In this document: piece after piece, positions 1 through 53,453 of the stretch
Layout of the letters: every line of letters starts with the position of its first letter
Numbering within the stretch: position 1 is the stretch's first letter
Source: Escherichia virus TH37
Sequence record: MT446409.1
Direction: 5' to 3' (one strand)
Length of the DNA: 53,453 bases
The notes under the pieces: generated by a model
What the model was told of the DNA's origin: nothing
Seen by the model: only the letters and a program-made list of their open reading frames with translations
Databases searched by the model: none
Position numbers and translations under genes: made by a program

Positions 1-543
1 AGATATTGAGTACCAGAATATTGAGCATCTAAGCAAAAGCCTAAACGAGTATCGCATTCACCCGTTGTCTCAACCTTTAACCAATCCAAAGCCAGACGAA
101 CATAAGTGAATGGCGTAGAAGGACGTTCAGCTTTAGGCATGTTCATCATGCGAGCAAGTGAACCAGCTGGATTCTGAGCAACATAAGTTAAACGCTTAGC
201 AGAAGTCCAGTCTCCACCGGAAATATCTTCCAGCTCTGCCATAAACATGTTGTATGCAATGGTAGTAGAACCATCTTCGTTAAACTTCTTAACGATGTTC
301 TCAACATTGTGAGAATACAAGCAACGAGCAAAGTCAGATGATTGTGGGTTAGGACCAGCACATGCTACATGGTACAGACGACCACGGTTATCAGCAAAGT
401 AGTCAGAGAACAGAGTGTCCTGACCAACCATTGCTACAGCATTGTTCCAAACATGGAGTTCAGTCTGGATTGCTTCTGGCATCTGCAAGCCACCATAAGT
501 ACGTTGTTCAATCATAGACTGGATGATGCGAACCATCTCAGTC
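1..543. repeat. Direct repeat of window end 52911-53453 (wrap-around of circular or terminally redundant genome)
   Basis: Positions 115-543 identical to 53025-53453; positions 1-114 differ at about 11 sites from 52911-53024. Confidence 0.9.
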
Positions 544-1217
544 TCCACATGGTACTCAGTATCTTGCAGGAATTCGATTGCAGCTTTCAGAGTCTTGGAT
601 GGCTTAACTTTGCCACCTTTAACGAAAGGCTTGCGACGAGATTCAGTTGTTACACGCTCAGTGAATGGAACTGAGGTATCTTTGGTTGTAACCAGTTCAA
701 CCCATGCGTCAGTCATCTGGAACGATTTGTCCTCGTTCATGGTGATGAAGCCAAAGTGCTTAGCTAAACCAATGAGGTTGATAGCTGGGTCAACATAGTG
801 CATTGACTTTAAGTCGTTGTTGTAACGGTTGGCATCAGCAATAGAAGAAGAAGCCAGCTCAACCATTGCAATGGCTGGGACAACATCATCACGAGTGAAT
901 GAGGTCATCATCTTGAAGATTGCGAGAGCAGCAATAGCACAGGTCTGAGGCTGCATATAGTTCTGTTTCTCTTTGGCACGGTATACCAGAGCCGTGATAG
1001 CAGGGACAACGGATTTGATAGTTTGAGTTGAGATAGTTGTCATTTTGCGAGTCTCCAAGTTAGTTTCGGTTTTAGTTTCGGATTGTGTAGCAGCAGTGAT
1101 TTCGTTAACCATTTGGTTGCAACGGTCCATCGTATCAAGCACGTCTTTCCAACCGTGGCCTTCTTCTTTTAAGCGAGCGCCATCAGCAGCCAGTGCACGA
1201 TATTCTTCATTAGTCAT
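1..1217 (-). CDS. T7-like single-subunit RNA polymerase, N-terminal part (gene runs off the window start; continues at 52013-53453 if the genome is circular)
   Basis: Minus-strand frame open from 1289 to 1; contains ...FADNRGRLYHVACAGPNPQ matching T7 RNAP FPYNMDWRGRVYAV; ATG at 1217 has GGAGA 5 nt upstream (alternative ATG at 1044); motif A-like LDAQYSGTQYL at window edge. Confidence 0.8.
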   Translation of the reverse strand, partial: MTNEEYRALAADGARLKEEGHGWKDVLDTMDRCNQMVNEITAATQSETKTETNLETRKMTTISTQTIKSVVPAITALVYRAKEKQNYMQPQTCAIAALAIFKMMTSFTRDDVVPAIAMVELASSSIADANRYNNDLKSMHYVDPAINLIGLAKHFGFITMNEDKSFQMTDAWVELVTTKDTSVPFTERVTTESRRKPFVKGGKVKPSKTLKAAIEFLQDTEYHVETEMVRIIQSMIEQRTYGGLQMPEAIQTELHVWNNAVAMVGQDTLFSDYFADNRGRLYHVACAGPNPQSSDFARCLYSHNVENIVKKFNEDGSTTIAYNMFMAELEDISGGDWTSAKRLTYVAQNPAGSLARMMNMPKAERPSTPFTYVRLALDWLKVETTGECDTRLGFCLDAQYSGTQY

Positions 1218-1279
1218 GATAGTCTCCAATTGATTATGATTTAACTGAAACGGATTAGACTTGCGTAGCCTATTCATAA

Positions 1280-1295
1280 TCACAACCAACTAATG
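1280..1295 (-). promoter_or_regulatory. Conserved phage promoter-like motif (gene-sense CATTAGTTGGTTGTGA), copy 1, 63 nt upstream of RNAP start
   Basis: One of 8 intergenic copies of a 16-mer, plus-strand consensus TCACATCCAACTAATG, all in the same orientation. Confidence 0.5.
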
Positions 1296-1824
1296 GTGAG
1301 ACTAGCTCATTACAACAGCGTGCTCTGATTGCCCTTGACCTTGACCCACTACCTAACTTGGTGTTGTTTGAAAGCCGATAGGCTGTAGAAAAAGTTGGGG
1401 TAGGGACCGTATTTAAGTCCGATAGGACGTTGGGCTTCCCCTCCCCGCCACCTCAAAAATAAAAAATAATATTAGGCGAACAAAGTGAGCAATTGCCACA
1501 ATTCTAGTCTCATTAATATTGTAGCAATTCGAGTCTCATTAATTCCGTAACAATATTTAAATTAAAAAAAAATTATATAAAAATTTTTATAACATAGTCG
1601 GACTTCTGTTCGAACAAATTCCGGCTAGATACAGCTGACCGACCATTTACCATTTGGTTTTGAACTTTACGCATTCCTAATATTACTCTAATATTGTAGC
1701 AATATTGGGAATAAGTAATATTGAAAACTTACTTATTTTATTCTAGCTCAAAGAGAAACGACGCTAACGCATCGAATCTCTTCTCACATATTAACTGACA
1801 AACGTCAGCCTTCACCATATCCAA

Positions 1825-2943
1825 TCATAATTCAAATCCACCCAGAGCATTGGTATCAACTTCGGAGTCAATTTGCCCAACCAGGTAGGAACTAATCTCC
1901 GTTTCCTGTGGAGCAACTTGTACAGCATCCGAATTCAACCATGCGTTAATCCATGGAATAGGATTCGTAGCACCTTTGAATGGGGCATCCAATCCAACTG
2001 CTTGCATACGAATATTCGTGATATATTCGACATATCCGCACAGAATTTGCTTGTTTAAGCCAATCATGGAGCCATCTTTGAACAGATAATCGGCCCAATC
2101 TTTCTCTTGTTGGGCAGCATCTTCGAACAATTTCTGGCATTCTTCGCGGCATTCTTGGGCAATTTCACCCATTTCTGGGTCATCTTTGCCACTCACCAGG
2201 ATATTCAACATGTGCTGAGTTCCAGTCAAATGGAGTGCTTCATCTCGTGCAATCAGTCGAATAATCTTGGCATTTCCTTCCATTAACTTGCGTTCAGCGA
2301 AGGCAAATGAGCAAGCAAAGCTAACATAGAAGCGAATTGCTTCAAGTGCGTTGATAGACATGAGGCATAAATAGAGCTTCTTCTTCAACTCACGAAGACT
2401 GATTTCATGACCAGCATGGTTCCCTTCTCCGAACAACTGCCATAATGCGGTTAGTTCTTGAAGCTCGTCATAATATTGGGAGATGCCAATTGCTCGTGCT
2501 TTGATATGCTCGTTAGTTACGATTTCATCAAAGATAATGCTTGGGTCTGTAACAATATTACGAATGATGTGGGTGTAAGAACGTGAATGGATAGTCTCGG
2601 AGAAAGACCAAGTTTCAATCCAAGTTTCAAGCTCAGGAATGCTCACAATTGGAAGCAAAACTGTGTTCGGTCCACGTCCTTGAATTGAGTCCAGAAGGAT
2701 TTGATATCGCAAATTACTGGTGAAAATGTGCTGTTCGTTTGCTGGAAGCTTCTGGTAATCAATACGGTCTTGTGAAACATCTACCTCTTCCGGTCTCCAG
2801 AAGAACGACAATTGTTTCTCAATCAACTTCTCAAATATGCCATACTTCTGCTGGTCATAGCGAGCAACGTTGACGTTCTGACCAAAGAACATTGGTTCTA
2901 ATAATTGGTTATTCTTGGTTTGTGAAAAGGTAGTGTAAGACAT
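1825..2943 (-). CDS. nrdB: Ribonucleotide reductase class Ia beta subunit (NrdB)
   Basis: 372 aa collinear with and near-identical to E. coli NrdB as recalled ([14 protein letters not shown]..., ...[21 protein letters not shown]). Confidence 0.95.
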
Positions 2944-2945
2944 TA

Positions 2946-3506
2946 TTATTTATTTCCTAAATACTTATAAAATTTATGTCCGCCATAAGTTCCTCTTCCA
3001 ACAACTCTTTTGAAATTACATTTCTCTGTAGCTGTGCAGAAGTGGGTGGCATCGGTTACATCCGGAGCATCCAACAATGCGAAGTTAATTGCTACATTCA
3101 TGGTGTCCCAAACCTGTTTTGATTCAGTCTTCCAATTTGTTTTAACTATGTTCTTCCATTGAGCATTCTTCTTCTTTGCTTCTCTTGTCCAAGCAAACTG
3201 GTTGCGTTGATAAACTACATCGCAAACGGTGTTAGCGAATGGCTTCCCGAATTTGATTCGATTACGGACGACATTAGCTACCAGAATCTTTCCATGTTTG
3301 CTTTCTCCACGAGCTTCAAACCAAATTACTTTGGCATAGCATTCTATATCTTTGCGTTGAGAAATAGATAGTTTCGGATTTCCATTTAAATAAGATTGAC
3401 TTGCAAATTCTGTAATAGTGGCGTTCACTGCCCCAGCCGAAGCTGGGACATTTGCGTGAAACAGACTCACCAACAGAAATGCAAGAACTTGTGCTGAGGG
3501 CATCAT
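2946..3506 (-). CDS. Endolysin, SleB/Hydrolase_2-type cell wall hydrolase with N-terminal signal or SAR sequence
   Basis: N-terminal hydrophobic leader [26 protein letters not shown]; WFEARGE and [13 protein letters not shown] motifs; adjacent to holin-like gene. Confidence 0.6.
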
Positions 3507-3521
3507 AGTTCCTTGTTTGCA

Positions 3522-3863
3522 TTATTTGGCCTTCTTAAACCAATTGAGTGGGTTGAGTTGTTTGATTGCAGCAGTGAAGCAATCTCGAATTGTGGTAATG
3601 ATTAGGTTAGCCCCAATCAAACCAATCACCATTGCGGCGATTGTGGCATAGCGCGGTTCATCTTTGAATATGTCCACGAAGCCTGGGAGGGAGAAAACGA
3701 ACGTACCAATGACCACACAAAGGAGGGCATCAAGAATAGCTTTCAGCAAGCCTTCCTTTTCATATGCCCCACGAATAAGTGCAGTCAATCCAGCCAGGAG
3801 TCCATGAAGAACTCCATACTGGTGCATTGCTTCCCAAACCATCTGGAAAGTTTGTCTATCCAT
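3522..3863 (-). CDS. Holin-like membrane protein (3 predicted TM segments, charged C-terminus)
   Basis: 113 aa, three hydrophobic stretches, C-terminal NWFKKAK, directly upstream of endolysin. Confidence 0.5.
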   Translation of the reverse strand: MDRQTFQMVWEAMHQYGVLHGLLAGLTALIRGAYEKEGLLKAILDALLCVVIGTFVFSLPGFVDIFKDEPRYATIAAMVIGLIGANLIITTIRDCFTAAIKQLNPLNWFKKAK

Positions 3864-4393
3864 TAGATTTCATTCCAGTCGATTGTTTTAGTTAAGTCCA
3901 TTCGAGACACAAGGATGCGCTTCTTCTTCAATTCAAGAAGAGCTTCTTCATCACCTTTCTCTTGCATCTTGAGTTCAAACACACTATCAAGCAGAGCAAT
4001 CTGTTCTGATAAACGAGAGATTACTTTACCCTGACGGAACTTGTTGAACAGTATGCGGTTCTCAGTGTGAGGTACAAACTTCTTACCATCAAACTTCCAG
4101 AAGTGCATTTCTTCTGCAACACCTTCTGGTAGGACATCCAATTCAACTATGTTTCCACCTAGCGGCGTAGCCACAGTGTCACCAGGTCCAAAGTCGATAT
4201 GACGAATAGAGCCATCATTCTCATACACGACCTTGGCAGTTCCATCTTTAAGACTCTTTCGAATCTTATACCAGCACTTACCATTCTCGTCACACCCGAA
4301 GATAATTTTGTGCTCATCCTTAAGCACTTGCTGGTTTTCAGTTAAGTTTGTGTTCTCAACAAACCCTTTATAGTTACACAGAATAGCTGTCAT
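3863..4393 (-). CDS. Putative tail fiber assembly protein/chaperone
   Basis: 176 aa ORF immediately downstream of tail fiber genes; positional inference only. Confidence 0.35.
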   Translation of the reverse strand: MTAILCNYKGFVENTNLTENQQVLKDEHKIIFGCDENGKCWYKIRKSLKDGTAKVVYENDGSIRHIDFGPGDTVATPLGGNIVELDVLPEGVAEEMHFWKFDGKKFVPHTENRILFNKFRQGKVISRLSEQIALLDSVFELKMQEKGDEEALLELKKKRILVSRMDLTKTIDWNEI

Positions 4394-5726
4394 ACCATGT
4401 TCCGTTCATATATTTCTGCAATTTACGACGACCAACGTAGTCAATAAATTCATCAGAAGTTGTGTTATAGCACGATGTAATGACCCAACCAGATTCATCG
4501 CGGTAGCCAGGGCCACGCCATGCAGCAGTTTCTTGGTAGGATGCTAAACGAATGTCACTCATGAAATAGGCATTGACCCAATTCTCTCGTGCAAATCGGA
4601 AAGGACCGCCATTACCAGTGTAGTCGATGTTACCATCAAGGCCGAACATCCAGTTATGCACTGCTCCGTCATCGCTTCGGCGTGAAATTACAGGACTTGA
4701 GAAGTCCGATGTTCTGGTGTATGCACCAAAGGAAATCCAAGAGCCGTACCCGTAACCAGTTGTGATTGTGTTCAGTGTTACGATTGGGACCCATGAGTCT
4801 GGTGCAACATTACAACTGTATACACCATAAGGGACGTTGCCATCTGCCTCCTGACCCCAACCACGACCCCAAGTTATGCCGCGATACTGCCCAAGCAAAT
4901 CAAGCTTAAAGTCCCGACCAGTGCCAAGTAACTTAAGTTGGTTGTGCCCTTCTGCGATAAGACGTGCAGTAAAATCCAAACCAGAGTTTGCATAGTGGAA
5001 GTCAATATATGGAAGGTTATTGTACAACTCTATTGCACCAACTTCTGTGATTCGGTCACGCTGATTAACTCGTGCAAGCTCTCTCCAGTTGGCCCAATTC
5101 TGCGAGGCATCTAGTGTACGACTTCGAACCCAAACGTTTCCGTAAATTGATGTATAACGTTGCTGAACATTGTATGCAGTTGGAAGAACTTCCAAAGTAC
5201 CAGCCGCTGCCGCAGGGTATCCACCAGCAGAGCCAGCAACAGTATCAGACTCTTGATAGTAGATACCAACATCTGATGCACTTGTAAGCGCATTAATGTT
5301 CATGGTTCCGGCATTCTTGCAAGTCATTACAGCATGTGCTATATACGACCTGCCACCAGATGGACCTTGCGAGTAGTACATAATCGGAGGTCGTGCTGCA
5401 TCACCATGCGATACTAGGATTGTCGCTTTGCTGATATCAGACACGCCAAGAACAGTAATGATTACATACGCACCGCTTATAGAAGATAAGTCCCACCTCT
5501 GTAACTCTGGGGGAATGTTGACAGCAGAACTCATTTCAACATACAGAACCTCACCGTTTACAAAAGTGTAGGTATTGAAGTTGAAGTTTCTTACAAATGC
5601 TGTGGTTGGAATCTGGGCATTCTTTTGTCCAACAGTGATTACCTCACCACGAGCAGTACCTGCATTTAAGAATGCAGCAGACTTTAAGGCGGCAACTAAG
5701 CCGCCAAATGACCAACCTTTAGCCAT
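4374..5726 (-). CDS. Tail fiber protein (distal/receptor-binding part)
   Basis: 450 aa, Gly/Tyr/Ser-rich, last of three consecutive fiber-like genes. Confidence 0.5.
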   Translation of the reverse strand: MAKGWSFGGLVAALKSAAFLNAGTARGEVITVGQKNAQIPTTAFVRNFNFNTYTFVNGEVLYVEMSSAVNIPPELQRWDLSSISGAYVIITVLGVSDISKATILVSHGDAARPPIMYYSQGPSGGRSYIAHAVMTCKNAGTMNINALTSASDVGIYYQESDTVAGSAGGYPAAAAGTLEVLPTAYNVQQRYTSIYGNVWVRSRTLDASQNWANWRELARVNQRDRITEVGAIELYNNLPYIDFHYANSGLDFTARLIAEGHNQLKLLGTGRDFKLDLLGQYRGITWGRGWGQEADGNVPYGVYSCNVAPDSWVPIVTLNTITTGYGYGSWISFGAYTRTSDFSSPVISRRSDDGAVHNWMFGLDGNIDYTGNGGPFRFARENWVNAYFMSDIRLASYQETAAWRGPGYRDESGWVITSCYNTTSDEFIDYVGRRKLQKYMNGTWYDSYSV

Positions 5727-5735
5727 TACATTACC

Positions 5736-7127
5736 TTATAAAGTGGATATTTGGTTTGGTGTCATCTTGAAATCCCAAACTCGGAAGTTACGAACCGCAT
5801 AGTTTCTTGATGATGGGCGATAGTGAATCTGTGGGTATCTGCCAACACATGCAGCAGCAGCATTCTGAGAAGTATCAGAAGCTACACGAACACCATCAAC
5901 ATAAATCTCAAGACCAGCGGTTGTGCTGAGGGTTGCAACAATGCGATACCAGCGATTCACCTGCCCAGGAAGGGTGTAGTAAATCCAGTCAGAACCAGCA
6001 GCAGAGCTTCGGCTAACTTGGAGTTGTCCATTGTTCTTCAAAAGTAAGTCTATGTTCTCGCCACTAACACCATTAAGCGAGAAGTAGATGCCAACACTGC
6101 CGTCGCTATCTGGTGCACGAGGTGTGTTAGAAAGAACATCAACACAGATTGTACAATCAGTAAATCCGTACCCAGCACCCTCGTACAGCACCTCCAAAAA
6201 GTCCGGGCCAGCAATTCGGTACAAAGCTCCACCATAAGCATTATTAAAATGCAAATCGTCAGAAGCATTAATTGCACCCTTTCCATAGTAGATGTTGAAG
6301 TCACCAATCAAATGCTGGCAGAAGTTTGGTTCTGGTACAGCATACTTTGGTTCTTCACGAGCCTTAACTTCTGCAAATGTTGCATCAGTAATGATTCGAG
6401 AGTTGGTGTTTGTTGAAGCCTTTCCAACAACTGGAACACCACTGGCATCCAGACCAATACGTGTATCACCAGACTGCATATAGAGGCCAGCAGGACCGAA
6501 TGACAACTTTGTGGTTCCACTTGCATCAAACAACATACCTTGCTGGAATGTAACAGGTCCGGTATAAGTGCCGCCAATGATAGGCACAGCACCTGCCTGA
6601 GCAGCAGTTACTTGATGGGGATTGTTTCGGTCGTTGGCATGACTTGCAACAAGAGCATTATATTGAGCAATCAACGAATCAATTTGTGCTTTGTTGTATG
6701 CACCAATCATGTTGGCTGTTAGTCTGTGTGGGTTAGAAGTAACATCTGCAATGTGTGCAGAAATCTTACTAACAATATCGTCGTAGTCATAACGAGATAC
6801 TTGAATCGCACTTGCAGCCCACTGCCCTAAGTTCTGGCTAGGGCGCAGAGTACGACTAGGAGAACCAACAGTTGCAACATAAACAGTTCGAGTTGCATCA
6901 TCCCACACAAGGGAACCAAGTCCGTACTGAACATCAGTTCCCCATTCGAAGACACCACGTTCAGCTAATGCCAGAAGAGTAGTGTCAACCTTATACTGCA
7001 AATAGTTAAGAACCTGGAAGGTTGGGATTTCTGCAATCCACCCTTGAAGATATTTAGCATCTCCTGGGTCACGCCGTAAGTTGGCGTTGTTCGAAGTCCA
7101 GACTCTATTAAGTTTTGGTCTTAACAT
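5736..7127 (-). CDS. Tail fiber protein
   Basis: 463 aa; NPHR/NPHQ and GGTYTGPVTF motifs typical of phage tail fibers. Confidence 0.6.
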   Translation of the reverse strand: MLRPKLNRVWTSNNANLRRDPGDAKYLQGWIAEIPTFQVLNYLQYKVDTTLLALAERGVFEWGTDVQYGLGSLVWDDATRTVYVATVGSPSRTLRPSQNLGQWAASAIQVSRYDYDDIVSKISAHIADVTSNPHRLTANMIGAYNKAQIDSLIAQYNALVASHANDRNNPHQVTAAQAGAVPIIGGTYTGPVTFQQGMLFDASGTTKLSFGPAGLYMQSGDTRIGLDASGVPVVGKASTNTNSRIITDATFAEVKAREEPKYAVPEPNFCQHLIGDFNIYYGKGAINASDDLHFNNAYGGALYRIAGPDFLEVLYEGAGYGFTDCTICVDVLSNTPRAPDSDGSVGIYFSLNGVSGENIDLLLKNNGQLQVSRSSAAGSDWIYYTLPGQVNRWYRIVATLSTTAGLEIYVDGVRVASDTSQNAAAACVGRYPQIHYRPSSRNYAVRNFRVWDFKMTPNQISTL

Positions 7128-8326
7128 TATCGTCTCGCAAGCATAGAGATTTGGTTGGCAGAAAGTCTTGGATATACGGCAAAGAATCTTAGAGCCATCA
7201 CAGTCTTGTCTGCAAATAAGTTATTATCAATGTAGTCTTTCAAATCGAGTCCGTCAGGAAAGTTGAAAGAATCTCCATTGGCAGTTCGCATGACCACGTC
7301 AACTTCATCGGTAGTAACTACAACAACCACAGTAGTAGGTATGTTCAGAATCGGACCAAAGAATTTCAACCCATTGTCGGAGATTTTAAATCCACCATAC
7401 CAAAACTCTGGGTCAATGGTTGTCTCGACAGTCCACAAACCAACAGACTCTGCGTCATTAATATCTTCATGAAAGTTGGCACGGAGCATTGGCACAGGAA
7501 GTGCAAACTGATTACCATACTTAATGTTGAAGCTATTGTAGTTTGCTTCCGTGATGATTTCAAAAGCACCCGCAGAGTTGATGAACCACGCGTGTCCACC
7601 ACTGTCCACACCTATTGCAGTGGTTCCGTTGACCAATTCAAATACACCAGTCGAATCATTTCGATGTGCATATTGTGAAACACCGCTACCAGCATATGCC
7701 TCTTCGATGAAAGTTATTGGCCCTGTGAAAGTTCCGCCAGATGTTGGAAGTGTTCCAAGTTGTTCTGGAGTTACCCTGTGAACAGATGCACCAGTTTTGG
7801 AGATGTGATACGGGATTGTTGTAACTCGTTCGTCACTGGCAAACCTGTCATACACATAATCTTGAAGGTATGTCCCATCAACAATTGTGTCTACAGTATC
7901 CTTGTGCGGGTTCTGTTCTGCCATGTGGGCATTGAACGTGTTCTTGAGATATTGGACCTTTTCATTATACTGAACGAGGTTAGTCTCAAGAACTTCCTGC
8001 CACCCACTTCCAGAGGTTGAAGGATTTATATTCCCAGGAATCTCTTCCCGCTTCTGATAAATCTTACCATCAACTAATGCAAAAGCACCGAGCGAGTATG
8101 TTACAGTGTCGCACCATTGAAGTATGCCACCAAGCAACATCTCTCGAATCTTGACGTCAGTGATTTGAGTTAAGAAGTTCTGCCATTGTTCAGGAGGCTT
8201 TTCAGCTTCCCAACCAACAGTGGCATATCGGTCTGGAATATATGATGGTGCAGTTGTATCCAAGTCGGGGTCAAGTGCTTCGCCATCCTGCGCCCAATAT
8301 TCTGGGTAATTCAAACGATTTGTCAT
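7127..8326 (-). CDS. Tail fiber protein (proximal)
   Basis: 399 aa; SGGTFTGPITF motif; follows baseplate genes. Confidence 0.55.
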   Translation of the reverse strand: MTNRLNYPEYWAQDGEALDPDLDTTAPSYIPDRYATVGWEAEKPPEQWQNFLTQITDVKIREMLLGGILQWCDTVTYSLGAFALVDGKIYQKREEIPGNINPSTSGSGWQEVLETNLVQYNEKVQYLKNTFNAHMAEQNPHKDTVDTIVDGTYLQDYVYDRFASDERVTTIPYHISKTGASVHRVTPEQLGTLPTSGGTFTGPITFIEEAYAGSGVSQYAHRNDSTGVFELVNGTTAIGVDSGGHAWFINSAGAFEIITEANYNSFNIKYGNQFALPVPMLRANFHEDINDAESVGLWTVETTIDPEFWYGGFKISDNGLKFFGPILNIPTTVVVVVTTDEVDVVMRTANGDSFNFPDGLDLKDYIDNNLFADKTVMALRFFAVYPRLSANQISMLARR

Positions 8327-8967
8327 TGGTTCTCCGGTGGATAAACTTTAGAGACGTATGGAAGGTCAATAGCACCACCATTGTCTGCAAGGGTTATGGA
8401 GATGCCAACAGGTTTAAAGTCTGGCAGCATGTAAGCTAACAAGACTTTCTCAGCAACTGACAAGGTATTATGAACCTGATAGTGTAACGTCTGGAACCCT
8501 TCAACAATTTCAAGATTCAAGTTACGACCAAGAACAAGGTCTACATAAACAATCAGTTCTTCGATTGTGCAGCTTCCGACAATCTTGCGAATACGAGCAC
8601 GTATTGCGTCTTTAAGCTGAGTGTCGGTACGAACAAAGTCACCAGAGTCCCGGTCACCATCTGACTTCAAGACACCACCAACGCCAGGATTATTGTCATC
8701 TCCAGCAGGGAATGCACTTGGGTCAGAATAGAAGCCGAAGTACCCAAGTGGTGCAGCACCATAGATAGTACGGCTGGCACCAACGAGATATGCAACATCA
8801 TCAACCATGACGCCGAATGAATCAGCAAGGTAGCGATATTTAACAGACTCTTCTTGAGCATTTTGAACGAGCTTTAACTCGTCCAAGAAAATCTGGATAT
8901 ATGCCCGTAAGTTTGGAGAATCGCTATACTGCATTAGCAGCATATCTAAACCAGATTTACCAGCCAT
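8323..8967 (-). CDS. Baseplate wedge protein (P2 gpI / Mu gp48-like)
   Basis: 214 aa directly downstream of baseplate J-like gene; positional plus weak similarity. Confidence 0.4.
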   Translation of the reverse strand: MAGKSGLDMLLMQYSDSPNLRAYIQIFLDELKLVQNAQEESVKYRYLADSFGVMVDDVAYLVGASRTIYGAAPLGYFGFYSDPSAFPAGDDNNPGVGGVLKSDGDRDSGDFVRTDTQLKDAIRARIRKIVGSCTIEELIVYVDLVLGRNLNLEIVEGFQTLHYQVHNTLSVAEKVLLAYMLPDFKPVGISITLADNGGAIDLPYVSKVYPPENQ

Positions 8968-8975
8968 GATTAACC

Positions 8976-10130
8976 TTATGGTGTTTCAGTGAAAATTACA
9001 GATGCAGTTGTGGCTTCTGCCTTCTTATCAATGTCCAGTTCGATTGTAGCAATTCCAGTAGGACTTGCAGAAGTACCAATGAACAATGAGTCAACCTGAA
9101 CACCGTTGGTAGCATCCATGATAGGTTTGAAACATTCTGACCAGATAACAGAATCACCTGGGTTCAGGGAGTTGATGTAATCCATCATAGCCGTTTGCAA
9201 CTGGCGTGCAGCATCGTTGGAACTAATGTTAGAACCAGGGCGACGCTTGAATGTACCAGTTGCATAAATGGTTGCACCTTCTGGACGGCTGAACTTAACT
9301 TCGTGCGGATAACCTTTACTATCATAGATAGACACAGATGTAGTCCCGTGAGTAGGAACGCCACCTGTTTTGGATGAATAGATTCGACGAGCAATTTCGT
9401 CTTCTGTTCCACCTTCTACGACAACAAAGACTGTACCCGAAGGCTGAGTCCCAATAGGAGCGCCGGTATCATTATCACGAATACGAAGGTAAGATAGATT
9501 AAGGTCAGCGAGTGCAGCGTAAATAGCTTCAACAAAGGCCGAACCGCTGTGCGCAGTAGTCCTGTCACGGCGAGTACGAAGTGCTGGGTCAGACTCATAA
9601 TCCACACCTGTTTGACCAATCTCTGGGTTGTTAACTGATTCCCAACCTGCGACTGGTGTATTGATTTTATTAACAGTGTCGGCAGCAATATAATATTCAC
9701 CAGTTTCTGTGGCTACTGCCGTAACAGTTCCTGGAATAATGCAGTCATATTGCGTCTTGAAATCCATTGTTCCATCACTGACAATAGAGCCAGCAGGAAC
9801 AAGAGTGCCAGCCTGACCAGCACAACGGACACCAACACGAGAAGGCCAGTTAACCAATCGTTTAGTGAAGGTCAGTTCACAGATGTTGTCCAAACCAATC
9901 TTCTGCATTGCACCAGGACGATAGGCATTGAATACCATTTCAGCCTGTTGCCAGCACTTAGAGATTTCTTCCGAAATGATTCCAATAACCTGACCATCTG
10001 GGCCTTCTGGACTAATGTCAAAGTTGGCACCAAACACGCTAAGGAATCTGCTATTAATGTGCGACACGATTTCTTGAACAGGCTTCTGTACGAACCCGTT
10101 TTCAGTCACGCCGTACTGGATTGTTGCCAT
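8976..10130 (-). CDS. Baseplate J-like protein (P2 gpJ / Mu gp47-like)
   Basis: 384 aa, position in Mu/P2-type baseplate gene order. Confidence 0.5.
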   Translation of the reverse strand: MATIQYGVTENGFVQKPVQEIVSHINSRFLSVFGANFDISPEGPDGQVIGIISEEISKCWQQAEMVFNAYRPGAMQKIGLDNICELTFTKRLVNWPSRVGVRCAGQAGTLVPAGSIVSDGTMDFKTQYDCIIPGTVTAVATETGEYYIAADTVNKINTPVAGWESVNNPEIGQTGVDYESDPALRTRRDRTTAHSGSAFVEAIYAALADLNLSYLRIRDNDTGAPIGTQPSGTVFVVVEGGTEDEIARRIYSSKTGGVPTHGTTSVSIYDSKGYPHEVKFSRPEGATIYATGTFKRRPGSNISSNDAARQLQTAMMDYINSLNPGDSVIWSECFKPIMDATNGVQVDSLFIGTSASPTGIATIELDIDKKAEATTASVIFTETP

Positions 10131-10477
10131 GTTAAGTAATCCTCAAGATTCCCGTAATCGGAGATAGCAATGAAAGAAATTCTCACTTCACGCTCACGGA
10201 AATCAGCATCAATGTTTATAGAGATAAGTTGTTGAACACCAGGAGTGCTTCGAATGATGTTGGCGATAGCCGCCTCAATGTCGGCAGTTCGAACAGTTTT
10301 AGTGAAGATTCCTTCAAACCAAGGAAGACCAGTGGTCGGGTCATGTTTCCATTCTCCGAACACCGTCAGTAATCTGCACTTAACTATTTGAGCAACTTCT
10401 TCTACACCACCAACCCTGGTTGCACCACGACCAATAATAATATCGTGGTTAGAATCTAATAGTAAGTTTCCAGCCAT
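10106..10477 (-). CDS. Baseplate wedge subunit (gpW / gp25-like)
   Basis: 123 aa between spike and J-like genes. Confidence 0.45.
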   Translation of the reverse strand: MAGNLLLDSNHDIIIGRGATRVGGVEEVAQIVKCRLLTVFGEWKHDPTTGLPWFEGIFTKTVRTADIEAAIANIIRSTPGVQQLISINIDADFREREVRISFIAISDYGNLEDYLTWQQSSTA

Positions 10478-11268
10478 TATTTCATCGGCCCTACATCGCC
10501 GCCTTCTGGGTTAGTGTGAGTGTGTTCGTTAACCGTGACCCCGTTAATGGTGAACGTACCCTGTTGAACCATGTTGCCTGTAATGGACATTGTTCCACCA
10601 CTGCCACCGGACACGGACATTCCACCAAGTACAGTGAGTGATTTGGTAACTGTTGTGTCGCCATCCAGAAGGATTTGCGGCGAGATAACAGACGCTTTCT
10701 CTGTCGCTTCAATTACTATCTCCGAATCTTTCGTGATTGTAATCTTTGCAGCACCAGTAATAAGTTCTACCTTTCCGTCACCATGAAGTGTCAGACGTTG
10801 GTCACGACTTGCATTTCGGAGTTCAGTAACTCCTGCATTAAATCCTGGTATTGCACCTGGAATTGGTTGTGTCCCAATAATACACACAGCAGAATTGTGA
10901 GAGAACAATTGGCTGAATGCTGGAGCAGGTCTTCCACCAATCATTCCAGCAGAGTCTTTATTCTCTGCCAGCCAATGTTCGATTCCACGTTGAGCAAAAT
11001 GAACATAGCAAGGAGTACCATCTGGGACTGGATGCGTTAAACTCCAGCCACCGCCCTGAATGAATTGTACGGGAACATTTCTGAGCCGCTTCTTCTTCTC
11101 CAGGGTGTAGGCATTGGTGTAGCCTGTGAACAGGTTTTCGATTGCAAGCTGCACCTCACATGTTTGAGTTACAGCATCGAAGTTATAAATATGGCCTGGG
11201 TATCCTGTGTTAACAGTTGCAGACTTTACATCGTTGTTATGACTCGCCATGTTCAAGCACACTCGCAT
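10477..11268 (-). CDS. Baseplate central spike (gpV/gp5-like) with C-terminal HTHTNPEGG apex motif
   Basis: 263 aa; beta-rich C-terminus with VNEHTHTNPEGGDVGP, like metal-binding spike tips. Confidence 0.55.
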   Translation of the reverse strand: MRVCLNMASHNNDVKSATVNTGYPGHIYNFDAVTQTCEVQLAIENLFTGYTNAYTLEKKKRLRNVPVQFIQGGGWSLTHPVPDGTPCYVHFAQRGIEHWLAENKDSAGMIGGRPAPAFSQLFSHNSAVCIIGTQPIPGAIPGFNAGVTELRNASRDQRLTLHGDGKVELITGAAKITITKDSEIVIEATEKASVISPQILLDGDTTVTKSLTVLGGMSVSGGSGGTMSITGNMVQQGTFTINGVTVNEHTHTNPEGGDVGPMK

Positions 11269-11599
11269 CTACGATGAAGAGAAACATTTGTCGCCAAGTG
11301 TAAACCTCTTCTCCTGGGCTTACAGTATTCGTAACGTACATATTCGGCAGTGGTGTACTGTATTGTTTAAGAATATCAATACCACCACGAATTGGGATTC
11401 CGTAAATCTTTTCAGATGCACCCCAAGCAAGGTCAAACATGTAACAGTTTAAATACTCGTTTAAATACAATGCAGACATTTTGACTGTGATTCCACGAAA
11501 CTCAAAAGATACATCCTTTGAAATATCGTATGGAACAGTCTTCACATATCCTGGAGGGAGTAGTGATAATATTTCTTGCAGTGCTTGTTGTTCTGTCAT
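11237..11599 (-). CDS. Hypothetical baseplate-associated protein
   Basis: 120 aa co-oriented ORF inside baseplate module. Confidence 0.3.
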   Translation of the reverse strand: MTEQQALQEILSLLPPGYVKTVPYDISKDVSFEFRGITVKMSALYLNEYLNCYMFDLAWGASEKIYGIPIRGGIDILKQYSTPLPNMYVTNTVSPGEEVYTWRQMFLFIVDASVLEHGES

Positions 11600-12546
11600 T
11601 TGAACAGCCTTCCTTTAACCGAGGACAGTGGAGATTCAAGTTTGGCAAGTTTGTCTTTCAACGTACCAAGTTGACTCACTGCCGTAGCACCTACTGCACC
11701 CAATCCAGGAAGAGAAATGCCAGCACCACCAAGAGCACCTATTCCAGCACTCTGTGCAATCTTTGCAAACTCTGAATAGTCTGTCATTGATTGCATTGCT
11801 TTTCGAGCTTCAATTGCGAGCGTATCTTCTCCGATAACTTGCAACTCTTCGACTGTGATTTCAACAGCCAATATTGCAGAAGTCATCTTGTCGGTTTTGG
11901 TTCGAATGCCTGTAACCACGCAATTCAAATAAGGTCCAACAATTGTAGAAATGTACAGCTTGGTTCCGTTTGCCCGAAAGCCATTAAACAATTCGTAGGT
12001 AGATTGGATTCGGTTGCTTGTTTCAAACGCAGAAGCAACAGCACCAGCAGCAGAGCCTAAGATTGGTATGATTGGGTTATTAAAGATTGCACCAGTTGCA
12101 ACAGATAGACCTTGTACCGATGCAGTCCACATGGCAGAGTTCTGCATGTTGGAAGCAACAGCAGTTAACTTAAGGACTCGGTTATGTTTGATGATGTGGT
12201 CACTGACTAAGAAGCCAGAGCTTACAGGAAACTTAGTAACTGTAGACTGCGCATCATGTTCTTCACTAACCATTGCATCAAACTTGAAAGAGTTAAAACT
12301 CTCTGGTGCATCTGTGGTGACAAGTGATTCCATTGCCTTGGATATTCCACCAAAGGCTTTGCCAAACAACCCTTCATCTTCCTTCTGTGCAACTGGCCCA
12401 TTAGACCACATAATTACGGACGGGTTGTGTCCATAACTAAAAGCCTTTGTTAGCGTGGAGATTCCATCGCCCAACAAACTTGTATCAATTAATGCCATTA
12501 GAAAGACTCCATCGACATTCCACTGTTTAAATACATTTGCTGCCAA
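11596..12546 (-). CDS. Putative baseplate hub protein (Mu gp44 / P2 gpD-like)
   Basis: 316 aa; position after tape measure and circulation-like gene. Confidence 0.35.
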   Translation of the reverse strand: MAANVFKQWNVDGVFLMALIDTSLLGDGISTLTKAFSYGHNPSVIMWSNGPVAQKEDEGLFGKAFGGISKAMESLVTTDAPESFNSFKFDAMVSEEHDAQSTVTKFPVSSGFLVSDHIIKHNRVLKLTAVASNMQNSAMWTASVQGLSVATGAIFNNPIIPILGSAAGAVASAFETSNRIQSTYELFNGFRANGTKLYISTIVGPYLNCVVTGIRTKTDKMTSAILAVEITVEELQVIGEDTLAIEARKAMQSMTDYSEFAKIAQSAGIGALGGAGISLPGLGAVGATAVSQLGTLKDKLAKLESPLSSVKGRLFK

Positions 12547-13604
12547 GCAGCTTCTTTACCACCCATAGCAGTATTGCCACCAAGCATTGCTGTGATGGTA
12601 GTCTGGAAGACAGTTTCATGGGTTGAGCCATGATGAACAACTTCTGTAATGAAGTATTTATCTTCCATAGCCCAGCGGAATACACTTTGGTCAGTGTTAA
12701 GAACAACACCCTTTCCGGTAACAGACGTTACACCATTTGCAAGCAGTTGCTCTCCCAACAATGGGGATACATCAAGAATCATTCCTGGTTGATAACTCGC
12801 ATTCAGAAATGTATTCAATGAATATGTTGCAATGCCAGCAATCGGGTTGCCTATAACTTGGTTAGCATCCAGTTTGATTGGTTCACGGTCTTTCGACATT
12901 CTGTCTACGGCATCTTTATTCCCGTAGGTATCTGGGAAGATTTGAATCTCACCAGTGGTTACTGAGAACAGAAGATTGTATTCACCAAGGAGGGTTCTGA
13001 ACTCTTCCAAGAATGTGTCATGAAATACACGACCAAGTTTAAGAACAGATTTGAAAACAGATTCATCAACACCAAAAGAAGAAATGGTTGAGAACCCATA
13101 GTCAGCACACATTGAACGAATGGCATCCTCAAGAGTTGCACCATTTGGAATGTCATTCATTTGAGTGAATTCTGTTGATGCACCATATGCTTTGGAAATG
13201 CAGAACAACTGTGTTACGTGTTCTGGTGGACGTCTGAACCCAACTGCGTTTGTAACTATGCCAGAAAAGATTGTCGGAAGTTTAGGACCAATTTCAATCC
13301 TTACTTCTGAATCAGCCTGTTCTGGACTTTGGTACTTACTATGACCAGCGTTTACTCCACGCTCGTCTTCGAAATATCCTGCACGAATTTCAATATACAT
13401 ATCACCATAGGTCTTGTCTTGAAGGAACTTCACTTCATCAACACCAAGGTTGTATAGAGTAATGTCGGCAGTGTCAGCAGGCCAACCAACAGTTGACCGG
13501 ATGGTGAAATCAATCTTGTGTGCTTTAAACACAGACTTTGTTTCAGGGTCATCCTTACGAGAGACAACTATCTCTATACCACGCATCCACGGCATGTTAT
13601 ACAC
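12498..13604 (-). CDS. Putative tail protein (DNA circulation-like, Mu gp43 position)
   Basis: 368 aa; first gene after tape measure gene. Confidence 0.35.
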   Translation of the reverse strand: MYNMPWMRGIEIVVSRKDDPETKSVFKAHKIDFTIRSTVGWPADTADITLYNLGVDEVKFLQDKTYGDMYIEIRAGYFEDERGVNAGHSKYQSPEQADSEVRIEIGPKLPTIFSGIVTNAVGFRRPPEHVTQLFCISKAYGASTEFTQMNDIPNGATLEDAIRSMCADYGFSTISSFGVDESVFKSVLKLGRVFHDTFLEEFRTLLGEYNLLFSVTTGEIQIFPDTYGNKDAVDRMSKDREPIKLDANQVIGNPIAGIATYSLNTFLNASYQPGMILDVSPLLGEQLLANGVTSVTGKGVVLNTDQSVFRWAMEDKYFITEVVHHGSTHETVFQTTITAMLGGNTAMGGKEAAWQQMYLNSGMSMESF

Positions 13605-13646
13605 CTATTGAAATTAATACATGTTCAAATAATATTAAAGAGGAAT

Positions 13647-13664
13647 GCCGAGATAAATCCCGGC
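13647..13664 (-). terminator. Terminator-like hairpin downstream of tape measure gene
   Basis: GCCGGGAT/ATCTCGGC stem (1 mismatch) followed by T-rich tract on minus strand. Confidence 0.3.
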
Positions 13665-13670
13665 ACTTTC

Positions 13671-16600
13671 TTATCTACGTTCCATTGCACCATTACCCAT
13701 GTTGATTGTTTGGGTAACAGTTTGACCGTTAGGAGTTGACACGGTTGCAGACGCTTGCTTGTTGTTCACAGTAGCTTTGACTTCAACGTTAACTACAGTG
13801 GCCTGGGTCTGACCATAAGACAGTCCATTTCTGGTGAAGCCAGTTGCACCTTCCGCAATAGAATCGCCCTGAGAAGCCCATTCACGGTACTTCTTGACGC
13901 GGTTCTGTGCCTGTAGAGGAACAGCATTGAGCCAGTCGGTTCCGTGTTTGTTGATAGCATCATCAACAGTTCCAGCACCATCCGTATACGCCGCCATAGC
14001 CTTCTCAGCGTCACCATTATAACGCTTGAGCATTGCATCGTAGTAGTCACGACCAACGCGAGCACGCTCTTCCAGAGAGTTATCACGGGCAGGTGTAACG
14101 CCAAATCCTGGGTCACGGGAAGTTGAATCAAGAACTTGCATACGACCTTTAGCACCAGTCGGTGATGTGACTACCGAACCGTCTGCGTTCAAATCGCGGT
14201 TCCCTGACTCTTCTCCTGCGATAAAGTCATAAACATTACGTTCTGCATCGGCTGCACCGTTGGAGGTCATACGCATCACTCTGGCTGCGTCACCGCCTGC
14301 CTCAATAAAGGTGCTGCCGTATGAGATTGCAGCTTGCGGAACAGCGTAACCAGGCAATACCCCAGCACGCTCCGTCTGCGCGATTCCTAGCTGTGCAACG
14401 CCTTCGGCATAGTTTGAGTCGGCCCCACGCTGAACGTTCTCCTGAGCCTCGCCCATGCTGTATTCTGTGCGGTCATAGGCACGAGCCATGCCGTCCAGTC
14501 CAGCCATTTGCATAGCGCCAGCGATACGCGCCTGACTCCAGCCCCGTTCCTGACCACGTTCACGCATTACCCGCGCTAAGGTCACAGGGTCGCCCTGTGC
14601 CTGCCTAATGTCGCCAATGGTGATAAGGCCACGGGTTCCCTGAACAATGTTCACAGCGCCGCTGGGGTCGCCATTTAGGAGGGTGTTATAGGCACTATGT
14701 GTGGTTTGATTCAGTCGGTTGGCTTGCTGGGAATTAAGTCCTAACATCTCCATGCCCTGTGACATAGAAGAGTATTCGTTAGGATTATTTACACCAGCAT
14801 CTAACGAATTGCCATAGAAGTCGTTCAGACCTTCCAGAGCTTCGTTACCAATTTGGGTAGCACCAATAGCCATACCAGCGACACGACCCCACGGAGTCAT
14901 CATCATGGCATTCATAGCGCCATTGGATAAAGAGCCAATACTGCCACCAGCTACGCCAGCAGCTAATGCCCCACCCATGCGACCGAAGTCATCGCCAAAA
15001 CTGCCACCAGCTTGCCACCCACGACGCCCACCACCGCCACCAGAACCACCACCGCTAATGCCATAGCTACTAGCATCAATGTTGTCCCAGAAGCCGCCTG
15101 AGCGCCCACCGTCGCCACCGCCGAAATCTGCATCCTGACCACGGAGCTTGTTTTCTTCCTGTGCTGCGAGGATACCTTTCTTAACTGACACTGCCATCAG
15201 GTCATTGCCAGTTGTGCTATCAGCGCCAACAGCAGAGGCTGTAGCAGCACCAACTCCAGCATCGGTACGGTTGCCTATGAATGGGTCATCAGGTGTGCCA
15301 GCAGCAGGAGAGTAGCCACGATTTGACCTCTGCTTAACATCCTTCCACAGGCCGTCACCAGTCATGGCAGCACGAGCACCCTTGATTAAATCATCATTGG
15401 ACAAGTCTGGATTAGCTTCAACAAACTCTCGACCAGCATTAAGACGACCAATAACAGAATCAATCTTATCTTTGTTGCGGTCGTACCATCCTTCATCCTT
15501 GTCAATCCACTCCGACTTCGTGGTATCGCCGATGGTTTGAGAAAACAATGCGCGCGAACGACCAGATACAAGCATCCCAAATTGAATTTGGTCCATGTAA
15601 TCTTTATGGTCACCCGCAGATAAGTTGGCAAACTTGCCAGCCCTTTGAGGGTTCTTGTGTTCCCAAATCGCGTCATCGCCGATAAGACCATCTGGGGAAT
15701 ACATGAACGACGGATAATTGTCATTTGTAATTGCGCCAGCTTGCTCAATGTCGAATCCAAATTCTTTGGCTACACGGTTACGAGCAATTTCTTCAGTTCG
15801 GTGACCAGCTTCGAACATTCTTTGGGTAAATTCGCTTGGTCCTTTTCCGCGTTGCAGGCCAACTTTATCAACCATTGCAGCCCAAGGTCTGGTATATTCG
15901 TTGTTGCCAAGGAATGAACCAACAGTTGAGCCTGTAATGTCATATTGTTTACGGAAGTCTAACCACTCCTGAGTACCCTGTTCCATATTATGAAACTTGA
16001 TTGGGCCTTGTTGTGGTTCAGGCTGAGGAACAGCGGAATCCAGGTTTGCGATTGCAATGCTCTCACGACGAGAGCGAGCAGAGTTCCAACTCGTTGGTGA
16101 ATCAAGCTGTGCAATAAACTCTGTAGATGGATTTAATTCAACAGGTCCAGTGTTTCTTAGACGTTCAGCAGGGTCGAAAGTCTTACTGATTTCAGCTTCA
16201 TTATATTGGTGAGCATTCTCAAGTACACCACGAATAGATGCACCAGAGTAACGAGGGTCATCACCAATATCTTTCTTTAGGTTGTCATAACCAGAACGAG
16301 CATCTGCAAGGTCTGTATAACGAGATGCAGAATCAAGAATCAAATCTCGGTCAGAAGATTGAGTGCGATATGCGTTCATCCCCCGTTCTGAACCACCAGC
16401 ATATACCTTAGCAGCAGATTTAACTACGCCAGATACATCTTGATATAAAGATTTACTTGCATCAGACCAACCTGGGGAGCCAGATAATGATGCAGATAAA
16501 GAATATTCAGCTTTAATGCCAGAACCCATAGAGCCTAAAGGTAGGCCAGATGCGTTAAGCGGTTGTCGGGGATGTTGAATATCACCAACAATAGATTCAG

Positions 16601-17345
16601 AACCAAGTTGAGGAAGAGAATCCATGTATGAAACTCTTGGCCCCGACTTATTACCTACATTCATTGCAGATACAGCAGCAACTTCACGGAAGTTTTGCGG
16701 CAATTCTGATTCTAAACGTTTGGCTACACGATAAACATCTCGTGCATAGCGGTCTGGGTCGTCATATTGTTGACGGTCAACATACATATGAGCAAGATAG
16801 CCCATAGATTTGGCAATATCTCCACGGTTTGTAGAGTATTCACCCATAATGTCACCAGCGTAATGACCAGGAAGTTCCGGCATTATATCTTGATGACCTG
16901 CCAGCGTATCACGCATGTACGCATTAAGCATTCCCCAATGACCTTCTGGTTTGTTTGGGTTTGCTTTAGGCATGTGCATCCACACATCATCGGTGGATAC
17001 ACCTAATTTCTCCATGTAGGCATGAACAGCTTCTACATGGTGACTTGGACCGTTCATTGCAGCATGGAATGTTTCAGTAAGCCCAGCACCAGAAATCATC
17101 TGTGCAACGTGAGCTGAGTCTGAAATCATGTCGGAAGTGCCATAAGAGATGCCATCATCTTCTGTATAGGTTTCTTCCATAAGCTGTGAATTTGTTTCCA
17201 TCCAACCAGAGGCAGCACTTGATTCAAGTTGCTGTGCCATATCTCGTTTGCGCATACCTGGATTGAATGACAGACCATATTGAGCACCTAAGCCAATCAA
17301 TTCGGCTTCGGACATTCTCATTAAATCTTTTATGTTATTAGCCAT
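13671..17345 (-). CDS. Tape-measure-like large tail protein with internal lambda-Exo/YqaJ nuclease domain, Gly-rich segment and C-terminal lytic transglycosylase domain
   Basis: 1224 aa between GT chaperone and baseplate genes; residues ~450-640 QGTQEWLDFRKQYDITGSTVGS...SPDGLIGDDAIWEHKNP...YMDQIQFGMLVSG collinear with lambda Exo; residues ~1040-1130 EESGNRDL...GAKGRMQV SLT-like. Confidence 0.6.
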   Translation of the reverse strand: MANNIKDLMRMSEAELIGLGAQYGLSFNPGMRKRDMAQQLESSAASGWMETNSQLMEETYTEDDGISYGTSDMISDSAHVAQMISGAGLTETFHAAMNGPSHHVEAVHAYMEKLGVSTDDVWMHMPKANPNKPEGHWGMLNAYMRDTLAGHQDIMPELPGHYAGDIMGEYSTNRGDIAKSMGYLAHMYVDRQQYDDPDRYARDVYRVAKRLESELPQNFREVAAVSAMNVGNKSGPRVSYMDSLPQLGSESIVGDIQHPRQPLNASGLPLGSMGSGIKAEYSLSASLSGSPGWSDASKSLYQDVSGVVKSAAKVYAGGSERGMNAYRTQSSDRDLILDSASRYTDLADARSGYDNLKKDIGDDPRYSGASIRGVLENAHQYNEAEISKTFDPAERLRNTGPVELNPSTEFIAQLDSPTSWNSARSRRESIAIANLDSAVPQPEPQQGPIKFHNMEQGTQEWLDFRKQYDITGSTVGSFLGNNEYTRPWAAMVDKVGLQRGKGPSEFTQRMFEAGHRTEEIARNRVAKEFGFDIEQAGAITNDNYPSFMYSPDGLIGDDAIWEHKNPQRAGKFANLSAGDHKDYMDQIQFGMLVSGRSRALFSQTIGDTTKSEWIDKDEGWYDRNKDKIDSVIGRLNAGREFVEANPDLSNDDLIKGARAAMTGDGLWKDVKQRSNRGYSPAAGTPDDPFIGNRTDAGVGAATASAVGADSTTGNDLMAVSVKKGILAAQEENKLRGQDADFGGGDGGRSGGFWDNIDASSYGISGGGSGGGGGRRGWQAGGSFGDDFGRMGGALAAGVAGGSIGSLSNGAMNAMMMTPWGRVAGMAIGATQIGNEALEGLNDFYGNSLDAGVNNPNEYSSMSQGMEMLGLNSQQANRLNQTTHSAYNTLLNGDPSGAVNIVQGTRGLITIGDIRQAQGDPVTLARVMRERGQERGWSQARIAGAMQMAGLDGMARAYDRTEYSMGEAQENVQRGADSNYAEGVAQLGIAQTERAGVLPGYAVPQAAISYGSTFIEAGGDAARVMRMTSNGAADAERNVYDFIAGEESGNRDLNADGSVVTSPTGAKGRMQVLDSTSRDPGFGVTPARDNSLEERARVGRDYYDAMLKRYNGDAEKAMAAYTDGAGTVDDAINKHGTDWLNAVPLQAQNRVKKYREWASQGDSIAEGATGFTRNGLSYGQTQATVVNVEVKATVNNKQASATVSTPNGQTVTQTINMGNGAMERR

Positions 17346-17972
17346 TGTCTTCTTCTTTAGGTTTTAATTCATTACGCAAATCAAGTATTGCGTGGAAGGT
17401 CAACAAATCCATAATAGAGTAGGTCCCATCTTGTAACTCTTTAAGAGAACAGAGTGAACTGTCCTCTATTACAGGACGGTGCAGGAAGTATTTTATTTCC
17501 GGGAACTTTGCAGTTAAATCGTTTCCGGACTCGAATTCTTCTGCTCGGCCATCTTGGATGCTTCCACCGCCTCCAATCGTCTGCGTTCGTTGAGTTCGAG
17601 CCCTTGCTTGAAAAAATCAAGGAAGTTCGATTCCAAAACAAATGCAAATACATGGTGCATGAGCATCAAGTTGCCGTTGTATTTCATCTGCATAGTGCGT
17701 GGAGTAACTTCGACACCATCAATGGTTGCCATACACACTACACGTTTAATTAATTCTGTTACTTCATTGCTCGTCCCACCTTGCTGCATTAAATAAATAA
17801 TGTCTGCAAAGTTATATTTATTCTCAACGAACGGGAAGATTGAAGTTCCGAGTTTCTGAACAAGCTCGACCTGGAGGTCAAGAGCCTGGCTGGCACCCAA
17901 TTGACGAGTACCAACCAAGACAACATCACCAGAGTCGGCTTGTAACTCGCGTTGACGAAGTTCACAAGCCAT
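17338..17972 (-). CDS. Tail assembly chaperone GT-like fusion made by programmed -1 frameshift at 17610-17616
   Basis: Heptamer T_TTT_TTC in the G frame; the -1 frame is open for 89 codons and its stop overlaps the tape measure ATG (17343-17345). Confidence 0.5.
17514..17972 (-). CDS. Tail assembly chaperone (gpG-like, short form)
   Basis: 152 aa between tube and tape measure genes; contains slippery TTTTTTC near 3' end. Confidence 0.5.
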   Translation of the reverse strand: MACELRQRELQADSGDVVLVGTRQLGASQALDLQVELVQKLGTSIFPFVENKYNFADIIYLMQQGGTSNEVTELIKRVVCMATIDGVEVTPRTMQMKYNGNLMLMHHVFAFVLESNFLDFFKQGLELNERRRLEAVEASKMAEQKNSSPETI

Positions 17973-17987
17973 GCTCTTACCTTAATG

Positions 17988-18443
17988 TTATACGCCGATT
18001 TCTGGATACTGACCAGTTACGATGGTGAGGCGCTCTACAAAGATAGCCCACATGTTGGATGTAAAGGTTACACCACGAACAATAGCAGGCTGTTGTAGGA
18101 TTGCACCGTTAACACCGTTAACCAATACGTCGCCCATCTTGTCAACCAATTGCAACTGCAAAGGTTCCCAGAGGGATTTGTTACCAGACAAACCAGTTGC
18201 ACGAGTAAGCTGTGCACGTTGGTAAAGGATTTCGTTCCAATCTGCCGTTTGCAGCAGTGGGAAAGTAATAACCCCAGACTGGTCAGCCGTGGTTGCTACA
18301 GCAAGTTTGCCGTAAGCATCCATAACAGGAACATGCTGTGGCACGTTGTAGCGTGCCGTAATTACAGATTGCCCTGCTTGAAAACCGTCTACACGAGCAC
18401 CGTCAATCAGGAGGTCTGTATTATAAAACGAATATTGCTTCAC
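17988..18443 (-). CDS. Tail tube protein
   Basis: 151 aa immediately downstream of sheath gene. Confidence 0.5.
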   Translation of the reverse strand: MKQYSFYNTDLLIDGARVDGFQAGQSVITARYNVPQHVPVMDAYGKLAVATTADQSGVITFPLLQTADWNEILYQRAQLTRATGLSGNKSLWEPLQLQLVDKMGDVLVNGVNGAILQQPAIVRGVTFTSNMWAIFVERLTIVTGQYPEIGV

Positions 18444-18452
18444 TGTTCACCC

Positions 18453-19901
18453 TTACTGAATGAAGTTGCCAGAGATTACAGCACCCTGGATTGCACCGGA
18501 ACCGATAGCAATAAAGGAAGTACCTTCCCAAATACGTTCACCCTTCTGCGACTGCAAGAGTTCTAACGGAGTCGAGATAACTTTGTAGCCTTCTGGATAG
18601 AAGGTGCCTTCGTTATCATAGCCAGGGGCAATGAGGCCGTTAGTCTTAGCGAGTTCGAGCGCCAGGGTTACTTGCTGGTTAACCATTGCTACACCAGTGT
18701 CCGTCCAAGGAATCTTGGTAGTGGAGGTGTAGAACAAGTTGAACACATTCAGTCGAACTTTCTGAGTCAGCCATTCAACACCCTGTACGGAGTCGAACCA
18801 CGTCCCATCAGCCATACGACCATTGAAGAACATGGTGTTACCAGCAACAGAAATGAATGCGTTACCGCCACAAGCCAGCAGTGCGCTTACCTGACCAGAA
18901 GACAAGTCAGCAGTGGAGATACCTGGACCTTTCTTGTATGCCAGAATGAGAACGGAGTTTGCAACGTTGAAGTTAACAGTCGATGCACGACCCAGGATAG
19001 AAATTTCCGGATACTCATCACCATTCGTAGAAGCATCGTAAACACACAGAGTGTTACGCAGGTTCTGGTTCTTAGCACGACGGAAGCTGTTATCAGTGCC
19101 GTTGACAAGAATGTTCTTGTCGTTATCACCCCAGCCAAATACTTTGCGGGATGCTTCACACCACTTCGCCACAGACATTTGGTTGTCTACTGGAGAGGTT
19201 TTGCCACGATACTGGCGGTCAAGGCCTACATAGAAGAAGTTGAATGGAGCATCTGCAATATTAGACAGGTCAGAAGAAATAGACAATTCGTTCTTACCAG
19301 CAACAATGACTGCGCTGTCAGAAGATTGCAGTTTCAGTACTTCACCAACTTTACCACCAACGTTGCTGATAGTTGCGTTGATGCCAGTTGCAGAAGTGGT
19401 CAGCTTGAACTTGCCAGCTTCCTGGGTAACAGTTACGCCAGCACCAACAGAGGACAGTGCGGTAGTTACCAAATTTGCAACTCCGTCGAAGTCTTCAGCA
19501 GAGGAGAAATCAATCGGGTCAGTAACATACTGAACACCGCTAACACTTAGCTGCAATGTTGCAGCAGTTTCCAGCTTAATCGTTGCCAGTACAGCAGCAG
19601 TTGCAGCAGTAATAGTGGCAGGAGTTGCTGGAGTCAGAGTATCATACTTGATAGCGCCGACCAGGAAAGTCTTCGGAGTTGGCTTCTGCGAGTACCAAGA
19701 GGTAGCAGCTTTAGCAATCTCACCACCAGGGAAGTCTGCAAGAACTTCTTTCAAGCTGGTGTAAGAGCGAACCGGATATACATCAACGGTCGGTACAAAC
19801 TCTTTGCTCAGGAAGAGCAACGGCCCAAAACCATCAGTCGCAATGGCGTTCGGGGAGATTGCGATATCAACCTGAACTAAGTCGGAAATTGGGATTGACA
19901 T
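18453..19901 (-). CDS. Contractile tail sheath protein
   Basis: 482 aa, size and position (sheath-tube-chaperone-tape measure order). Confidence 0.6.
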   Translation of the reverse strand: MSIPISDLVQVDIAISPNAIATDGFGPLLFLSKEFVPTVDVYPVRSYTSLKEVLADFPGGEIAKAATSWYSQKPTPKTFLVGAIKYDTLTPATPATITAATAAVLATIKLETAATLQLSVSGVQYVTDPIDFSSAEDFDGVANLVTTALSSVGAGVTVTQEAGKFKLTTSATGINATISNVGGKVGEVLKLQSSDSAVIVAGKNELSISSDLSNIADAPFNFFYVGLDRQYRGKTSPVDNQMSVAKWCEASRKVFGWGDNDKNILVNGTDNSFRRAKNQNLRNTLCVYDASTNGDEYPEISILGRASTVNFNVANSVLILAYKKGPGISTADLSSGQVSALLACGGNAFISVAGNTMFFNGRMADGTWFDSVQGVEWLTQKVRLNVFNLFYTSTTKIPWTDTGVAMVNQQVTLALELAKTNGLIAPGYDNEGTFYPEGYKVISTPLELLQSQKGERIWEGTSFIAIGSGAIQGAVISGNFIQ

Positions 19902-19903
19902 TA

Positions 19904-20422
19904 TTAAACCTTTTTGGTTGTGATAAGTGTATTACCATCATAGAAGTTGCCACCAACATATGCGCCAGACATGACTCCGATAGGACTCAAATCTTCACGA
20001 ATAATATTGAATTGCATTTTAACCGCTTGGCGAACTTCCCAATTGGTTTCCATTTGTATGGTGGCAAGATTTAAAGGTTCTTTACCAAGAGCAGCAAACT
20101 TCTCCTGCTTCAATTTGGCTTGAACATCGGGACGGTAAAACGAATTATCAAACTTGATAAATTCATCACCCTCACGAGAAAACAATATTGCAAATGTCAG
20201 AATACGAACACCACGAGTACGGAACATTTCTTCACCATCAATGGTTACTATCCTGTTCTCGTCAAAGCCTGGGTTGGTGCTTGATAAACATTTGATTGCG
20301 GCATACTCTCCATGGGGTCTGGGAGCATTGATTTGCATGTTGTAGGTAAACTGTGGAATACCTACACACACATCTACAATCTCTTTCATGGACTGTAGTT
20401 CTTCGAGTCGAATATCCATCAC
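19904..20422 (-). CDS. Hypothetical virion protein (tail completion/neck candidate)
   Basis: 172 aa co-oriented ORF between head and sheath genes. Confidence 0.3.
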   Translation of the reverse strand: MMDIRLEELQSMKEIVDVCVGIPQFTYNMQINAPRPHGEYAAIKCLSSTNPGFDENRIVTIDGEEMFRTRGVRILTFAILFSREGDEFIKFDNSFYRPDVQAKLKQEKFAALGKEPLNLATIQMETNWEVRQAVKMQFNIIREDLSPIGVMSGAYVGGNFYDGNTLITTKKV

Positions 20423-20835
20423 TTCTCCAATACACGAGCGGCAATTACAGAGAAGAATCCGGCATCTTCATAATCGTTTATTGCTATGACTTTATACTGA
20501 ATGCCATAAACAGTGATGATTGATTTCATCGGCATCTCAGTACGACTATGAATCTTCATGAATGATGGTTGACGCTCTCCAACATCTGTCGCTTTAAGCT
20601 GTTGACCAGCTACGCCAGAATCCCTGTCCCCATATGCAATAGGAGTACAGCGGAACTTCTTCGGAGGTTCCCAAGAATCTTCCACCCAATTATTAAGATT
20701 GTCGTAATGACCTTCTACATATACTGCAAGGGTAGGACGACCCGTGGTTGTGTATCTGTTGAAAGCTAAGCGTTGATTAATCAAAACTGGAACCCAGGAC
20801 TTACCCTCGGCCCAGCAAATGCCATGCGCCGCCAT
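20419..20835 (-). CDS. Hypothetical virion protein (head-tail joining candidate)
   Basis: 138 aa, overlaps neighbours by a few nt (translational coupling). Confidence 0.3.
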   Translation of the reverse strand: MAAHGICWAEGKSWVPVLINQRLAFNRYTTTGRPTLAVYVEGHYDNLNNWVEDSWEPPKKFRCTPIAYGDRDSGVAGQQLKATDVGERQPSFMKIHSRTEMPMKSIITVYGIQYKVIAINDYEDAGFFSVIAARVLEK

Positions 20836-21170
20836 TGCAAATAACGTTGACCGTACACGGTTGACATGAAATCAGCTTCGATATATGGAATAGTCGAAAT
20901 GATTCGGTCGCTGAACTCTACCTGTACATCGTCCACATCGGTACGACTTACAGGCATAGCTGGCATTGCGGCATCACCAGGCATTATGTCGTCAATTGTT
21001 GAAGACCAATGCGCGACAAGTGATGCCATAGCTGGGTCATAAAACCCACACCAACGCGATTCGATTGTACCCATAACAAGTTTTGCATCTTCAACTAAGA
21101 TATCAAAACGGCCTTGGGTCATGTCAGCCATAGCCGGATAACGTTTCACCAAATCGGTCAGTGTAATCAT
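20781..21170 (-). CDS. Hypothetical virion protein (head completion candidate)
   Basis: 129 aa co-oriented ORF. Confidence 0.3.
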   Translation of the reverse strand: MITLTDLVKRYPAMADMTQGRFDILVEDAKLVMGTIESRWCGFYDPAMASLVAHWSSTIDDIMPGDAAMPAMPVSRTDVDDVQVEFSDRIISTIPYIEADFMSTVYGQRYLQWRRMAFAGPRVSPGFQF

Positions 21171-21610
21171 TATGCCAACTTATCGTAGAGGGCCAGTTTA
21201 GCTTCTTCCGGCATATCTTTGATGTTCACGCCGTTAGCAACCAACACTTTATCAATGTCAGGCATACCAACTTTCACGCGTTCAACAATAGACAGGCTGC
21301 CAGCTTTGATAGCTTCTTTGACCAGGTTTACTTTACGAGTTTTACCCGTGGTGTAGTATTCCTTAATCACGAGTGCTTCTTTGCCAGACTTAACGTCAGC
21401 ACCGATGTTGGAGTCGTCCAGCTTAACTACTTCTTCACGCATCACTTCAACTTCAGTGACAGAAGAGGTAATTGCTTTATACACTTCATCATCAATTTCA
21501 ACAGTTGCACCGCCAGGAATGTGTACAAAATCCAGTACAGGTTTGCCAGATTTATCCTTCTTGTAGAAGAAGAATTGGAGGTTGCGAGTTTCGTTGTTCT
21601 TAAGCTGCAT
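21170..21610 (-). CDS. Hypothetical virion protein
   Basis: 146 aa directly after capsid gene. Confidence 0.3.
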   Translation of the reverse strand: MQLKNNETRNLQFFFYKKDKSGKPVLDFVHIPGGATVEIDDEVYKAITSSVTEVEVMREEVVKLDDSNIGADVKSGKEALVIKEYYTTGKTRKVNLVKEAIKAGSLSIVERVKVGMPDIDKVLVANGVNIKDMPEEAKLALYDKLA

Positions 21611-21628
21611 TACATTTCTCTTAAATTA

Positions 21629-21646
21629 GGCGAGATTTCTCCCGCC
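21629..21646 (-). terminator. Terminator-like hairpin just downstream of major capsid gene
   Basis: GGCGGGAGA-AA-TCTCGCC hairpin on minus strand followed by TAATTT. Confidence 0.35.
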
Positions 21647-21653
21647 ATCAGGA

Positions 21654-22661
21654 TTAAATACCGGAGTTGATGGAGATTGCTGCCGGATACATTGCCTGGA
21701 AGCCGGCGAAACGGCCACGACCAGGTACTTCATAAACCAGGCCATGCAGCTGAACTGGTTGCCAAGTTAACGGCAGCGGTTCACGCAGACGGAAGGTACG
21801 GTTGCCCATAGCTTCACGGCACACAACTACGAAGCAATCTGCACCAGAAGCACCGTGACCTTTGATTGCGTTCAGACCCTTGATTTTGTCGCGGGAGTTG
21901 ATGAACTGGTTGTTGTCAATGAAGAACTGACCGATAGTCTTGTCAGACTGCTCAGAACGTGCGGTGTTGAAGATGTACTGCTCATGCTCAACAGGCATCC
22001 AGATTTCAGAAGGACGCATGATTTTCAGAGTAGATGCGTACATTGCAGACACGGCAGTGGTCAGGTCAGCAATAACTTCGGTCGGAGTCTTCTCGTTCCA
22101 CTTAGTAGAATTGCTAGCACCCTGAGCAACAGTTGCTTTGGTAACGTCTGGGTTTTCGAAGAAGCCAACGAAGCCGTTAGCCTGGTCGCCGTACCATGCA
22201 GCGGAGTTAACATACTGCTCGTAACCACGAATCGCAGCATTTGCTTTACGAGTTTCCAGCGGCAGACCAGTTACAGCAGCAGATGCTACTTCATCAATGT
22301 CGTAGTCGAATGCAGTACCAACAGACTTAACTGTTACGCTGTATTCTTTACCAGAAATGCTGGACTTCGGCAGGTCGGTTGCACGGGCGTTGATTACCTG
22401 AGCTTTACCAACATGGTTGTATGAACGGTAGGTCAGCGTGTTAACACCAGCGCCGCCAGTAGTATCAACACCGAAAGCAGCACGAGCTTCCAGTTCAGGA
22501 TACAGGGTGTCGTAAGTTTGAGCTTCAATGAACTCAAGCTGACGTTGAAAGAACACTGCGTCGTCGTCATTCAAAACAACGGTGCCAGAGTCCTGGATAC
22601 GGGTGATGGCATCATTCAGTTCAAATTCAGAACCGTCGGCCAGTTTAATCATCTTTGGCAT
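21654..22661 (-). CDS. Major capsid protein
   Basis: 335 aa; position after scaffold and decoration-like genes, followed by hairpin; lambda gpE-like size. Confidence 0.6.
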   Translation of the reverse strand: MPKMIKLADGSEFELNDAITRIQDSGTVVLNDDDAVFFQRQLEFIEAQTYDTLYPELEARAAFGVDTTGGAGVNTLTYRSYNHVGKAQVINARATDLPKSSISGKEYSVTVKSVGTAFDYDIDEVASAAVTGLPLETRKANAAIRGYEQYVNSAAWYGDQANGFVGFFENPDVTKATVAQGASNSTKWNEKTPTEVIADLTTAVSAMYASTLKIMRPSEIWMPVEHEQYIFNTARSEQSDKTIGQFFIDNNQFINSRDKIKGLNAIKGHGASGADCFVVVCREAMGNRTFRLREPLPLTWQPVQLHGLVYEVPGRGRFAGFQAMYPAAISINSGI

Positions 22662-22705
22662 TAAATTTATTCCATTAGGCGCAGATTATTCTACGCCAAT
22701 TAAAC

Positions 22706-23472
22706 TTAAGGGTGCGTAATGGTGATTGCTTTAGTAGCAGTTACACCAGATGCAGTCTTATGAGTTGCTTTGATTGTTGCAGAGGTCGCAGTACCAATCG
22801 TCGCAGTTGCAACAGTTACAGTACCATTGGCCGCCACAGTTACTCCAGTGACCGCTGGGTCAACAGTGAAGTTGTAGTCACTTGCAACAGAGTTTGCAAA
22901 CGTAAACAGTTTATCAACAGTTACGGTAGCATTTGTAGTTGAAGCATCAGCAGTCACAGCCGCCGCTACCGCAGTAACGGTCGGTGTTGGAGGTGGCGTT
23001 ACGACTTTGGGACTACGTTAATCATGACCGGAACAACATCACCAGCAGCAGCCGGATAGCGAAGTGCAGTCAGGTTGGTTGCCTTAGTATAGCCAGCGCC
23101 AACACCACCAAATTGACCAGTGGCAGATACGCCAATGTCTTTATCGGTGATTGCAGTAACCAGTTTAACCATGATTGGGCCAGACAGCATAACACCCAGA
23201 GGCCAGCCAGCTTTGATTGCAACAGTGCCGTCACCAGGACGAGTTGCGGATTCGATGTTAATCTGGCGCATAGTAATGCCCAGAACAGTGCCGTCGGCTT
23301 CAATACCAGGCTTAACCTGATTAGAAGCAGTACCCTGAACAACAGCTAAACCAAAGTTAGCCATTTCAGTTTCAGCATTGAAAGTCAGGCGCTGAGAGTT
23401 AGTGGTAGCCAGGCCATATTGCTCACCCGCATATGCTGCACCAGTATTAATAGACCAATCTTGCTTTGGCAT
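22706..23472 (-). CDS. Frameshift-extended form of the decoration-like protein with C-terminal Ig-like (Big_2-type) domain, via -1 frameshift at 23002-23008
   Basis: C_CCA_AAG heptamer; -1 frame opens just after an in-frame TAA and runs ~98 Thr/Ala/Val-rich codons (TVTVDKLFTFANSVASDYNFTVDPAVTGVTV...) to 22706. Confidence 0.5.
22999..23472 (-). CDS. Putative head decoration/capsid accessory protein (short form)
   Basis: 157 aa immediately upstream of major capsid gene; ends ...VVPKS with CCCAAAG slippery site 2 codons before stop. Confidence 0.4.
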   Translation of the reverse strand: MPKQDWSINTGAAYAGEQYGLATTNSQRLTFNAETEMANFGLAVVQGTASNQVKPGIEADGTVLGITMRQINIESATRPGDGTVAIKAGWPLGVMLSGPIMVKLVTAITDKDIGVSATGQFGGVGAGYTKATNLTALRYPAAAGDVVPVMINVVPKS

Positions 23473-23481
23473 TGTCTTACC

Positions 23482-24432
23482 TTATAAAGAGTTGAAGCGT
23501 TCTAAACGACGTTTGTTAGCTTCTTCGGAAATAGAAACTTTAGGCTTACGAGCTTCTGAATCTTTCTGAGCAGTAAATTGCATAGATTGATTCAGGGCAT
23601 CGCCCAAAGTAATGGAATCACAATCTTCAAGTGCTGCATCGAAACGAGCGGAGATATAATCTTCACTCTTGTCGCTGAAATCCTTGTCATGCAATTTATT
23701 AACTACAGCCAACTTAACTTCCGAATCGGACTTGCCGGAGAAATCAAGACTGGAGAACTCGTCGCCAAGACGGGCCACATCAATGAGAAGTGCTGTACGA
23801 GCAACAACACGTTTGTCTACCTCAGCCTGAATGGCTTCATCGGATAGTCGTGCAGTTTCTGCATCAGCAAGTTTCTGCTCAAGGGTGTTAATCTTGTCAA
23901 GCGCTGCATCACGCTCTGCTTCAACAACATCAAAGGTTGCCTTATCAACAATGGAAATCTCTTCACCAGAGTCACCAATGCGAGTAGTCTGAGCACGACC
24001 ACGAACAACAATTGCAGCATGGTTAGGGATAATACGAACTTTGTCGAAGTCTGCATCAGCATCTTCTGCAACAGCCAATTCTGCATTATGGCCTAGGGAG
24101 ATTTGGTCAACACCAGAATCAACTAGTCGAATAGCTTGCTCGTCATTCAAAACGATTGATGCAGCCAAGAAAGAGCCGTCTGCAATTGGACGACCTTCAA
24201 TAAACCCTTTCTGGAGTTCTTTGTTGTTCTTGATATTGACGTCATCTTTTGGATGACCGATAGTAACCGGAATTGAACGACAACCTTCAATGGTTGCTTC
24301 ATCAAATAATACTTCCGGCTTGGTGCGAACACGGCAAATAGATTCTGGGTCCAGATGTTTTGCAATCTCACCAAGTTCTTTCGCTTTGTACAGCATAATG
24401 CCAGTACGAGCGATGGTGCATTCTGCAATCAT
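23482..24432 (-). CDS. Putative scaffold / prohead protease-like protein (start uncertain)
   Basis: Long acidic coiled-coil-like ORF between portal and capsid genes; the listed ORF start at 24720 overlaps portal by 205 nt, so an internal ATG at 24432 is proposed. Confidence 0.35.
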   Translation of the reverse strand: MIAECTIARTGIMLYKAKELGEIAKHLDPESICRVRTKPEVLFDEATIEGCRSIPVTIGHPKDDVNIKNNKELQKGFIEGRPIADGSFLAASIVLNDEQAIRLVDSGVDQISLGHNAELAVAEDADADFDKVRIIPNHAAIVVRGRAQTTRIGDSGEEISIVDKATFDVVEAERDAALDKINTLEQKLADAETARLSDEAIQAEVDKRVVARTALLIDVARLGDEFSSLDFSGKSDSEVKLAVVNKLHDKDFSDKSEDYISARFDAALEDCDSITLGDALNQSMQFTAQKDSEARKPKVSISEEANKRRLERFNSL

Positions 24433-24514
24433 TTCGCCAGAGTCACGTAAACGACGGGTCGTCAGAGTAGCTTTGTCGGTTAACAAAACTACTTCATTCA
24501 CGGTATCTTCGTCG

Positions 24515-25831
24515 TTAAGCTGAACCAGGTTTTGGCTTTGCTTCACTTGCGTTACCCTTTTGGATGTTAGGAGGTTTAGGATTTGGCTTTCCGAGGTCAC
24601 AAGTTCCGAACACGCCCGAATGGAACATGACTTCGTTTGCAACTTCTGTAGTAATGGTTCCATTGTTAACCAACAGGTCAACAGCGAATGCCAAATCTTT
24701 AGCTCGCTTCGCTTTCTCAACGTTGGATTCAGGGAAGATATCTAACCATTCATAGTCATATTCTTCAATGCCAAAGTGCGCCTGGACAATCTTATCTACC
24801 ACATCTAAACGTGGGTCAAAGACAGAAGTCTGCAAGCCTGTCAACAAGTCGATATAGTTTACGAGGTCAGATTCGCCCGTAGCATTCATACCGTCTGGAG
24901 ATGCAGAAAGGAAACGTGTAGCCGGAATACCAACTGCGGCAGCAACTATCTTTAAGTATTCCCAAATCAAATCTTTCACACCAGATAGTGCAATTGACTT
25001 GGTATCATACTTCTCAGTGTTGTCGAGAATTAAGACGTTGTAAATACTTTTAGCCAGCTTCATTAGTTTGAAGCGCTTCATCACAGCAGCTTCACCTTCC
25101 GGTGATGTAAGCAGAGATTGTAAGCCTTCTACAGTTACCACATCAATTGTGGCTTCTTGAGCAAGGCTGGCAGCAGCAGCAGCAGTTGTATAGAATTGGT
25201 CAATCGTTTTCAGCAGTGGAATAAGTACCGAATCGGAATACCACATGTTACGTTGGAATTCGAACAGCGGCAGTTCAGTACCCTCGAACCGAAGGAAACG
25301 AGTGTAGTGGATATAGCCGGGATACCCCGCCAAAGTGTAAAACTCTGGCAAACCATAATGAGGACTCAGAGGGTCCAACACCATAGTTCCTGCGGCAAAT
25401 AAGCGTGAGCGGTCAATAACTCTCATGGATTTAATACATCCAGTCTTCAAGTTATCCAGACGCAATGGTGTATCAAGTTTACCCGTCCCTTTTAGGTCGA
25501 GCAGAACAAACGAAGTCCCATACAATCTGGCCCATTGATACGCCTCACGGAACAGCTTACGAATACGAAGTTTCTTATCCGCTTTGCGTCCTTCTTCGGT
25601 ATCAATATGCCGCCACTTACGCGTCATATCTTGAGGAATAACGGTACACACTTTCTGTGCCACCCAATCCTCACGGAAGCGGTTCATAAGTTCGCGATAG
25701 TTCGCGTTCTTGTTTGAGAAAGTCCACTGGTTAAAAGTAGACTTATCTGCCTGACCGCCCAACCCCGTTACAAGGTTTTCTAACCCATCTGCAACTTTAA
25801 CAGAGAGATTATTTTTCTTCTTGGAAGTCAT
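24515..25831 (-). CDS. Portal protein
   Basis: 438 aa directly downstream of terminase large subunit; size and position. Confidence 0.55.
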   Translation of the reverse strand: MTSKKKNNLSVKVADGLENLVTGLGGQADKSTFNQWTFSNKNANYRELMNRFREDWVAQKVCTVIPQDMTRKWRHIDTEEGRKADKKLRIRKLFREAYQWARLYGTSFVLLDLKGTGKLDTPLRLDNLKTGCIKSMRVIDRSRLFAAGTMVLDPLSPHYGLPEFYTLAGYPGYIHYTRFLRFEGTELPLFEFQRNMWYSDSVLIPLLKTIDQFYTTAAAAASLAQEATIDVVTVEGLQSLLTSPEGEAAVMKRFKLMKLAKSIYNVLILDNTEKYDTKSIALSGVKDLIWEYLKIVAAAVGIPATRFLSASPDGMNATGESDLVNYIDLLTGLQTSVFDPRLDVVDKIVQAHFGIEEYDYEWLDIFPESNVEKAKRAKDLAFAVDLLVNNGTITTEVANEVMFHSGVFGTCDLGKPNPKPPNIQKGNASEAKPKPGSA

Positions 25832-26055
25832 TATTTCTTCCTTAGAACAGTTCCATTACCCTTAACAATTTGAATGTTGTCGGAGGTGTGGAGTCGCAGA
25901 TTTGACTCGTGTTTTAATTTAACACAGTCACTCTCTGTGGTAGAAACTGCCTCAATCACACACAAAATGTTCCCTTCCAAATCTTGAATCTGGAGGGAGT
26001 TGTTCTTGCGTGAGCGGGCATCTAAGCGAGTGATAACCGCCATATTTACATCCAT
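25831..26055 (-). CDS. Hypothetical protein
   Basis: 74 aa between terminase and portal genes. Confidence 0.3.
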   Translation of the reverse strand: MDVNMAVITRLDARSRKNNSLQIQDLEGNILCVIEAVSTTESDCVKLKHESNLRLHTSDNIQIVKGNGTVLRKK

Positions 26056-28091
26056 GCCGAGTAGTTGGCACTTGGGCCTGAGAATTCGATTGCAACCATA
26101 TCTGAAACGTTATCGACACAATCGTCGTGTCCAGTACCACTACCCAAAGAAGTGAATCCAAGTATTTCACGTCTAACGTGGTCAATGTGTTCATGACCAG
26201 CAGGGAAGAATATCCTCTTTTGGGAGAAATATGGGATTGCGTTAAGGAATCGAGTTACCTTGTCATTACCGTTAATGCCATCACGAGGCAGTGGTAAAAC
26301 TCGGACACTCCCATCTCTAATAAATTGTTGGTTTAAGAATTGTCCAGCAGACTTATCTTCCATGTACAAAGCACGAGGAATACAGCCTACAGATTTCAAA
26401 TCCAACTTGTTGCATTTGTTCCAGAAGTCGATGATAGCAGTCTTGAGTTCTGGAGTTTCAAACTTGCCGAGCATGATATCTAAACAATATACATCACGCT
26501 CTTTAGTCACGCCCCAATGCTTAAGGACCGAATAGTCAGAATAAGACTTGGCAGTTGATGCCGTGTCAGCAGTGATGAAACTTCTAACTATGCGACTTCT
26601 GTCGAAAGCGTCTGGCTCATACTCTTGCCACCAATCTTCTTTAACAAGGCCATGACCTTGAGCAGATGGGTCGCCAGCATACTGTGAATTGTATGTGTAT
26701 GGGTTCGACTCTTTCATTGCCTCCAGAGATTCTAAACTCTTACGTGAAGGCCACAATGCAGACTTCTCTTCTTTCCTGTTCAAATCATAGAGAATAGGGA
26801 TAGCATGAGTGTAGTTCTGCTTCTTAATTAATTTGTCGTACCACTGAGCACTGCCAACACCTTTCTCAATAATCGCTGGGATATTGAGATAATGGTATTT
26901 ATCGGAGGAACCACCACGGAGTATATAACCAACTAAATCTTGGTCATGAACTCGCTGCATGATGATAACCATTGGAGTACGTGAGCACTTGATTTGGTTT
27001 CCACGCGAATCGGTTATGCACCCATCATTGGCAAGACGGGACATAAAGGTGTTATCAAATCGGTCGTTGATTTCTGCTCGAACTGTGTCGGAGTAGGCAT
27101 CCTTCGGCTTGATAACGTCATCCACCACAAAGCAACCAGAGTAGTTTGCAACGAGAAGTCCAGCACCTTTACCAGTCAGCTTACCGCCAGTAGGTACTGC
27201 GTGCATAACTCCAGCTTTGGTCGTACCCCAGCGTTCAAGAGAACGTTTGTTTGGGTCGATTCTCACCTTCGGGAATATACGTTGGAACAGTGGGTCCATC
27301 ATCACAGCACGAATGTAACCACTCGATTCAAGAACAACGTCTTCTGCATACGAGGTGATAATGTTATGGCTTGATTCATTGTGGCAAAATGAATACAAGG
27401 GCAATGCAATACTCATAAGCTGGGTCTTAGAGTGTCGTGGGGGAATGGTCACTATTAAGCGGTCAATCTCGCCATCAACAACCTTCTGGCCAACACTGAA
27501 TATTACATCGTGAAAGTCTTGTGCTTGAAATGGAAATCCCATCTGAATATGGAACTGCCATTTACCAAAGGCTTCGAAACTTTTCATCAAGATTTTGCGA
27601 ACACGTTCTGCAACCTTGGCAGGGATTACAGTTGGGTCCACGTTATGTGGGTCATGCAGAATCTTGTCTACAAGTTCGTCGGTGTTATCATGTTCCGAGT
27701 TTGGCTCCTCCAATGTGGAACCTGCAACACGGTCAGTAACACCTGCTTGAATACCTTTCTTCAACTCGTCGGCATACGCAGTCGAGTCTTTCTTGTCGCC
27801 AGAGCGAAGACGCTCAAGTTGTGCTCTGAAAACGGAACGCAATACAGCATCGTTTTCAAGACCCTGGCCTTCTAACTCTGCTTGAATTTGTTCTTCATAG
27901 CTGTCAACTATCGCAGAGTTTTCTGAAATATATCGACGGAGCAATGGCAAAGATAGAATGCAGAATCTTTCTCTTGAGACTTTTAAAACGTCACCGTAGT
28001 GTTTGGCCAGATACGTGGCAATAGTATCGTCAAACTCGGGTCCAAGATTTTCAGTCTTTGACATTGATTCGTTCTCTTTGGTTTTAATCAC
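26046..28091 (-). CDS. Terminase large subunit
   Basis: 681 aa; deviant Walker A (PPRHSKTQ), Walker B-like CFVVDD, C-terminal acidic nuclease-like region; precedes portal. Confidence 0.6.
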   Translation of the reverse strand: MIKTKENESMSKTENLGPEFDDTIATYLAKHYGDVLKVSRERFCILSLPLLRRYISENSAIVDSYEEQIQAELEGQGLENDAVLRSVFRAQLERLRSGDKKDSTAYADELKKGIQAGVTDRVAGSTLEEPNSEHDNTDELVDKILHDPHNVDPTVIPAKVAERVRKILMKSFEAFGKWQFHIQMGFPFQAQDFHDVIFSVGQKVVDGEIDRLIVTIPPRHSKTQLMSIALPLYSFCHNESSHNIITSYAEDVVLESSGYIRAVMMDPLFQRIFPKVRIDPNKRSLERWGTTKAGVMHAVPTGGKLTGKGAGLLVANYSGCFVVDDVIKPKDAYSDTVRAEINDRFDNTFMSRLANDGCITDSRGNQIKCSRTPMVIIMQRVHDQDLVGYILRGGSSDKYHYLNIPAIIEKGVGSAQWYDKLIKKQNYTHAIPILYDLNRKEEKSALWPSRKSLESLEAMKESNPYTYNSQYAGDPSAQGHGLVKEDWWQEYEPDAFDRSRIVRSFITADTASTAKSYSDYSVLKHWGVTKERDVYCLDIMLGKFETPELKTAIIDFWNKCNKLDLKSVGCIPRALYMEDKSAGQFLNQQFIRDGSVRVLPLPRDGINGNDKVTRFLNAIPYFSQKRIFFPAGHEHIDHVRREILGFTSLGSGTGHDDCVDNVSDMVAIEFSGPSANYSAWM

Positions 28092-28269
28092 AATCCACTA
28101 ATGGCTGAGTTTGCACGGGATTGATGCGAATGATGTTGCCCAAACTAGAATCGGCCTTTAAATACAGGCGGTTTAGTGGCATGTATGAATCACAGATAGG
28201 ACATTGTTGGGTGATGAAATCATCCTCTGCCACTTCATAATGGCAGTTACTACATTGAATTGTGCGCAT
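28084..28269 (-). CDS. Small zinc-ribbon protein
   Basis: 61 aa with CSNC...CPIC. Confidence 0.35.
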   Translation of the reverse strand: MRTIQCSNCHYEVAEDDFITQQCPICDSYMPLNRLYLKADSSLGNIIRINPVQTQPLVDCD

Positions 28270-28323
28270 AAGCGACTCCGAATAAGATAGGAGGCCAGAT
28301 AGCCTCCCTATTATGCGTGCCGC

Positions 28324-28653
28324 TTAATATTTAATATCGCTCCAATCCATATCTTTAAAGAAGTCTTCAAGATATTGTTGGGTAGAACCAACAACCACCA
28401 CAACCTTAAATGGCAGTATTAGCGGCTTTACAGCCGACATTAAATCTTCGCGCCCACGCTTGATACGTTCGACGTTCTTGATTGTATTTTCACCACGAGG
28501 AAGCATGAAAACGATAACATCCGCACCTGTTTCATTGCGCGTTGCAAGTGCACGGGTGAGATAAGTACCACCGCCAGTTGAAGTGACGGTGGATTTCAAA
28601 TATGCAAACTTGACTTTGCGATTATTTACAACAACAGGTGAGGACAGTTTCAT
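28324..28653 (-). CDS. Hypothetical protein (possible Rossmann-like nucleotide-binding fold)
   Basis: 109 aa; next to dUTPase. Confidence 0.3.
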   Translation of the reverse strand: MKLSSPVVVNNRKVKFAYLKSTVTSTGGGTYLTRALATRNETGADVIVFMLPRGENTIKNVERIKRGREDLMSAVKPLILPFKVVVVVGSTQQYLEDFFKDMDWSDIKY

Positions 28654-28682
28654 TCAGATAGGTTCCAAATAGTTACTAATTA

Positions 28683-29135
28683 CTAAACTCGTCCAGTTGA
28701 ACCAAGCCCACCTTCACCACGAACAGTGGAATTTAAGTGGTCAACTTCAACGAAATGGTGTTGAGTAGCTTTACTAACTTGCACTTGACAAACACGTTCG
28801 CCTGGTTGAATAACAAAGGCTGTGTCCGAGTCGTTGTGCAGCTTAACCATAAGATTACCGCGATAGTCGGAATCCAGAATGCCTGTGCAGTTTGCAAGGC
28901 GAATACCAGACTTAAAGCCGTGACCAGAACGGCTATGCACTTTGAGTTCGTATCCAATTGGTACTTCGAACTGGAGGCCAGTATCGACAACAACAGAAGA
29001 GCCGGGATTGATAACAACAGTGGTATCGGATACAGTACAAACATCAGCAGCAGCAGCACCAGCAGTAGCGTACACAGGTAATTTCGCATTAGGATGCACT
29101 CGTTTAACTGCAACAACTTGGGTCATACAAGACAT
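28683..29135 (-). CDS. dut: dUTP pyrophosphatase (dUTPase)
   Basis: 150 aa collinear with E. coli Dut: PVYATAGAAAADV, GILDSDYRGNLMV, IQPGERVCQ, RGEGGLGSTG. Confidence 0.9.
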   Translation of the reverse strand: MSCMTQVVAVKRVHPNAKLPVYATAGAAAADVCTVSDTTVVINPGSSVVVDTGLQFEVPIGYELKVHSRSGHGFKSGIRLANCTGILDSDYRGNLMVKLHNDSDTAFVIQPGERVCQVQVSKATQHHFVEVDHLNSTVRGEGGLGSTGRV

Positions 29136-29137
29136 GA

Positions 29138-29779
29138 TTATTTCTCTACTTGATAAGTTACGCGTTCAATCCAGTTGAACACTTTGAATACAGAATCACC
29201 CACTTTACCATCAACTAAATGCTCGTCCACTGTTACGCGGGTAGGTGTGTCTGGGAGGTTGATGTATCTGCGAGAATCGCCCGTGAAATCAAAACCATCA
29301 CGATGCAAACGCACAATGAGGACAAAATCATAAGCAGACTCAATGGCAACGACTTCATCACCAAAACCGCCATCGGGATAAATGACATTAATAATGCCAC
29401 CCATACGCCCCGCGAGTTCTTCAACACAAGCAGCTTCAACCTTACCGAAGTAGTCTTGTCCGTGGCGAGGTTTATACACGTCTTCGCTAACGTGAATAAG
29501 AGCCTGACGAGGTGTTCTGCCACCAAGACCTGCAAGGGAGATAGAGTCTTTGAGGTCACGGTCCGAAGCGTAGTGAATAAACTTGTCCACATCAACTTGA
29601 AAGTGTTTGGCAGTATGCTCATACAGTGCATCCTTAAACTGGTGTTTAGTGAATCGGCGCTTACCGAGAAAGTATGATTCCTCAGCAGCAACTATCTTGT
29701 TGGCAATTGTATCTTTACCACAGCCAGGTGGGCCATTAAGAATGACAGCTAAACGCTTAATCAAAACTTTCCTCACTCT
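29138..29779 (-). CDS. P-loop nucleotide/deoxynucleotide kinase (start uncertain, likely GTG/TTG near 29767-29779)
   Basis: Walker A LNGPPGCGKDT; listed ORF start overlaps the ligase gene, so a near-cognate start is proposed. Confidence 0.55.
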   Translation of the reverse strand, partial: RVRKVLIKRLAVILNGPPGCGKDTIANKIVAAEESYFLGKRRFTKHQFKDALYEHTAKHFQVDVDKFIHYASDRDLKDSISLAGLGGRTPRQALIHVSEDVYKPRHGQDYFGKVEAACVEELAGRMGGIINVIYPDGGFGDEVVAIESAYDFVLIVRLHRDGFDFTGDSRRYINLPDTPTRVTVDEHLVDGKVGDSVFKVFNWIERVTYQVEK

Positions 29780-30512
29780 TGTCTGTGCGAAGACGTACCA
29801 AAGAAGGGAAGCGGAATTTGCCAGCTTCTGTCTTCTCACGATATCGAACTTGCATAATCGAACCAACTAGCTCGTTACGATGTTCCCACAACCACTTGCG
29901 GATTTCAGTGTTTGATTCTGGAATACCGTGGTCTGCCAGACAATCTTTCACCATTGAGCCAGCACTGCCGTAGTTAGAGGATATAGAGCCACACATACCT
30001 TTGAGAGCACCAGTACCTTCTTTCATACCAGTAATCTTCACATCGGCGTATTTGTATGGTACAATCTTCCACCACTTACCTTTTGCATCACGGACAATGA
30101 TACCTTCATGACCAAGCGCCAGATATTTATCCATCAATGCCTTAAGGTTTTCATTGCTTGGGTCTTTGCACCAGCCGATGTACAGGCGTGGGTCAACAGC
30201 ACCATCGCTCAACTCATACACATTGTCCTGGGTTAGAGGGATGCTTGGCGGGTCAATACGTCCGAGGATGCTAGAAGTCTCATTCCAACTATTACGGAAT
30301 ATCTCAGCATCTCTGAACTGTAAGTGGTCCAAATGAGGTAGGGGTTTGGAATTACGACTCCAGACACTACCTGATTTATTACGGATAGCTCGAATTCCGT
30401 CAATCTTGATGAAGAGTTCACAGCGCCCTTTGATTCGGCAGTCTGGGTCTTCCCAATCATGTGCGTGAGCCTTTGTGTATCTTGTACCATCATCGAGGAG
30501 CTTAATAGACAT
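29757..30512 (-). CDS. Minimal ATP-dependent DNA ligase
   Basis: 251 aa with adenylation motif I ELFIKIDGIRA (KxDG). Confidence 0.7.
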   Translation of the reverse strand: MSIKLLDDGTRYTKAHAHDWEDPDCRIKGRCELFIKIDGIRAIRNKSGSVWSRNSKPLPHLDHLQFRDAEIFRNSWNETSSILGRIDPPSIPLTQDNVYELSDGAVDPRLYIGWCKDPSNENLKALMDKYLALGHEGIIVRDAKGKWWKIVPYKYADVKITGMKEGTGALKGMCGSISSNYGSAGSMVKDCLADHGIPESNTEIRKWLWEHRNELVGSIMQVRYREKTEAGKFRFPSLVRLRTDKSEESFD

Positions 30513-31026
30513 TAAGATTCTTTCTCAGGTATTCTCGAACAGCATTCTTGCGTCCGATTTTGGTTTTAGGGATTGGGTCAATCTTGGCAAGTTTGCACTT
30601 AGCAATTTGCTCGTTATCCTTTAATTTGGCAAATGCAATACACTTCTTCTCTATGACTGCATCTCGACGAGATACTCCATATCGTTCCATGTATGTGATG
30701 ATGCCATGACAATCATGACACAACAGTTCCAAATCTTCTGGTTGAACCAATAAAAGGTTGTCCACAAAACGGTGAAGGTCTTCCAACTTAAGGAGGCCAC
30801 CAACCTGAACTTTGTGGTTTACTTCAATCTCTTTGAGCTTATACAACTTCTTGCAGTGGTAGCATTGAATGTGGAAGATTGGTTTCTTTGAGTCACCGAC
30901 CTTCAATGCAATGCGTCGAGATTGTATAAGCGCAAGTTTGCTTGGGTGTTTAGACCAAACACTTCGAATAGCAGATTGGAGCCAAGATACAAACTTGGCT
31001 TCCGTTCCACAATAACCGTAAGCCAT
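30502..31026 (-). CDS. HNH endonuclease
   Basis: 174 aa; EVNHKV ... CHDCHG motif. Confidence 0.55.
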   Translation of the reverse strand: MAYGYCGTEAKFVSWLQSAIRSVWSKHPSKLALIQSRRIALKVGDSKKPIFHIQCYHCKKLYKLKEIEVNHKVQVGGLLKLEDLHRFVDNLLLVQPEDLELLCHDCHGIITYMERYGVSRRDAVIEKKCIAFAKLKDNEQIAKCKLAKIDPIPKTKIGRKNAVREYLRKNLNVY

Positions 31027-31037
31027 TCCAACTCCAA

Positions 31038-32063
31038 TTATTTCTGGAGGTACTCTTCTTGAGTGAGGATACGATTCTCTTTAAGGTCAAAGTATTCGTT
31101 AATGTTCTTGTAATGCCACAGGCGAACACAATTTCCCTTTTCAACTTGATGGTGCATGTAAACAAGACGGCCTACTTTGAGTAGCTCTTGTTCCCAACCA
31201 TCTCCGAAGCGCATAATAAATGCACCAATAACTTTCTTCAAACCTTCTGCATAGGAGGTTGTACCATCCAGCATCTCGAATGAAGCAACTGCACCAACGC
31301 CATCACGACGGAAATAAGTTTCTCCGGCTTTGGCACCAGTTTTGTAAATCTTTTCTTCAAGAACTCCGCAACCCATAACGTTATCCGTTGAGTCACCAAT
31401 AAGCAATTGATGCAGGAAGAATTTAGGGCCATTGCCTTTAACTTCTTTCTTCTTAGATTTACCGTTGTCTTTGATAATTAATTTGAGTTCACCATAATCC
31501 TTCGGGATTACAATCTTCTCACCAATACCCTGAGATTCACGCTCCCATTGGTAATGTTTAATTACCGGACCAACACTACCGTTCTGCCCGATTTGTCGCA
31601 AGTCTTTGTCCAGCGACGCAATCCAGACTTCATCATATGTGCAAGGACCAATGCGCTTGAGGCTCTTAATCTCATTACGTTTGCCTGTTGTAATTTCGTA
31701 TTCATGGCGAGCGAATACGGCCAGAAGGTCATCTGCTTCCAGACCCTTCATCCAATACCCATTCCATGCAACGAGCAAGTGGGCCTTGGCATTCTTCAAA
31801 TTTTCTGGTCGCCACACGTTATCGCGATTGCCTTTATAATTTTCGGCAAACACGTTTCGCATTGTCTTAGAAGGAGATACGAAACCCATAACATGAGTTG
31901 CGCCAGAACGCTTCGACAAGAACTCCATCTTAGAGTCCATTGACATTTGAATCTTTGAGAAATTTATATCCTCTGGCTCTTTCCCAAATTCTTCTGCCGC
32001 ACAATGACTAAATGCCACCATATCAAAATCGACCAGCAAAAGAACTTTCTTCTTACTTGCCAT
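31038..32063 (-). CDS. 5'-3' exonuclease / flap endonuclease (T5 D15 / T7 gp6 family)
   Basis: 341 aa; VLLLVDFDMVAF, LEADDLLAV, IASLDKDL, LIGDSTDNVMG acidic clusters. Confidence 0.7.
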   Translation of the reverse strand: MASKKKVLLLVDFDMVAFSHCAAEEFGKEPEDINFSKIQMSMDSKMEFLSKRSGATHVMGFVSPSKTMRNVFAENYKGNRDNVWRPENLKNAKAHLLVAWNGYWMKGLEADDLLAVFARHEYEITTGKRNEIKSLKRIGPCTYDEVWIASLDKDLRQIGQNGSVGPVIKHYQWERESQGIGEKIVIPKDYGELKLIIKDNGKSKKKEVKGNGPKFFLHQLLIGDSTDNVMGCGVLEEKIYKTGAKAGETYFRRDGVGAVASFEMLDGTTSYAEGLKKVIGAFIMRFGDGWEQELLKVGRLVYMHHQVEKGNCVRLWHYKNINEYFDLKENRILTQEEYLQK

Positions 32064-32481
32064 TTAGTGCTTCTCCATTATCTCTGTGCCATTCAGCATG
32101 ATGCTTTCTGCACAGCCAACGTATAACCATTGGCTTGAGGTAATCGTCGTGGTGAGCAATCGCTGATAAGTTTCCACAGCACTCACAAGGTTGTTTTGAA
32201 ATCTTCCCTCTTCGCAGCGCATCATTCACCATGCGGTGTGCACGAATTTTGTTTGGGAAGCCATTACGATATGCAGCAGACGACGCATACTTGGTTTCTT
32301 TATTGCTTGCCAGGTAAGCCCGTTGATGCTCTTTTATCCTACTAGAGTTTAGATTGTAATGCTGTCTGCTTCTCACATTCTTGCAAGATTTGCACATAGT
32401 ATCATGACCATCCTTACTCTTCTTGGTGCAACCAAAGTCAGTAAGAGGTTTGGATTCACCACAAATGCGACAACACTTCAT
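32053..32481 (-). CDS. HNH endonuclease
   Basis: 142 aa; CRIC...CKSC zinc motif and AHHDDY...WLCRKHH HNH core. Confidence 0.6.
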   Translation of the reverse strand: MKCCRICGESKPLTDFGCTKKSKDGHDTMCKSCKNVRSRQHYNLNSSRIKEHQRAYLASNKETKYASSAAYRNGFPNKIRAHRMVNDALRRGKISKQPCECCGNLSAIAHHDDYLKPMVIRWLCRKHHAEWHRDNGEALNGK

Positions 32482-32522
32482 TTAAACTCCAAATTAAAGG
32501 CTCCCGAAGGAGCCAATTATAG

Positions 32523-33386
32523 TCAGAACGGCATACCATTGCCGCCAGCAGCACCACCTTCCGCTTCACGCTGTGCTTTTGCAGCAGCCTGTGCTTCCAG
32601 TTCAGCTTTCATTGCTGCATCAACTTCTTCATCAGAAGCCTGATTCGGAACAGAATCATCAGCAGGTTTACCGCCCAGCAGAGCAGACAGTTTGGTTTTG
32701 TAGAAGTCAACACCAGCAGTGATGCGGTTCTTGATTGCGTAAGGAGAATCGCCACCAGGCAGCTTGTTGAACACTTCTAAGTCTGGCTCAGACATGTCGA
32801 AGAATACAGTCGGGTTAACCAGAGCTTTGGCTTCTTTCTTCTCTTTGGACTTCATTGGGGAGAAGGTAGCAACCTTGTTCGCGACCTGACCAGCGTTCTT
32901 GCCAGACTGTTTGGTGTATTGAACAATGCCAACAACCAGAGGTTCGCCCAGCCAATCTGGCAGGTTCTTAGCAGGGTGGCCCTGAATACTTTGTTCCAGA
33001 TTCTGTTTAACTTCCAGAGCATCAATCGCCTTAGCGAATTTGTAGATGTGGGAGTTCTCACCCATGAAGCCATCAGCATTATAGGTAAACTCAAAGTCAA
33101 ACCAACGTGGCTTGTCTTCAAGATTCTTCGCCATCATGATGCCGTCATCTTCGTCCGGGTCTTGGACCATGACCATTTTGCCTTCGCCATCAACTTCTTT
33201 CATGTACTCGTCGAGCAGCTCGAAAGTTACGAGAAGTTTCAGGGATGGGTTTGGATATTTAGCAGAGCCTGGCTGTAAGCCCAGGTCGATAATACGGCAG
33301 ACACGAGCAGGATAACCACCCGCTTCCAGTAATGGTGCAGCAGAAGGAGTCTTGTTCGAGGCCAGAGTAGGAGCAGCAAATGCCAT
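32523..33386 (-). CDS. Putative ssDNA-binding/replisome accessory protein with Gly-rich C-terminus ending in Phe
   Basis: 287 aa between DNA polymerase and exonuclease genes; C-terminus ...EGGAAGGNGMPF. Confidence 0.3.
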   Translation of the reverse strand: MAFAAPTLASNKTPSAAPLLEAGGYPARVCRIIDLGLQPGSAKYPNPSLKLLVTFELLDEYMKEVDGEGKMVMVQDPDEDDGIMMAKNLEDKPRWFDFEFTYNADGFMGENSHIYKFAKAIDALEVKQNLEQSIQGHPAKNLPDWLGEPLVVGIVQYTKQSGKNAGQVANKVATFSPMKSKEKKEAKALVNPTVFFDMSEPDLEVFNKLPGGDSPYAIKNRITAGVDFYKTKLSALLGGKPADDSVPNQASDEEVDAAMKAELEAQAAAKAQREAEGGAAGGNGMPF

Positions 33387-33413
33387 TTTGAGTACCTTTA
33401 AGTTTCAGTTTGG

Positions 33414-33686
33414 TTAATCCACTTGCAACATTGCAAGGCGGAAGTCATATCCAACTAATGCTTCGGACAGCTCTTCAATTGAAGTTGTTGCCGAGATTAA
33501 AGTTTGGAGGTTTTTGAATGTCTCATCGTTAAATGCTTGAGACTGTGGGTCAGACGAAGCGAACACCTCGCCCTTAATCTTTTCAAGGAACGCCATTACG
33601 GCGTCCTTTGCTGGAACTTCGGAATCAGCAGCAAACATATGGTGCTCTAATTCCTGCATATCGAAAATAGAATATACAGTTTGCAT
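33414..33686 (-). CDS. Hypothetical protein
   Basis: 90 aa co-oriented ORF. Confidence 0.3.
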   Translation of the reverse strand: MQTVYSIFDMQELEHHMFAADSEVPAKDAVMAFLEKIKGEVFASSDPQSQAFNDETFKNLQTLISATTSIEELSEALVGYDFRLAMLQVD

Positions 33687-35620
33687 TAGTGAATCTCCGC
33701 GTAGTTATCACCGAACTGCACATCACATGCACAATCACGGTTAAGTTTGAGTTCTTTGTTGGTACGTTCCATTGCCTCATTAAGCAAGTCCGTCCACAAG
33801 TCACGGAAACCTTTCTTAACTTGGAGAATCAATTCATCGTGGAATTGTCCAGACAGAAGCGGGTCGCAGCCCCAACGTTCGTTACAAATTGCAATGATGT
33901 TGTTACACCAGATATCAAACACATATGCACCAGTACCCTGACACAATGTGGAGAATCGGTCTTTCTCTGTACGCAACGAATACCAGAATTTGTTTACTGG
34001 ATTCTGTTGCCACATCTGACCATCAATTGTTACAACTTTGGTGTTTGCAGCAATCTCTTTAATAGACCAGTTCAGGTCCCAATATGCTTTATGCAGACGT
34101 GCAGCAGTAGCCTGGTCACAGTCAGCAGAACGAGCAACAGTTGGAATACCAGCACCATACTGACAAGCATAGTTAGTGGTCTTAAACATTGGACGTTGTT
34201 TACACTTCTTAATTCCGTCCTTGTGGTCCTGAGATTCCTGTTCGGTGATAAATCCACCAATTACGCCGATTGCAAGGTGAGCATCATAGTCTGGTGCCAA
34301 CTGCTTCTTAACGTATTCAGGGTCATACATCCATTGGAAGTGGTGCTTACAGCGGTCTTCCAGTGAACACAAGTCAGAGCCTAACTGCTCGTAGTCTTCG
34401 CGCCACGCTTCCAACATTGAACGAAGCTCTTCACCGCCAAATACGCGAATAGAAGGGAGGTTAACAAGTTCGCGGTGTTTAAGACGTAAAGTATTGGTAA
34501 GACCACCGCATCTTGCAGTAAGGAATCCATCTTCATCGACGTCGCGAAGGAAACCATTAACAACAGACAGACGGTGTTTATACACGCCCATCCCAATAAG
34601 ATGTTGAATACCAGAGTCGGGGTTTCTTTCTGCCAGCTTATGCAAGCTCGGACAAATTTCGGGATTGCCATCTTCATCCTTGACCGTGATTTGAGGAATC
34701 TGGCGAGTCTCGCCTGTCTCTTTGTTACGGTCAAACTTAAATGTTTCTGGAACCCAGCCAAGGCTGAATAACCAATCTTTGATTTGTACGTGAGAACCAG
34801 CGTTAGGTTCTTTGTAACCCTTGAGCACCTTAATGTGCAAGTCTGGGTCTTTCCAGTCCAAACCGTTTGCATCACAGACAGCCTTCCACTTAATACCAGT
34901 TGCAGACAATTGTCCATTTAACTTGTGGCATTTGGCAGGACGCGACTTGATGACATATTCGGGAACACGAGGCATTGATGCTTCCAACGCATCCGTCTTC
35001 TCTTTAATCATTGGTTCCAGCTTCGCTTTAAATGCGTAAGCCTTCTCCATGTTCAGCTTCCAGCGAGTGCGTTGTTGAATAACTTGTTGACGTGCTTTGG
35101 TCATAAGGTATTCAATAAAGCGCTTAACTTCGCCAGGAGTTTTATAAATCTTGAGGAGTTGAATATATTGCTGTTCCCACAGCTTTAGCTGAATCTTACA
35201 GTCTTCCATCACACGATGGTTATATTCTTCCTGAGTTTGATTTTCCCAATCATCAATGACTGGTTTCGGCACACCAAACTCTTCTCCATAACCTTCTAAG
35301 CCGTGCTTAACACGACGAGGTTGCAGATACCAACTGATAAACAAAGTATCAATTAGTGTACATTTTGAAACGTCATAACCCAAGAACTTCAATGCTTCAA
35401 AGTCAAAGGTTGCGCCGTTGTGCATAATTAATGTTGGACCTGAGTCCAGGAATGCTTGAATGGATTTACGGTCAGTCCACTCTGTTACAACTTCTTCACG
35501 GGTTTGAACATCAATGTGTCCAATGTTGTGAAGACGTGGGGCAGCTTGTTTCCTCATCTGCTCCAACAAACCAGTTGTTTCAATGTCACTGGCATACATG
35601 TTATTCCAAGGATACAGCAC
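33686..35620 (-). CDS. Family A DNA polymerase (T7-like) with 3'-5' exonuclease domain
   Basis: 644 aa; Exo I motif SDIETTGL; motif B RPMFKTTNYACQYGAG; motif C LSGQFHDELIL. Confidence 0.85.
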   Translation of the reverse strand: MLYPWNNMYASDIETTGLLEQMRKQAAPRLHNIGHIDVQTREEVVTEWTDRKSIQAFLDSGPTLIMHNGATFDFEALKFLGYDVSKCTLIDTLFISWYLQPRRVKHGLEGYGEEFGVPKPVIDDWENQTQEEYNHRVMEDCKIQLKLWEQQYIQLLKIYKTPGEVKRFIEYLMTKARQQVIQQRTRWKLNMEKAYAFKAKLEPMIKEKTDALEASMPRVPEYVIKSRPAKCHKLNGQLSATGIKWKAVCDANGLDWKDPDLHIKVLKGYKEPNAGSHVQIKDWLFSLGWVPETFKFDRNKETGETRQIPQITVKDEDGNPEICPSLHKLAERNPDSGIQHLIGMGVYKHRLSVVNGFLRDVDEDGFLTARCGGLTNTLRLKHRELVNLPSIRVFGGEELRSMLEAWREDYEQLGSDLCSLEDRCKHHFQWMYDPEYVKKQLAPDYDAHLAIGVIGGFITEQESQDHKDGIKKCKQRPMFKTTNYACQYGAGIPTVARSADCDQATAARLHKAYWDLNWSIKEIAANTKVVTIDGQMWQQNPVNKFWYSLRTEKDRFSTLCQGTGAYVFDIWCNNIIAICNERWGCDPLLSGQFHDELILQVKKGFRDLWTDLLNEAMERTNKELKLNRDCACDVQFGDNYAEIH

Positions 35621-35686
35621 AGTATGGCTCCAATGGATTTGGTGAGGTCTACGCTGGTGGGCGAACCATGCAGCGTAGAAGCTCTG

Positions 35687-37450
35687 TTATTGATGTGGAC
35701 CGTTCTTCTTAGTAAGTTGAACAATCTCTTTGGTTTCGAACAAGGAGTCGTCCCAAGAACGTTGAATGATTCGACCAGAGTCTGAGTCATAATACGTCTT
35801 GAAGCCTTCTGTCTTACCACTCTTACGAGCTTTGATAGAACGAATGATTGAGCAGTTTGGGTCTACTGCCTGGCTATTACGCTCAAAGCCAAACATGCCA
35901 TGAGAATACTTAGCAGCAGCACGAGAGCCAGTAAAGTCTGACTTCTTGATTCGTCCACCATCTTCATGAGGTCGCTGACCTTTTGCCACAGGGTTAAGGT
36001 GCGACAAAATATTAACATGGAACTGATATTGGTCTGCCAGCTTAGTAATGTCTGCATACAGCTTGCCTAAGAAGTCGTTCTTCTCTGAGGCAGAAATCCC
36101 TTCCGATAAGTAGGTTAAGTTATCAAGAACAAACATATCAATGTCTGGACCAATCTGACGAAGAATCGTCTTTAACCCATCCCAAGTTTCATAAGGGTCT
36201 TCTCCAGCTTGCTTTCGGTCCCAAATCTCCATGTTACGAAGCATCTTCGCAGCAGTCTGACGGAACTTCGCTTCATCGTATCGAGGGTCTTCACGAGTAA
36301 ACGCAGGTTCCCAATACGGCAAGTTGTCGTTGAGGCCAGCCATACGGCGTAATGTTTCCGCAGGAGTTTCCTCCATGTATGCAGTAAACACTCCCCAATC
36401 ATGCTGAATGATGTTGTGATGCACAATCTGACGGGACAGGGTAGTTTTACCACCACCTTCTGCACCACCGATTGTAATAACTTCGGCTCGACGTTGACCA
36501 AACATTAAGTCGGTTAACTTGGGCCAAGGATAATCCACACCTTGTTCAACCTCATCATCAAGCTCTTCCATAAGAAGTTCTTTGTTGACAAGTGCTGTAG
36601 GTAGAGGACGGGCAGCACGGAATACAACAGCAGACTGAGTAGCTTTCAGTAAGCCACGTTTCAAACAGTCGTTGGCATCGTTGGCAGGAAGTGTGGCAAT
36701 CATTGCACCAGGCAGTAAACGACACGCTTCCTTTGCAGCTTTACGACCAGGTTCATCATCATCAAATACGATAACAACCTGCTCCCAACGTTGCTTGATT
36801 TCTTCTGCAACTGGTGACAAACATTTGTGTACGGAATCACTTCCATCACTCAAACTAATTACAGCAAAATCCAAATCTTCATATGCACCACCACGGTTCA
36901 TAGTTTTGAGGATTTGACGCAATGCGATACAGTCTTCTTCACCCTCTGTGATGAACAGAGTCTTACCGCCAATTGCTTTTGCAGCCAACCAATTGTAGGG
37001 TTCGTTGCCTTGTGTGTCACCAACCGACCACATAACTTTCTTGTTCAGAAGTTTAATCTTCCAGCGAACAAGTTTGCCATTCTTGGTATATCCATGGGCC
37101 AAGGCATTTGGAGTCTTGCCATCAAACTCTGAATAGAGTAGGCGAACACCAGCAGCTTTCCAGAACTCCGGTTCAATACTGCGATGGTCTAAATCAAATG
37201 GAGGGCACGAGGTTATTTCGTCAATTTCTTCCTGAATTTCTTCTGGAGTCTTGACTTTAATTTCCGGAATATTCTCCGGATTATTGCCGTACGGATTCGG
37301 AACGAGAACGCCACATGCAAAGCAGTAACCAGAGAAGTTCTTATTACCAGCTTCATCGACATTCAACCAAACCTGTAAAGACTTGCCAGATGTGGATTTA
37401 CAGTCTGGTACATCGTGCTTAATCTTGGCAACACATTGCTTGACGTTCAT
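35687..37450 (-). CDS. Primase-helicase (T7 gp4-like)
   Basis: 587 aa; N-terminal Cys4 zinc ribbon, TOPRIM-like middle, Walker A GGAEGGGKTT. Confidence 0.8.
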   Translation of the reverse strand: MNVKQCVAKIKHDVPDCKSTSGKSLQVWLNVDEAGNKNFSGYCFACGVLVPNPYGNNPENIPEIKVKTPEEIQEEIDEITSCPPFDLDHRSIEPEFWKAAGVRLLYSEFDGKTPNALAHGYTKNGKLVRWKIKLLNKKVMWSVGDTQGNEPYNWLAAKAIGGKTLFITEGEEDCIALRQILKTMNRGGAYEDLDFAVISLSDGSDSVHKCLSPVAEEIKQRWEQVVIVFDDDEPGRKAAKEACRLLPGAMIATLPANDANDCLKRGLLKATQSAVVFRAARPLPTALVNKELLMEELDDEVEQGVDYPWPKLTDLMFGQRRAEVITIGGAEGGGKTTLSRQIVHHNIIQHDWGVFTAYMEETPAETLRRMAGLNDNLPYWEPAFTREDPRYDEAKFRQTAAKMLRNMEIWDRKQAGEDPYETWDGLKTILRQIGPDIDMFVLDNLTYLSEGISASEKNDFLGKLYADITKLADQYQFHVNILSHLNPVAKGQRPHEDGGRIKKSDFTGSRAAAKYSHGMFGFERNSQAVDPNCSIIRSIKARKSGKTEGFKTYYDSDSGRIIQRSWDDSLFETKEIVQLTKKNGPHQ

Positions 37451-37455
37451 TTATA

Positions 37456-38106
37456 TTATTCCTGATTGGTCAAAGCCTTCCAGCAAATCGGAAACAGTTC
37501 TGACATAATTTTATTCACTTCTTCCGCAAACAGGCGAACTTCATATTGCGCATGTTCGGAGGAACGTTGATTGTACATGGATGCCCAGCCATAAAGGGAG
37601 CCAGTCCAAACCCACTCAGTCATCATGGATTGTGGCAACACCATGCGAGCTTGCTCTGGGGCAATCCCCAAACCAATTAACGTTTCATATTCTGCAATGC
37701 AAGCCTTGTTATGGCTTTCCATACGATAATGAATATCGTCGGCAAAATCTTGTGGCAACGGTTGTGCAGTCTGAGTCATCAACTTCTCAGGACGACCGAG
37801 TACAACATCTGGTACAAAGCATTCAATCGAGATTGCTTCACCATCTTTGTAACGACGGCTAACTTCATTCCAGCTAAAGCCGGTTTGATGTTTGCCAAGC
37901 TGACGTGCAATGAAGATTGGAGCTTTGCAACGCAATGTTACCTGTGAGTGGCGAAATGGTGTAATGTGCTTATGCTTTGCAAGAAACTCAATCAGCTTCT
38001 CGTCACGCAAGGACATTTCATGCGACTCTGCACCATAGGAAACTCGTGCAGCATTAACAGTTGTAAGGTCGCTTCCCATGCTATCTACTAGTGTGGCAGT
38101 AATCAT
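37456..38106 (-). CDS. thyX: ThyX-family flavin-dependent thymidylate synthase homolog with altered RHR motif
   Basis: 216 aa collinear with ThyX (VDSMGSDLTTVNAARVSY, HITPF, KAPIFIARQ, SRRY, SEHAQYE), but KHQ where the RHR motif is expected. Confidence 0.7.
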   Translation of the reverse strand: MITATLVDSMGSDLTTVNAARVSYGAESHEMSLRDEKLIEFLAKHKHITPFRHSQVTLRCKAPIFIARQLGKHQTGFSWNEVSRRYKDGEAISIECFVPDVVLGRPEKLMTQTAQPLPQDFADDIHYRMESHNKACIAEYETLIGLGIAPEQARMVLPQSMMTEWVWTGSLYGWASMYNQRSSEHAQYEVRLFAEEVNKIMSELFPICWKALTNQE

Positions 38107-38162
38107 TTGCTCTCCGGTTCATATGGTGGGAGATAAATTAGCTCCGCACCATGATAATGGTA

Positions 38163-38384
38163 TTATTTTAATGACGCCTGTAAAGACGCATTTAGTACAG
38201 AACGCTTTTCATATTCGCGCTGGTTGTACGTGTTTGTCAGTGCTTCCGCAGCTTCTATTGACAGAATTGCAAAACCACCAAAGGCGTTGCGAACTTCTTC
38301 AAGATTCAGATGCAGTACTTCACTGGTAATTTGGTTGGCTATTACAGCCTTGAAAATCTCTTCGGCAATTTCAGCAGTTTTCAT
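38163..38384 (-). CDS. Hypothetical protein
   Basis: 73 aa co-oriented ORF. Confidence 0.3.
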   Translation of the reverse strand: MKTAEIAEEIFKAVIANQITSEVLHLNLEEVRNAFGGFAILSIEAAEALTNTYNQREYEKRSVLNASLQASLK

Positions 38385-39170
38385 GTTTCTCTCCAGTTAA
38401 ATTTAAGTAAGTGCCCTGACGTGGACTATTACGAACATTACAATAAATTGGCTTAAATGGTGTTTCCACTGCGGCCAAGACACTTATTAAATTTGATTCG
38501 AACCGCCCAAGTGAATCAACCTTGTTTATGGGGACCATCGGGGAAAAGTATAAACCCGCTTAATGCTCGCATCATGTTTGAACATTAAGAACCCTGACTT
38601 GCATATTTCATGTGAATAGGAACATAGTCTGGATTTTGAATCCAGCTAACTTCGAGAAGAGGAGTAGCTCAAACGAAAGCCTGAACTTTCTTTCGACACA
38701 TCACAATCAGCGCAACTGAGCCGTATCGCTACGGTATGCCAGACGCTAACTTGAGCCTTTTGAACAGAGGCATAACTGTTGGAGGAATTCTGTGGCCTTT
38801 ACGCGGCCAACGTGCCATTAATGCTGGCAAGACAGGGCTACCGTTCCCAAGCTCCCTTATCGCGGTAAATACGGACACTGTTTTAGGAAGTGACCACCTG
38901 AACGTCTCGTGTTCATTACGTTGACTTTACGGAGTCATCGGAGCTTCGTTCTCAAGCACACCGTTTTCTTCTTTGGCCGGTGTCAAGCCGCAAGCCTTTG
39001 TTTCGGTGGACTAACCTTCTCACACTAACGATGTGTAGCGGGACGTTCCAATCCTAGGAGGCAGCAATTTCAATTGTTATGCCCAGAGCAATTGCAGGAA
39101 TTACACCTGCCATGCTACAAGTAGCTAGAGTCTCGTTATTTAAAGTCGCGCACTCCCTCGACTTGTTCAC

Positions 39171-39380
39171 TCACTGTCGGGTAAGTTTCGAACACTTTTG
39201 TGCCCACGTTTCATTGTGGACTAAAATCTGGGTTTTGGTTTCGCGTGACAAAACTTTCACTTCTGCAACATCCAAATAGATCGGTTGTGCAATCAAGCAA
39301 TAATCACTTACGAACCCACTTTGAGAGCAACTCACTATCGACATTGCTATCAGAACTGCTAGACACTTCTTTCTGAACAT
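39171..39380 (-). CDS. Putative o-spanin (Rz1-like outer membrane lipoprotein), overlapping i-spanin in another frame
   Basis: Internal start MFRKKCLAVLIAMSIVSC with lipobox-like IVSC; starts inside and extends past the Rz-like ORF; weak SD. Confidence 0.3.
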   Translation of the reverse strand: MFRKKCLAVLIAMSIVSCSQSGFVSDYCLIAQPIYLDVAEVKVLSRETKTQILVHNETWAQKCSKLTRQ

Positions 39381-39540
39381 GCGATTTAATCTCGATAGAT
39401 TCTTTAATGGAATCGAATTGCTTCTCTTTGGCTTCCTGACGCTCCTCGGCTTTGCCTGAGCTTTTGCCTTTGAGGAACACTGCAATAATAATACCCAATG
39501 CAGTAAGGACGCCAAGAATAATTGACTTAAGCTGTTGCAT
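39304..39540 (-). CDS. Putative i-spanin (Rz-like): N-terminal TM plus charged periplasmic segment
   Basis: 78 aa; TM SIILGVLTALGIIIAVFL; SD AAGGTG upstream. Confidence 0.4.
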   Translation of the reverse strand: MQQLKSIILGVLTALGIIIAVFLKGKSSGKAEERQEAKEKQFDSIKESIEIKSHVQKEVSSSSDSNVDSELLSKWVRK

Positions 39541-39548
39541 GAATCACC

Positions 39549-39689
39549 TTAGATGGCGCACGCACCACTTGAACAGTCGTTATCACCAGCACCAGGAACG
39601 ATTGCTTCTTCGTCCTGCTTCTTCTTCAGTTCTTCAATTGCTTCTTCGGCAGCACCGAAGTCTAAGTTATCAAGTGCATCAAAATCCAT
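39549..39689 (-). CDS. Mini-ORF whose C-terminus matches the class Ia RNR alpha (NrdA) C-terminal redox tail
   Basis: 46 aa MDFDALDNLDFGAAEEAIEELKKKQDEEAIVPGAGDNDCSSGACAI; last 17 residues ~10/17 identical to E. coli NrdA ...LVPSIQDDGCESGACKI as recalled; GGAG SD upstream. Confidence 0.35.
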   Translation of the reverse strand: MDFDALDNLDFGAAEEAIEELKKKQDEEAIVPGAGDNDCSSGACAI

Positions 39690-39719
39690 AAGGACTCCAG
39701 TGTTGCGGGTTATTAAAGC

Positions 39720-39815
39720 TGGTGGACAAGGTTGGATTCGAACCAACGACACATCTGTCGAACAGATTGCTCTACCTGACTAAGCTCTGGAGCAGACCTT
39801 CTGAGCTACTCGTCC
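39720..39815 (-). tRNA. tRNA-like element (anticodon-like loop UCG), atypical: ~21-nt extra segment between acceptor stem and D-arm
   Basis: Minus-sense GGACGAG-TA-...-GCTTAGTCAGGTAGAGC-...GTTGG-TTCGAAT-CCAAC-CTTGTCC-A-CCA: 7-bp acceptor stem, canonical T-arm, encoded CCA, but 96 nt long. Confidence 0.4.
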
Positions 39816-40652
39816 GAATAAGGTGGGTTTTGGTAACGCAGGTTTTCCCGAACTGCGAGGCTTGTAGCAAGACAGCCGCATTACTTTGCGAATGCCAGCA
39901 GGATTGATGGTCCGACCGTCTTTGCTTAGGCAACCTGATTTAATCTACCTTTGTAGATACCATCGGTTAGAGCAGTTTATTTCCATGCCCAGGGCAACTC
40001 ACTTTAGGGTGAATTAGGTTACGCAGTGTAGCTTCGAAGTCGCTGCCACAGGCTTGAGATTCCTGTGTGGAGGGAAATCCAGAGGAGCACTTCCTCAAGG
40101 AGTTACGTTTCACATTGGCATAGCTTCTCACACTAAACCAATTGAAGACATTCCAGTGTGCTCGTCCGTCCTCCGGAAATATCCAACTGCATAATTAAGT
40201 TTGTACTCTGTCACATCCTACACGCGCGCTCTTAGGACTTAAACTGGCTTGCATCGCAGAATACAAATTAATTATTGCTCCGATTTATTAATCACATCTC
40301 GAAGCCACAATGCGCCAAATTTGGTTACATGGGATTGGAAGACCACGGAGAGGACTTAAATTTAATTAAGCCGCAACTCGCATTTCAGAATCATTTGCAT
40401 TTATTTTAAATGAATAAAACAGTCGCAATAACTTCAGGCAGTTTAGGCCCGTCGTAAGACTCAGAAAACTACTTCAATTTGTACACAACAAATTTCCCAA
40501 CATTGACCTCCGTCGAAGTCTCATGCGATGGTGTTTGGGTTATGCACAAATTGAAGCCCACTCACTCGGAATGGGATTCAAGGCAGCACCGGAAATCTTC
40601 CAGTGCGTGCCAGATCGATTTAGCTTAGCTTCTCAAGTTTGCTCTTGGCAAC

Positions 40653-40991
40653 TTAGAATACCGGAGCTTCTTCAACAGCAGCTTCTGCTACTACAGCAGC
40701 AGCTTCTTCTTCGACCTTAACTTCTTTCGGAGTATCGAACGCAACACGTTCAACTTCCGGACAACCAGCTTCAACCCACGGCAGGTAGAATGCCAGGAAT
40801 GCAGCAGCGGTATTGGTCTGCATTGAGCGAGAACGGTCAATCAGCTTGTTGGTGTTTGCGAACGCTTCAACAGCAGCTTCAATTTTAGCGCCGTTTTCCA
40901 GTTTAAAATCGTGTGCGTTACACTCAGCTTCGCTCAGGAACAGGGAACCATCGTTAGCTTCGTACTGAGTTACGGTTACAATCTTAGCCAT
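40653..40991 (-). CDS. Hypothetical protein with acidic Ala/Glu-rich C-terminal tail ending in Phe
   Basis: 112 aa; C-terminus KVEEEAAAVVAEAAVEEAPVF; promoter motif 78 nt upstream. Confidence 0.4.
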   Translation of the reverse strand: MAKIVTVTQYEANDGSLFLSEAECNAHDFKLENGAKIEAAVEAFANTNKLIDRSRSMQTNTAAAFLAFYLPWVEAGCPEVERVAFDTPKEVKVEEEAAAVVAEAAVEEAPVF

Positions 40992-41068
40992 TTGTATATA
41001 CCTTATATTAAATAGTTTTGCACGCCACGGTGACGTGACTTAGATAAAATTAAAGAGCCTTTCTCTTT

Positions 41069-41084
41069 TCACATCCAATTAATG
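41069..41084 (-). promoter_or_regulatory. Conserved phage promoter-like motif, copy 2
   Basis: Plus TCACATCCAATTAATG. Confidence 0.5.
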
Positions 41085-41114
41085 TGTCAGGACTGCTCTG
41101 ATTTAACAAACAAC

Positions 41115-41789
41115 TCAATACATATTGAATCGTTCGATTGTTTTGATTACCAAATCCTTTGTCTCATCGACAGTGAGTTCAGTGATGATTGATTCGTCAT
41201 AACCCTCAATCTGGATTGCTACAAAACGCCCAACACCTGTTACGGTAAGTCGGTTAGTTCTGTCACGAACAACTACACCAGCTTCTTGCGCGACTGCTCG
41301 CAACAATTTCCAGCGTAAAGTTCGGTTTGGTACAGCAAAGCCCTTTGTCAAGAACAACTCTTTCATGAGTTCCCCGAGGCAAACAGCTTCAATGTTTTGT
41401 CCTCTTCCAACCAATTCTTGCAACAGGCACAGCGTCAACATTTCTAAATTGTTGAAGTGACCAGCGCGCTCCAAATTAAAGAACTCTGGAGGAACAGTTG
41501 AACGAGATTTAACAGCCTGCTTATATGCACGTTCTTCTTCCTGTGCAGCAAGCATTAGCATCTCTGGCTTAATGTACTTCATAGCAGAGAAGCCAGCGCG
41601 TGTGGCTTTAATTATGCGACAAGCCTCTTTCATCTTGTAGCGTTGCCACTCGCCGCGCTTCGATTCTGGATTAAAATGGACCCACATAATGATAACATCT
41701 TCCTTGGCAAGATAGACGGCATCATTATCATTGAGCCATTGCTTACACGTTGATAGTGCAATCTCTTTGTCATCATCATGATAAGACAT
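41115..41789 (-). CDS. Hypothetical protein
   Basis: 224 aa co-oriented ORF. Confidence 0.4.
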   Translation of the reverse strand: MSYHDDDKEIALSTCKQWLNDNDAVYLAKEDVIIMWVHFNPESKRGEWQRYKMKEACRIIKATRAGFSAMKYIKPEMLMLAAQEEERAYKQAVKSRSTVPPEFFNLERAGHFNNLEMLTLCLLQELVGRGQNIEAVCLGELMKELFLTKGFAVPNRTLRWKLLRAVAQEAGVVVRDRTNRLTVTGVGRFVAIQIEGYDESIITELTVDETKDLVIKTIERFNMY

Positions 41790-41790
41790 T

Positions 41791-42081
41791 TTAGTGGCCT
41801 CTTAGGATTCGATTATTTGCAGTTTCTGCATCAATTCCCAAATCAACTAATGTAACCAAGCACTGCGAAATCCGCTCTTGCGCAGCTTTCTCAATGATTT
41901 GGTATTTTTCGTTGTCAACGCCTAACACATTCTTGGCATGAATGAGTGTAGCCATTAGGCCATGACCCAAAGCAACAGCTTGCATTGCCTGGAGTTCAAA
42001 GTTGATTGTGATACCAGCGAGTTCGTGCTCTTTCTGGATAATCTCAATCAACTCTTCTTTGGATTTATCTTGTAAGTTCAA
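41791..42081 (-). CDS. Hypothetical protein
   Basis: 96 aa. Confidence 0.35.
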   Translation of the reverse strand: MNLQDKSKEELIEIIQKEHELAGITINFELQAMQAVALGHGLMATLIHAKNVLGVDNEKYQIIEKAAQERISQCLVTLVDLGIDAETANNRILRGH

Positions 42082-42386
42082 AATGAAACTCCATAAACTT
42101 CTTGGTTAGTTGTCCACTCGCGAGTTGCAATTTGCATGGACTTGTTTGGGCCGTGGTAGAAGGCGTTTTTAATTCGTTCTAGCGTAAGTGGGAAGCTGGT
42201 TTTAAGAATATCATTAACACCAAAATTGGTCCAAAACCCACTCTCGGTTGCTGGTGAAAAGGCCATATTGGATGAACCATTATAGTACCACATACCACCA
42301 ATAAGGACAAAGTGTCTGGAAATCACCCTGTCCCCATCAACCACATTTCTCAACGTCAAAACTTTAGCAGAATGCTTGCGAATCAT
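42078..42386 (-). CDS. Hypothetical protein
   Basis: 102 aa, 4-nt overlap with neighbours. Confidence 0.35.
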   Translation of the reverse strand: MIRKHSAKVLTLRNVVDGDRVISRHFVLIGGMWYYNGSSNMAFSPATESGFWTNFGVNDILKTSFPLTLERIKNAFYHGPNKSMQIATREWTTNQEVYGVSF

Positions 42387-42586
42387 TTCTGCAACTCCTT
42401 AATTTTGGCAATCAAGTCGCGCATGATTTTAGGACCAATAGCTAAGTCACCAGTCATATCATAAAGGTCACTGCCTATTGCTTCTGCATTATTCTCCCAA
42501 CCTTCAACAAGTTCTAACAATTCTTCAATTGTGTAGCCCTTAAACTGAAAGTTTTTGTGATTAATTGCACCGTATTTTTGAACCAT
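42383..42586 (-). CDS. Hypothetical protein
   Basis: 67 aa. Confidence 0.35.
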   Translation of the reverse strand: MVQKYGAINHKNFQFKGYTIEELLELVEGWENNAEAIGSDLYDMTGDLAIGPKIMRDLIAKIKELQK

Positions 42587-42660
42587 AGGAACTCTCCAAT
42601 TTTCGATTCAGTGTTTGTGACTTCTCTTCTCATCTTTTGGCCCAGGAAACAGGCCACAGG

Positions 42661-42688
42661 GTTGCGAAAATGGCCCTATTTTTAGGGC
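42661..42688 (-). terminator. Rho-independent terminator-like hairpin
   Basis: Perfect 7-bp GC-rich stem GGCCCTA/TAGGGCC with 4-nt loop, followed on minus strand by ATTTTCGC. Confidence 0.45.
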
Positions 42689-43237
42689 CGTAGCCCAACC
42701 GTTTGTGTCAATTCTGGATAACTGCATTGGCGAAGGGTTACTCCCGTTAGGGTGCGACCTGCGTATCATAACTGCGCCGCAGCCTGGCAAGCTACGGAGG
42801 TCACAGAGGCTTTGTAACCCTTCCCAATACATTCACCCAAATCCCAGCGTTGGCATAGCTGGTGGCTTGGTTTTGTGCGGATTATGCCACTCTAAGCCCT
42901 GTTTGTCCGACTTCCTCGGAGCACCAGCAGCTTGTGGCACAAACCTATTTTCGAATGACAAGCATACAGATGAGTCTGCCGCATCACGGCTCCTGCTGTT
43001 CTATTGGCCCCAAAAGCCTCAGTATCTTGTACCAATTCATCCCAATACATACACAACTATATACAATAGCGAACTATCTGCGAATAAGTATTCTGGCCCT
43101 ATGGCCTAAGTTAAAGTTAATAGTGTGTGATGGAAACATTCCATCGAAAATAACTTTGTAGAATGAGTCGAACATTCTCGCACGATGCGGCCGCAACGGT
43201 CTACCGAGTTACAAAGTTATTATCTGATGTTGTTTCT

Positions 43238-43253
43238 TCAATTCCAACTAATG
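43238..43253 (-). promoter_or_regulatory. Conserved phage promoter-like motif, copy 3
   Basis: Plus TCAATTCCAACTAATG. Confidence 0.45.
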
Positions 43254-43323
43254 TTTCAGAATTATTCCAATATTCCAAACAAAAAGAATAATAAGAATAA
43301 ATTAAAATAAATGAAGAAAGTGC

Positions 43324-43353
43324 TTGACACCCATTTGGCGATAGGTGTATAAT
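43324..43353 (+). promoter_or_regulatory. Near-consensus sigma70-type promoter on the antisense (plus) strand
   Basis: TTGACA at 43324-43329, 18-nt spacer, TATAAT at 43348-43353. Confidence 0.4.
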
Positions 43354-43378
43354 GCCTTTCTTCCCTAAGTGGTCAGAA

Positions 43379-43394
43379 TCAAATCCCACTAATG
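43379..43394 (-). promoter_or_regulatory. Conserved phage promoter-like motif, copy 4
   Basis: Plus TCAAATCCCACTAATG. Confidence 0.45.
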
Positions 43395-43464
43395 TTTCAG
43401 ACTAAAGCCGAAGGCCAATGCGAGTACAAAACCCGCTTGGCACTTCGAAGAAACCCGCCTGGAA

Positions 43465-43701
43465 CTACAGTGCTTTCCAATCTGAGTCAAACAGTTCCTT
43501 TGGTCTTGAATAAATTATCGAATCAACACCAAAGAAGGTATGACTTCCATACTTCTTAACTTCCTGGTACGCAAACCCATCCACCCAATTACCGCAGTGG
43601 GTTTTAATCTTTGTAGCAAACAGGATTCGATAGTAGTGGCCGCGTGGCTGGTGGAAGAGAATATCTTCTGGCTTGATTGAGTTAATATTTAAATCACACA
43701 T
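43465..43701 (-). CDS. Hypothetical small protein
   Basis: 78 aa co-oriented ORF. Confidence 0.35.
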   Translation of the reverse strand: MCDLNINSIKPEDILFHQPRGHYYRILFATKIKTHCGNWVDGFAYQEVKKYGSHTFFGVDSIIYSRPKELFDSDWKAL

Positions 43702-44251
43702 TTAAGAACAATACCCCTTCGGAGAAGATGTAGTCACTGCCGAAGTCTTTTACAACTGCTTCCCAATCAATATATGGTCTGAGATTATCTGGAACCTCAA
43801 ACACATCATCTTGCTTTAAGTAGTCTGCAATTGAATCACAACGAGTAATGAACATGTTGTTCAAGTCGTCAACAGTGAAAATGTCAATTTCATCGCTACG
43901 GAATGCAGCAAGAATTATATCCAAGTCAGTGTCAGTAAGTAGTTCGTTGAACTTATCATACTTGCGAATGCTGAATAGGCCATTGGCAAAGCAAACTTCT
44001 GTTACATCTGCCTCACTTGATTCAATTACGTCATATGCACCAGCTTCTGGGTATTCGATGCCGTATTCCTCATGCAAATACTCCCGCATATTGAAGTCAT
44101 ACAGTCGCCAGGCCAGGCCATCAATCCAAGCATCTTCATACTCGGAATTGTTTTCGCCTGTGTAGAAACGAACCAATAAGGTTTCATCTCTACGCCAGGA
44201 CTTAAGTTGTTCTACTGCTTGAATAATTAAGTTTTTCATCGGATGCTCCAT
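43694..44251 (-). CDS. ArdA-like antirestriction protein (acidic DNA mimic) candidate
   Basis: 185 aa, highly acidic; C-terminal VPDNLRPYIDWEAVVKDFGSDYIFSEG resembles ArdA C-terminal region as recalled. Confidence 0.45.
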   Translation of the reverse strand: MEHPMKNLIIQAVEQLKSWRRDETLLVRFYTGENNSEYEDAWIDGLAWRLYDFNMREYLHEEYGIEYPEAGAYDVIESSEADVTEVCFANGLFSIRKYDKFNELLTDTDLDIILAAFRSDEIDIFTVDDLNNMFITRCDSIADYLKQDDVFEVPDNLRPYIDWEAVVKDFGSDYIFSEGVLFLNV

Positions 44252-44254
44252 TGA

Positions 44255-44764
44255 CTAGATTTTGTTTATGTATGCAAACTCGCCATGATACCTGAGTGCA
44301 GCAGCATTGTACGCCCTTGCCGCATCTTCTGGAGTATTGAAAGTGCCAAGGCATCTTCTTACACCATTCTCGGATATTCTGGCAACGTACTTGCCTCTAC
44401 TGCTTTTGTGGACACCTTTGTATCCAGAGGTGTTGGAGGTCGACACTCCTACGTTCATCAAGTTTTGTTTTGCAGACACATCACGAAGATTCTCAATTCT
44501 GTTGTTAAGGATATTCCTATCAACATGGTCTATAATCTTTGGGATATACCCATGATGTAGCCAGAATACTATCTGGTGAGCTTTCCATTTTGTACCTTCG
44601 ACAGATACTCTTAAGTACCCATCACTACACACATACCCAGCAACGTCTCCCGTACGAGCTTTTGGGCTAGTGGTTTGGGTTCGAATAAGGTTGCCCGTTT
44701 CTGGGCAATACCTTAAATATTTATCGAACCTTGGATTATTTCGGGAGTTCGAAATGAGGTGCAT
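44255..44764 (-). CDS. HNH-AP2 homing endonuclease
   Basis: 169 aa; HNH_3-like GYLRV...HQIVFWLHHG...IDHVDRN and AP2-like GYKGVHK...GKYVARI...GTFNTPEDAARAYN. Confidence 0.65.
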   Translation of the reverse strand: MHLISNSRNNPRFDKYLRYCPETGNLIRTQTTSPKARTGDVAGYVCSDGYLRVSVEGTKWKAHQIVFWLHHGYIPKIIDHVDRNILNNRIENLRDVSAKQNLMNVGVSTSNTSGYKGVHKSSRGKYVARISENGVRRCLGTFNTPEDAARAYNAAALRYHGEFAYINKI

Positions 44765-45131
44765 CCAAGAATTTAGCCCATTTAATAGGTTCTTCGTAGT
44801 GGGATAGCCACGTCGCCCCCCACCGTATAGTAATTCCCAATTCCTGTGCTGCCGAAAACATATGTTTAGCTAAAATTCTAAACCGTTCGAGGTCATTCCA
44901 GTCAATTGGATATGGTGCAATGTCCAAAGCGTTGCCTGACATGTGTCGGCTAACAGAAACTTTGGTTGCACCCTGCTTTAAAAGCTCTTGTTGACGTTCA
45001 TAAGAGCGTAAACCTTCCAGAACAGTTACATCAAAAGGCATGGTTTCACATGCCCGTTTGAAAACTGCCACTAATGAAGGATTTACTCCCTTAAGTCGGT
45101 CTAAAGAACGTTGGCCGAGCTTAACATTCAT
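44736..45131 (-). CDS. Peptidase M15 / LAS-family zinc peptidoglycan peptidase
   Basis: 131 aa; SRHMSGNALDIAP and DAPHFEL zinc-binding motifs. Confidence 0.55.
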   Translation of the reverse strand: MNVKLGQRSLDRLKGVNPSLVAVFKRACETMPFDVTVLEGLRSYERQQELLKQGATKVSVSRHMSGNALDIAPYPIDWNDLERFRILAKHMFSAAQELGITIRWGATWLSHYEEPIKWAKFLDAPHFELPK

Positions 45132-45406
45132 TATTTGCCCTTTAACGCATCGTTTAAAGTGTTGTTTAACAGTGTGTTGAGGTTATCAAGTTCATCAAAT
45201 GCTGCCTGAGCCTTGGTAACTTCATCAACAAGTAATGCTCGAAGAACTGCATGCTCAACAAGCACCCATCCGTCGATACAGTCAATGAAAACTTTAACTT
45301 TATCAACTGGAGCATTTAAATCAAAGGCAGATAAGTCGGATTTGGCATTATCCAGCTTACCTTTTGCCTTACTTAGTTCAACTGGAACTTGGTCTATCGA
45401 AATCAT
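45131..45406 (-). CDS. Hypothetical protein
   Basis: 91 aa. Confidence 0.3.
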   Translation of the reverse strand: MISIDQVPVELSKAKGKLDNAKSDLSAFDLNAPVDKVKVFIDCIDGWVLVEHAVLRALLVDEVTKAQAAFDELDNLNTLLNNTLNDALKGK

Positions 45407-45636
45407 TGAAAATTATTTCCACTAGGGTGAATGGTTAATTTGAAGGATACTAATTCCTTATTGATTGAGGTTGTTCCTAGAACTGTTGCCTCAAACAACA
45501 TGGATTTGGAAGTTTCCTTACCCACACGTTCCAAGTATTTTACAACTCGGTCGTGAATTACTGCCCATTGGCGATATTCGCAATCAGATTCCAGCAGGTA
45601 TTGAACTCCATCAATAATAAATTCGGTTGAAATCAT
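45403..45636 (-). CDS. Hypothetical protein
   Basis: 77 aa. Confidence 0.3.
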   Translation of the reverse strand: MISTEFIIDGVQYLLESDCEYRQWAVIHDRVVKYLERVGKETSKSMLFEATVLGTTSINKELVSFKLTIHPSGNNFQ

Positions 45637-45992
45637 TTCTTCTCCGTACAGCTGGTGGATAAAACAGGATAGTTTGCTTTAAGGAAGTCTCCATCACGGA
45701 AAATCTGAAGTACAAGTTTGTCTTCATGATTTATAAACAGTGCAGCAAACCTGCTATCTTTAATGTTGTAGAACAAAACTGTTGCAGGATTTGGTTCATT
45801 GGAAGGAACCTCTATCCAAACACCAGCTTCAGGAATTATTGATGCAATCAGAGGTTGGCTATCCCCAATATTATCAATTGTAAGAGTGTATGCTCCACAT
45901 TTGAAATTCTTTGTTGATGCTTTAGACTCAAAGCTGAAGAACGCCAAAACAATTAATGCCAGAGTATAAATAATGATGTATTTAAGTTTCAT
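45633..45992 (-). CDS. Hypothetical secreted/periplasmic protein
   Basis: 119 aa with N-terminal signal-peptide-like MKLKYIIIYTLALIVLAFFSFESKAS. Confidence 0.4.
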   Translation of the reverse strand: MKLKYIIIYTLALIVLAFFSFESKASTKNFKCGAYTLTIDNIGDSQPLIASIIPEAGVWIEVPSNEPNPATVLFYNIKDSRFAALFINHEDKLVLQIFRDGDFLKANYPVLSTSCTEKK

Positions 45993-46044
45993 AATTCCTC
46001 CAATAATTAATCGAGGCCACTCGAAGTGGAATGACCTCTGTTAA

Positions 46045-46749
46045 TTACAGCTTCTTAATAAGCTCTGCTGATTTGCTTGCGGCAGCTTTCATCTCATCGC
46101 GTGCGGCTTTAACTATTGATGCCTTGTCCACGCGAATGTTGCAGTTTCCGATTGCAATCTTGCCATCTTCTGTTGGTGCAAGTTGCTGTAGGTCCAGCAT
46201 TTGCTCCAGCTTTTGCAGAAGAATACGTTGTGCTTCGATTGCATTTTGGATATTTAATGTTTCCATGTTATTCTCCACAGGAAGGAATACTGGATTTGCT
46301 ATTGGAGTTATTTGGTTGGAAAACTCAATTGTTGGAGTTTCCTGTGCTGGTGGCGTATTAACAATGTGGACTATGCGGTTAGGTGAAAAGTCAAAGTATC
46401 CTGTTACATGGGTTAATCGAACCACATTTTCAGGTATTTCCCCAAGGTCTTTAACTTCCTTTATCTCAAAGAATCTGATTCCGTAAGATAAGATGTTTCC
46501 AGGTCGTACTTCATGCGCCAATACTGCACGGGTTGTGGTAGGCTTTATAAAAGATTCTGTAGTGGGACGTTTTTCCAATACTCTGACTATACGGCCCAAC
46601 TCAAAATTAAAGAATCCGCCAGCGTGTTGTAGCTGAACTACGTCACTAAGTCTGTTGATGTGTACAATCGGATACCCTCTACCATCATGAAATACAACAT
46701 CGCCAGTTTTGACCAAATTTGCAGGTATTTCAACAGCATTAATTGCCAT
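46045..46749 (-). CDS. Hypothetical protein with two tandem repeat domains and C-terminal coiled coil
   Basis: Internal duplication (...RIVRVLE / ...RIVHIVN segments); ATG at 46749 has GAGG SD. Confidence 0.4.
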   Translation of the reverse strand: MAINAVEIPANLVKTGDVVFHDGRGYPIVHINRLSDVVQLQHAGGFFNFELGRIVRVLEKRPTTESFIKPTTTRAVLAHEVRPGNILSYGIRFFEIKEVKDLGEIPENVVRLTHVTGYFDFSPNRIVHIVNTPPAQETPTIEFSNQITPIANPVFLPVENNMETLNIQNAIEAQRILLQKLEQMLDLQQLAPTEDGKIAIGNCNIRVDKASIVKAARDEMKAAASKSAELIKKL

Positions 46750-46871
46750 TATATTCCTCACGCATTGCTGAACAGTGCTTACACACCCAAAAGGTTACAT
46801 AATCGTTTGTATGAGAAATCTCCCAATTATGTAGCCCTATAAAACATAAAATTTTCATAGGGCATCTCCAA

Positions 46872-47243
46872 TTAGAATGGAATGTCGTCGTCGAAGTCTT
46901 TCGGCTCGTTCGGGTTATAATTGCTCTGCTGTTGTTGAGCAGGAGCTTGCTGTTGTGCAGAAGGTTGCTGGCGTTGCTGTTGCTGTTGAGCGGCAGCTTG
47001 AGGTTGAGCTTTGGCTTTAGCTTTCTCTTCACGCTTACGCATCATTTCATCAACCTGCTCTTGAGTCATGATGGTGAGTGCCAGTGAGGTAAATTCATTA
47101 TCGTTGGCTTGCTTGTTCCAACCAGACACCCAATACCAGATTCCGTCAACGTTAATACGTCCACGAATGTCAGGATGTTTTGGGTCTTTCTTGAAGCCGT
47201 TAGGACCGATAATGCCAGTGTTTACATCTGAATATTGTGCCAT
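46872..47243 (-). CDS. Small Gln-rich protein ending in the bacterial SSB C-terminal tip DFDDDIPF
   Basis: 123 aa; last 8 residues identical to the E. coli SSB tip as recalled; low-complexity Q/A-rich linker; short N-terminal domain. Confidence 0.5.
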   Translation of the reverse strand: MAQYSDVNTGIIGPNGFKKDPKHPDIRGRINVDGIWYWVSGWNKQANDNEFTSLALTIMTQEQVDEMMRKREEKAKAKAQPQAAAQQQQQRQQPSAQQQAPAQQQQSNYNPNEPKDFDDDIPF

Positions 47244-47315
47244 GATTAAGATTCTCTTAAGTTAATTACAGTTTAAGTTTCAGTGACATTGCTAACCACG
47301 GAATAGCTTTGTCTC

Positions 47316-47331
47316 TCACATCCAACTAATT
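47316..47331 (-). promoter_or_regulatory. Conserved phage promoter-like motif, copy 5
   Basis: Plus TCACATCCAACTAATT. Confidence 0.5.
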
Positions 47332-47368
47332 GGATTATTCGGGTACACTCGTAAATGCACCCTGATAA

Positions 47369-47821
47369 TCATTTACAGATAAATACCGGAATATCCATCT
47401 GGTTTAAATACTTAAGCATAAGTGGACGTACTTGTGTTGCATAGTCCAGCTGCCCATTTCCACAACCAAGTGGGGTTATTGCAAGTGAGGTTATTCCACA
47501 GCGTTTGTAGGTTTCCACCAACTTAACAAGGCCCTGTTCAATCCACCCAAGTTGAGAAGGATTTTGCCAATGTTGTTTTGTTGGGAAACATAGCCCAAGA
47601 CGGCCATCATTAAGACGCTGCAACAGCAATTGCCCAATCTTGAATCCACGGTTGCACGCAGTTCTGTAGTTCTTAAATGCTTCTGGATAGCGGCGTTTAT
47701 ACTCTTTTGCAACACCAGCACCCATTACGCCAACAAGATTCACAGTACAAGTTACAGTTTGCGCATCCACAGTAAATACGTTGGCCTTACCTTCAAATAC
47801 GATTGGCATAATCTTCTCCAA
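47369..47821 (-). CDS. Macrodomain protein (ADP-ribose binding/processing)
   Basis: 150 aa; VNLVGVMGAGVAKEYKRRYPE and ITSLAITPLGCGNGQLDY match macrodomain signatures. Confidence 0.65.
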   Translation of the reverse strand: MEKIMPIVFEGKANVFTVDAQTVTCTVNLVGVMGAGVAKEYKRRYPEAFKNYRTACNRGFKIGQLLLQRLNDGRLGLCFPTKQHWQNPSQLGWIEQGLVKLVETYKRCGITSLAITPLGCGNGQLDYATQVRPLMLKYLNQMDIPVFICK

Positions 47822-47831
47822 AAGTTGTTAT

Positions 47832-47847
47832 TCACATTCAACTAATG
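47832..47847 (-). promoter_or_regulatory. Conserved phage promoter-like motif, copy 6
   Basis: Plus TCACATTCAACTAATG, ~15 nt upstream of macrodomain gene SD. Confidence 0.5.
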
Positions 47848-47888
47848 TTAGATTAATCAGGAACACTCAATGAATGCTCCTTGTTAAT

Positions 47889-48086
47889 TTAACAGGATTT
47901 ACAATCGTTTATGAACTTTCTACGCAATTTGCGCACTTGCTTTTTGGTCGGCTTCGCTGGAAAGAATTTGCATTCGACGTTGTGCCAAGGACTGCATTCT
48001 TCACCAACAAACCACAGAGTCCATCCAGCAAATATGTTCATAGGACTGTGGCTTTTGTGGCTATACAAATGTGTATTTACACGCAT
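47889..48086 (-). CDS. Hypothetical small protein
   Basis: 65 aa co-oriented ORF. Confidence 0.25.
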   Translation of the reverse strand: MRVNTHLYSHKSHSPMNIFAGWTLWFVGEECSPWHNVECKFFPAKPTKKQVRKLRRKFINDCKSC

Positions 48087-48373
48087 TACATCACCTTTGA
48101 AATAGGAATCGGGTCGATATTTGATTCAGGTTTATACCAACTTACTTCACCAGAATCTTCCACAAGCTCCCACAAATTGGAGAATGTACGATAGAGTAGA
48201 ACATTGTTATCATCAATAACGACAAAACCCAAAGGAGACTGAATATACGCACCTAATGTACCACTGTTTCGAGGAACTCCGTCACCACGACCTGCGACGA
48301 TTTTGTACTTCTTACCTTTGGTAAAGCTGGAATTAGTTTCACCAACATACTTAACGATTGAATTCTTGTTCAT
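48086..48373 (-). CDS. Hypothetical protein
   Basis: 95 aa. Confidence 0.35.
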   Translation of the reverse strand: MNKNSIVKYVGETNSSFTKGKKYKIVAGRGDGVPRNSGTLGAYIQSPLGFVVIDDNNVLLYRTFSNLWELVEDSGEVSWYKPESNIDPIPISKVM

Positions 48374-48657
48374 TTCTTAATTTTCTCCCATTTAGACAAA
48401 CCACCCTCAAGACTGAATACGCGGTTACAACCAGATTCATCTTTAATGGCAAATTGAGTTCCTGTCAGTTGAATTGGCTCAAGCGAACCAAACAACACCT
48501 TAGGTTTTGACAAGCTGGTGGCAAGAACCACATAAACTTTGCTTGGGCAAATATCAAAAGCAAAGTCACGAGTGTAAACTAAGTCACCAACCTTCAAATA
48601 TGCTGGTAAGAAGCGACCTGTGGCTGGGTCACGTTGTAGACGAGTACGCTGTTTCAT
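48370..48657 (-). CDS. Hypothetical protein
   Basis: 95 aa. Confidence 0.35.
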   Translation of the reverse strand: MKQRTRLQRDPATGRFLPAYLKVGDLVYTRDFAFDICPSKVYVVLATSLSKPKVLFGSLEPIQLTGTQFAIKDESGCNRVFSLEGGLSKWEKIKK

Positions 48658-48687
48658 AAATGCTCCGAGTTAATTAATAATATTCAG

Positions 48688-48714
48688 CAACCACTCTCAT
48701 TACAAAAGTGGTTG
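48688..48714 (-). terminator. Terminator-like hairpin
   Basis: Perfect 8-bp stem CAACCACT/AGTGGTTG with 11-nt loop between two early genes. Confidence 0.3.
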
Positions 48715-48720
48715 AGGAAA

Positions 48721-48951
48721 TTATTCAATTTCTTCCCAGGACCAGACGCTACCTTCCAAGGGAACACTCTCTCCCGCAGGCCAATATGGGGTGCCATAGT
48801 AAGTTCTGCGGTCACTGTCTTCTGTGATGTTTATGCGAGTCTGCACTCCATCCTCGTCTTTAATAGTTACAAGCTCTCCCTCAATAATATCTCCAACCTT
48901 CGGAGAATACTCAGATGAAGAAGAAGATTCTACACATTTAAATTTAGCCAT
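48721..48951 (-). CDS. Hypothetical small acidic protein (paralog A)
   Basis: 76 aa starting MAKFKCVESS. Confidence 0.35.
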   Translation of the reverse strand: MAKFKCVESSSSSEYSPKVGDIIEGELVTIKDEDGVQTRINITEDSDRRTYYGTPYWPAGESVPLEGSVWSWEEIE

Positions 48952-49178
48952 TATTGAAGTACACCTTGTTCACAAATATCTGCAAATTCTGCACGATGGT
49001 CACGCTGCCATGTCCAGAATGCACCATTCATAGGAACGACAGCACCTTTACGAAATGCTGGAGAAATGCTTTCAGCAGATTTGGTTACTTTAAATTCCAA
49101 AGGCGAAATAGCTTCACCTTCAATGATTAAGCCAACTGGAACGTAGTCTTTGTTGGAAGCAACACATTTAAATTTCAT
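48951..49178 (-). CDS. Hypothetical small protein (paralog B)
   Basis: 75 aa starting MKFKCVASN. Confidence 0.35.
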   Translation of the reverse strand: MKFKCVASNKDYVPVGLIIEGEAISPLEFKVTKSAESISPAFRKGAVVPMNGAFWTWQRDHRAEFADICEQGVLQ

Positions 49179-49180
49179 GG

Positions 49181-49363
49181 TTATCCTCTTGGTGGAATAT
49201 TTCCACTGTTATCTATAAGTTTACCGCGATAAATATTTAAACCACAATCTACACAGAATGCGTTATCCAGAACTACGGGACCATACATTCCTACAGCTTC
49301 ATGAGCCACATGGTCTACATTATTGCTGCCACACTTTGGGCAAACAACATCATCCTCATTCAT
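49181..49363 (-). CDS. Zinc-ribbon protein
   Basis: 60 aa; CPKCG ... CVDCG. Confidence 0.4.
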   Translation of the reverse strand: MNEDDVVCPKCGSNNVDHVAHEAVGMYGPVVLDNAFCVDCGLNIYRGKLIDNSGNIPPRG

Positions 49364-49616
49364 GGTATAAAACTCCTAATTCAGATTCTAATTTAAATTC
49401 ACGGAAGAAATCCATTGTTACAAATCGGACTTTACCTTCGTCATCAACTACGTTACAGGAAATGTCGGAGTGGACCATACGGCCCAACTTCAAAGCAACT
49501 CCTGACAGGTTTGCTTCGCCAGTGCCAGAAATCACTTCATAGATTTTATATGGTGTAAAGCCGCTTAAAGAGTTATTACGGCTTGGGACAATCATCATGC
49601 CTGTTTTAGTAGCCAT
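49356..49616 (-). CDS. Hypothetical protein
   Basis: Likely starts at internal MATKTG of the 103-aa ORF. Confidence 0.3.
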   Translation of the reverse strand: MATKTGMMIVPSRNNSLSGFTPYKIYEVISGTGEANLSGVALKLGRMVHSDISCNVVDDEGKVRFVTMDFFREFKLESELGVLYHE

Positions 49617-50055
49617 AATAACTCCAATATTAAAAGTACATGAATGCGCCAATAGTAAGTAGCACAAGTGGGAACATCAGAATACAGAATACTAATTTCT
49701 TTACGATATCCATTATTTCACCAGGAAGTAGAGAACAAGTGCAACACCAACACATGCAATGATTGTTGGCATATAATTATCAATTTTACGATATTTACGT
49801 TCGACTGGCTTCTTGCCTTCGATGGCATTCATCAGTTCTTGATGATTAATCTGCTGCATTAATGTGTTGAATTGCTGGTCGTTCATTTTCCACTCCGAGC
49901 AGCATCAAGCTGTTCTTCAAGAAGATTAATGTGTTGGCCCAAGAATAAGACCATTTCACGAGAAATTACAACAGATTCGATTTTCGGATTCTCTGCAATT
50001 TGCTTAACATCTTGCATGAAACTCCAAAGGCTTACAACTTCGTCTTTGAATTGGC

Positions 50056-50244
50056 TCACTTTGCCTCCAGAATTTGATTTAAAGAGCTGAACACGATTTC
50101 TTCATGTTCATCAGGTGTACATGCGTTGATGTAGTCAAAGTCATAACCAACAAACTTCTCCGCCCACTGCTGTAAACGAAGTAAAGAATTGAAGTACAAA
50201 CTTTGCTCTACACCATTTAATTTAAAGTAGACGATGAAGTCCAT
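50056..50244 (-). CDS. Hypothetical protein
   Basis: 62 aa. Confidence 0.3.
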   Translation of the reverse strand: MDFIVYFKLNGVEQSLYFNSLLRLQQWAEKFVGYDFDYINACTPDEHEEIVFSSLNQILEAK

Positions 50245-50246
50245 TG

Positions 50247-50489
50247 TTAACCCCTTACTTTCAGGAAATCTGGATGTGCGGCAGTTGCCACAACTTTGTG
50301 ATGTTTGTCATTCTGGATTGCTTGCCAAACATATTCAGGATATGCGGCATTATTCCACACCAGCTTGTTTTCGTAAATTGATGTATAAGATATTAAGTCT
50401 GCCAACATTATTGCTCTGGTTTCAGTATTAACCAAAGCATGAGAAACAACACCATCACGATTGGTATATTGATACAGTGCATAATTCAT
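50247..50489 (-). CDS. Hypothetical protein
   Basis: 80 aa. Confidence 0.3.
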   Translation of the reverse strand: MNYALYQYTNRDGVVSHALVNTETRAIMLADLISYTSIYENKLVWNNAAYPEYVWQAIQNDKHHKVVATAAHPDFLKVRG

Positions 50490-50750
50490 TTAGAATCCCT
50501 CATTATATCCAGCAGTGTTACGAAGAGTCACTTCAACATCTTCGTCATCAGGAATTAATTCGACTTCAATATTGACAACAATATTGTCACTAAAAGTACA
50601 TGCTTTACTTGAATCAAAGAACTTTACAGCATTATATTTATCTGATTCATCTACTTTAATCCACTTCACAGAACGAACAGTGAAGATTTGACCATCTTGT
50701 AGGTCTTTGAAACAAGCAGCTTTAATCACAGTATCCATTTTATTCTCCAA
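50490..50750 (-). CDS. Hypothetical acidic protein (first gene of early array)
   Basis: 86 aa. Confidence 0.35.
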   Translation of the reverse strand: MENKMDTVIKAACFKDLQDGQIFTVRSVKWIKVDESDKYNAVKFFDSSKACTFSDNIVVNIEVELIPDDEDVEVTLRNTAGYNEGF

Positions 50751-50761
50751 AGTTAAAAGAA

Positions 50762-50827
50762 AACTCCCTACAGAACGGTTGTGGAGGTCTTGTATTACCT
50801 TAATCCACCTTAAAGTTGTAGGGAGTT
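50762..50827. repeat. Perfect 11-bp inverted repeat flanking a 44-nt spacer
   Basis: AACTCCCTACA at 50762-50772 and TGTAGGGAGTT at 50817-50827. Confidence 0.6.
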
Positions 50828-51029
50828 ATATAGTATTCCTGTGTGTGCCGCCATCATGGACTTCCTAGTCTGGTGGGCGCGTTGCAATCCAGCAATAAAC
50901 CACACGTTTTTCACAGGCTATATATGTGACACATAAAGTGCCGAAAACTACAATGATTAGCTTGGAGACATAATCTCTCTAAAATCTGTCACAGAATTTC
51001 AGCAGAATTTACAGAGATTTGGTCTTATT

Positions 51030-51045
51030 CACATGCAACTAATGA
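51030..51045 (-). promoter_or_regulatory. Conserved phage promoter-like motif, copy 7
   Basis: Plus TCACATGCAACTAATG. Confidence 0.5.
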
Positions 51046-51229
51046 TAAATGGACATGCTTAATTGCAACCAATTCATCTGCCAAATAGACGAATTTAGTC
51101 ACAATCAAACATGCTCATTAATTACAGGTTTGCTCCTATCTTGGAATGTATTTGGCACATCAAGAAGTGGCGCAATAGGTACGGAAAACCGACCATGTAC
51201 AGCATAATAAAACTAATTAAATAAAGGGT

Positions 51230-51950
51230 TTTATCCCAATATTGTCACAATATTTACATGCGATGATAAAGCCTTCGCTTGGCTGGAAGCCAGTATTCAT
51301 GCGGGTTGCAAGAATATTGGGTGAATATTGATACATTTATTACATGCGAAATTGGCACAAATACTGTTACAAAATTAACATGCCAGATTGGTAGACGATT
51401 GTATCTTCGAGGTGATTAGTCCTCTAACAATTCTGCCACATTCTAACATGCCAATTTGTAGCAATATTTACATGCCATACTGTAGCAATATTGCCACAAT
51501 ATTTGTTGCTCAAAATCGGGGCGGCTTCTGCGTGAAAACGAGAGGCTTTGCTCCGACTCTTCTCTTCTTTCGAATTCTGATTGAAAGAAAGAAGCATGTC
51601 CAAAAGTTCCAATATTACAAAAGTTATCTCCCGGCTTGTGGGTGGGCCTTTATAATAGGAGATGAAGCAATATTGTCGCAATTGAACATGCTTTAGTTGA
51701 AGAACAGTTTCGAATGATAATCCTACTTCACACATGGTTGCTGGAACTTTGTCCGGCCAAAGACAGGGAGTTCAATGATTGCCACATCATTACAACGCTG
51801 TGTGTTTAGTTGACATGCTGAAATGTTTCTAGAATGATTTCAACATGACATGCGGAAGACTTCTCCGTATTCTGTTACTTCACATCCAACTAATGTCGAA
51901 TATTGAAACAATATTACATGCAGCAATATTGCTTGAATATTGGGAATTAA
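51230..51950. repeat. Dense array of short repeats (palindromic CAATATTG / GCAATATTGC and TTACATGC units) in non-coding region
   Basis: About 12 ACATGC copies and at least 10 AATATTG copies within ~900 bp. Confidence 0.6.
51881..51896 (-). promoter_or_regulatory. Conserved phage promoter-like motif, copy 8
   Basis: Plus TCACATCCAACTAATG (consensus copy). Confidence 0.5.
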
Positions 51951-52012
51951 AGGATTTAATTAATAAAGAATAAAGAAAGGGCCATCACCTTTCGATGACA
52001 GCCCTGTTTCTC

Positions 52013-53453
52013 TTATTGACAGAAGTAGTAAGCGTGTTCGCTCATCAGAAGCTCTTCAGTAACAATGTTCTCATGGTACATGTTGATGCCACCAAGTTGC
52101 TTAGACAGAGATTCAAACTGATTATTGTGAACAAAGATTTCAACATAAGCAGAACGAATTACTTCCATCATTTTAGGAGCATCAGCTAAGCAGCAACGGA
52201 AACAATCGTGAATTGAAGTAAAGCCACGAAGACCAGCTTCTTTAGCTTTGACTGCAACAGTACGAGCAACCAATGCGTCAATACCTTGAATGTAGTTAAC
52301 AACGAAGGTACGCTTGAATTCTTCTTTAGTTGGGTTGGACTCACGAATGGTCCAAGGCTTATTCTCCTGAATCTGACCAAAGATAACACGAGTTTGAGAG
52401 TCAACACGAATGCTGAATGCCTCACAGATTTCACGAGATGGGAAGCAAGGCTTCATTACAACCTGACCATCAGTGTGACGATATGTGATGTACTCTTTAC
52501 CAAGTTCAACACAACGATTGTATGCAGCATCAGCAGCTTTCTCGATGAACATGTTAATCTTAGCACCCAATGCGTTATGGATTGCTTCTACACAAAGTTC
52601 AGCAAATGCTTCTGCTTTCTCAACAGGAATCTGGAGAGATGCTGTCATGTATGCAATGAAGTCAGAAGAACCAGTTAATGCAGCTTTACCACCACCATAT
52701 TGGATAGCCATGTATGGAGTTTTGATAAACTTACGACCAGCTTTCGGATTCAAGAATTCATCCATGATTTCAGCAGATGGTTTCATTGAAGAACGGTCAA
52801 GCAACTTCAACAGTTCACGAAGAGATAACTGGTATGGGTCAGATGCTTTAGTTGATGAATCAACCAGACCTGTTGCACGAGCCATCTCCATGTTACCAGC
52901 AATGAATGCCAGATATTGAGTACCAGAACATTTAGCATCTAAGCCAAAGCCTACACGAGAATCGCATTCACCTGTAGTCTCAAACTTGAACCAATCCAGA
53001 GCCAGACGAACATAAGTGAATGGCTTAGAAGGACGTTCAGCTTTAGGCATGTTCATCATGCGAGCAAGTGAACCAGCTGGATTCTGAGCAACATAAGTTA
53101 AACGCTTAGCAGAAGTCCAGTCTCCACCGGAAATATCTTCCAGCTCTGCCATAAACATGTTGTATGCAATGGTAGTAGAACCATCTTCGTTAAACTTCTT
53201 AACGATGTTCTCAACATTGTGAGAATACAAGCAACGAGCAAAGTCAGATGATTGTGGGTTAGGACCAGCACATGCTACATGGTACAGACGACCACGGTTA
53301 TCAGCAAAGTAGTCAGAGAACAGAGTGTCCTGACCAACCATTGCTACAGCATTGTTCCAAACATGGAGTTCAGTCTGGATTGCTTCTGGCATCTGCAAGC
53401 CACCATAAGTACGTTGTTCAATCATAGACTGGATGATGCGAACCATCTCAGTC
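52013..53453 (-). CDS. T7-like single-subunit RNA polymerase, C-terminal part (N-terminus beyond the window end; matches 1-1217 across the repeat)
   Basis: DNRGRLYHV, motif A-like GLDAKCSGTQYLAF, motif B-like KTPYMAIQYGGGK, motif C IHDCFRCC collinear with T7 RNAP DWRGRVYAV / DGSCSGIQHF / MTLAYGS / IHDSFGT. Confidence 0.85.
   Translation of the reverse strand, partial: TEMVRIIQSMIEQRTYGGLQMPEAIQTELHVWNNAVAMVGQDTLFSDYFADNRGRLYHVACAGPNPQSSDFARCLYSHNVENIVKKFNEDGSTTIAYNMFMAELEDISGGDWTSAKRLTYVAQNPAGSLARMMNMPKAERPSKPFTYVRLALDWFKFETTGECDSRVGFGLDAKCSGTQYLAFIAGNMEMARATGLVDSSTKASDPYQLSLRELLKLLDRSSMKPSAEIMDEFLNPKAGRKFIKTPYMAIQYGGGKAALTGSSDFIAYMTASLQIPVEKAEAFAELCVEAIHNALGAKINMFIEKAADAAYNRCVELGKEYITYRHTDGQVVMKPCFPSREICEAFSIRVDSQTRVIFGQIQENKPWTIRESNPTKEEFKRTFVVNYIQGIDALVARTVAVKAKEAGLRGFTSIHDCFRCCLADAPKMMEVIRSAYVEIFVHNNQFESLSKQLGGINMYHENIVTEELLMSEHAYYFCQ

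Follow-up and report, generated by a model that had tools for sequence, protein, structure and literature searches.

The motif at 41069-41084 and its genome

On the plus strand, positions 41069-41084 read TCACATCCAATTAATG, which is one mismatch away from a motif that recurs in the window, meaning the whole stretch of 53,453 nucleotides of Escherichia virus TH37 (sequence record MT446409.1) that was analysed. The copy at this site heads a block of genes without known function. The window is a complete phiEcoM-GJ1-like myovirus genome (Chaseviridae, Cleopatravirinae, Carltongylesvirus; ~92% nucleotide identity). A 12-kb test segment (30000-42000) is ~91-93% identical, over most of its length, to the Escherichia phages SKA49, flopper and phiEcoM-GJ1 (hereafter GJ1) and to Yersinia phage PYps16N, and GJ1 aligns with most of the remaining window at 70-96%. 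All long open reading frames (ORFs) are on the minus strand, and downstream in the sense of the genes means towards lower coordinates. Functional labels of genes were taken from PHROGs and from the GJ1 annotation. Positions 1..543 repeat 52911..53453 at 98% identity, and this redundancy implies that the window holds a whole genome of ~52.9 kb with redundant ends, in which the gene for the RNA polymerase (RNAP) is split by the contig ends. The motif copies, the two parts of the polymerase gene and the main hairpin are collected in Table 1.

Table 1. Motif copies and associated features of the window, in the order in which the minus strand is read
Feature	Sequence or part	Position	Strand	Context
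RNAP, C-terminal part	C-terminal 477 aa (aa 170-649), palm and fingers	52013..53446	-	GLDAxxSGTQ and IHDCF catalytic motifs
Intrinsic-terminator-like hairpin	12-bp stem, then T-rich TTCTTTATTC	51978..52005	-	between RNAP stop codon (52013) and copy 51880
Motif copy	CATTAGTTGGATGTGA	51880..51895	-	the only perfect copy; first after RNAP gene and terminator-like hairpin; GJ1 promoter 1
Motif copy	CATTAGTTGCATGTGA	51029..51044	-	heads a run of small early ORFs; GJ1 promoter 2
Motif copy	CATTAGTTGAATGTGA	47832..47847	-	precedes a 146-aa phosphatase-like ORF by 22 nt; in a cassette absent from GJ1
Motif copy	AATTAGTTGGATGTGA	47316..47331	-	72 nt upstream of ssb (single-strand DNA-binding protein); GJ1 promoter 3; syntenic in five genera
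Motif copy	CATTAGTGGGATTTGA	43379..43394	-	leads a tandem pair within a gene-free region of 0.6 kb; GJ1 promoter 4
Motif copy	CATTAGTTGGAATTGA	43238..43253	-	completes the tandem pair, 141 bp downstream of copy 43379; GJ1 promoter 5
Motif copy (originally named)	CATTAATTGGATGTGA	41069..41084	-	77 nt upstream of a 112-aa ORF; GJ1 promoter 7; syntenic in five genera
Motif copy	CATTAGTTGGATATGA	33445..33460	-	1 mismatch; 58 nt upstream of a 287-aa ORF; GJ1 promoter 8
Motif copy	CATTAGTGGATTGTGA	28088..28103	-	3 mismatches; precedes the large terminase gene by 23 nt and heads the structural module
Degenerate motif copy	TATTATTTGAACATGT	13619..13634	-	between tape-measure-like and baseplate genes; position of GJ1 promoter 9
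Motif copy	CATTAGTTGGTTGTGA	1280..1295	-	upstream of the RNAP gene
RNAP, N-terminal part	aa 1-347	3..1043	-	gene split by the contig ends

The joined polymerase product is 646 aa and matches the Pfam family RNA_pol (PF00940) with E=4e-16, which is above the curated cut-off. When the polymerase sequence alone was searched against solved structures, no match was obtained, and a profile was needed: one built from six Chaseviridae polymerases aligns to residues 401-848 of T7 RNAP (E=5e-11) and places DAKCSGTQ (DAxCSG) and IHDCF opposite the regions of D537 and D812, the catalytic aspartates of T7. The region that precedes the polymerase domain is ~200 residues, about half of the ~400 found in T7. 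The claim of the sequence-only reading, a first inspection made from the letters and their ORFs, that a T7-like RNAP is encoded was therefore well founded, and by its sequence the protein is a true but very divergent and compact member of the single-subunit family. Its divergence and its short N-terminal region mean that the T7 mode of recognition should not be assumed.

Number and orientation of the copies

A search of both strands with TCACATCCAACTAATG, allowing three mismatches or fewer, finds ten copies in the window, all ten of them on the plus strand, where chance would supply 0.82 copies and the maximum among 100 dinucleotide-preserving shuffles was four. Because the genes lie on the minus strand, the motif in gene sense is 5′-CATTAGTTGGATGTGA-3′, and TCACATCCAACTAATG is its antisense reading. 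The core in gene sense can be given as 5′-CATTAGTTG-N4-(G)TGA-3′, and the motif-bearing sequence of the putative promoter, as it would be written for a transcription template, is CATTAGTTGGATGTGAAG. Conservation is nearly confined to the 16-mer; to either side of it only background information content remains, with a weak A- or purine-rich bias downstream as the sole departure.

A position weight matrix (PWM) of 20 positions, built from the ten copies, assigns them 23.4-29.4 bits when the window is scanned, well apart from the runner-up on their own strand (12.8 bits) and from the best site on the opposite strand (7.7 bits). Repeat discovery was also carried out by k-mer counts and by a search confined to intergenic DNA, and the unbiased 12-mer search of intergenic DNA returned the motif as the top family. 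The sequence-only reading had suggested a scan of this type, and the equal frequency in coding DNA or on the opposite strand that it had named as contrary evidence was looked for and did not occur. Its list of eight copies was accurate as far as it went: all eight exist, six with exact starts and two off by one (51030 and 51881 for 51029 and 51880), but the number was an underestimate, the copies at 33445 and 28088 having been missed. It had also described the copies as sharing the orientation of the genes; the eight do lie on one strand, but the string as it was written is the antisense one, the genes being on the minus strand.

Position relative to genes

Eight of the ten copies are intergenic, and the remaining two overlap the final codons of upstream ORFs. 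The copy at 33445 lies in the last codons of ORF 33414..33686, the ORF that follows the DNA polymerase gene, and that at 28088 overlaps the last codons of ORF 28084..28269. The eight copies that the sequence-only reading had placed between genes are indeed intergenic, with the one at 43238 falling within a 62-aa GTG ORF; as the same stretch is unannotated in GJ1, this copy was counted as intergenic. The further statement that the structural module holds no copy was nearly right: the copy at 28088 stands at the head of the module, and a degenerate TATTATTTGAACATGT (13634..13619), which is probably weak or inactive, scores under the PWM threshold. A further weak site lies at 41835..41854.

The distance from a copy to the next start codon preceded by an SD-like sequence is 22-290 nt for eight of the ten, so that the motif is not a ribosome-binding element or another translation signal. 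Copies 43379 and 43238 are followed by no SD-preceded ORF of at least 30 aa that starts within ~250 nt, and the first weak candidate (~30 aa) is found at 391 and 250 nt, respectively. The copy at 1280 precedes an in-frame ATG (1217) by 62 nt and the RNAP ATG (1043) by 236 nt, and it has weaker homologues in GJ1 (572), Faunus (51338) and Myduc (173). Besides the hairpin that follows the polymerase gene, stable hairpins occur at 47362..47341, before copy 47316, and at 47881..47859, before copy 47832. A 0.7-kb cassette (48086..47369) that is missing in GJ1 is bounded by duplicated units, each made up of a hairpin and a motif. A role for the motif itself as a structured RNA or terminator was considered and rejected, as the pairing state differs at every copy and folding z-scores range from -3.7 to +1.4; Rfam and ARAGORN searches of the window gave no match.

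Conservation in related phages

Four other Cleopatravirinae genomes representing four genera were compared with the window, namely GJ1, the Erwinia phages Faunus and Y2, and the Proteus phage Myduc. Over the C-terminal 477 aa, the identity of their RNAPs to that of the window is 68-93%, and each genome has 8-12 sense hits of at least 15 bits with zero or one antisense hit. The consensus is CATTAGTTGgATgTGA in the coliphages, CATTAGTTGgAt.TGA in Faunus, caTTAGTTGgATGTGA with CTTTAG variants in Y2, and CATTAGTTGaaaGTGA in Myduc; among individual candidate promoters, variants include TTGAGTGTGA in Myduc and CTTTAG in Y2. Syntenic sites precede ssb, the terminase gene and the RNAP gene, and others follow the RNAP gene, a 224-aa gene, the DNA polymerase gene and the tape-measure-like gene. 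Of six regions that were aligned, five have diverged around the motif, which stands out as the main invariant block; the flanks of the sixth, ahead of the terminase gene, are partly coding and for that reason conserved too.

A comparison of the window with GJ1 finds differences at 6 of 144 motif positions (4.2%) and at 138 of 1059 positions in the 60-nt flanks (13.0%; Fisher p=0.001), so that the motif has diverged three times more slowly than its surroundings. At six of the nine shared sites all 16 nt are identical; one to three positions differ at the remaining three. An exact-match scan of IMG/VR returned 28 loci, comprising contigs of 52-56 kb, a length typical of this phage family, together with unrelated contigs whose matches may be due to chance, and was thus uninformative.

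Spp001 and pAh6-C, members of the sister subfamily Nefertitivirinae, lack the motif, their maximum scores being 13.5 and 7.4 bits. The RNAPs of these two phages are 780-840 aa and 35-36% identical to that of GJ1. A search of both genomes for repeats and intergenic motifs found no replacement motif: the top repeat of Spp001, AGCAACTCGTTGGCC, proved to be a coding repeat inside a tail-fibre gene, the candidate in pAh6-C is a hairpin element, and neither resembles a promoter. The motif tracks the polymerase lineage by presence and absence only, and the co-variation of the two is only half demonstrated.

Probable promoters of the phage polymerase

The ten copies are most readily interpreted as promoters recognised by the single-subunit (T7-type) RNA polymerase that the phage encodes, a reading to which we assign a probability of about 0.85. 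The proposal of the sequence-only reading that they are candidate phage-RNAP promoters is thus supported at the level of sequence by the copies, their placement, their synteny and the presence of the polymerase. Leaving aside similarity to the T7-group consensus (best match 11/22, p=0.26), all of the sequence-level properties of single-subunit RNAP promoters that were tested are present.

From the observed statistics, orientation, placement and conservation of the motif, and from the presence of the polymerase, we infer a scheme for binding, start site and timing. The polymerase gene, situated at the genome end, would be expressed first, presumably by the host RNA polymerase. No consensus-like minus-strand sigma-70 site is found in window positions 1..2200, and the window has only a disrupted version of the sigma-70 promoter that the GJ1 record places before its RNAP gene. 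Downstream of the polymerase gene stands what appears to be a strong hairpin terminator, and the order of RNAP gene, terminator and perfect motif copy is that expected for a T7-style switch from host to phage polymerase. The phage polymerase would bind the motif as duplex DNA, requiring no accessory factors, and melt its 3′ part. By analogy, RNA would start a few bases downstream of the terminal TGTGA, in the purine-rich AG/AAGAAAC stretch; if the register is set by the match to SP6 (p=0.26), the 16-mer would occupy positions -17 to -2 and transcription would begin at the purine that stands two bases beyond TGTGA. Transcription would then proceed leftward in window coordinates through successive blocks, which would comprise the small early ORFs, ssb with the genes of nucleotide metabolism, the replication genes and, from the terminase copy, one long late transcript. 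A copy also precedes the polymerase gene (1295..1280), which suggests that the polymerase could promote its own expression by positive feedback.

Other explanations of the motif

Terminators, pause sites and RNA-processing sites would likewise be expected to be intergenic and co-oriented with the genes, and sequence by itself does not fully discriminate a promoter from a signal of this kind, acting on the upstream transcript in the manner of a T7 class II or RNase site. Several copies lie 5-15 nt downstream of stable hairpins, as is the case for copies 51880 (hairpin 52005..51978), 47316 and 47832; these hairpins are, however, separate elements that are missing at most copies, and the motif is not followed by a U-run. 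Copies that terminated transcription before the RNAP gene and before the 26-kb late module would block essential expression. The T7 class II signal measures 7-8 nt, and the conserved block of 16 nt is far longer. A role in termination, pausing or processing is judged highly improbable. Slightly less so, but still very unlikely, is the view that the motif is the site of a phage activator or sigma-like factor that redirects the host RNAP, as the T4 MotA box does, with the phage polymerase using other promoters. In its favour, many of the small early proteins are without known function, the phage polymerase is atypical with its short N-terminal region, and the likeness of the motif to known phage-polymerase promoters is not significant. 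An activator of the host enzyme would nevertheless be expected to leave a host -10 element at a fixed distance, and in five genomes the information content is at background on both sides of the motif and no sigma-70 -10/-35 hexamers (16-18 bp apart) are conserved at a fixed distance from it. A scan with the sigma-70 consensus gives only a weak 9/12 match overlapping copy 43238, with no promoter-like sites at the other copies. Moreover, the motif follows the polymerase clade, and no other repeated strand-specific motif was found that could serve the phage polymerase.

A function in DNA that is unrelated to transcription, such as recombination, cleavage by a homing endonuclease, packaging or replication, is the reading given the least credence and is judged highly improbable. 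It draws on the cassette at 48086..47369, whose bounding units place the motif at a recombination junction, on the several HNH endonuclease genes carried by relatives, and on the gene-free region in which an AT-rich tract has a motif copy on either side. Repeated promoters are nonetheless expected to give rise to recombination as a by-product, an origin primed from promoters as in T7 would leave them promoters, and ten co-oriented sites that are syntenic across genera and head gene clusters fit a transcription signal.

The gene-free region and its tandem copies

A gene-free region of 0.5-1.1 kb is present at the position of the tandem pair in all five genera examined. The interval that separates the two copies contains an AT-rich tract and, in antisense, a sigma-70 promoter of perfect consensus (TTGACA-N18-TATAAT, plus strand, 43324..43353) that is conserved in GJ1, Faunus and Myduc. 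The primary origin of T7, phi1.1A/1.1B, consists of two tandem promoters beside an AT-rich tract, and the arrangement in the window resembles it. By this analogy the pair at 43394..43379 and 43253..43238 might mark a primary replication origin that is primed or activated by transcription, although we regard this as a tentative and rather unlikely proposal; were it true, these two putative promoters would serve mainly replication and not gene expression. Two candidates for a product of the region were rejected. RNAalifold across the five genera gave only nine weak pairs for a putative structured non-coding RNA located after the tandem pair, and the antisense sigma-70 promoter is followed by an ORF for which comparison of the window with GJ1 shows no conservation.

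Earlier predictions and significance

The motif has a history in this virus group, and it is said to have been published as a prediction in 2008, in the description of phiEcoM-GJ1 by Jamalludeen et al. (Appl Environ Microbiol 74:516). The present finding is an independent rediscovery of a prediction already made for the group. The GenBank record of phiEcoM-GJ1 (EF460875, 2008) carries nine regulatory/promoter features, labelled putative phage promoter 1-9, whose sequences are this motif (for example CGACATTAGTTGGATGTGAA), with the same core and the same interpretation. For seven of the nine features a strong homologous copy exists in the window, and the whole-genome BLAST map, the site lists and the flank alignments agree on the homology. 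The window has no strong equivalents of promoters 6 and 9; promoter 6 is inside a coding region and weak in all genomes compared, and the position of promoter 9 is that of the degenerate TATTATTTGAACATGT. Copy 47832, within the inserted cassette, is extra relative to GJ1. The copies before the terminase and RNAP genes are present in both phages and unannotated in the GJ1 record, where position 26984 has the same sequence as copy 28088. What is added here is that the motif is conserved across genera, that two of its copies had gone unannotated and that the main rival readings are excluded.

The 2022 ICTV profile of the family states that promoters “have not yet been identified”, and a search of the literature found no mapping of transcript 5′ ends and no in vitro transcription for any member of the family. 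The discovery value is small, given that the motif was already predicted in 2008 and annotated in GenBank. If confirmed, the copies would make up the promoter set of a single-subunit RNAP from a myovirus family, an enzyme both compact (~647 aa) and very divergent, and the temporal programme of the Chaseviridae, several of which are candidate biocontrol phages of E. coli, Erwinia, Pectobacterium and Proteus, could be mapped. A validated pair of 16-bp promoter and polymerase would also provide an additional orthogonal transcription system.

Comparison with known systems

The MotA-dependent middle promoters of T4 are similar in that a short conserved box lies upstream of phage genes and is read after early proteins have been made. 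They differ in needing a host -10 hexamer at a fixed distance, of which none is conserved here, and in belonging to a phage that has no polymerase of its own.

The closer likeness is to the promoters of the Autographiviridae phages T7, T3, SP6 and K11, which are ~17-23 bp long and occur in many near-identical, co-oriented copies that head gene blocks, in genomes that encode a single-subunit polymerase and have a terminator after the early region. The T7-group consensus has an AT-rich segment at -17 to -13, TATA at -4 to -1 and a G start, whereas the motif lacks TATA at -4 to -1 and the GGGAGA start; among the T7, T3, SP6 and K11 consensus sequences, the best ungapped match is 11/22 (SP6), which shuffling shows to be no better than chance (p=0.26) and which served solely to suggest orientation and start site. 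Resemblance to the T7 group is also lacking in the validated divergent promoters of Syn5 and KP34, and it is not a defining feature of the wider family. Further differences from the Autographiviridae are the myovirus virion, the placement of the polymerase gene in a long terminal repeat in relatives such as Y2 and Myduc, the copy upstream of the polymerase gene itself, and the polymerase, which at ~647 aa against 883 aa in T7 has a T7 likeness that is detectable by profile search only.

Within the same virus group, eight consensus promoters for the phage polymerase were predicted in Pectobacterium phage PP101 (Lukianova et al. 2020, PMC6989608); compared by description, that work drew the same inference of phage single-subunit polymerase promoters and gene cascades. 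Validated promoters of phage polymerases number 18 in T7, 12 in SP6 and four each in LUZ19 and KP34 (PMC11880802), and the ten copies of the window are in keeping with sets of this size.

Elements accompanying the predicted promoter copies

Relative to phiEcoM-GJ1 (a member of the same genus), the window carries a 0.7-kb insertion with two ORFs: the first is 65 aa long, and the second, phosphatase-like (phrog_335, E = 6e-31), is 146 aa long. Both edges of this cassette are formed by duplicated units in which a hairpin is combined with a copy of the 16-bp motif, the predicted promoter of the phage's single-subunit (T7-type) RNA polymerase (RNAP), and this arrangement suggests that the genes were gained via recombination at the promoter repeats. 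The hairpin lies 9–11 nt upstream of the predicted ssb promoter copy and is kept in four genera, its stems varying with compensatory changes (GGGTGCA/TGTACCC, AGGAGCA/TGTTCCT, AGGTACA/TGTACCT and CTGTGTA/TACACAG). Its role, in combination with the predicted promoter, may be one of processing or termination.

The leader that follows the first predicted promoter copy, after the RNAP gene, contains two GCATGTCA boxes spaced 35 nt apart. These boxes are kept in all five genera compared, and the neighbouring sequence has diverged; across the genome, GCATGTCA occurs no more often than expected by chance. In Shewanella phage Spp001, of the sister subfamily Nefertitivirinae, AGCAACTCGTTGGCC is found eight times at 51593-54224 of the record; six copies are exact, the other two have 3 mismatches, and the flanks are conserved. 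This sequence was rejected as a regulatory motif of Spp001: every copy lies within the 3.6-kb tail-fibre gene, and the copies are coding repeats.

Positions of the features discussed in the window
Feature	Position	Strand	Remark
RNAP gene	3-1043 and 52013-53446	-	two parts at window ends
Overlap of contig ends	1-543 and 52911-53453		543 bp, within RNAP gene
Stretch lacking a phiEcoM-GJ1 counterpart	1043-1217	-	174 nt
Region of the phiEcoM-GJ1 sigma-70 promoter	1440-1560	-	promoter not kept
Gene-free region	42840-43465		contains antisense promoter
Region downstream of second tandem motif copy	42840-43237	-	about 400 nt
AT-rich tract	43256-43345		A+T 72%
Antisense sigma-70 promoter (predicted)	43324-43353	+	TTGACA-N18-TATAAT
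Duplicated hairpins of hairpin-plus-motif unit	47341-47362 and 47859-47881	-	one each side of cassette
Inserted cassette	47369-48086	-	0.7 kb
GCATGTCA boxes	51811-51818 and 51846-51853	-	leader downstream of first predicted promoter copy

The gene-free region with tandem motif copies

Flanked by the two tandem motif copies is a perfect sigma-70 consensus promoter that is antisense to all genes and adjoins an AT-rich tract. The promoter is also kept in phiEcoM-GJ1, Faunus and Myduc; the ORF downstream from it is not. Together, the predicted antisense promoter and the AT-rich tract could represent an origin-like arrangement or serve the production of an antisense RNA. Downstream of the second tandem copy, the sequence is without a convincing ORF. 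Some of its blocks are kept from genus to genus, for example AAGCTnnTnGGGCTGATAAT and an inverted repeat, GATGGAATGTTTCCATC. For this stretch, RNAalifold yielded no convincing shared RNA structure and Rfam returned zero matches.

The RNA polymerase gene and comparison with related phages

Immediately upstream of the RNAP start codon, and in the same frame, the stretch lacking a phiEcoM-GJ1 counterpart opens with its own GGAG-ATG and has TTGGAGACT repeats on its flanks. It may specify a 58-aa N-terminal extension of this phage's polymerase, or a separate small ORF fused by reading frame. The sigma-70 promoter annotated before the RNAP gene in phiEcoM-GJ1 is altered in the window, where the -35 hexamer TTGACG reads TTAATG and 21 nt are added between the hexamers; no consensus-like promoter was found on the minus strand over 1-2200. 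phiEcoM-GJ1 and ST32 possess a tRNA-Arg, whereas ARAGORN detected no tRNA gene across the whole window; according to a published report, only some members of the genus carry this tRNA.

The contig ends overlap with 98% identity (11 mismatches), and the overlap is probably a collapsed terminal repeat or the product of assembled strain variants. The relatives Y2 and Myduc have direct terminal repeats of 2.6-3.2 kb that include the RNAP gene. The polymerase, which was matched to T7 RNAP only when a family profile was used, is unusually small (about 647 aa versus 883 in T7), with the region preceding the polymerase domain roughly half as long as in T7. Polymerases of the sister subfamily measure 780-840 aa.

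Follow-up and report, generated by a model that had tools for sequence, protein, structure and literature searches.

Comparable systems

In phage T7, the boundary between early and middle transcription brings together the terminator TE, the tandem promoters phi1.1A and phi1.1B, an AT-rich primary origin and hairpins processed by RNase III. In the ColE1 RNA II/RNA I system, a structured RNA lies near the origin and is opposed by a sigma70 promoter. Large structured RNAs of no known function are rare, and in phages they have repeatedly pointed to new biology; GOLLD and ROOL are multi-domain RNAs of this kind, several hundred nucleotides long, backed by covariation and found in phage genomes with tRNA or tRNA-like genes.

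The window analyzed here, 53,453 nt of Escherichia virus TH37 (MT446409.1), is a Carltongylesvirus genome (phiEcoM-GJ1-like, Chaseviridae) in which every gene lies on the minus strand. Between the stop of the upstream gene at 43465 and the start of the next gene at 42586 lies an island that is a real feature and not the product of chance. The island is composite: a promoter hub of ~230 bp, conserved partly at the DNA level, is followed by a structured RNA of ~634 nt. Literature searches yielded no paper on the island region or on any transcriptome of this phage family, and according to the ICTV profile, Chaseviridae promoters have not been identified experimentally.

The island shares several traits with the T7 boundary. 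TH37 likewise encodes a single-subunit RNA polymerase, its tandem phage promoters and AT-rich block sit at ~15-20% of the genome after anti-restriction/early genes, its predicted transcripts contain long imperfect hairpins, and its promoter copies flank small inserted cassettes. In contrast, T7 carries single processing hairpins of ~60 nt where TH37 has a 634-nt array of six covarying domains, and no backward consensus sigma70 promoter is found at the T7 boundary. The island and T7 are without sequence similarity, and origin function and RNase III cleavage are putative in TH37. The parallel with ColE1 is a structured RNA of ~550-600 nt beside a candidate origin, with a strong sigma70 promoter in the opposite direction. 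However, the sense RNA of TH37 is predicted to be made by the phage polymerase, and the antisense transcript would overlap only the first ~25 nt of transcripts from the upstream phage promoter (P4) and the upstream gene. Because the antisense promoter is located upstream of the second phage promoter (P5), its transcript is not complementary to the structured RNA. The features listed above for GOLLD and ROOL all recur in the island RNA, yet the island has no similarity to either covariance model, is confined to one phage clade, and looks less like one ornate fold than like a series of independent hairpins open to insertion and replacement.

Genome setting and coding potential

Across the island region, the window is ~80-95% identical to ~50 Chaseviridae records, and curated RefSeq annotations leave 0.86-1.1 kb empty at this position. 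GC content is 0.51-0.53 at 42600-42999, ~0.41 in the flanks and 0.31-0.34 at 43100-43399, which bears out the original prediction of a GC-richer interior with stems; the stems are real. Apart from the promoter copies, the island has no paralogues elsewhere in the TH37 genome, and it has no match in 5,426 E. coli genomes, whether in the host or in prophages. A metagenome search with a pattern combining the repeat and the promoter yields no match, while the pattern GATGGAATGTTTCCATC finds 120 loci, 7 of them true relatives; IMG/VR scans return nothing beyond already known genomes and one uncultivated viral genome (UViG). A candidate homologue in Pectobacterium phage PP101 was dismissed, as the match is the promoter motif alone, upstream of a different gene.

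The absence of a convincing ORF, claimed from the TH37 sequence, holds up in its relatives. The longest ORFs in 42587-43464 encode 134 aa and 99 aa on the plus strand and 74 aa on the minus strand. All three are broken by stops or frameshifts in about half or more of the relatives and have no match in Pfam or PHROGs; no ORF in the island is conserved across ~29 relatives, and indels among them are not multiples of three. A protein conserved across the interval in related phages was sought as evidence against a non-coding RNA, and none is found: the ORF inside the interval in phiEcoM-GJ1, gp24, is an inserted endonuclease gene (phrog_2340) and not a conserved protein. Homing-endonuclease ORFs are inserted in the interval in phiEcoM-GJ1 (gp24) and in one metagenomic relative. 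Many GenBank records annotate spurious small ORFs in the island. An HNH-AP2 gene lies 800 bp from it.

The promoter hub

The upstream third of the island forms the hub, with the following features.

43405 to 43450, minus strand: early-operon hairpin just after the stop of gene 43465-43701; MFE -29.1 kcal/mol, z -4.0
43384 to 43400, minus strand: putative phage-RNA-polymerase promoter copy 1 ('P4' of phiEcoM-GJ1); exact motif match, points into the island
43324 to 43353, plus strand: consensus sigma70 promoter TTGACA-18-TATAAT; 12/12 match, predicted start near 43360
43327 to 43348, minus strand: inverted repeat/hairpin 'H0' of 6-8 bp in the sigma70 spacer; arms covary
43261 to 43300, no strand: AT-rich block with inverted GAATAA/TTATTC and tandem TGGAATA repeats; GC 0.31-0.34
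43243 to 43259, minus strand: putative phage-RNA-polymerase promoter copy 2 ('P5'); exact motif match, would transcribe the structured RNA

Only 3 U come after the stem of the hairpin at 43405-43450, which probably serves the early (ArdA-like) operon as its terminator or as a processing hairpin; in SA91KD, the homologous site carries a rho-independent terminator annotation.

The two promoter-motif copies predicted in the island are exact matches to CTGAAACATTAGTKGGA on the gene strand, and both sites are annotated as 'putative phage promoter 4/5' in phiEcoM-GJ1 and SA91KD. At ≤3 mismatches, CTGAAACATTAGTKGGA has 4 matches in the whole window against 0.39 expected, and throughout the genome the motif is confined to the gene strand. 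P5 is conserved in every relative examined and is duplicated around inserted cassettes in ~17 of 30. Together with TTTGGAATATTGGAATAAT, it is invariant across four genera, and P5 and the repeat block upstream of it remain unchanged where the neighboring protein is only 34-36% identical. TGGAAT occurs in 4 copies within 135 nt on the gene strand. The AT-rich block is a candidate protein-binding or DNA-unwinding element. Some of the conservation might reflect selection on DNA rather than RNA, namely that of H0, the TGGAAT repeats and the palindrome GATGGAA-N3-TTCCATC.

The antisense promoter, also part of the original prediction, is the sole site scoring ≥11/12 on either strand of the 53-kb window. 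Its hexamers match 12/12 with an 18-bp spacer, within the 16-18 bp expected of sigma70 promoters, and an AT-rich stretch lies immediately upstream of the -35 hexamer. It is directed antisense to all genes and converges on P4. The hexamers are intact in 28 of 28 related sequences, which contain 10 different spacers of 17-18 nt. The H0 arms differ yet stay complementary in 11 of 12 sequence variants, including those of 4HA13, Faunus and phiA050, and wobble positions are G.U in the gene-strand sense. That the window's only consensus host promoter faces all genes, and has a hairpin that covaries within its spacer, is odd enough to merit an explanation by itself.

The hub might serve as a T7-type replication origin, possibly in addition to the RNA. 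The promoters and AT-rich block would open the DNA and P4 transcripts would prime replication, with the downstream structured region either incidental or aiding R-loop or primer formation as in ColE1 RNA II. P4 and P5 are 141 bp apart and bracket the most AT-rich local stretch (GC 0.31-0.34), which lies between the divergently oriented sigma70 promoter and P5 and contains iteron-like inverted and tandem repeats invariant across genera. The island lies at ~20% of the genome, after the RNA polymerase gene and before the primase/helicase and DNA polymerase genes. Tandem promoters (phi1.1A/phi1.1B) and an AT-rich segment likewise make up the T7 primary origin. This evidence is purely architectural, however, and several observations make an origin unlikely. 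No P4 copy is recognizable at its position in 4HA13 and Faunus (two genera), cassettes of 120-330 bp separate the AT-rich block from the RNA in many relatives, the AT repeat is lost altogether in one metagenomic variant, and cumulative GC skew has no turning point at the island. The G.U-type covariation described below also speaks against it.

Evidence for a structured RNA

Downstream of P5, the gene-strand RNA 42603-43236 (634 nt) has a predicted fold of six domains, listed here with their smaller elements and the end of the leader.

43129 to 43236, minus strand: D1, invariant basal stem GAAACA.ACAUC with GAUG..UGUUUC, covarying stem of ~17 bp and variable tip
43160 to 43178, minus strand: T-arm mimic in D1, AGAAUG-UUCGACU-CAUUCU, with a 7-nt T-loop and a G-C closing pair
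43095 to 43106, minus strand: h1, small hairpin GGCC-AUAG-GGCC (helix 7), invariant
42951 to 43035, minus strand: D2, branched hairpin in two alternative sequence versions; helices 11 and 12 hold 5 compensated pairs
42879 to 42945, minus strand: D3, long irregular hairpin with a G(G/A)AAG pentaloop at its end; identical fold in six divergent versions
42843 to 42865, minus strand: D4, short hairpin CCAGC...GCUGG (helix 18), invariant within the close group; support weak
42713 to 42841, minus strand: D5, closing helix of ~28 bp around a branched insert and a CCC-UAAC-GGG hairpin (helices 19-21)
42756 to 42802: V1, hypervariable branched insert in D5
42660 to 42700, minus strand: D6, long stem-loop containing the previously proposed terminator (42661-42688); outer stem covaries
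42638 to 42656, minus strand: h7, hairpin UGGCC-loop-GGCCA (helix 24), followed by a purine-rich single-stranded tract
42584 to 42603, minus strand: RBS GGAGAG and ATG of the next gene (42383-42586), end of the leader; conserved in relatives

The comparative alignment with related phages that had been proposed as a check supports this fold. An RNAalifold consensus built on 26 sequences predicts 160 pairs, 30 of which show compensatory double changes, and 98.9% of cells are paired. The number of pairs changed on both sides (30) compares with 17.3±2.2 after shuffling (0/500) and 4-6 in slid controls, and the covariation score (0.148) with 0.080 and 0.015-0.038, respectively. When partners are slid, paired cells drop to 36-44%. 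Compensatory changes occur inside otherwise conserved helices and between genera whose sequences cannot be aligned; the Sabourvirus, Faunusvirus and phiA050 sequences, although different, each fold alone into the D1, D3 and D5 shapes.

The MFE z-score is -4.4 against -2.1 for a coding control, but does not discriminate between strands, as both score about -4.4. Strand was therefore assigned from those helices that are predicted on both strands, in which 54 cells are G.U and 13 are A.C. Read in the gene-strand sense, one-sided changes go by way of G.U. Covariation of this G.U type across D1-D6 points to RNA, not DNA, as the selected molecule.

These results bear on a reading in which no RNA is involved, and the island is instead a decayed gene, the remnant of a mobile element (an intron or homing-endonuclease landing pad) or a set of protein-bound DNA palindromes, with apparent structure generated by recombination mosaics. 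The endonuclease ORFs in the interval and the HNH-AP2 gene nearby would fit such a reading, as would the block-wise variation, the several conserved motifs that are DNA palindromes and the similar fold z-scores on both strands. Against this, no frame survives in relatives, indels ignore the codon length, neither Intron_gpI nor any other ribozyme matches, and no host gene is split. Compensatory changes across unalignable genera, one-sided changes through G.U and the collapse of pairing in slid controls render it highly improbable.

Compensatory changes, a fold that recurs between divergent genera and the lack of any conserved ORF together support the core of the original prediction, a structured non-coding gene-strand RNA downstream of phage promoters; they do not extend to the promoter-to-terminator ncRNA gene that it proposed. 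As judged by sequence comparison, the RNA of ~630 bases with a fold conserved across related phages is a real and probably new RNA element.

The covariance-model search suggested at the outset gave no large ncRNA family. Rfam 15, whose families considered include tRNA, tmRNA, 6S, RNase P, Intron_gpI, GOLLD, ROOL and CsrB, has no match at gathering thresholds in the whole window. At E≤10, the region 42400-43600 returns only noise (snoU18, SdsR_RyeB, HSR-omega_2), all far below thresholds, and at E≤5 nothing falls inside the island RNA of nine related loci. A CsrB-like sponge was rejected on GGA motif counts (8 observed, 11±3 expected), and a group I intron on the lack of an Intron_gpI match and on the flanking genes, which are complete and separate; the gp24 endonuclease ORF occurs in phiEcoM-GJ1 only. 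An RNase P-like reading of GAGGAAGUCGGAC also fails: the segment belongs to a local hairpin with a covarying stem, of which it forms the loop and the 3' arm.

Domains and their variation

For D1, 20 of 20 distinct versions fold alone to a common shape. Helices 2, 3 and 5 contain compensatory changes. The tip is a tRNA-like cloverleaf in TH37, with a canonical T-arm (G53-C61, UUCGACU) and a GG-containing D-like loop. In other phages it is replaced by unrelated tips, and in one metagenomic version by a plain 9-bp hairpin. Within the T-arm mimic, pair 70/80 of alignment A1 is UA in 11 sequences, CG in 8 and GC in 4. A true tRNA or tmRNA is rejected by ARAGORN, which is negative in the window and in 25 related loci, and a tRNA gene by structure. 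Where a tRNA has a 7-bp acceptor stem with a free NCCA end and a 7-nt anticodon loop containing U33, the 'acceptor' of D1 runs on as a closed stem of ≥11-17 bp, and the loop of its middle arm measures either 4 nt, or 7 nt with no U33.

D1 bears a resemblance to YrlA RNA. Both are modules of ~110 nt in which a tRNA-like domain, with its canonical T-arm and D-like loop, sits at the end of a long stem (Chen et al. 2014, PMC4201824). In YrlA, however, the long stem stands in for that of the anticodon arm, the T and D arms are separated by a closed 'acceptor' stem-loop, and the Ro-binding stem carries a GNCGAAN0-1G motif (PMC4201824). The D1 long stem instead continues the T-stem, in the acceptor position, and the tRNA-like tip is optional in the Chaseviridae RNA. 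A regex search finds no GNCGAAN0-1G in seven versions of D1. Bacterial Y RNAs are encoded beside a Ro60 (Rsr/TROVE) gene, and no such gene is present in the complete phiEcoM-GJ1 annotation or among the island neighbors. Rfam gives no family at E≤10 on the island, the presence of a YrlA model in Rfam 15 being unconfirmed. Membership in the YrlA class was rejected, as topology, motif and Rsr linkage all fail.

The remaining domains vary in their support. Helix 7 (h1) is neither for nor against structure because it is invariant. The inner hairpin of D2 changes from GCCG-UGAUG-CGGC to GACG-UGAUG-CGUC in Faunus, and 4 of 5 pairs of the D3 apical stem show compensatory changes. The long helix of D5 is kept with differing sequences in MLP1, phiA050, 4HA13 and Faunus. 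The outer stem of D6 changes from GGUUG/CAACC to GGUAG/CUACC, and its pair 571/605 is AU in 20 sequences and UA in 6.

Variation in the island takes the form of block-wise mosaics. D4-D5 is replaced by the endonuclease gene in phiEcoM-GJ1 and interrupted at the same place by a 170-nt insertion in 4HA13, which suggests that these domains are dispensable or modular. Some relatives have a second, paralogous long-stem module behind an extra promoter copy.

Distal hairpin and probable leader

The hairpin at 42661-42688 on the minus strand, once described as a strong terminator, exists: GGCCCUA-AAAA-UAGGGCC, a 7-bp stem, is followed by AUUUUC with 4 U. Its role as a terminator is not confirmed, because it lies within a larger conserved stem, the majority variant lacks the U-tract, and a terminator scan of the gene strand does not call it. 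This inner hairpin of D6 exists in two versions, and AUUUUC follows it in the minority version only; the majority variant reads GGCC-CGAUUUUC-GGCC and then UUCCUGC, with the U-run in the loop. As a structural domain the distal hairpin is conserved; its U-tract is not. No U-run lies 3' of h7 in the window.

The next promoter-like motif downstream is at 41084. Since there is no conserved terminator and no further promoter motif, the RNA is best read as the 5' leader of an mRNA for genes 42586 to 41115. The sequence suggests that it is made as a long 5' leader running into the RBS of the next gene, possibly to be processed afterwards. This RBS is conserved in all relatives, whether a gp25-like or a gp26-like gene follows. 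The consensus fold does not sequester the RBS and so gives no sign that the leader controls translation. Leaders behind the other predicted promoters of the genome are short, making the long structure specific to P5; for D1, a role as a general promoter-proximal 5' stabilizer was discarded, as nothing comparable is found at those promoters.

Possible functions of the RNA

The RNA might be a new long structured leader that heads the middle operon, or an ncRNA that processing releases from it, and the evidence leaves this account with roughly an even chance of being right. The island would then be the early-to-middle transcription boundary of a Chaseviridae phage, a promoter hub joined to a long modular structured RNA. 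Host RNA polymerase on the early (ArdA-like) operon would stop, or its transcript be processed, at 43405-43450. The phage single-subunit RNA polymerase is predicted, from the strand-specific conserved motif, to start at P5 and, in Carltongylesvirus, also at P4. Nascent RNA 42603-43236 would fold into six largely independent stem-loop domains (D1-D6), as covariation indicates, and would continue into the mRNA of genes 42586 down to 41115. RNase III processing would finally free a stable structured RNA of ~0.6 kb and set the 5' end of the downstream mRNA. Such processing is expected by analogy with T7, because the long helices of D1, D5 and D6 resemble substrates that host RNase III cuts in T7 transcripts. 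Sites of the T7 type span some two turns of imperfect duplex, and helices of suitable length are the D1 base with its long stem (~25 bp) and the D5 helix (~28 bp). Early in infection, host polymerase might also transcribe from the sigma70 promoter back into the early genes, until P4 firing by the phage polymerase overruns it, which would sharpen the early/middle switch.

Under the leader account, the RNA most likely acts in cis and sets the stability and amount of the middle-operon message, a proposal to which only weak commitment is made. A 5' stabilizer needs neither 630 nt, nor six domains, nor sequence invariance across genera, which argues against the cis role. Both this excess and the constancy of the RNA, which is kept whether or not gp25 lies downstream, favor a role of its own for the RNA over the regulation of a single gene.

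The RNA could instead be a trans-acting phage ncRNA of ~0.6 kb, freed from the leader and working as a scaffold, sponge or decoy. Via the tRNA-elbow mimic and long double-stranded stems it might engage a nuclease, a defence that targets RNA or an RNA-binding factor of the host, and the hypervariable tips (D1 tip, D5 V1) would be specificity or arms-race modules. The structured RNA adjoins the anti-restriction gene within the early host-takeover region, is conserved far more strongly than the neighboring proteins and is independent of whichever gene follows it. The canonical T-arm and GG-containing D-like loop of D1 fit an elbow mimic, among phages otherwise ~85-90% identical the D1 tip takes at least 6 unrelated forms and V1 at least 5, and the paralogous module behind an extra promoter is likewise favorable. 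On the other hand, no terminator is conserved, and Faunus, Pel53, phiA050 and four metagenomic loci lack the tRNA-like tip, which means that the core function cannot be tRNA mimicry. The RNA is also unlike known decoy RNAs in that it has no Rfam match, no repeats and no enrichment of GGA motifs. A trans-acting role is accordingly tentative and somewhat doubtful.

A bolder version, rather improbable on present evidence, is a new class of modular ~0.6 kb phage RNA that is made by the phage polymerase, cut from the leader and active in trans while the phage takes over its host. As a scaffold or decoy, for instance, it might show long double-stranded stems and the tRNA-elbow mimic to a nuclease or RNA-sensing defence of the host; specificity would be tuned by exchangeable hypervariable tips, and the unique back-facing host promoter would gate production. 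A related and similarly improbable possibility is a temperature-sensitive fold of the island RNA that contributes to the restriction of Carltongylesvirus infection seen at 30 C versus 37 C (PMC13340011).

Whichever account applies, the region offers the first concrete, testable candidates for Chaseviridae phage promoters, an early/middle switch and possibly a replication origin, and an RNA that is only a processed leader would still be a useful annotation. Culturable E. coli phages with small genomes, a defined promoter ahead of the RNA and natural variants make this an unusually tractable system for a long structured phage RNA; swapped tips, domains replaced by an endonuclease gene and duplicated modules amount to natural 'experiments'.

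Genome setting and coding potential

About 50 GenBank phage records are ~80-95% identical to the window over 1.3 kb around the island, the ORF-free interval between the gene start at 42586 and the gene stop at 43465. These records, including phiEcoM-GJ1, ST32, SA91KD, Mangalitsa, MLP1, and the Yersinia PYps phages, all belong to the Chaseviridae and mostly to Carltongylesvirus. The Chaseviridae relatives are myoviruses with their own T7-like single-subunit RNA polymerase, and promoters of the family are "not yet identified" (ICTV profile). All genes of the window lie on the minus strand, hereafter the gene strand. In phiEcoM-GJ1 the island sits at 10.4-11.6 kb of 53 kb, preceded by the RNA polymerase gene, small early genes, an endolysin gene, and an ArdA-like anti-restriction gene, and followed by replication genes.

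The island is non-coding. As the original prediction held, it contains no convincing ORF: none is kept open in relatives, and none matches Pfam or PHROGs. A plus-strand ORF of 134 aa spans only 46-62 aa in most relatives, and a gene-strand ORF of 74 aa meets stops or frameshifts in about half of them. Careful annotations leave 0.86-1.1 kb empty here (SA91KD, Faunus, EcoM1, JL1, SKA49, MLP1), while automatic annotations place small ORFs at inconsistent positions. Several of the records PP952070, MW147598-MW147602, OK148439, and PP107930 name the ArdA-like gene 'tail fiber protein' and call small ORFs inside the RNA described below.

A predicted structured RNA on the gene strand

The island very probably encodes a structured gene-strand RNA, the predicted parts of which are as follows.

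Predicted features of the island RNA
42603-43236, minus: the structured RNA, 634 nt, second part of the island
43129-43236, minus: D1, starting ~10 nt past the putative phage promoter P5; invariant base, covarying ~17-bp stem, variable tip
42951-43035, minus: D2, branched hairpin in two alternative sequence versions, with five compensatory pairs
42879-42945, minus: D3, long hairpin with a G(G/A)AAG loop cap, kept in six unalignable versions
minus: D4, short hairpin, weakly supported
42713-42841, minus: D5, ~28-bp helix around a hypervariable branched insert of at least five versions
42660-42700, minus: D6, long stem-loop; hairpin h7 comes next, then a purine-rich tract ending in the RBS of the next gene

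The RNA is conserved, has secondary structure, and shows a strand preference. The interior of the island is GC-richer, as predicted (0.51-0.53 at 42600-42999; 0.31-0.34 at 43100-43399). When 26 close relatives are aligned (mean column identity 84%), the compensatory changes sought among related phages appear: the RNAalifold consensus contains 160 pairs, 30 of them changed on both sides, and an independent count finds standard pairs in 98.9% of cells. Shuffles yield 17.3±2.2 both-side changes, with 0/500 reaching 30, and a covariation score of 0.080 against the observed 0.148, but related sequences can exceed shuffles without any structure, making slid-partner controls the stronger comparison. 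Sliding partners by 1-3 columns leaves 4-6 both-side changes, lowers paired cells to 36-44%, and reduces the score to 0.015-0.038. More telling than these counts, the versions in 4HA13 (Sabourvirus), Faunus (Faunusvirus), phiA050, and GJ1 are barely alignable, yet each alone is predicted to fold to the same shapes.

The MFE z-score of the RNA is -4.4, whereas an equally long coding control gives -2.1; because the opposite strand matches the score of the RNA, z-scores are silent on strand. The gene strand is favoured as the functional molecule for two reasons. Where both strands are predicted to pair (94 pairs), there are 54 G.U cells to 13 A.C cells, and the one-sided changes that are frequent in the alignment (C/U opposite G, A/G opposite U) preserve pairing in the gene-strand RNA only. 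Beside such changes, an island that acts as DNA alone or descends from a decayed gene is highly improbable.

The invariant base of D1 pairs GAAACA.ACAUC with GAUG...UGUUUC. Its 3' element, GAUGGAAUGUUUCCAUC, could alternatively form a local 7-bp hairpin, and both options are fully conserved. The modelled tip in the window is tRNA-like: its four-way junction bears a canonical T-arm (AGAAUG-UUCGACU-CAUUCU), a D-like loop containing GG, and a short hairpin in the middle. The T-arm pair beside the loop-closing G-C is U-A, C-G, or G-C depending on the phage; ARAGORN calls no tRNA at D1. BSBP01 and MLP1 have further tRNA-like tips, while those of Faunus/Pel53 and phiA050 are unrelated and four metagenomic loci carry a plain 9-bp hairpin, so tRNA mimicry is optional.

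By their sequences, the domains appear to behave as independent modules, because D4-D5 are replaced in phiEcoM-GJ1 by gp24 and 170 nt are inserted there in 4HA13. gp24 (1869-2270 of locus L001) is an endonuclease gene of family phrog_2340, mis-named 'putative exonuclease SbcC', with an HNH-like CxxC...HH motif. The neighbourhood of the island is a hotspot for endonuclease insertions; in the window, an HNH_3 + AP2 homing-endonuclease gene (44255-44764, minus) lies two genes upstream.

A predicted leader rather than a terminated transcript

The hairpin predicted as a strong terminator at 42661-42688 exists, as the inner hairpin of D6 (GGCCCUA-AAAA-UAGGGCC, then AUUUUC), but its role as a strong terminator is not confirmed. 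A terminator scan of the gene strand makes no call there, and the U-run does not follow the stem in the majority variant among relatives, GGCC-CGAUUUUC-GGCC followed by UUCCUGC, where it therefore falls within the loop. The outer stem of D6 covaries (GGUUG/CAACC to GGUAG/CUACC). Because no gene-strand terminator is called, no promoter motif is found between the island and 41084, and the RBS sequence after the RNA is conserved whichever gene comes next, the structured RNA is predicted to be the 5' part (leader) of the next genes' mRNA, whatever else it may be. The candidate ncRNA thus stands as a structured non-coding RNA, given covariation and the lack of an ORF, and not as a terminator-bounded gene. 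Other predicted promoters in the TH37 genome have short leaders, so the long structure is specific to the P5 site.

The putative promoter hub

Features of the hub (43240-43464), in gene-strand order
minus: hairpin just after the stop codon of the upstream gene, -29 kcal/mol, z -4.0; annotated as a terminator in SA91KD
43384-43400, minus: P4, putative phage-RNA-polymerase promoter
43324-43353, plus: sigma70-like promoter, present as its complement
between the sigma70 complement and P5, directly adjoining P5: AT-rich block carrying GAATAA repeats (inverted) and TGGAATA repeats (tandem)
43243-43259, minus: P5, putative phage-RNA-polymerase promoter

Both predicted promoter-motif copies are confirmed as exact occurrences of the 17-nt CTGAAACATTAGTKGGA, and both are annotated in phiEcoM-GJ1 ('putative phage promoters 4 and 5'). 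Only two near-matches occur elsewhere in the window, with all matches on the gene strand (0.39 expected). The string TTTGGAATATTGGAATAAT-N4-AACATTAGTTGGA, at the AT block and P5, is invariant across four genera. Second or third copies of P5 bracket inserted cassettes in ~17/30 relatives. A cassette holds either one of two ORFs, a Zn-ribbon-like one (~58 aa) or another of ~70 aa, or a second long-stem RNA module, non-coding and ~125 nt long, the tip of which resembles the D1 tip of phiA050. Cassettes lie between P5 duplicates in loci L002 (SA91KD), L027 (ST32), L036 (JL1), L029/L030 (TH26/TH25), L025 (Mangalitsa), L037, L042, L035, L038, L004, and L005. Such moron-like duplication, as read from sequence, would be expected of a real promoter. 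The metagenomic locus L060 lacks the AT-rich repeat block and has another ORF in its place.

The antisense sigma70-like promoter also proved exact in consensus, and no other site on either strand of the window reaches 11/12. Related sequences keep both hexamers intact in 28/28 cases. The hexamers are strongly selected, because they persist in 4HA13, Faunus, and Aeromonas phage phiA050, where the ArdA-like neighbour protein is only 34-36% identical to that of the window. The spacer (17-18 nt) has 10 versions among relatives and contains a 6-8-bp inverted repeat, the arms of which vary by lineage yet remain complementary; its wobble positions are G.U when read on the gene strand.

Unrelated AT-rich viral contigs in IMG/VR (L018, L022, L023, L024) contain the 18-mer TTGGAATATTGGAATAAT too; there, inverted copies, ATTCCAATATTCCAA, lie ~100 bp upstream of it, on either side of a promoter-like stretch. 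The recurrence could be coincidental or reflect a protein-binding motif in common.

Proposed working

An even chance is given to a composite picture of the island. P4 and P5 would be used by the phage polymerase and the RNA made as a leader. As happens in T7, RNase III would cleave its long helices, leaving a structured RNA that is stable and giving the downstream message a defined 5' end. The back-facing sigma70 promoter would converge on P4, with starts ~25 bp apart, and direct host polymerase towards the early genes up to the point at which it was overrun by phage polymerase.

A purely cis role is no comfortable fit for an RNA that is large, partly invariant across genera, and independent of the following gene, and for this reason some weight goes to a trans-acting RNA, a tentative alternative to the composite picture; a trans-acting modular host-takeover RNA ranks below it, as unlikely. 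By analogy with T7, the hub might also serve as a replication origin alongside any of these roles, given its tandem phage promoters, the divergent promoters on either side of its AT-rich repeat block, and a fitting genome position, but this is improbable.

Relation to known RNAs

Covariance-model searches find no Rfam family matching the island RNA, even permissively on nine relatives; neither 5,426 E. coli genomes nor the rest of the phage genome contains a match or paralogue, respectively. YrlA was rejected: its long stem occupies the anticodon position, whereas that of D1 is in the acceptor position, and both a GNCGAAN0-1G motif and a Ro60 gene are missing. A CsrB-like sponge and an intron were likewise rejected. 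A literature search turned up neither a paper on the region nor a transcriptome of the phage family. No described RNA family contains a relative of the element, which appears undescribed; its broad kind is a familiar one, that of structured RNAs made downstream of a phage promoter at a boundary in regulation.

Other observations

Positions 1-543 of the window recur at 52911-53453 with 98% identity, either terminal redundancy or assembly overlap; terminal repeats are ~3 kb in Chaseviridae (ICTV profile). Positions 1-1824 hold no minus-strand ORF of at least 60 aa. The island recurs in 'Staphylococcus phage Pel53' (PP952070), the genome of which is Carltongylesvirus-like, an oddity given the named Staphylococcus host. 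Plating of Carltongylesvirus phages is efficient at 30 C but poor at 37 C, with an EOP <0.001 for phage Tiny (PMC13340011, PMC6753284).

A second ORF-free gap of 900 nt (39753-40652, minus) folds far better than shuffles (z -6.0), has stretches conserved in Pectobacterium phage PP101, and is perhaps a further structured RNA of the family. A tRNA-like gene at ~39700-39800 (minus) has GGACGAG/CTTGTCC with ACCA as its acceptor and GTTGG-TTCGAAT-CCAAC as its T-arm. Its D-loop has a ~23-nt insertion, and the gene receives no ARAGORN call; the homologous place in phiEcoM-GJ1 is annotated 'tRNA-Arg, may contain an intron'.

Follow-up and report, generated by a model that had tools for sequence, protein, structure and literature searches.

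A small coliphage protein with the enterobacterial SSB tip on a domain predicted to differ from the OB fold

Introduction

Does a small phage protein that ends in exactly the same residues as the SSB of its host bind single-stranded DNA itself, or does it only display a docking peptide? This question is raised by a gene of Escherichia virus TH37 (MT446409.1), whose 53,453-nucleotide sequence, referred to here as the window, is that of a Chaseviridae coliphage (Cleopatravirinae, phiEcoM-GJ1/ST32-like). A first-pass annotation of this sequence had described the product as an early protein, either a minimal phage SSB or a decoy or adaptor. The gene name "SSB" is already known, and is carried by the orthologue in ~45 Chaseviridae genomes (see also PMC6266442); what appears to have gone unrecognized is that the protein is not of OB type, how large its family is, and that members as a rule bear the SSB-Ct tip.

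Results

The C-terminal tail

The SSB-like gene encodes a protein of 123 residues (MAQYSDVNTGIIGPNGFKKDPKHPDIRGRINVDGIWYWVSGWNKQANDNEFTSLALTIMTQEQVDEMMRKREEKAKAKAQPQAAAQQQQQRQQPSAQQQAPAQQQQSNYNPNEPKDFDDDIPF), whose C-terminal stretch reads ...NYNPNEPKDFDDDIPF (Table 1). The tip, DFDDDIPF, contains the SSB-Ct hexapeptide DDDIPF (PMC5872125) and is identical at 8/8 residues to the end of a PDB chain of enterobacterial SSB (7f2n: ...NEpPMDFDDDIPF), and in the phage protein, as in host SSB, it is preceded by NEP. Because the tip stands directly before the stop codon, the terminal Phe is free. The exact SSB tip claimed at first pass is therefore confirmed, both by the translation of the open reading frame and by the identity to 7f2n. 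The motif DFDDDIPF occurs once when the window is translated in all six frames, and only one further segment ends in xPF among the 627 stop-to-stop segments with a length of 40 residues or more. The chance of finding the exact 8-mer at a C-terminus is ~1e-9 per proteome of such size, and 25 relatives all share the tip residues F117, D118, I121, P122 and F123. Thus, we conclude that the tip is real and conserved, and is not a chance match.

The segment that precedes the tip is of low complexity, as had been noted from the sequence: residues 76-115 include 16 Gln, 8 Ala and 5 Pro among 40 positions, residues 89-114 have pLDDT values below 50 in an AlphaFold2 (AF2) model, i.e., they are modeled as disordered, and residues 89-115 align with the linker of bacterial SSB models. 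The tail is therefore of the SSB type in both its linker and its tip. A recent capture of the gene from host ssb is ruled out, since a search of 5,426 E. coli genomes returned 0 nucleotide matches to it; an origin from a plasmid or ICE is likewise unsupported, as tblastn against plasmids gave no matches.

The N-terminal domain

The database record points to an SSB. The protein matches PHROG 7364 (9.5e-43) and PHROG 18154 (4.2e-18), both named 'single strand DNA binding protein'. No Pfam SSB or OB model matches it, however, even at E≤10, and no OB domain of the bacterial SSB family (PF00436/TIGR00621; ~110 residues, by the family HMM) was recovered. The SSB models of NCBIfam align to residues 42-123 or 74-123 only, with scores about ten-fold below cutoff; in a sequence search of the PDB, residues 85-123, i.e., the tail, are the only ones to align to an SSB chain; and a comparison of the family with the OB domain of E. 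coli SSB by hhalign gives a probability of 0.17%. From these tail-biased alignments, together with the lack of a Pfam match and the hhalign result, we infer that the name "SSB" very probably stems from the tail.

The structure of the protein was modeled with AF2, using an alignment of 25 sequences. In this model, DSSP assigns strands to residues 9-14, 26-32, 35-46 and 49-60, and a helix to residues 61-88; mean pLDDT values per block are 90-94 over residues 11-60. The start of the helix is conserved at T60, Q61, V64, D65 and M67, and the prediction is confident to about residue 72, after which the helix fades into the linker. With four strands, and with the helix placed after the sheet, the predicted topology is not that of an OB fold. 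The first-pass annotation, which had proposed this structure prediction and had considered a full OB fold as the contrary outcome, was correct in describing the N-terminal domain as far shorter than a canonical OB fold (~60 versus ~115 residues).

In the alignment of relatives, G28, R29, N31, W36, Y37, W38, W42 and F51 are invariant in the N-terminal domain. Strand periodicity places R27, R29, N31, W36, W38, S40, W42, K44, F51 and S53 on one face of the sheet, and aliphatic residues on the opposite face. Such a pattern, aromatic and basic on one side, would suit a sheet that binds nucleic acid.

The β-β-β-β-α order seen by AF2 and DSSP is that of the PC4-like superfamily, in which PC4, Pur-α and Whirly share a ββββα fold (PMC7549692). 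A Foldseek search against the PDB gave a best E-value of 0.11, and the only structural neighbors in BFVD are uncharacterized family members, a DUF736 protein and an 'SSB' of a Vibrio phage. No relative of solved structure came up when the PDB was searched by sequence, whether the query was the family profile or a DUF736-positive member. Against the single sequence of human PC4, hhalign aligned HPDIRGRINVDGIWYWVSG with VRDFKGKVLIDIREYWMDP, with a score of 52% and E = 1.5e-4; this alignment places the invariant W38 on W89 of PC4, which is the Trp that stacks on DNA (PMC4350104). Against an alignment of PC4 sequences, the same register was recovered over 39 columns with a probability of 2.8%, which is not significant, and the single-sequence score is therefore to be taken as a hint only. 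The fold is thus best described as predicted to be PC4-like in topology, with homology unproven.

In a search of the PDB with the family profile, the β2-β3 hairpin motif (V/I)DGxEYWxSxWN (residues 25-59; family profile positions 28-43) resembled residues 20-35 of the Shiga toxin 2 B subunit, TVKVDGKEYWTSRWNL. Spanning 16 residues of a short hairpin at a borderline E-value of 0.02, this likeness is probably due to chance and was set aside.

Relatives and their gene neighborhoods

A profile of the N-terminal domain retrieves 1929 representatives at 50% identity (E≤1e-3), and a broader profile retrieves 6814 clusters at 90% identity (E≤1e-5). The family is thus very large; it is mostly metagenomic, and its members are mostly 70-140 residues long (median of the second sample, 88). 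An end of the form acidic-(I/L/V/M/P)PF was found in 85/149 and 98/120 sampled members, roughly 60-90% of them, the rest being mostly close variants or truncated, and members from bacterial genomes and metagenome-assembled genomes (MAGs) have the same tip pattern. Nearly all of the isolated phages that carry the family infect Proteobacteria, whose SSBs share DDDIPF; the MAG-derived members have tips such as DDLPF, DDIPF and DEVPF, with bin taxonomies that are unreliable. The domain is duplicated in tandem in 16/182 family sequences (9%), and the helix after the sheet was matched in 43/148 representatives (~30%). A single-sequence AF2 model of one tandem member, P0057, has a pLDDT of 47. Two candidates were discarded: P0035 (1158 residues, 21 'repeats'), a low-complexity repeat protein spuriously retrieved, and L037, whose apparent fusion to a primase-like reading frame seems to come from a chimeric MAG contig.

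Recognition of SSB-Ct is considered to depend strictly on a free carboxylate at the C-terminal Phe. In several members (P0110, P0277, P0288, L031, L008, L020/L025), residues follow the IPF tip, recurrently as ...DDIPF[AG]PEFR or ...LPFR, and the Chaseviridae relative P0014 ends in FDESIPFAPIGLQEGRRYLHCI. These extensions might be frameshift or read-through variants, or might mask the tip.

The protein of the window has no match to DUF736 (PF05284) in Pfam at E≤10. Five tandem relatives (P0063, P0070, P0088, P0103 and P0154) match DUF736 at 22.6-30.5 bits, above the gathering score of 22.1, over profile positions 26-75 of 99 only, and the N-domain profile retrieves the same five proteins with E-values of 5.6e-14 to 2.2e-10. 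Several close relatives are labeled 'DUF736 family' by JGI. Because the window protein itself lacks the match, the link is transitive; going by these profile matches, DUF736 is the nearest curated family, at the level of a superfamily only. Literature searches found no published fold or function for the DUF736-related, tip-bearing family, nor any paper with DUF736 in its title or abstract.

The gene neighborhoods of relatives were examined in five metagenomic or prophage contigs, chosen by length alone, and in two phages. In 5/5 contigs, the family member lies at most two genes from an annealing protein or exonuclease (Table 1). In Vibrio phage QH, the family gene is directly upstream of those for DNA polymerase I and primase, and its product, the sole SSB annotated there, is a tandem two-domain protein of 158 residues that ends in NEPPMDFDDDIPF. 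In Klebsiella phage K21lambda1 (L003), the gene is directly downstream of that for DNA polymerase I, and adjoins PurZ. That is, among Z-genome phages, phiVC8-like Vibrio phages have the tandem version and K21lambda1 has a single domain that lacks the helix; the members from QH and K21lambda1 both end in PPMDFDDDIPF. The positions beside annealing and exonuclease genes are where phage recombination modules classically have their SSB, and the SSB slot of a replication or recombination module is occupied by the family in 7/7 of the neighborhoods. About 80% of sak4 genes have ssb as a neighbor, and stimulation of Sak4 needs the six C-terminal residues of that SSB (PMC5928155).

The TH37 locus

All genes of the window are on the minus strand, and the SSB-like gene is upstream of the lysin and replisome genes. 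The order runs from RNA polymerase through a block of small reading frames to the macro-domain gene, the SSB-like gene and a 238-residue protein, and then to M15 lysin, ThyX, primase-helicase, PolA, 5'-3' exonuclease, ligase and terminase. The order of genes in T7 is 1, 2.5, 3.5, 4, 5, 6. Because the order in the window matches it, the SSB-like gene is in a position equivalent to that of gp2.5. The label "early" given at first pass fits only approximately: the gene does lie ~5 kb downstream of that for the T7-like RNA polymerase.

A 125-nt gap precedes the SSB-like gene, and a 110-nt intergenic gap follows it, containing a hairpin (Table 1). A simple terminator scan called no terminator at this hairpin, which may be a transcript 3' end or a processing element; no sigma-70-like promoter was found near the gene. 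The macro-domain protein encoded directly upstream may have an anti-defense function through removal of ADP-ribose. Elsewhere in the early region, two adjacent genes whose products both match PHROG 18786 appear from this shared match to be a pair of tandem paralogues. The 238-residue protein encoded directly downstream matches PHROG 20048 (unknown function) on its C-terminal part only; by eye, its N-terminal part contains two segments that resemble each other, after which the C-terminus is helical and charged, and its orthologue in MLP1 is longer (a 906-nt CDS). Between the SSB-like gene and the lysin there is also a 119-residue reading frame with a hydrophobic, signal-like segment at its N-terminus, MKLKYIIIYTLALIVLAFFSFESKAS.

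A second protein of this phage, of 287 residues and encoded between PolA and the 5'-3' exonuclease, has an SSB-Ct-like end, ...GGAAGGNGMPF. Its homologues in Chaseviridae and Zobellviridae likewise follow the DNA polymerase, and have the C-terminal ends DDIPW, DDNPW, DEDLPW or DDPFA. It has no match in Pfam or the PDB, and no similarity to T7 gp2.5, to the HK620 DUF669 SSB, or to the DUF736-like domain. It matches the NCBIfam model NF046043, 'phage replication initiation protein, NGO0469 family', at 61.9 bits, below the cutoff of 75, while its homologue in Pseudomonas phage K4 scores 118 bits, above the cutoff. Two such ends in one phage could reflect a common docking site on a phage or host partner. 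Alternatively, the 287-residue protein could be the replicative ssDNA binder, with the small protein being narrower in role.

Table 1. Coordinates of features in the window, and relatives of the SSB-like protein in other genomes.
Feature	Coordinates	Strand	Remarks
SSB-like gene	46872..47243	-	123 aa; ATG 47243..47241, TAA 46874..46872; ORF list and sequence
Four-stranded β domain, residues 1-60	47064..47243	-	DUF736-superfamily core; putative ssDNA-binding surface
α-Helix after sheet, residues 61-88	46980..47063	-	DSSP; pLDDT block means 86, 73, 52
Disordered linker, residues 89-115, Gln/Ala/Pro-rich	46899..46979	-	pLDDT <50, composition
Acidic tip, residues 116-123, DFDDDIPF	46875..46898	-	Same as enterobacterial SSB-Ct tip
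Hairpin, 11-bp stem GCCCUAUGAAAA...UUUUAUAGGGC	46834..46863	-	9 nt 3' of stop codon
Region of hairpin, RNA fold	46762-46880	-	MFE -30.6 kcal/mol, z = -2.3
T7-like RNA polymerase	52013..53446	-	
Protein matching PHROG 18786, first	48951..49178	-	75 aa
Protein matching PHROG 18786, second	48721..48951	-	76 aa
Macro-domain protein	47369..47821	-	Directly upstream of SSB-like gene; Pfam PF01661 1.3e-8; PHROG 335 'phosphatase'
238-aa protein	46045..46761	-	
119-aa reading frame	45633..45992	-	
M15 lysin	44736..45131	-	
Primase-helicase	35687..37450	-	
PolA	33686..35620	-	
287-aa protein with SSB-Ct-like end	32523..33386	-	
5'-3' exonuclease	31038..32063	-	
Relative, L041/L042			One gene after Sak4-type AAA_24
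Relative, L043 (Bordetella prophage)			Directly 3' of YqaJ exonuclease
Relative, L044			Directly after ERF, overlapping it
Relative, L045			Directly 3' of exonuclease
Relative, L046			After SSAP_Sak, RecE-like exonuclease and HTH gene
Relative, Vibrio phage QH (L002/L057)	28709..29185		phiVC8-like phage with PurZ and DatZ

Discussion

The explanation that we favor, with moderate confidence, is that the small protein is a genuine phage SSB of non-OB type, which recruits its partners through the SSB-Ct tip. That is, of the possibilities raised at first pass, the SSB is preferred, with the qualification that its domain is not an OB domain, and the decoy and adaptor are rated lower. In the favored mechanism, the DNA-binding module would be the ~60-residue antiparallel sheet of four strands, followed by the helix, with a topology like that of PC4, Pur-α or Whirly. 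The working unit is probably two such sheets, provided by a homodimer in the SSB-like protein and by tandem duplication in some relatives; the oligomer is thus probably a dimer and not a tetramer. The face of the paired sheets that is rich in Trp, Phe, Arg and Lys would meet the ssDNA, and the disordered linker, rich in Gln, Ala and Pro, would present the docking peptide with its free C-terminal Phe. With the protein in place on the ssDNA of the phage, the tip would attract proteins that read SSB-Ct: host SSB-interacting proteins, or the T7-like replisome (PolA, primase-helicase) or exonuclease of the phage, or both. The phage partners are proposed by analogy with the tail of gp2.5, and we infer the binding of ssDNA, the dimerization and the identity of the partners from the comparisons described above.

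Comparison with known SSBs helps to place this proposal. Bacterial SSB (E. coli SSB; PF00436, TIGR00621) is built on the same general plan, in which a disordered linker of low complexity joins the DNA-binding domain to an acidic tip; the SSB-like protein differs from it in lacking the OB fold and any sequence similarity outside the tail, and in having a domain of ~60 rather than ~115 residues. T7 gp2.5 has an acidic C-terminus that ends in Phe and contacts the phage replisome. It resembles the SSB-like protein in this acidic, aromatic-ended tail and in its map place, between the RNA polymerase gene and the genes for lysin, primase-helicase and DNA polymerase; it is, however, an OB-fold protein of 232 residues, with no relation in sequence or fold to be seen, and the SSB-like protein has no gp2.5-type match in Pfam or PHROG. 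The SSB of HK620 (DUF669) is the cognate SSB of Sak4, which it stimulates only if its six C-terminal residues, NDYPPF, are present (PMC5928155). This protein is likewise a divergent phage SSB encoded beside an annealing protein, just as members of the present family follow Sak4/AAA_24, Erf and Sak, but it belongs to another domain family, is ~195 residues long, and is described as a distant OB-type homologue of SSB. A precedent for a non-OB phage SSB is the PC4 homologue of phage T5 (PDB 4bg7), which has been proposed to be the replicative SSB of T5.

An alternative explanation is that the protein is a decoy or competitor. It would have no need to coat ssDNA; rather, its tip would titrate or redirect host SSB-interacting proteins (ExoI, RecQ, PriA, RecO, Ung or the chi subunit) before replication, so as to protect phage DNA or shut down host DNA transactions. 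In favor of a decoy are the identity of the tip to that of the host over eight residues, extended by the preceding NEP, the small size and non-OB type of the N-terminal domain, and the place of the gene in the early or host-takeover region, next to a macro-domain gene. Furthermore, the second tailed protein, being encoded in the replisome module, could be the actual replicative SSB, and its presence in the phage keeps both the decoy and the adaptor explanations alive. We nevertheless regard a decoy as unlikely. The relatives occupy the SSB slot in all seven neighborhoods, and in Vibrio phage QH the family provides the only SSB-like gene annotated; the invariant Trp, Phe and Arg on one face of the sheet, together with the tandem domains, argue that the N-terminal domain binds a ligand itself; and the tip is ancestral to a family spread across many host phyla and not a recent copy of the E. 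coli gene, since no E. coli genome resembles it at the nucleotide level. If the protein were nevertheless a decoy, the phage would have in it a simple mimic of an interaction hub that is central to bacteria.

It is also improbable that this is a PC4-style adaptor or cofactor, whose sheet would bind melted or unusual DNA (at transcription bubbles, forks or nicks), or else a protein of the phage, and whose tip would couple what is bound to a polymerase or helicase. Such a protein would be a cofactor for transcription or for the initiation of replication, and not a general coat for ssDNA. The evidence for the PC4 fold is weak, however; the relatives recur with annealing proteins, exonucleases and DNA polymerases and not with transcription genes, and a long SSB-like linker followed by the tip is the signature of SSBs that coat DNA. 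Lastly, that this is an ordinary bacterial SSB of the OB fold, merely short, is what the names of the relatives, PHROGs 7364 and 18154 and the weak NCBIfam matches imply, and is very hard to credit given the absent OB signals and the predicted non-OB fold.

The favored reading, in which the small protein is itself a non-OB phage SSB, can be extended to the family as a whole. We are evenly divided on whether the family, thousands of members strong, amounts to a third class of phage SSB architecture, composed of a DUF736/PC4-like sheet, single or in tandem, an SSB linker and an SSB-Ct tip. If so, the tip would be a docking module that is portable and independent of the OB fold, and many phage proteins named 'SSB' would be correctly named, but for the wrong reason, i.e., the similarity of their tails.

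If the SSB function is confirmed, the SSB-Ct peptide would be seen to work on a non-OB scaffold, and the role of SSB as a hub would be separable from its OB domain. The finding may also be relevant to recombineering, in which the matching of annealing proteins to SSB tails limits portability. Several defense systems, among them Retron-Eco8 and DARNA, reportedly sense phage SSBs, and so a structurally different class of SSB could act differently towards defense. For DUF736 and its relatives, which amount to thousands of clusters, confirmation would provide a first function that can be tested, that of an ssDNA-binding domain; and it would become clear which protein takes the role of SSB where no OB-fold SSB is recognizable, as in Chaseviridae, in phiVC8-like Z-genome phages, and in many prophage recombination modules with Erf, Sak, Sak4 or exonuclease.

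Follow-up and report, generated by a model that had tools for sequence, protein, structure and literature searches.

A probable anti-DarT2 macrodomain of the AdfM type in a swappable gene slot of an Escherichia Chaseviridae phage

The window analyzed here (the whole 53,453-nt stretch of phage DNA) encodes a stand-alone macrodomain protein of 146 amino acids that probably serves the phage as an orphan DarG2-like antitoxin. Judging from its sequence and its predicted fold, we put at roughly 0.8 the probability that it is an "anti-DarT factor macro" of the AdfM type, that is, an enzyme that would erase thymidine-linked ADP-ribose from phage single-stranded DNA (ssDNA). Fold, family, key residues, orphan status, swappability and homology to AdfM are all backed by the analyses described below. 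The class to which the protein would belong has already been described and named, and its activity has been demonstrated experimentally in T4 and PhiKZ; the example is new, the principle is not.

The window comes from a Carltongylesvirus-like phage. The region that contains the gene is 88-94% identical at the DNA level to Escherichia and Yersinia Chaseviridae, specifically Carltongylesvirus and relatives (ST32, DE15, flopper and PYps3T). Chaseviridae are 52-56-kb myophages that carry a T7-like single-subunit RNA polymerase (ICTV profile, PMC12842549). The open reading frame that the initial annotation had proposed at 47369..47821 is present on the minus strand, and both peptides quoted as macrodomain signatures, VNLVGVMGAGVAKEYKRRYPE and ITPLGCGNGQLDY, lie inside it. 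The start codon, by contrast, had to be replaced: the true start is almost certainly the ATG at 47809 and not the TTG at 47821, a shift of 12 nt, because a GGAG Shine-Dalgarno sequence lies 6 nt upstream of the ATG, the TTG overlaps this GGAG, and the relatives (five close ones from databases and the gene annotated in DE15) share a length of 146 aa. The same ribosome-binding context precedes all three alternative cargo genes found in the relatives, as an alignment of the intergenic regions indicated. GC content gave no sign of a foreign origin (0.40-0.44 for the macro gene vs 0.35-0.45 nearby). The positions of these and other features are listed in Table 1.

Table 1. Features of the macro gene, its slot and its surroundings, and the corresponding loci in other phages (positions are those of the window unless an extracted locus is named)
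Feature	Position	Strand	Remark
AdfM-like macro gene, 146 aa, stand-alone DarG-type	47369..47809	minus	ATG 47809, stop 47369
Shine-Dalgarno GGAG of macro gene	47816..47819	minus	sequence read directly; 6 nt before ATG 47809
Module A	47822-47885	minus	precedes cargo
Module A hairpin	47859..47881	minus	10-bp stem, -12.6 kcal/mol, z -3.7; directly upstream of promoter motif
Promoter-like motif ATTAGTTGAATGTGA, module A	47832..47846	minus	candidate phage-RNA-polymerase promoter
Module B, direct repeat of module A	47306..47368	minus	between macro and SSB genes; hairpin core 47341-47362, -13.8 kcal/mol, z -4.2; motif ATTAGTTGGATGTGA 47316-47330
Starts of the 15-nt motif	1280, 28088, 33445, 41069, 43238, 43379, 47316, 47832, 51029, 51880	minus	
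Single-stranded DNA-binding protein (SSB) gene	46872-47243	minus	conserved downstream neighbor of slot
65-aa DUF7279 gene	47889..48086	minus	variable upstream neighbor of slot
Anti-restriction-like gene	43694-44251		
HNH_3 + AP2-domain protein gene, 169 aa	44255-44764	minus	homing-endonuclease type
M15 peptidase/endolysin gene	44736-45131		
Terminator-like hairpin	51978-52005	minus	12 bp, 6 GC, then T-run; right after RNA polymerase gene
Phage RNA polymerase gene	52013-53446	minus	5' part cut by window end
Kuravirus copy of macro gene, Escherichia phage EK5 (82% identical)	4001-4441 of extracted locus		directly after Rz-like/o-spanin genes
160-aa slot gene, ST32 gp18 / Pel53 gp33	ST32 3576-4058; Pel53 3570-4052 of extracted loci	minus	
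173-aa slot gene, flopper and Ecp_YSF	2072-2593 of extracted loci	minus	annotated "DprA-like"; sub-threshold DprA/SLOG Pfam hits only
Single hybrid module, PYps3T	~1945-2085 of extracted locus		
Agricanvirus macro + 293-aa gene pair	Special G 1743-3100; Deimos-Minion 2017-3374 of extracted loci		

That the gene encodes a macrodomain, as had been claimed from the letters alone, was borne out by a profile search, in which the protein scored 35.3 bits against Pfam Macro (PF01661; curated cut-off 22) over residues 22-124 of its 146 (E 1.2e-8). It also matched the DarG profiles of PADLOC (152 bits, E 6e-45, profile positions 6-142 of 329) and NCBIfam (antitoxin_DarG, NF048014; 143.7 bits, E 8e-42, profile positions 6-144 of 338), in both cases in the N-terminal macro half only; the score lies below the NF048014 equivalog cut-off of 250 bits, and the protein ends at residue 146. 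[quoted passage not shown] The AlphaFold2 model of the protein (pLDDT 96.2) gave the same picture, in that the top four Foldseek matches in the PDB were DarG entries (TM 0.86-0.92, rmsd 1.5-2.5 Å, E 6e-16 to 6e-15), with the M. tuberculosis and T. aquaticus macrodomains at TM 0.89-0.92, and TARG1 came next, six orders of magnitude behind (E 1e-9, TM 0.83).

Sequence and model together identify the phage protein as a DarG-type (TARG1-like) macrodomain in which the catalytic and ADP-ribose-binding residues are intact. It does not belong to the full-length DarG antitoxin family, because neither its domain architecture nor its operon context is that of the family; in action it would resemble DarG's macro half. 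The 146-aa protein has no room for the DarT-binding C-terminal domain found in DarG, and a tblastn search with three DarT proteins found no DarT-like ORF in the 53-kb window (best E 0.58). With neither a DarT in the window nor a toxin-binding domain in the protein, the gene is an orphan antitoxin.

The active site can be compared with that of T. aquaticus DarG (TaqDarG), for which the ADP-ribose contacts have been listed; there, activity is abolished by K80A and impaired by N22A, K29E and G119E, W83 is the probable stacking partner of the modified thymine, and the macrodomain alone is a sufficient antitoxin (PMC5179494). In the phage protein the key residues are N10, T22, N24, GVMGAG (27-32), T77, the catalytic K78, H80, W81 and G115-C-G-N-G119. 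K78, within the motif FPTK, aligns with TaqDarG K80 and TARG1 K84, and the alignment further pairs N24, T77, H80 and W81 with TaqDarG N22, T79, H82 and W83, and G115, G117, N118 and G119 with G117, G119, N120 and G121; TaqDarG N8 and T20 are kept as N10 and T22, and V33 is also found at the corresponding position. The substitutions are V11 for L9, E36 for Q34 and A31 for K29. A lysine at the last of these positions is not essential, because the active AdfM of PhiKZ and TARG1 have alanine there as well. In an alignment of 36 homologues, K78, N24, W81 and the glycines are invariant. A loss of catalytic or ligand-binding residues, which the initial annotation had named as one finding that would speak against its proposal, was not seen.

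Searching 1.8 billion representative sequences with HMMER gave 6684 matches, the best of which (45-54% identity) were either stand-alone proteins of ~150 aa or proteins of ~300 aa with an N-terminal macro domain. The ~300-aa cellular relatives (49-52% identity) also fall under the NCBIfam DarG cut-off, owing to divergence in the C-terminal half. Adjacency to DarT was therefore used as the criterion, and the three that we looked up all sit immediately upstream of a PF14487 DarT. We then surveyed the neighborhoods of the best 80 loci in a one-genome-per-species collection. The macro ORF was at least 250 aa long in 69 of the 80, and a DarT-like gene lay within 3 kb in 56, a lower bound because the DarT queries were of one subtype; in 53 of these 56 loci DarT was 0-134 nt off and on the same strand. 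Given the DarT adjacency of the long relatives, the nearest cellular relatives are true DarG antitoxins. None of the best 80 cellular loci came from Enterobacteriaceae, so these relatives do not establish the source of the gene or its match to the DarT2 enzymes of E. coli.

Among deposited phages, the sole other carrier in the phage's own family is DE15 (95.9% aa identity), and the gene is present in 1 of ~45 deposited relatives. Elsewhere, about 40 Kuravirus podophages of E. coli have a copy 81-83% identical next to the spanin genes, over 200 phages, most of them jumbo phages, have copies at 30-45% identity, and metagenomic contigs of ~53 kb have copies that are 67-98% identical. Because of this patchy distribution, we regard the macro gene as accessory and horizontally mobile among coliphages. 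The Kuravirus copy, in its different genomic context, indicates a recent horizontal exchange between unrelated coliphage families.

The macro gene had also been described as part of an early region that includes an ArdA-like gene and an SSB-tip protein. The "early" placement, made from position, is reasonable because the gene shares its strand with the RNA polymerase gene, lies ~4 kb downstream of it and belongs to an array of small genes; it is not universal, since the Kuravirus copies stand beside spanin genes rather than among early genes. Directly downstream of the macro gene is indeed an SSB gene whose product has the acidic tip DFDDDIPF. The ArdA-like assignment fared less evenly: the gene matches PHROG 14321, "anti-restriction protein", at E 2e-53, but no Pfam family at E<0.01. 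Inserted between this gene and the M15 peptidase/endolysin gene is the gene for the HNH_3/AP2 protein, for which the tables of ST32, Pel53 and DE15 hold no counterpart, only small hypothetical proteins of 80-92 aa. On the other side of the slot, the DUF7279 gene is present in the window phage, ST32, PYps3T, EcoM1 and TH29 and absent from DE15, Pel53, flopper and TH23, and EcoM1 and TH29 have an extra predicted membrane protein of 77-84 aa beside it. "Staphylococcus phage Pel53" (PP952070.1; host given as Staphylococcus hyicus) is ~94% identical in DNA to the E. coli Carltongylesvirus-like phages in this region, and its host assignment looks doubtful.

A copy of a promoter motif had been reported 15 nt upstream of the macro gene. 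The motif is there; the distance is 22 nt counted from the ATG and 10 nt counted from the TTG. With at most two mismatches the motif, (a)cATTAGTTGGATGTGA, occurs in 10 copies, all of them on the coding strand, and with at most three mismatches it has 15 matches against 4.5 expected, a number reached in 0 of 100 shuffles. Eight of the 10 copies are intergenic, though 87% of the coding strand is coding, and the other two fall on the last stretch of small ORFs that directly precede large genes. Sigma-70-type promoters, by comparison, are not enriched around the macro gene (28 vs 28.6 in shuffled sequence). The motif is, on its sequence and distribution, a good candidate for the promoter used by the T7-like RNA polymerase of the phage; according to the ICTV profile of 2022, the promoters of Chaseviridae had not yet been identified (PMC12842549). 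One perfect copy (51880) is situated ~85 nt downstream of the terminator-like hairpin that follows the RNA polymerase gene, an arrangement consistent with a transcription-unit boundary.

The slot upstream of the SSB gene was surveyed in ten genomes, and its intergenic regions were aligned for five phages. The cargo gene is bracketed by two direct copies (modules A and B) of a ~55-nt module, in which a hairpin is followed by the promoter motif ATTAGTTGRATGTGA. The module A hairpin is kept in DE15, ST32 and flopper, with sequence changes that preserve the pairing, and is probably a terminator or a processing site for the upstream transcript. The slot holds the macro gene in the window phage and DE15, a 160-aa gene of the ST32 gp18 type in ST32 and Pel53, and a 173-aa gene of the flopper gp11 type in flopper and Ecp_YSF; it is empty in PYps3T, EcoM1, TH29 and TH23. 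In PYps3T, which has no cargo, a single hybrid module remains, with a 5' half of type A and a 3' half of type B. This sequence arrangement is the expected remnant of a recombination between the repeats, and suggests that such recombination may delete or swap the cargo.

The two alternative cargo genes were examined for their own relationships. The Pel53 allele is labeled "DUF1768" (NADAR), and single-sequence searches with it gave nothing meaningful (Pfam to E 10, NCBIfam, PADLOC and PDB phmmer). There is no Pfam model for the 160-aa family, but a profile of the family matches the NADAR structure 8bau (E 4e-4), and the AlphaFold2 model (pLDDT 96) has only NADARs as significant Foldseek matches in the PDB (YbiA, Phytophthora NADAR and Geobacter lovleyi NADAR). 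An hhalign comparison of the family with T4 gp30.3 (AdfN), a validated anti-DarT1 factor (PMC11825919), gave a probability of 94% and E 1.4e-7. By profile and predicted structure, then, the 160-aa slot protein is assigned a NADAR fold and a remote homology to AdfN. A slot that holds an AdfN homologue in sister phages fits a locus for undoing DNA ADP-ribosylation, and the set of alleles lends indirect but independent support to a role of the slot against ADP-ribosylation. The NADAR-like family occurs in 547 phage records, sometimes as a fusion with DUF4326. Homologues of the 173-aa flopper gp11 type occur in 1278 phage records; a BLASTP comparison of flopper gp11 with the C-terminal, SLOG-like part of Special G gp155 gave no match, and a PDB sequence search with flopper gp11 was also empty.

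A related association is found in Agricanvirus Erwinia jumbo phages, where an AdfM-like macro gene is followed by a 293-aa gene and the pair adjoins UvsX. The N-terminus of the 293-aa protein is NADAR-like, of the ST32 gp18 type (43% identity), and its C-terminus is YspA/SLOG-like. In Deimos-Minion, gp156, upstream of the macro gene, had been considered as the NADAR-like gene; that was wrong, and the domain is the N-terminus of the gene downstream. The Agricanvirus arrangement agrees with the association of Macro, NADAR and SLOG noted previously (PMC9503650). For the Carltongylesvirus-like phages we propose, tentatively and at slightly less than even odds, that the slot is a hot-swappable counter-defence cassette in which recombination between the modules exchanges or deletes AdfM-like, AdfN-like or SLOG/DprA-like cargo, and that ATTAGTTGGATGTGA is the promoter of the Chaseviridae single-subunit RNA polymerase. 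If this is true, one modular locus would decide which ADP-ribosylation or NAD-derived defence a phage escapes.

Our working model for the macro gene is as follows. When a host with a DarTG2-type system is infected, DarT2 would ADP-ribosylate thymidines in the phage ssDNA and replication would be blocked. The 146-aa macrodomain would be made from its own promoter, in the transcriptional neighborhood of SSB, and would cut the bond between thymidine and ADP-ribose by means of Lys78, while Asn24, Trp81 and the loop G115-G119 would keep the ADP-ribose and the base in place, such that replicable DNA would be restored. Its action would be purely enzymatic, because the C-terminal DarT-binding domain of cellular DarG is missing. 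In this model we infer the substrate (thymidine-linked ADP-ribose on ssDNA), the timing of expression and the protective phenotype. A DarTG-type target, as the initial annotation suggested, is the best-supported reading because the similarity is to the DarG clade, the nearest cellular relatives are DarT-linked DarG proteins, and the homologous phage macrodomains PhiKZ gp104 and T4 Tk.4 counter DarTG2.

The sequence does not reveal the substrate with certainty, and TARG1, the next-closest fold, also acts on proteins. The protein might accordingly counter some other ADP-ribose-based defence, one that places adducts on RNA or protein (for example CmdTAC-type mRNA modification) or that uses soluble signals or toxins (Thoeris-type cyclic ADPR isomers, ADPr-1''-phosphate). 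Macrodomains are versatile, the third slot allele is SLOG/DprA-like, and the Erwinia jumbo phages have their macro gene followed by the NADAR-like/SLOG fusion. A comparative-genomics survey argued that soluble ADP-ribose derivatives, and not adducts on macromolecules, are the targets of most phage macrodomains, and proposed that phage Macro, NADAR and SLOG proteins act mainly on low-molecular-weight ADP-ribose derivatives (PMC9503650). We consider this alternative unlikely for the protein studied here: its similarity is specific to DarG, by at least 20 orders of magnitude over the MacroD, nsP3 and Poa1p types, it has both the catalytic Lys of TARG1/DarG and the Trp specific to DarG (the proposed stacking partner of thymine), and both phage homologues that have been tested act on DarT2.

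A housekeeping role as an "Appr-1''-p phosphatase" that clears by-products of RNA ligation and tRNA repair is suggested by the label of PHROG 335 ("phosphatase") and by several phage records that name homologues Appr-1-p processing enzyme or phosphatase. This label, however, goes back to old annotation of macrodomains, and Poa1p-type proteins are distant by sequence (E ~0.1) and, by fold (E 2e-8), rank below DarG and TARG1; moreover, the gene is accessory rather than general among the deposited relatives, and its neighborhood showed neither RNA ligase nor repair genes, all of which makes such a role very improbable. No more credible is that the protein balances an ADP-ribosyltransferase encoded by the phage itself, as a self-antitoxin or regulator, or is a catalytically dead reader of ADP-ribose. 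Some phages, such as T4, do carry their own ADP-ribosyltransferases, and macrodomains can serve as binding modules, but tblastn with DarT proteins found no DarT-like partner in the window, sister phages swap or drop the macro gene without a partner gene changing, and the catalytic residues are all intact.

DarTG systems are widespread phage defences, and orphan antitoxin enzymes (AdfN and AdfM) are a recently recognized route by which phages erase DNA ADP-ribosylation. The anti-DarT2 reading would extend AdfM to a third, unrelated lineage, the small RNA-polymerase-encoding myophages of E. coli, some phages of which have been used for biocontrol. Because the promoter-flanked slot holds a macro, NADAR-like or SLOG-like gene in sister phages, our data suggest that a single cassette could serve both to predict and to engineer sensitivity to DarTG1 vs DarTG2, which would help when therapeutic phages are selected or designed. 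It is the modular slot and the candidate promoter that most deserve further work. The protein itself is more DarG-like than either validated AdfM, and is thus a clean candidate for biochemistry.

Compared with known systems, the phage protein has the same fold and active site as the bacterial DarG proteins of T. aquaticus and M. tuberculosis (TM ~0.9; PDB 5M31/5M3E/5M3I; PMC5179494), but it comes from a lytic phage, has neither the C-terminal DarT-binding domain nor a DarT beside its gene, and reaches 143.7 bits where the family cut-off is 250. Human TARG1/OARD1 belongs to the same macrodomain subclass and shares the Lys-based mechanism (TARG1 K84), whereas its identity to the phage protein is ~20% and it has Ala at the position of Trp81 and Asp125 at that of Gly119. 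AdfN (T4 gp30.3) and the phage NADARs follow the same strategy, that of an orphan antitoxin-like glycohydrolase that reverses DNA ADP-ribosylation by DarT (PMC11825919). The NADAR fold is nevertheless unrelated to that of the phage protein, and AdfN is specific for the guanine adducts made by DarT1. The slot, in turn, recalls the PeSL cassettes of T4-type phages reported by Arbiol et al. in 2010, in which repeated promoter-plus-hairpin modules are said to flank accessory genes and to recombine, swapping or deleting the cargo; here the promoter motif (ATTAGTTGGATGTGA) is phage-specific, the genome is that of a Chaseviridae phage, and one slot was examined.

The closest parallels are the two AdfM proteins. 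T4 Tk.4, likewise an orphan stand-alone macrodomain of an E. coli phage, is the one gene that turns essential when the E. coli host expresses DarTG2 (bioRxiv 10.1101/2025.11.20.689424). Its pairwise similarity to the phage protein is marginal (BLASTP E 0.012) and it scores only 36 bits against the PADLOC DarG profile, which together suggest, at the level of sequence, either an independent, much older acquisition or a different macro subclade. By comparison, the Erwinia jumbo phage homologue matches the phage protein at 38% identity and E 7e-32. PhiKZ gp104 strips the ADP-ribose added by DarT2 from DNA and relieves the toxicity of DarT2, and PhiKZ requires it on hosts with DarTG2 (PMC13309987). 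Its identity to the phage protein is 38% (E 4e-34); both are stand-alone DarG2-type phage macrodomains, and both have the Asn (N23/N24), the catalytic Lys of FPTK, the Trp, the PLGC-x-NG loop and Ala at the K29 position. Import into the phage nucleus, a 9-residue insertion and a C-terminal tail are PhiKZ AdfM's own, whereas the protein described here is shorter and comes from a 53-kb myophage (Chaseviridae) that forms no nucleus. With 152 bits against the PADLOC DarG profile, it outscores both PhiKZ AdfM (133 bits) and T4 Tk.4.

Follow-up and report, generated by a model that had tools for sequence, protein, structure and literature searches.

A fixed and a probably exchangeable copy of a small barrel domain lie side by side in Escherichia virus TH37

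The locus and its two related genes

We analysed a stretch of 53,453 bp from Escherichia virus TH37 (record MT446409.1), referred to below as the window. About 45 records of Escherichia, Yersinia and Shigella phages, the ST32 / phiEcoM-GJ1 group, match it at 85-94% nucleotide identity. ST32 itself is placed in Chaseviridae, Cleopatravirinae, Carltongylesvirus, and its circular record has 53,092 bp. The window is therefore a whole Carltongylesvirus genome (Chaseviridae).

All long ORFs of TH37 are on the minus strand. A T7-like RNA polymerase gene (52013..53446; PF00940, 7.5e-18) is followed by about twenty small ORFs and then by the orthologue of the gene that is annotated as SSB in ST32. Inside this block, among many small ORFs of the same strand, two genes lie next to each other on the minus strand: gene A (48951..49178), which encodes 75 aa starting MKFKCVAS, and gene B (48721..48951), which encodes 76 aa starting MAKFKCVES. 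The first-pass annotation had described exactly this, two adjacent ORFs of 75 and 76 aa with a common N-terminal KFKCV. A stops and B starts within TAATG (48949..48953, minus strand), where TAA and ATG share one base, and this overlap suggests that the translation of the two genes is coupled. The ATG of A is preceded, at a distance of five bases, by a Shine-Dalgarno-like AAGAGGA (49184..49190, minus strand), which falls within the last part of the upstream ORF. That ORF (49181..49363, minus strand), directly upstream of A, encodes a 60-aa zinc-ribbon-like CxxC...CxxC protein whose matches to Pfam zinc-ribbon and Lar-like families are weak, all of them under the gathering score.

The A/B pair is bracketed by an 86-aa protein (49356..49616, minus strand) and a 95-aa protein (48086..48373, minus strand), which are probably distant paralogues: they are 26% identical over 57 residues (E=1e-4) and have a common YKI..G.G motif, and the 95-aa protein, a member of phrog_18403, also matches phrog_18131, the family of the 86-aa protein (E=3e-4). 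Between the minus-strand genes at 48370..48657 and 48086..48373, TH37 lacks a 77-aa gene (MGKNYIEMFK...) that Bp10, SKA49, FXie-2024a, GJ1 and TH24 carry in that slot, while TH29 has a more diverged 76-aa gene there. This absence is further presence/absence mosaicism of the small-gene block. Just downstream of the block, a 150-aa Macro-domain protein is encoded (47369..47821, minus strand; PF01661, 1.3e-8; phrog_335).

The 17-nt motif CATTAGTTGGATGTGAA has nine matches in TH37, all on the coding (minus) strand, versus 0.37 expected: 1279-1295, 33444-33460, 41068-41084, 43237-43253, 43378-43394, 47315-47331, 47831-47847, 51028-51044 and 51879-51895. Repeated promoters for the phage RNA polymerase have been reported in Chaseviridae (PMC8472413), and the copies in TH37 are probably promoters of its T7-like enzyme. 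The nearest copy upstream of A and B (51028-51044, minus strand) is the likely start of their transcription unit, while the next copy downstream (47831-47847, minus strand) bounds the block. Since the A/B block lies downstream of such a promoter-like motif, its transcription may depend on the phage polymerase and may not begin at once when the DNA enters. A scan of 46500-53453 for sigma-70 promoters gave no enrichment (19 found versus 19.4 expected). The earlier suggestion that the two genes belong to an early host-takeover array is plausible from their position.

Two further elements lie near the RNA polymerase gene. A terminator-like hairpin on the minus strand (51978-52005), with a 12-bp stem of which 6 pairs are GC and then a T-rich tract, follows this gene immediately and comes just before the perfect promoter-like motif at 51879-51895. 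Further, palindromic repeats resembling AATATTG-N3-CAATATT, often followed by TACATGC, are clustered at about 50579-51945, downstream of the polymerase gene (for example at 51237-51261, 51324-51349, 51360-51385, 51452-51477, 51486-51504 and 51898-51916). The cluster looks like a set of candidate operator or regulatory sites.

The proteins A and B are 30% identical over 71 residues (BLASTP, E=4e-7). Among the 411 ORFs of at least 40 aa in the TH37 genome they are each other's only significant match, with reciprocal E-values of 2e-4 and 5e-7 by BLASTP and 4e-6 and 6e-6 by phmmer. To assess how far along the proteins the likeness extends, Smith-Waterman scores were compared with 5000 shuffles each. 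The full-length score is 85 (shuffles 23.3±4.5, maximum 56); with the N-terminal motif removed it is 67 (22.5±4.4, maximum 47), and the C-terminal halves alone score 51 (20.1±4.1, maximum 43). The similarity thus spans the whole domain of about 60 residues and exceeds every shuffle even without the N-terminus; as it is not confined to the first few residues, the paralogy of A and B that the first-pass annotation had noticed is confirmed. Both proteins also match the same two catalogued families over their full length, phrog_18786 (A 7.4e-33, B 7.4e-21) and phrog_24403 (A 2.5e-9, B 1.3e-6). At the DNA level, the two genes show no convincing similarity outside the first 17 nt, which contain the identical AAATTTAAATGTGT.

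A family HMM run over the ORFs of the genome found no third copy in TH37 (next best E=0.25). The 95-aa gene at 48370..48657 was considered as a candidate and rejected: it resembles the family only in a C-terminal LEGGLSKWEKIK, and the hhalign probability is 0.4%.

A small phage family with a predicted barrel fold

The AF2 model of A (pLDDT 84.5) is a five-stranded, apparently SH3-like barrel with strands at residues 2-8, 18-25, 28-31, 47-49 and 55-60. The barrel domain occupies residues 1-60 and is followed by a short C-terminal helix of low confidence. B has the same domain with a longer beta2-beta3 segment, and in TH37 it is very acidic (net charge -9, pI 4.3). The model of A superimposes on the BFVD model of the A orthologue of phage flopper with a TM of 0.96, and on that of the flopper B orthologue with a TM of 0.62-0.67 (probability 1.0). 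In the natural fusion P0125, both domains are modelled with the same strand pattern at a pLDDT of about 90.

Searches of databases of characterised proteins gave little. No Pfam family matches A or B at E<=1, the canonical SH3, KOW and Tudor families included; a profile search of the PDB matched nothing meaningful, and the best Foldseek match of the A model in the PDB has an E-value of 0.26. NCBIfam gives only a sub-threshold match of B to Csl4 (E=0.015, 15 bits versus a cut-off of 90). The PADLOC defence models, a set that holds no anti-defence models, match neither protein. In all, PDB, Pfam, NCBIfam and PADLOC yielded no characterised relative for the model of A. DUF7244 was also considered and set aside, with no Pfam match at E<=1 and only Foldseek matches to two DUF7244 proteins in BFVD (E 0.02-0.07, TM about 0.5-0.66).

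The family is well defined by its own sequence signature. In a six-sequence alignment ten columns besides the initiator Met are invariant (in A numbering K2, F3, C5, G16, G21, G45, P49, G52, W55 and W57), and they are still invariant in an alignment of 16 sequences. The signature consists of an N-terminal M-x-KF-K/R-C, a second strand with V/I-G-x-I/V-I/V-x-G, and a C-terminal G-x-x-V/L-P-L/M-x-G-x-x-W-x-W-E. Both proteins belong to this KFKC...WxW family: they carry all ten invariants within a domain of about 60 residues, and the family HMM scores A at 9.7e-22 and B at 1.8e-26.

A tblastn search of 50,697 phage records found single-copy relatives beyond Carltongylesvirus in four groups. The Erwinia phage Faunus (Chaseviridae, NC_047978) has a member of 68 aa (L002 2447..2653, plus strand); this ORF is unannotated, lies between gp08 and gp09 and overlaps the end of these annotated genes. 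The second group is the N4-like Gamaleyavirus, where gp02 has 97-119 aa and is, in U1G, the second gene from the left end (584..943). Klebsiella N4-like phages also carry a single-copy member, as does Veterinaerplatzvirus (Drexlerviridae), where the protein has 133-147 aa.

In larger collections the family remains small and appears to be restricted to phages. A query with A alone against a set of 5.8 billion proteins returned only 7 close relatives, so that a profile search was needed, and this gave 132 members; among 1.84 billion cluster representatives, exhaustive HMMER found only 52 clusters at E<=1e-3, and a locus search of IMG/VR gave 6 related loci. The long contigs that carry the family are about 53, 72 or 44 kb. 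In the contexts inspected the genes lie in small same-strand arrays, several of them directly downstream of a PF00940 RNA polymerase gene. In one unrelated contig (L023) a Macro gene (4068..4511) adjoins a tandem pair of the family. A record labelled as a Staphylococcus hyicus phage ('Staphylococcus phage Pel53', PP952070.1, 53.7 kb) contains orthologues of both A and B at 22675..23129; its A is 96% identical and the arrangement is like that of any Carltongylesvirus, so the host label looks doubtful.

The barrel domain always stands alone or at the N-terminus of its proteins, and across phages four or more kinds of C-terminal extension are joined to it: in gp02 of the N4-like phages an acidic helical tail, and elsewhere a tail specific to Drexlerviridae, DUF7279 (P0141, P0143), and a second copy of the domain (P0124, P0125, P0127). 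Strongly basic tails are found in P0147 and P0149 and in the DUF7279 fusions P0141 and P0143.

A variable slot and the age of the pair

Every one of the 45 Carltongylesvirus records has A, at 89-99% amino-acid identity. B is present in 39 of the 45, at 51-91% identity and in forms of 76 and 68 aa. With GenBank/RefSeq duplicates removed, the records represent about 31 distinct phages, and the six that lack B are four of these (Bp10, SKA49, TH24 and TH29). In these four, and in the metagenomic genome L008, the stop codon of A is directly followed by the spacer that elsewhere follows B. In TH25 the match to B starts only at residue 17. Other phages have more than one domain after A: FXie-2024a has three copies, namely A, B and a 78-aa C (L017 3017..3253), and in contig L018 A is followed by the fused two-domain protein P0124. 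The slot after A is thus empty, or filled by deeply different B alleles, by B and a third copy, or by a fused double domain.

Alignment of phages with A only, with A and B, and with A, B and C defines the B indel precisely: AATAAT stands on both of its sides, once where A meets B and once where B ends. Immediately behind the final gene of the family comes a conserved hairpin with an 11-bp stem, CAACCACUUUU-GUAAU-GAGAGUGGUUG (48688..48714, minus strand; RNA fold -17.9 kcal/mol, z=-3.0). It follows A in the A-only phages and B in the A-B phages, and is also found after B in the three-copy phage. Its position is kept in six phages, and the exact 52-nt element that contains it is present in L001, L007, L009 and L010. 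No U-run follows it, and the candidate roles are terminator, processing site or stabiliser. A is, from these comparisons, the fixed copy of the Chaseviridae lineage, while B is an accessory cassette between the stop codon of A and the conserved hairpin.

The two genes also diverge to different degrees. Between TH37 and ST32 the nucleotide identity is 90% in A and 67% in B, compared with 86-98% in the flanks (the upstream zinc-ribbon gene, the spacer after B and the next gene). For FXie-2024a the values are 95%, 66% and 86-99.5%, and for phiEcoM-GJ1 96.5%, 72% and 92-98%. Against Mangalitsa the pattern is reversed, with B 92.6% and A 89.5% identical. B is thus an island of divergence against three phages and not against the fourth, which indicates that B alleles and their flanks assort separately.

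Purifying selection acts on both genes, with ω≈0.15 (median pairwise dN/dS 0.14 for A and 0.15 for B). In the same pairs of phages, dS is 0.16-0.35 for A, while for B it is 1.0-2.7 or saturated. Saturation of synonymous sites is not a product of relaxed constraint or of fast protein divergence. These comparisons point to B as a cassette that is exchanged between phages and has three or more deep allele classes.

The variation among B alleles is concentrated at residues 27-52 or so, that is, the extended beta2-beta3 segment, where there is an 8-residue indel, and the next loop. The first two strands are fixed, as is the C-terminal motif GExVPLxGxVWxWEE. The net charge varies from -9, in TH37, to +4, and the pI from 4.3 to 9.6, while the A-type proteins are neutral to basic (pI 6.5-9.4). 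A role as an acidic DNA mimic was considered for B and dropped as a property of the family on account of this range of charges.

To place the two copies within the family, we built a neighbour-joining (NJ) tree of 71 non-redundant domains over 77 columns, with 200 bootstraps. The neighbours of A in this tree are Faunus, P0138 and domain 2 of P0125 (52% bootstrap). B falls together with the C copy of FXie-2024a and the domains of P0124, next to the N4-like clade, and the split of B and the N4-like sequences from the A clade is found in 68% of the replicates. Support for both groupings is modest. An exclusive clade of A and B is found in 0 of the 200 bootstraps. The phmmer cross-scores are 38.7 bits between A and Faunus, 36.8 bits between B and U1G, and 21 bits between B and A.

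The first-pass annotation had read the pair as a local duplication. Of this reading the paralogy finds support and the local duplication does not, given the restriction of the DNA similarity to the first 17 nt and the lack of any bootstrap tree that unites A and B. The survey of copy number agrees: beside a universal A, B is an optional extra and not a fresh duplicate. A recent tandem duplication within Carltongylesvirus, after which the downstream copy diverged fast, has arguments in its favour: both genes lie side by side on one strand, have nearly equal lengths and belong to one family, they agree in each of the first 14 nt beyond the start region, and tandem pairs or fusions recur (L021, L023, L006, L018, L017), so that duplication clearly happens at this locus. 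However, a protein identity of only 30% with no DNA similarity beyond the start, the grouping of the single Faunus copy and other Chaseviridae copies with A to the exclusion of B, the position of B next to the N4-like clade with cross-scores that pair A with Faunus and B with the N4-like proteins, and synonymous sites of B that are saturated between phages with near-identical flanks, for which fast protein divergence is insufficient, make such an event highly improbable.

We therefore regard A and B as, very probably, ancient paralogues, of which A is fixed and B exchangeable. The data, about 70 alignment columns, are compatible both with an old duplication and with a horizontal acquisition as the origin of B.

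The order of the types is not the same everywhere. L021, a divergent Chaseviridae contig of 52.8 kb, has the reversed order, a canonical-type copy and then an A-type copy, with the former in the slot that the 60-aa zinc-ribbon gene occupies in TH37. In L006 and L020 this canonical-type/A-type order is encoded as fusions. L023 holds a further tandem pair of the barrel family.

Possible functions and known relatives

A role in binding proteins, directed at the host, is what we tentatively propose for A and B. It is favoured because a conserved scaffold is combined with variable loops and tails, with presence/absence polymorphism and with allele exchange, and its basis is the fold class, the architecture and the evolutionary pattern. 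A and B would be co-transcribed, probably from the motif at 51028-51044, and translation of B would probably be coupled to that of A. The barrel would be produced ahead of DNA replication and serve in the cytoplasm as a compact scaffold for binding proteins. A would address a conserved partner, while B and the extra copies would address variable ones, such as strain-specific host factors or defence proteins, by means of the variable segment and the loops. Variable partners would explain why B and the extra copies are exchanged between phages. Against it, pairwise ω (about 0.15) shows no sign of positive selection in B. The complete statement, anciently diverged barrel paralogues with a fixed A and an exchangeable B in a protein-binding, host-directed role, is one that on balance we lean towards.

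A wider version can be put forward, which we consider doubtful. The barrel might be a portable targeting scaffold that neutralises strain-variable host proteins, for instance those of defence, by way of its variable segment and loops or of a tail joined to it, and might be used as such by unrelated virulent enterobacterial phages (Chaseviridae, N4-like Schitoviridae and Drexlerviridae). The slot after A could then be a counter-defence cassette site, where B, C and fused doubles are recombined in and out and help to set the host range.

The main rival on function is that A and B are small nucleic-acid-binding barrels of the KOW, Tudor or Sm-like kind that modulate transcription, RNA processing or translation of phage or host. 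The weak fold matches, many of them to RNA binders, include the KOW of Spt5, the ribosomal proteins L14e and L6e, Rpp29 and the RNA-binding OapB, and are consistent with it. So are the neutral to basic A-type proteins, the position of the genes just downstream of the phage RNA polymerase gene, and the basic tails of P0147, P0149, P0141 and P0143. However, charge is not conserved in the family, with an acidic B in TH37 and acidic tails in the N4-like phages, which argues against nucleic-acid binding as a general property and leaves this alternative unlikely.

An obligate heterodimer of A and B, in effect a pseudo-dimer of two barrels with the fusions as its 'Rosetta stone' form, fares worse: related phages do encode X-A fusions (P0125, P0127) and, behind A, a fused double (P0124), and the TAATG overlap suggests coupled synthesis, but A evidently functions without B in the four of about 31 phages that keep only A, the order of types varies (A-B in TH37, X-A in L021, L006 and L020), the model of P0125 has no confident interface (pTM 0.49, linker pLDDT 58-75), and B alleles with a pI from 4.3 to 9.6 stand beside a nearly invariant A, so that we judge it very unlikely.

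Carltongylesvirus phages are being isolated as agents against pathogenic E. coli and Yersinia, in therapy and in biocontrol; should the variable copy affect which strains are permissive, the slot would be a simple marker and a site for engineering. The finding itself is an ordinary, routine one, and modest unless the cassette affects host range. Two entries so far called 'hypothetical protein' become members of a delimited domain family, which now has a fold model, a signature motif and a distribution over three phage families, and a precise variable slot is marked, with zero to two extra copies, deep allelic classes and fixed flanks.

The existing annotations call A and B hypothetical proteins, and PHROGs already lists the family without a function; our literature search found no paper on the two genes, and the Carltongylesvirus papers treat them as hypothetical proteins. 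Compared with the annotations, the PHROGs and the papers searched, the domain limits, the fold model with its tentative SH3-like class, the division between a core A type and a canonical one, and the variable slot are new. The two catalogued families, phrog_18786 and phrog_24403, match A and B over the whole domain, and their entries hold no function, fold, architecture, two-clade structure, copy-number variation or fusions.

In fold class, the model of A may resemble the SH3-like small beta-barrels, such as eukaryotic SH3, KOW, the PhnA C-terminal domain and L14e. These have no sequence relation to A or B, and no common ligand can be deduced from the likeness. In phage N4, gp2 (586..1071) occupies the same genome position as the Gamaleyavirus family member (584..943). 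N4 gp2 is a single-stranded-DNA-binding cofactor of N4 RNAPII. Homology was considered for this identical position and rejected (hhalign probability 0.1%, E=0.47), and the likeness is one of positional replacement only.

Among the closest known systems are gp02 of Gamaleyavirus (the G7C, U1G and phi G17 group) and the Veterinaerplatzvirus proteins, which have a homologous N-terminal barrel with all the invariant residues. Like A and B, they are encoded in small-gene regions of virulent enterobacterial phages. They differ from the pair in TH37 in being single copies and in having C-terminal tails that are absent from A and B, and they are closer to B than A is.
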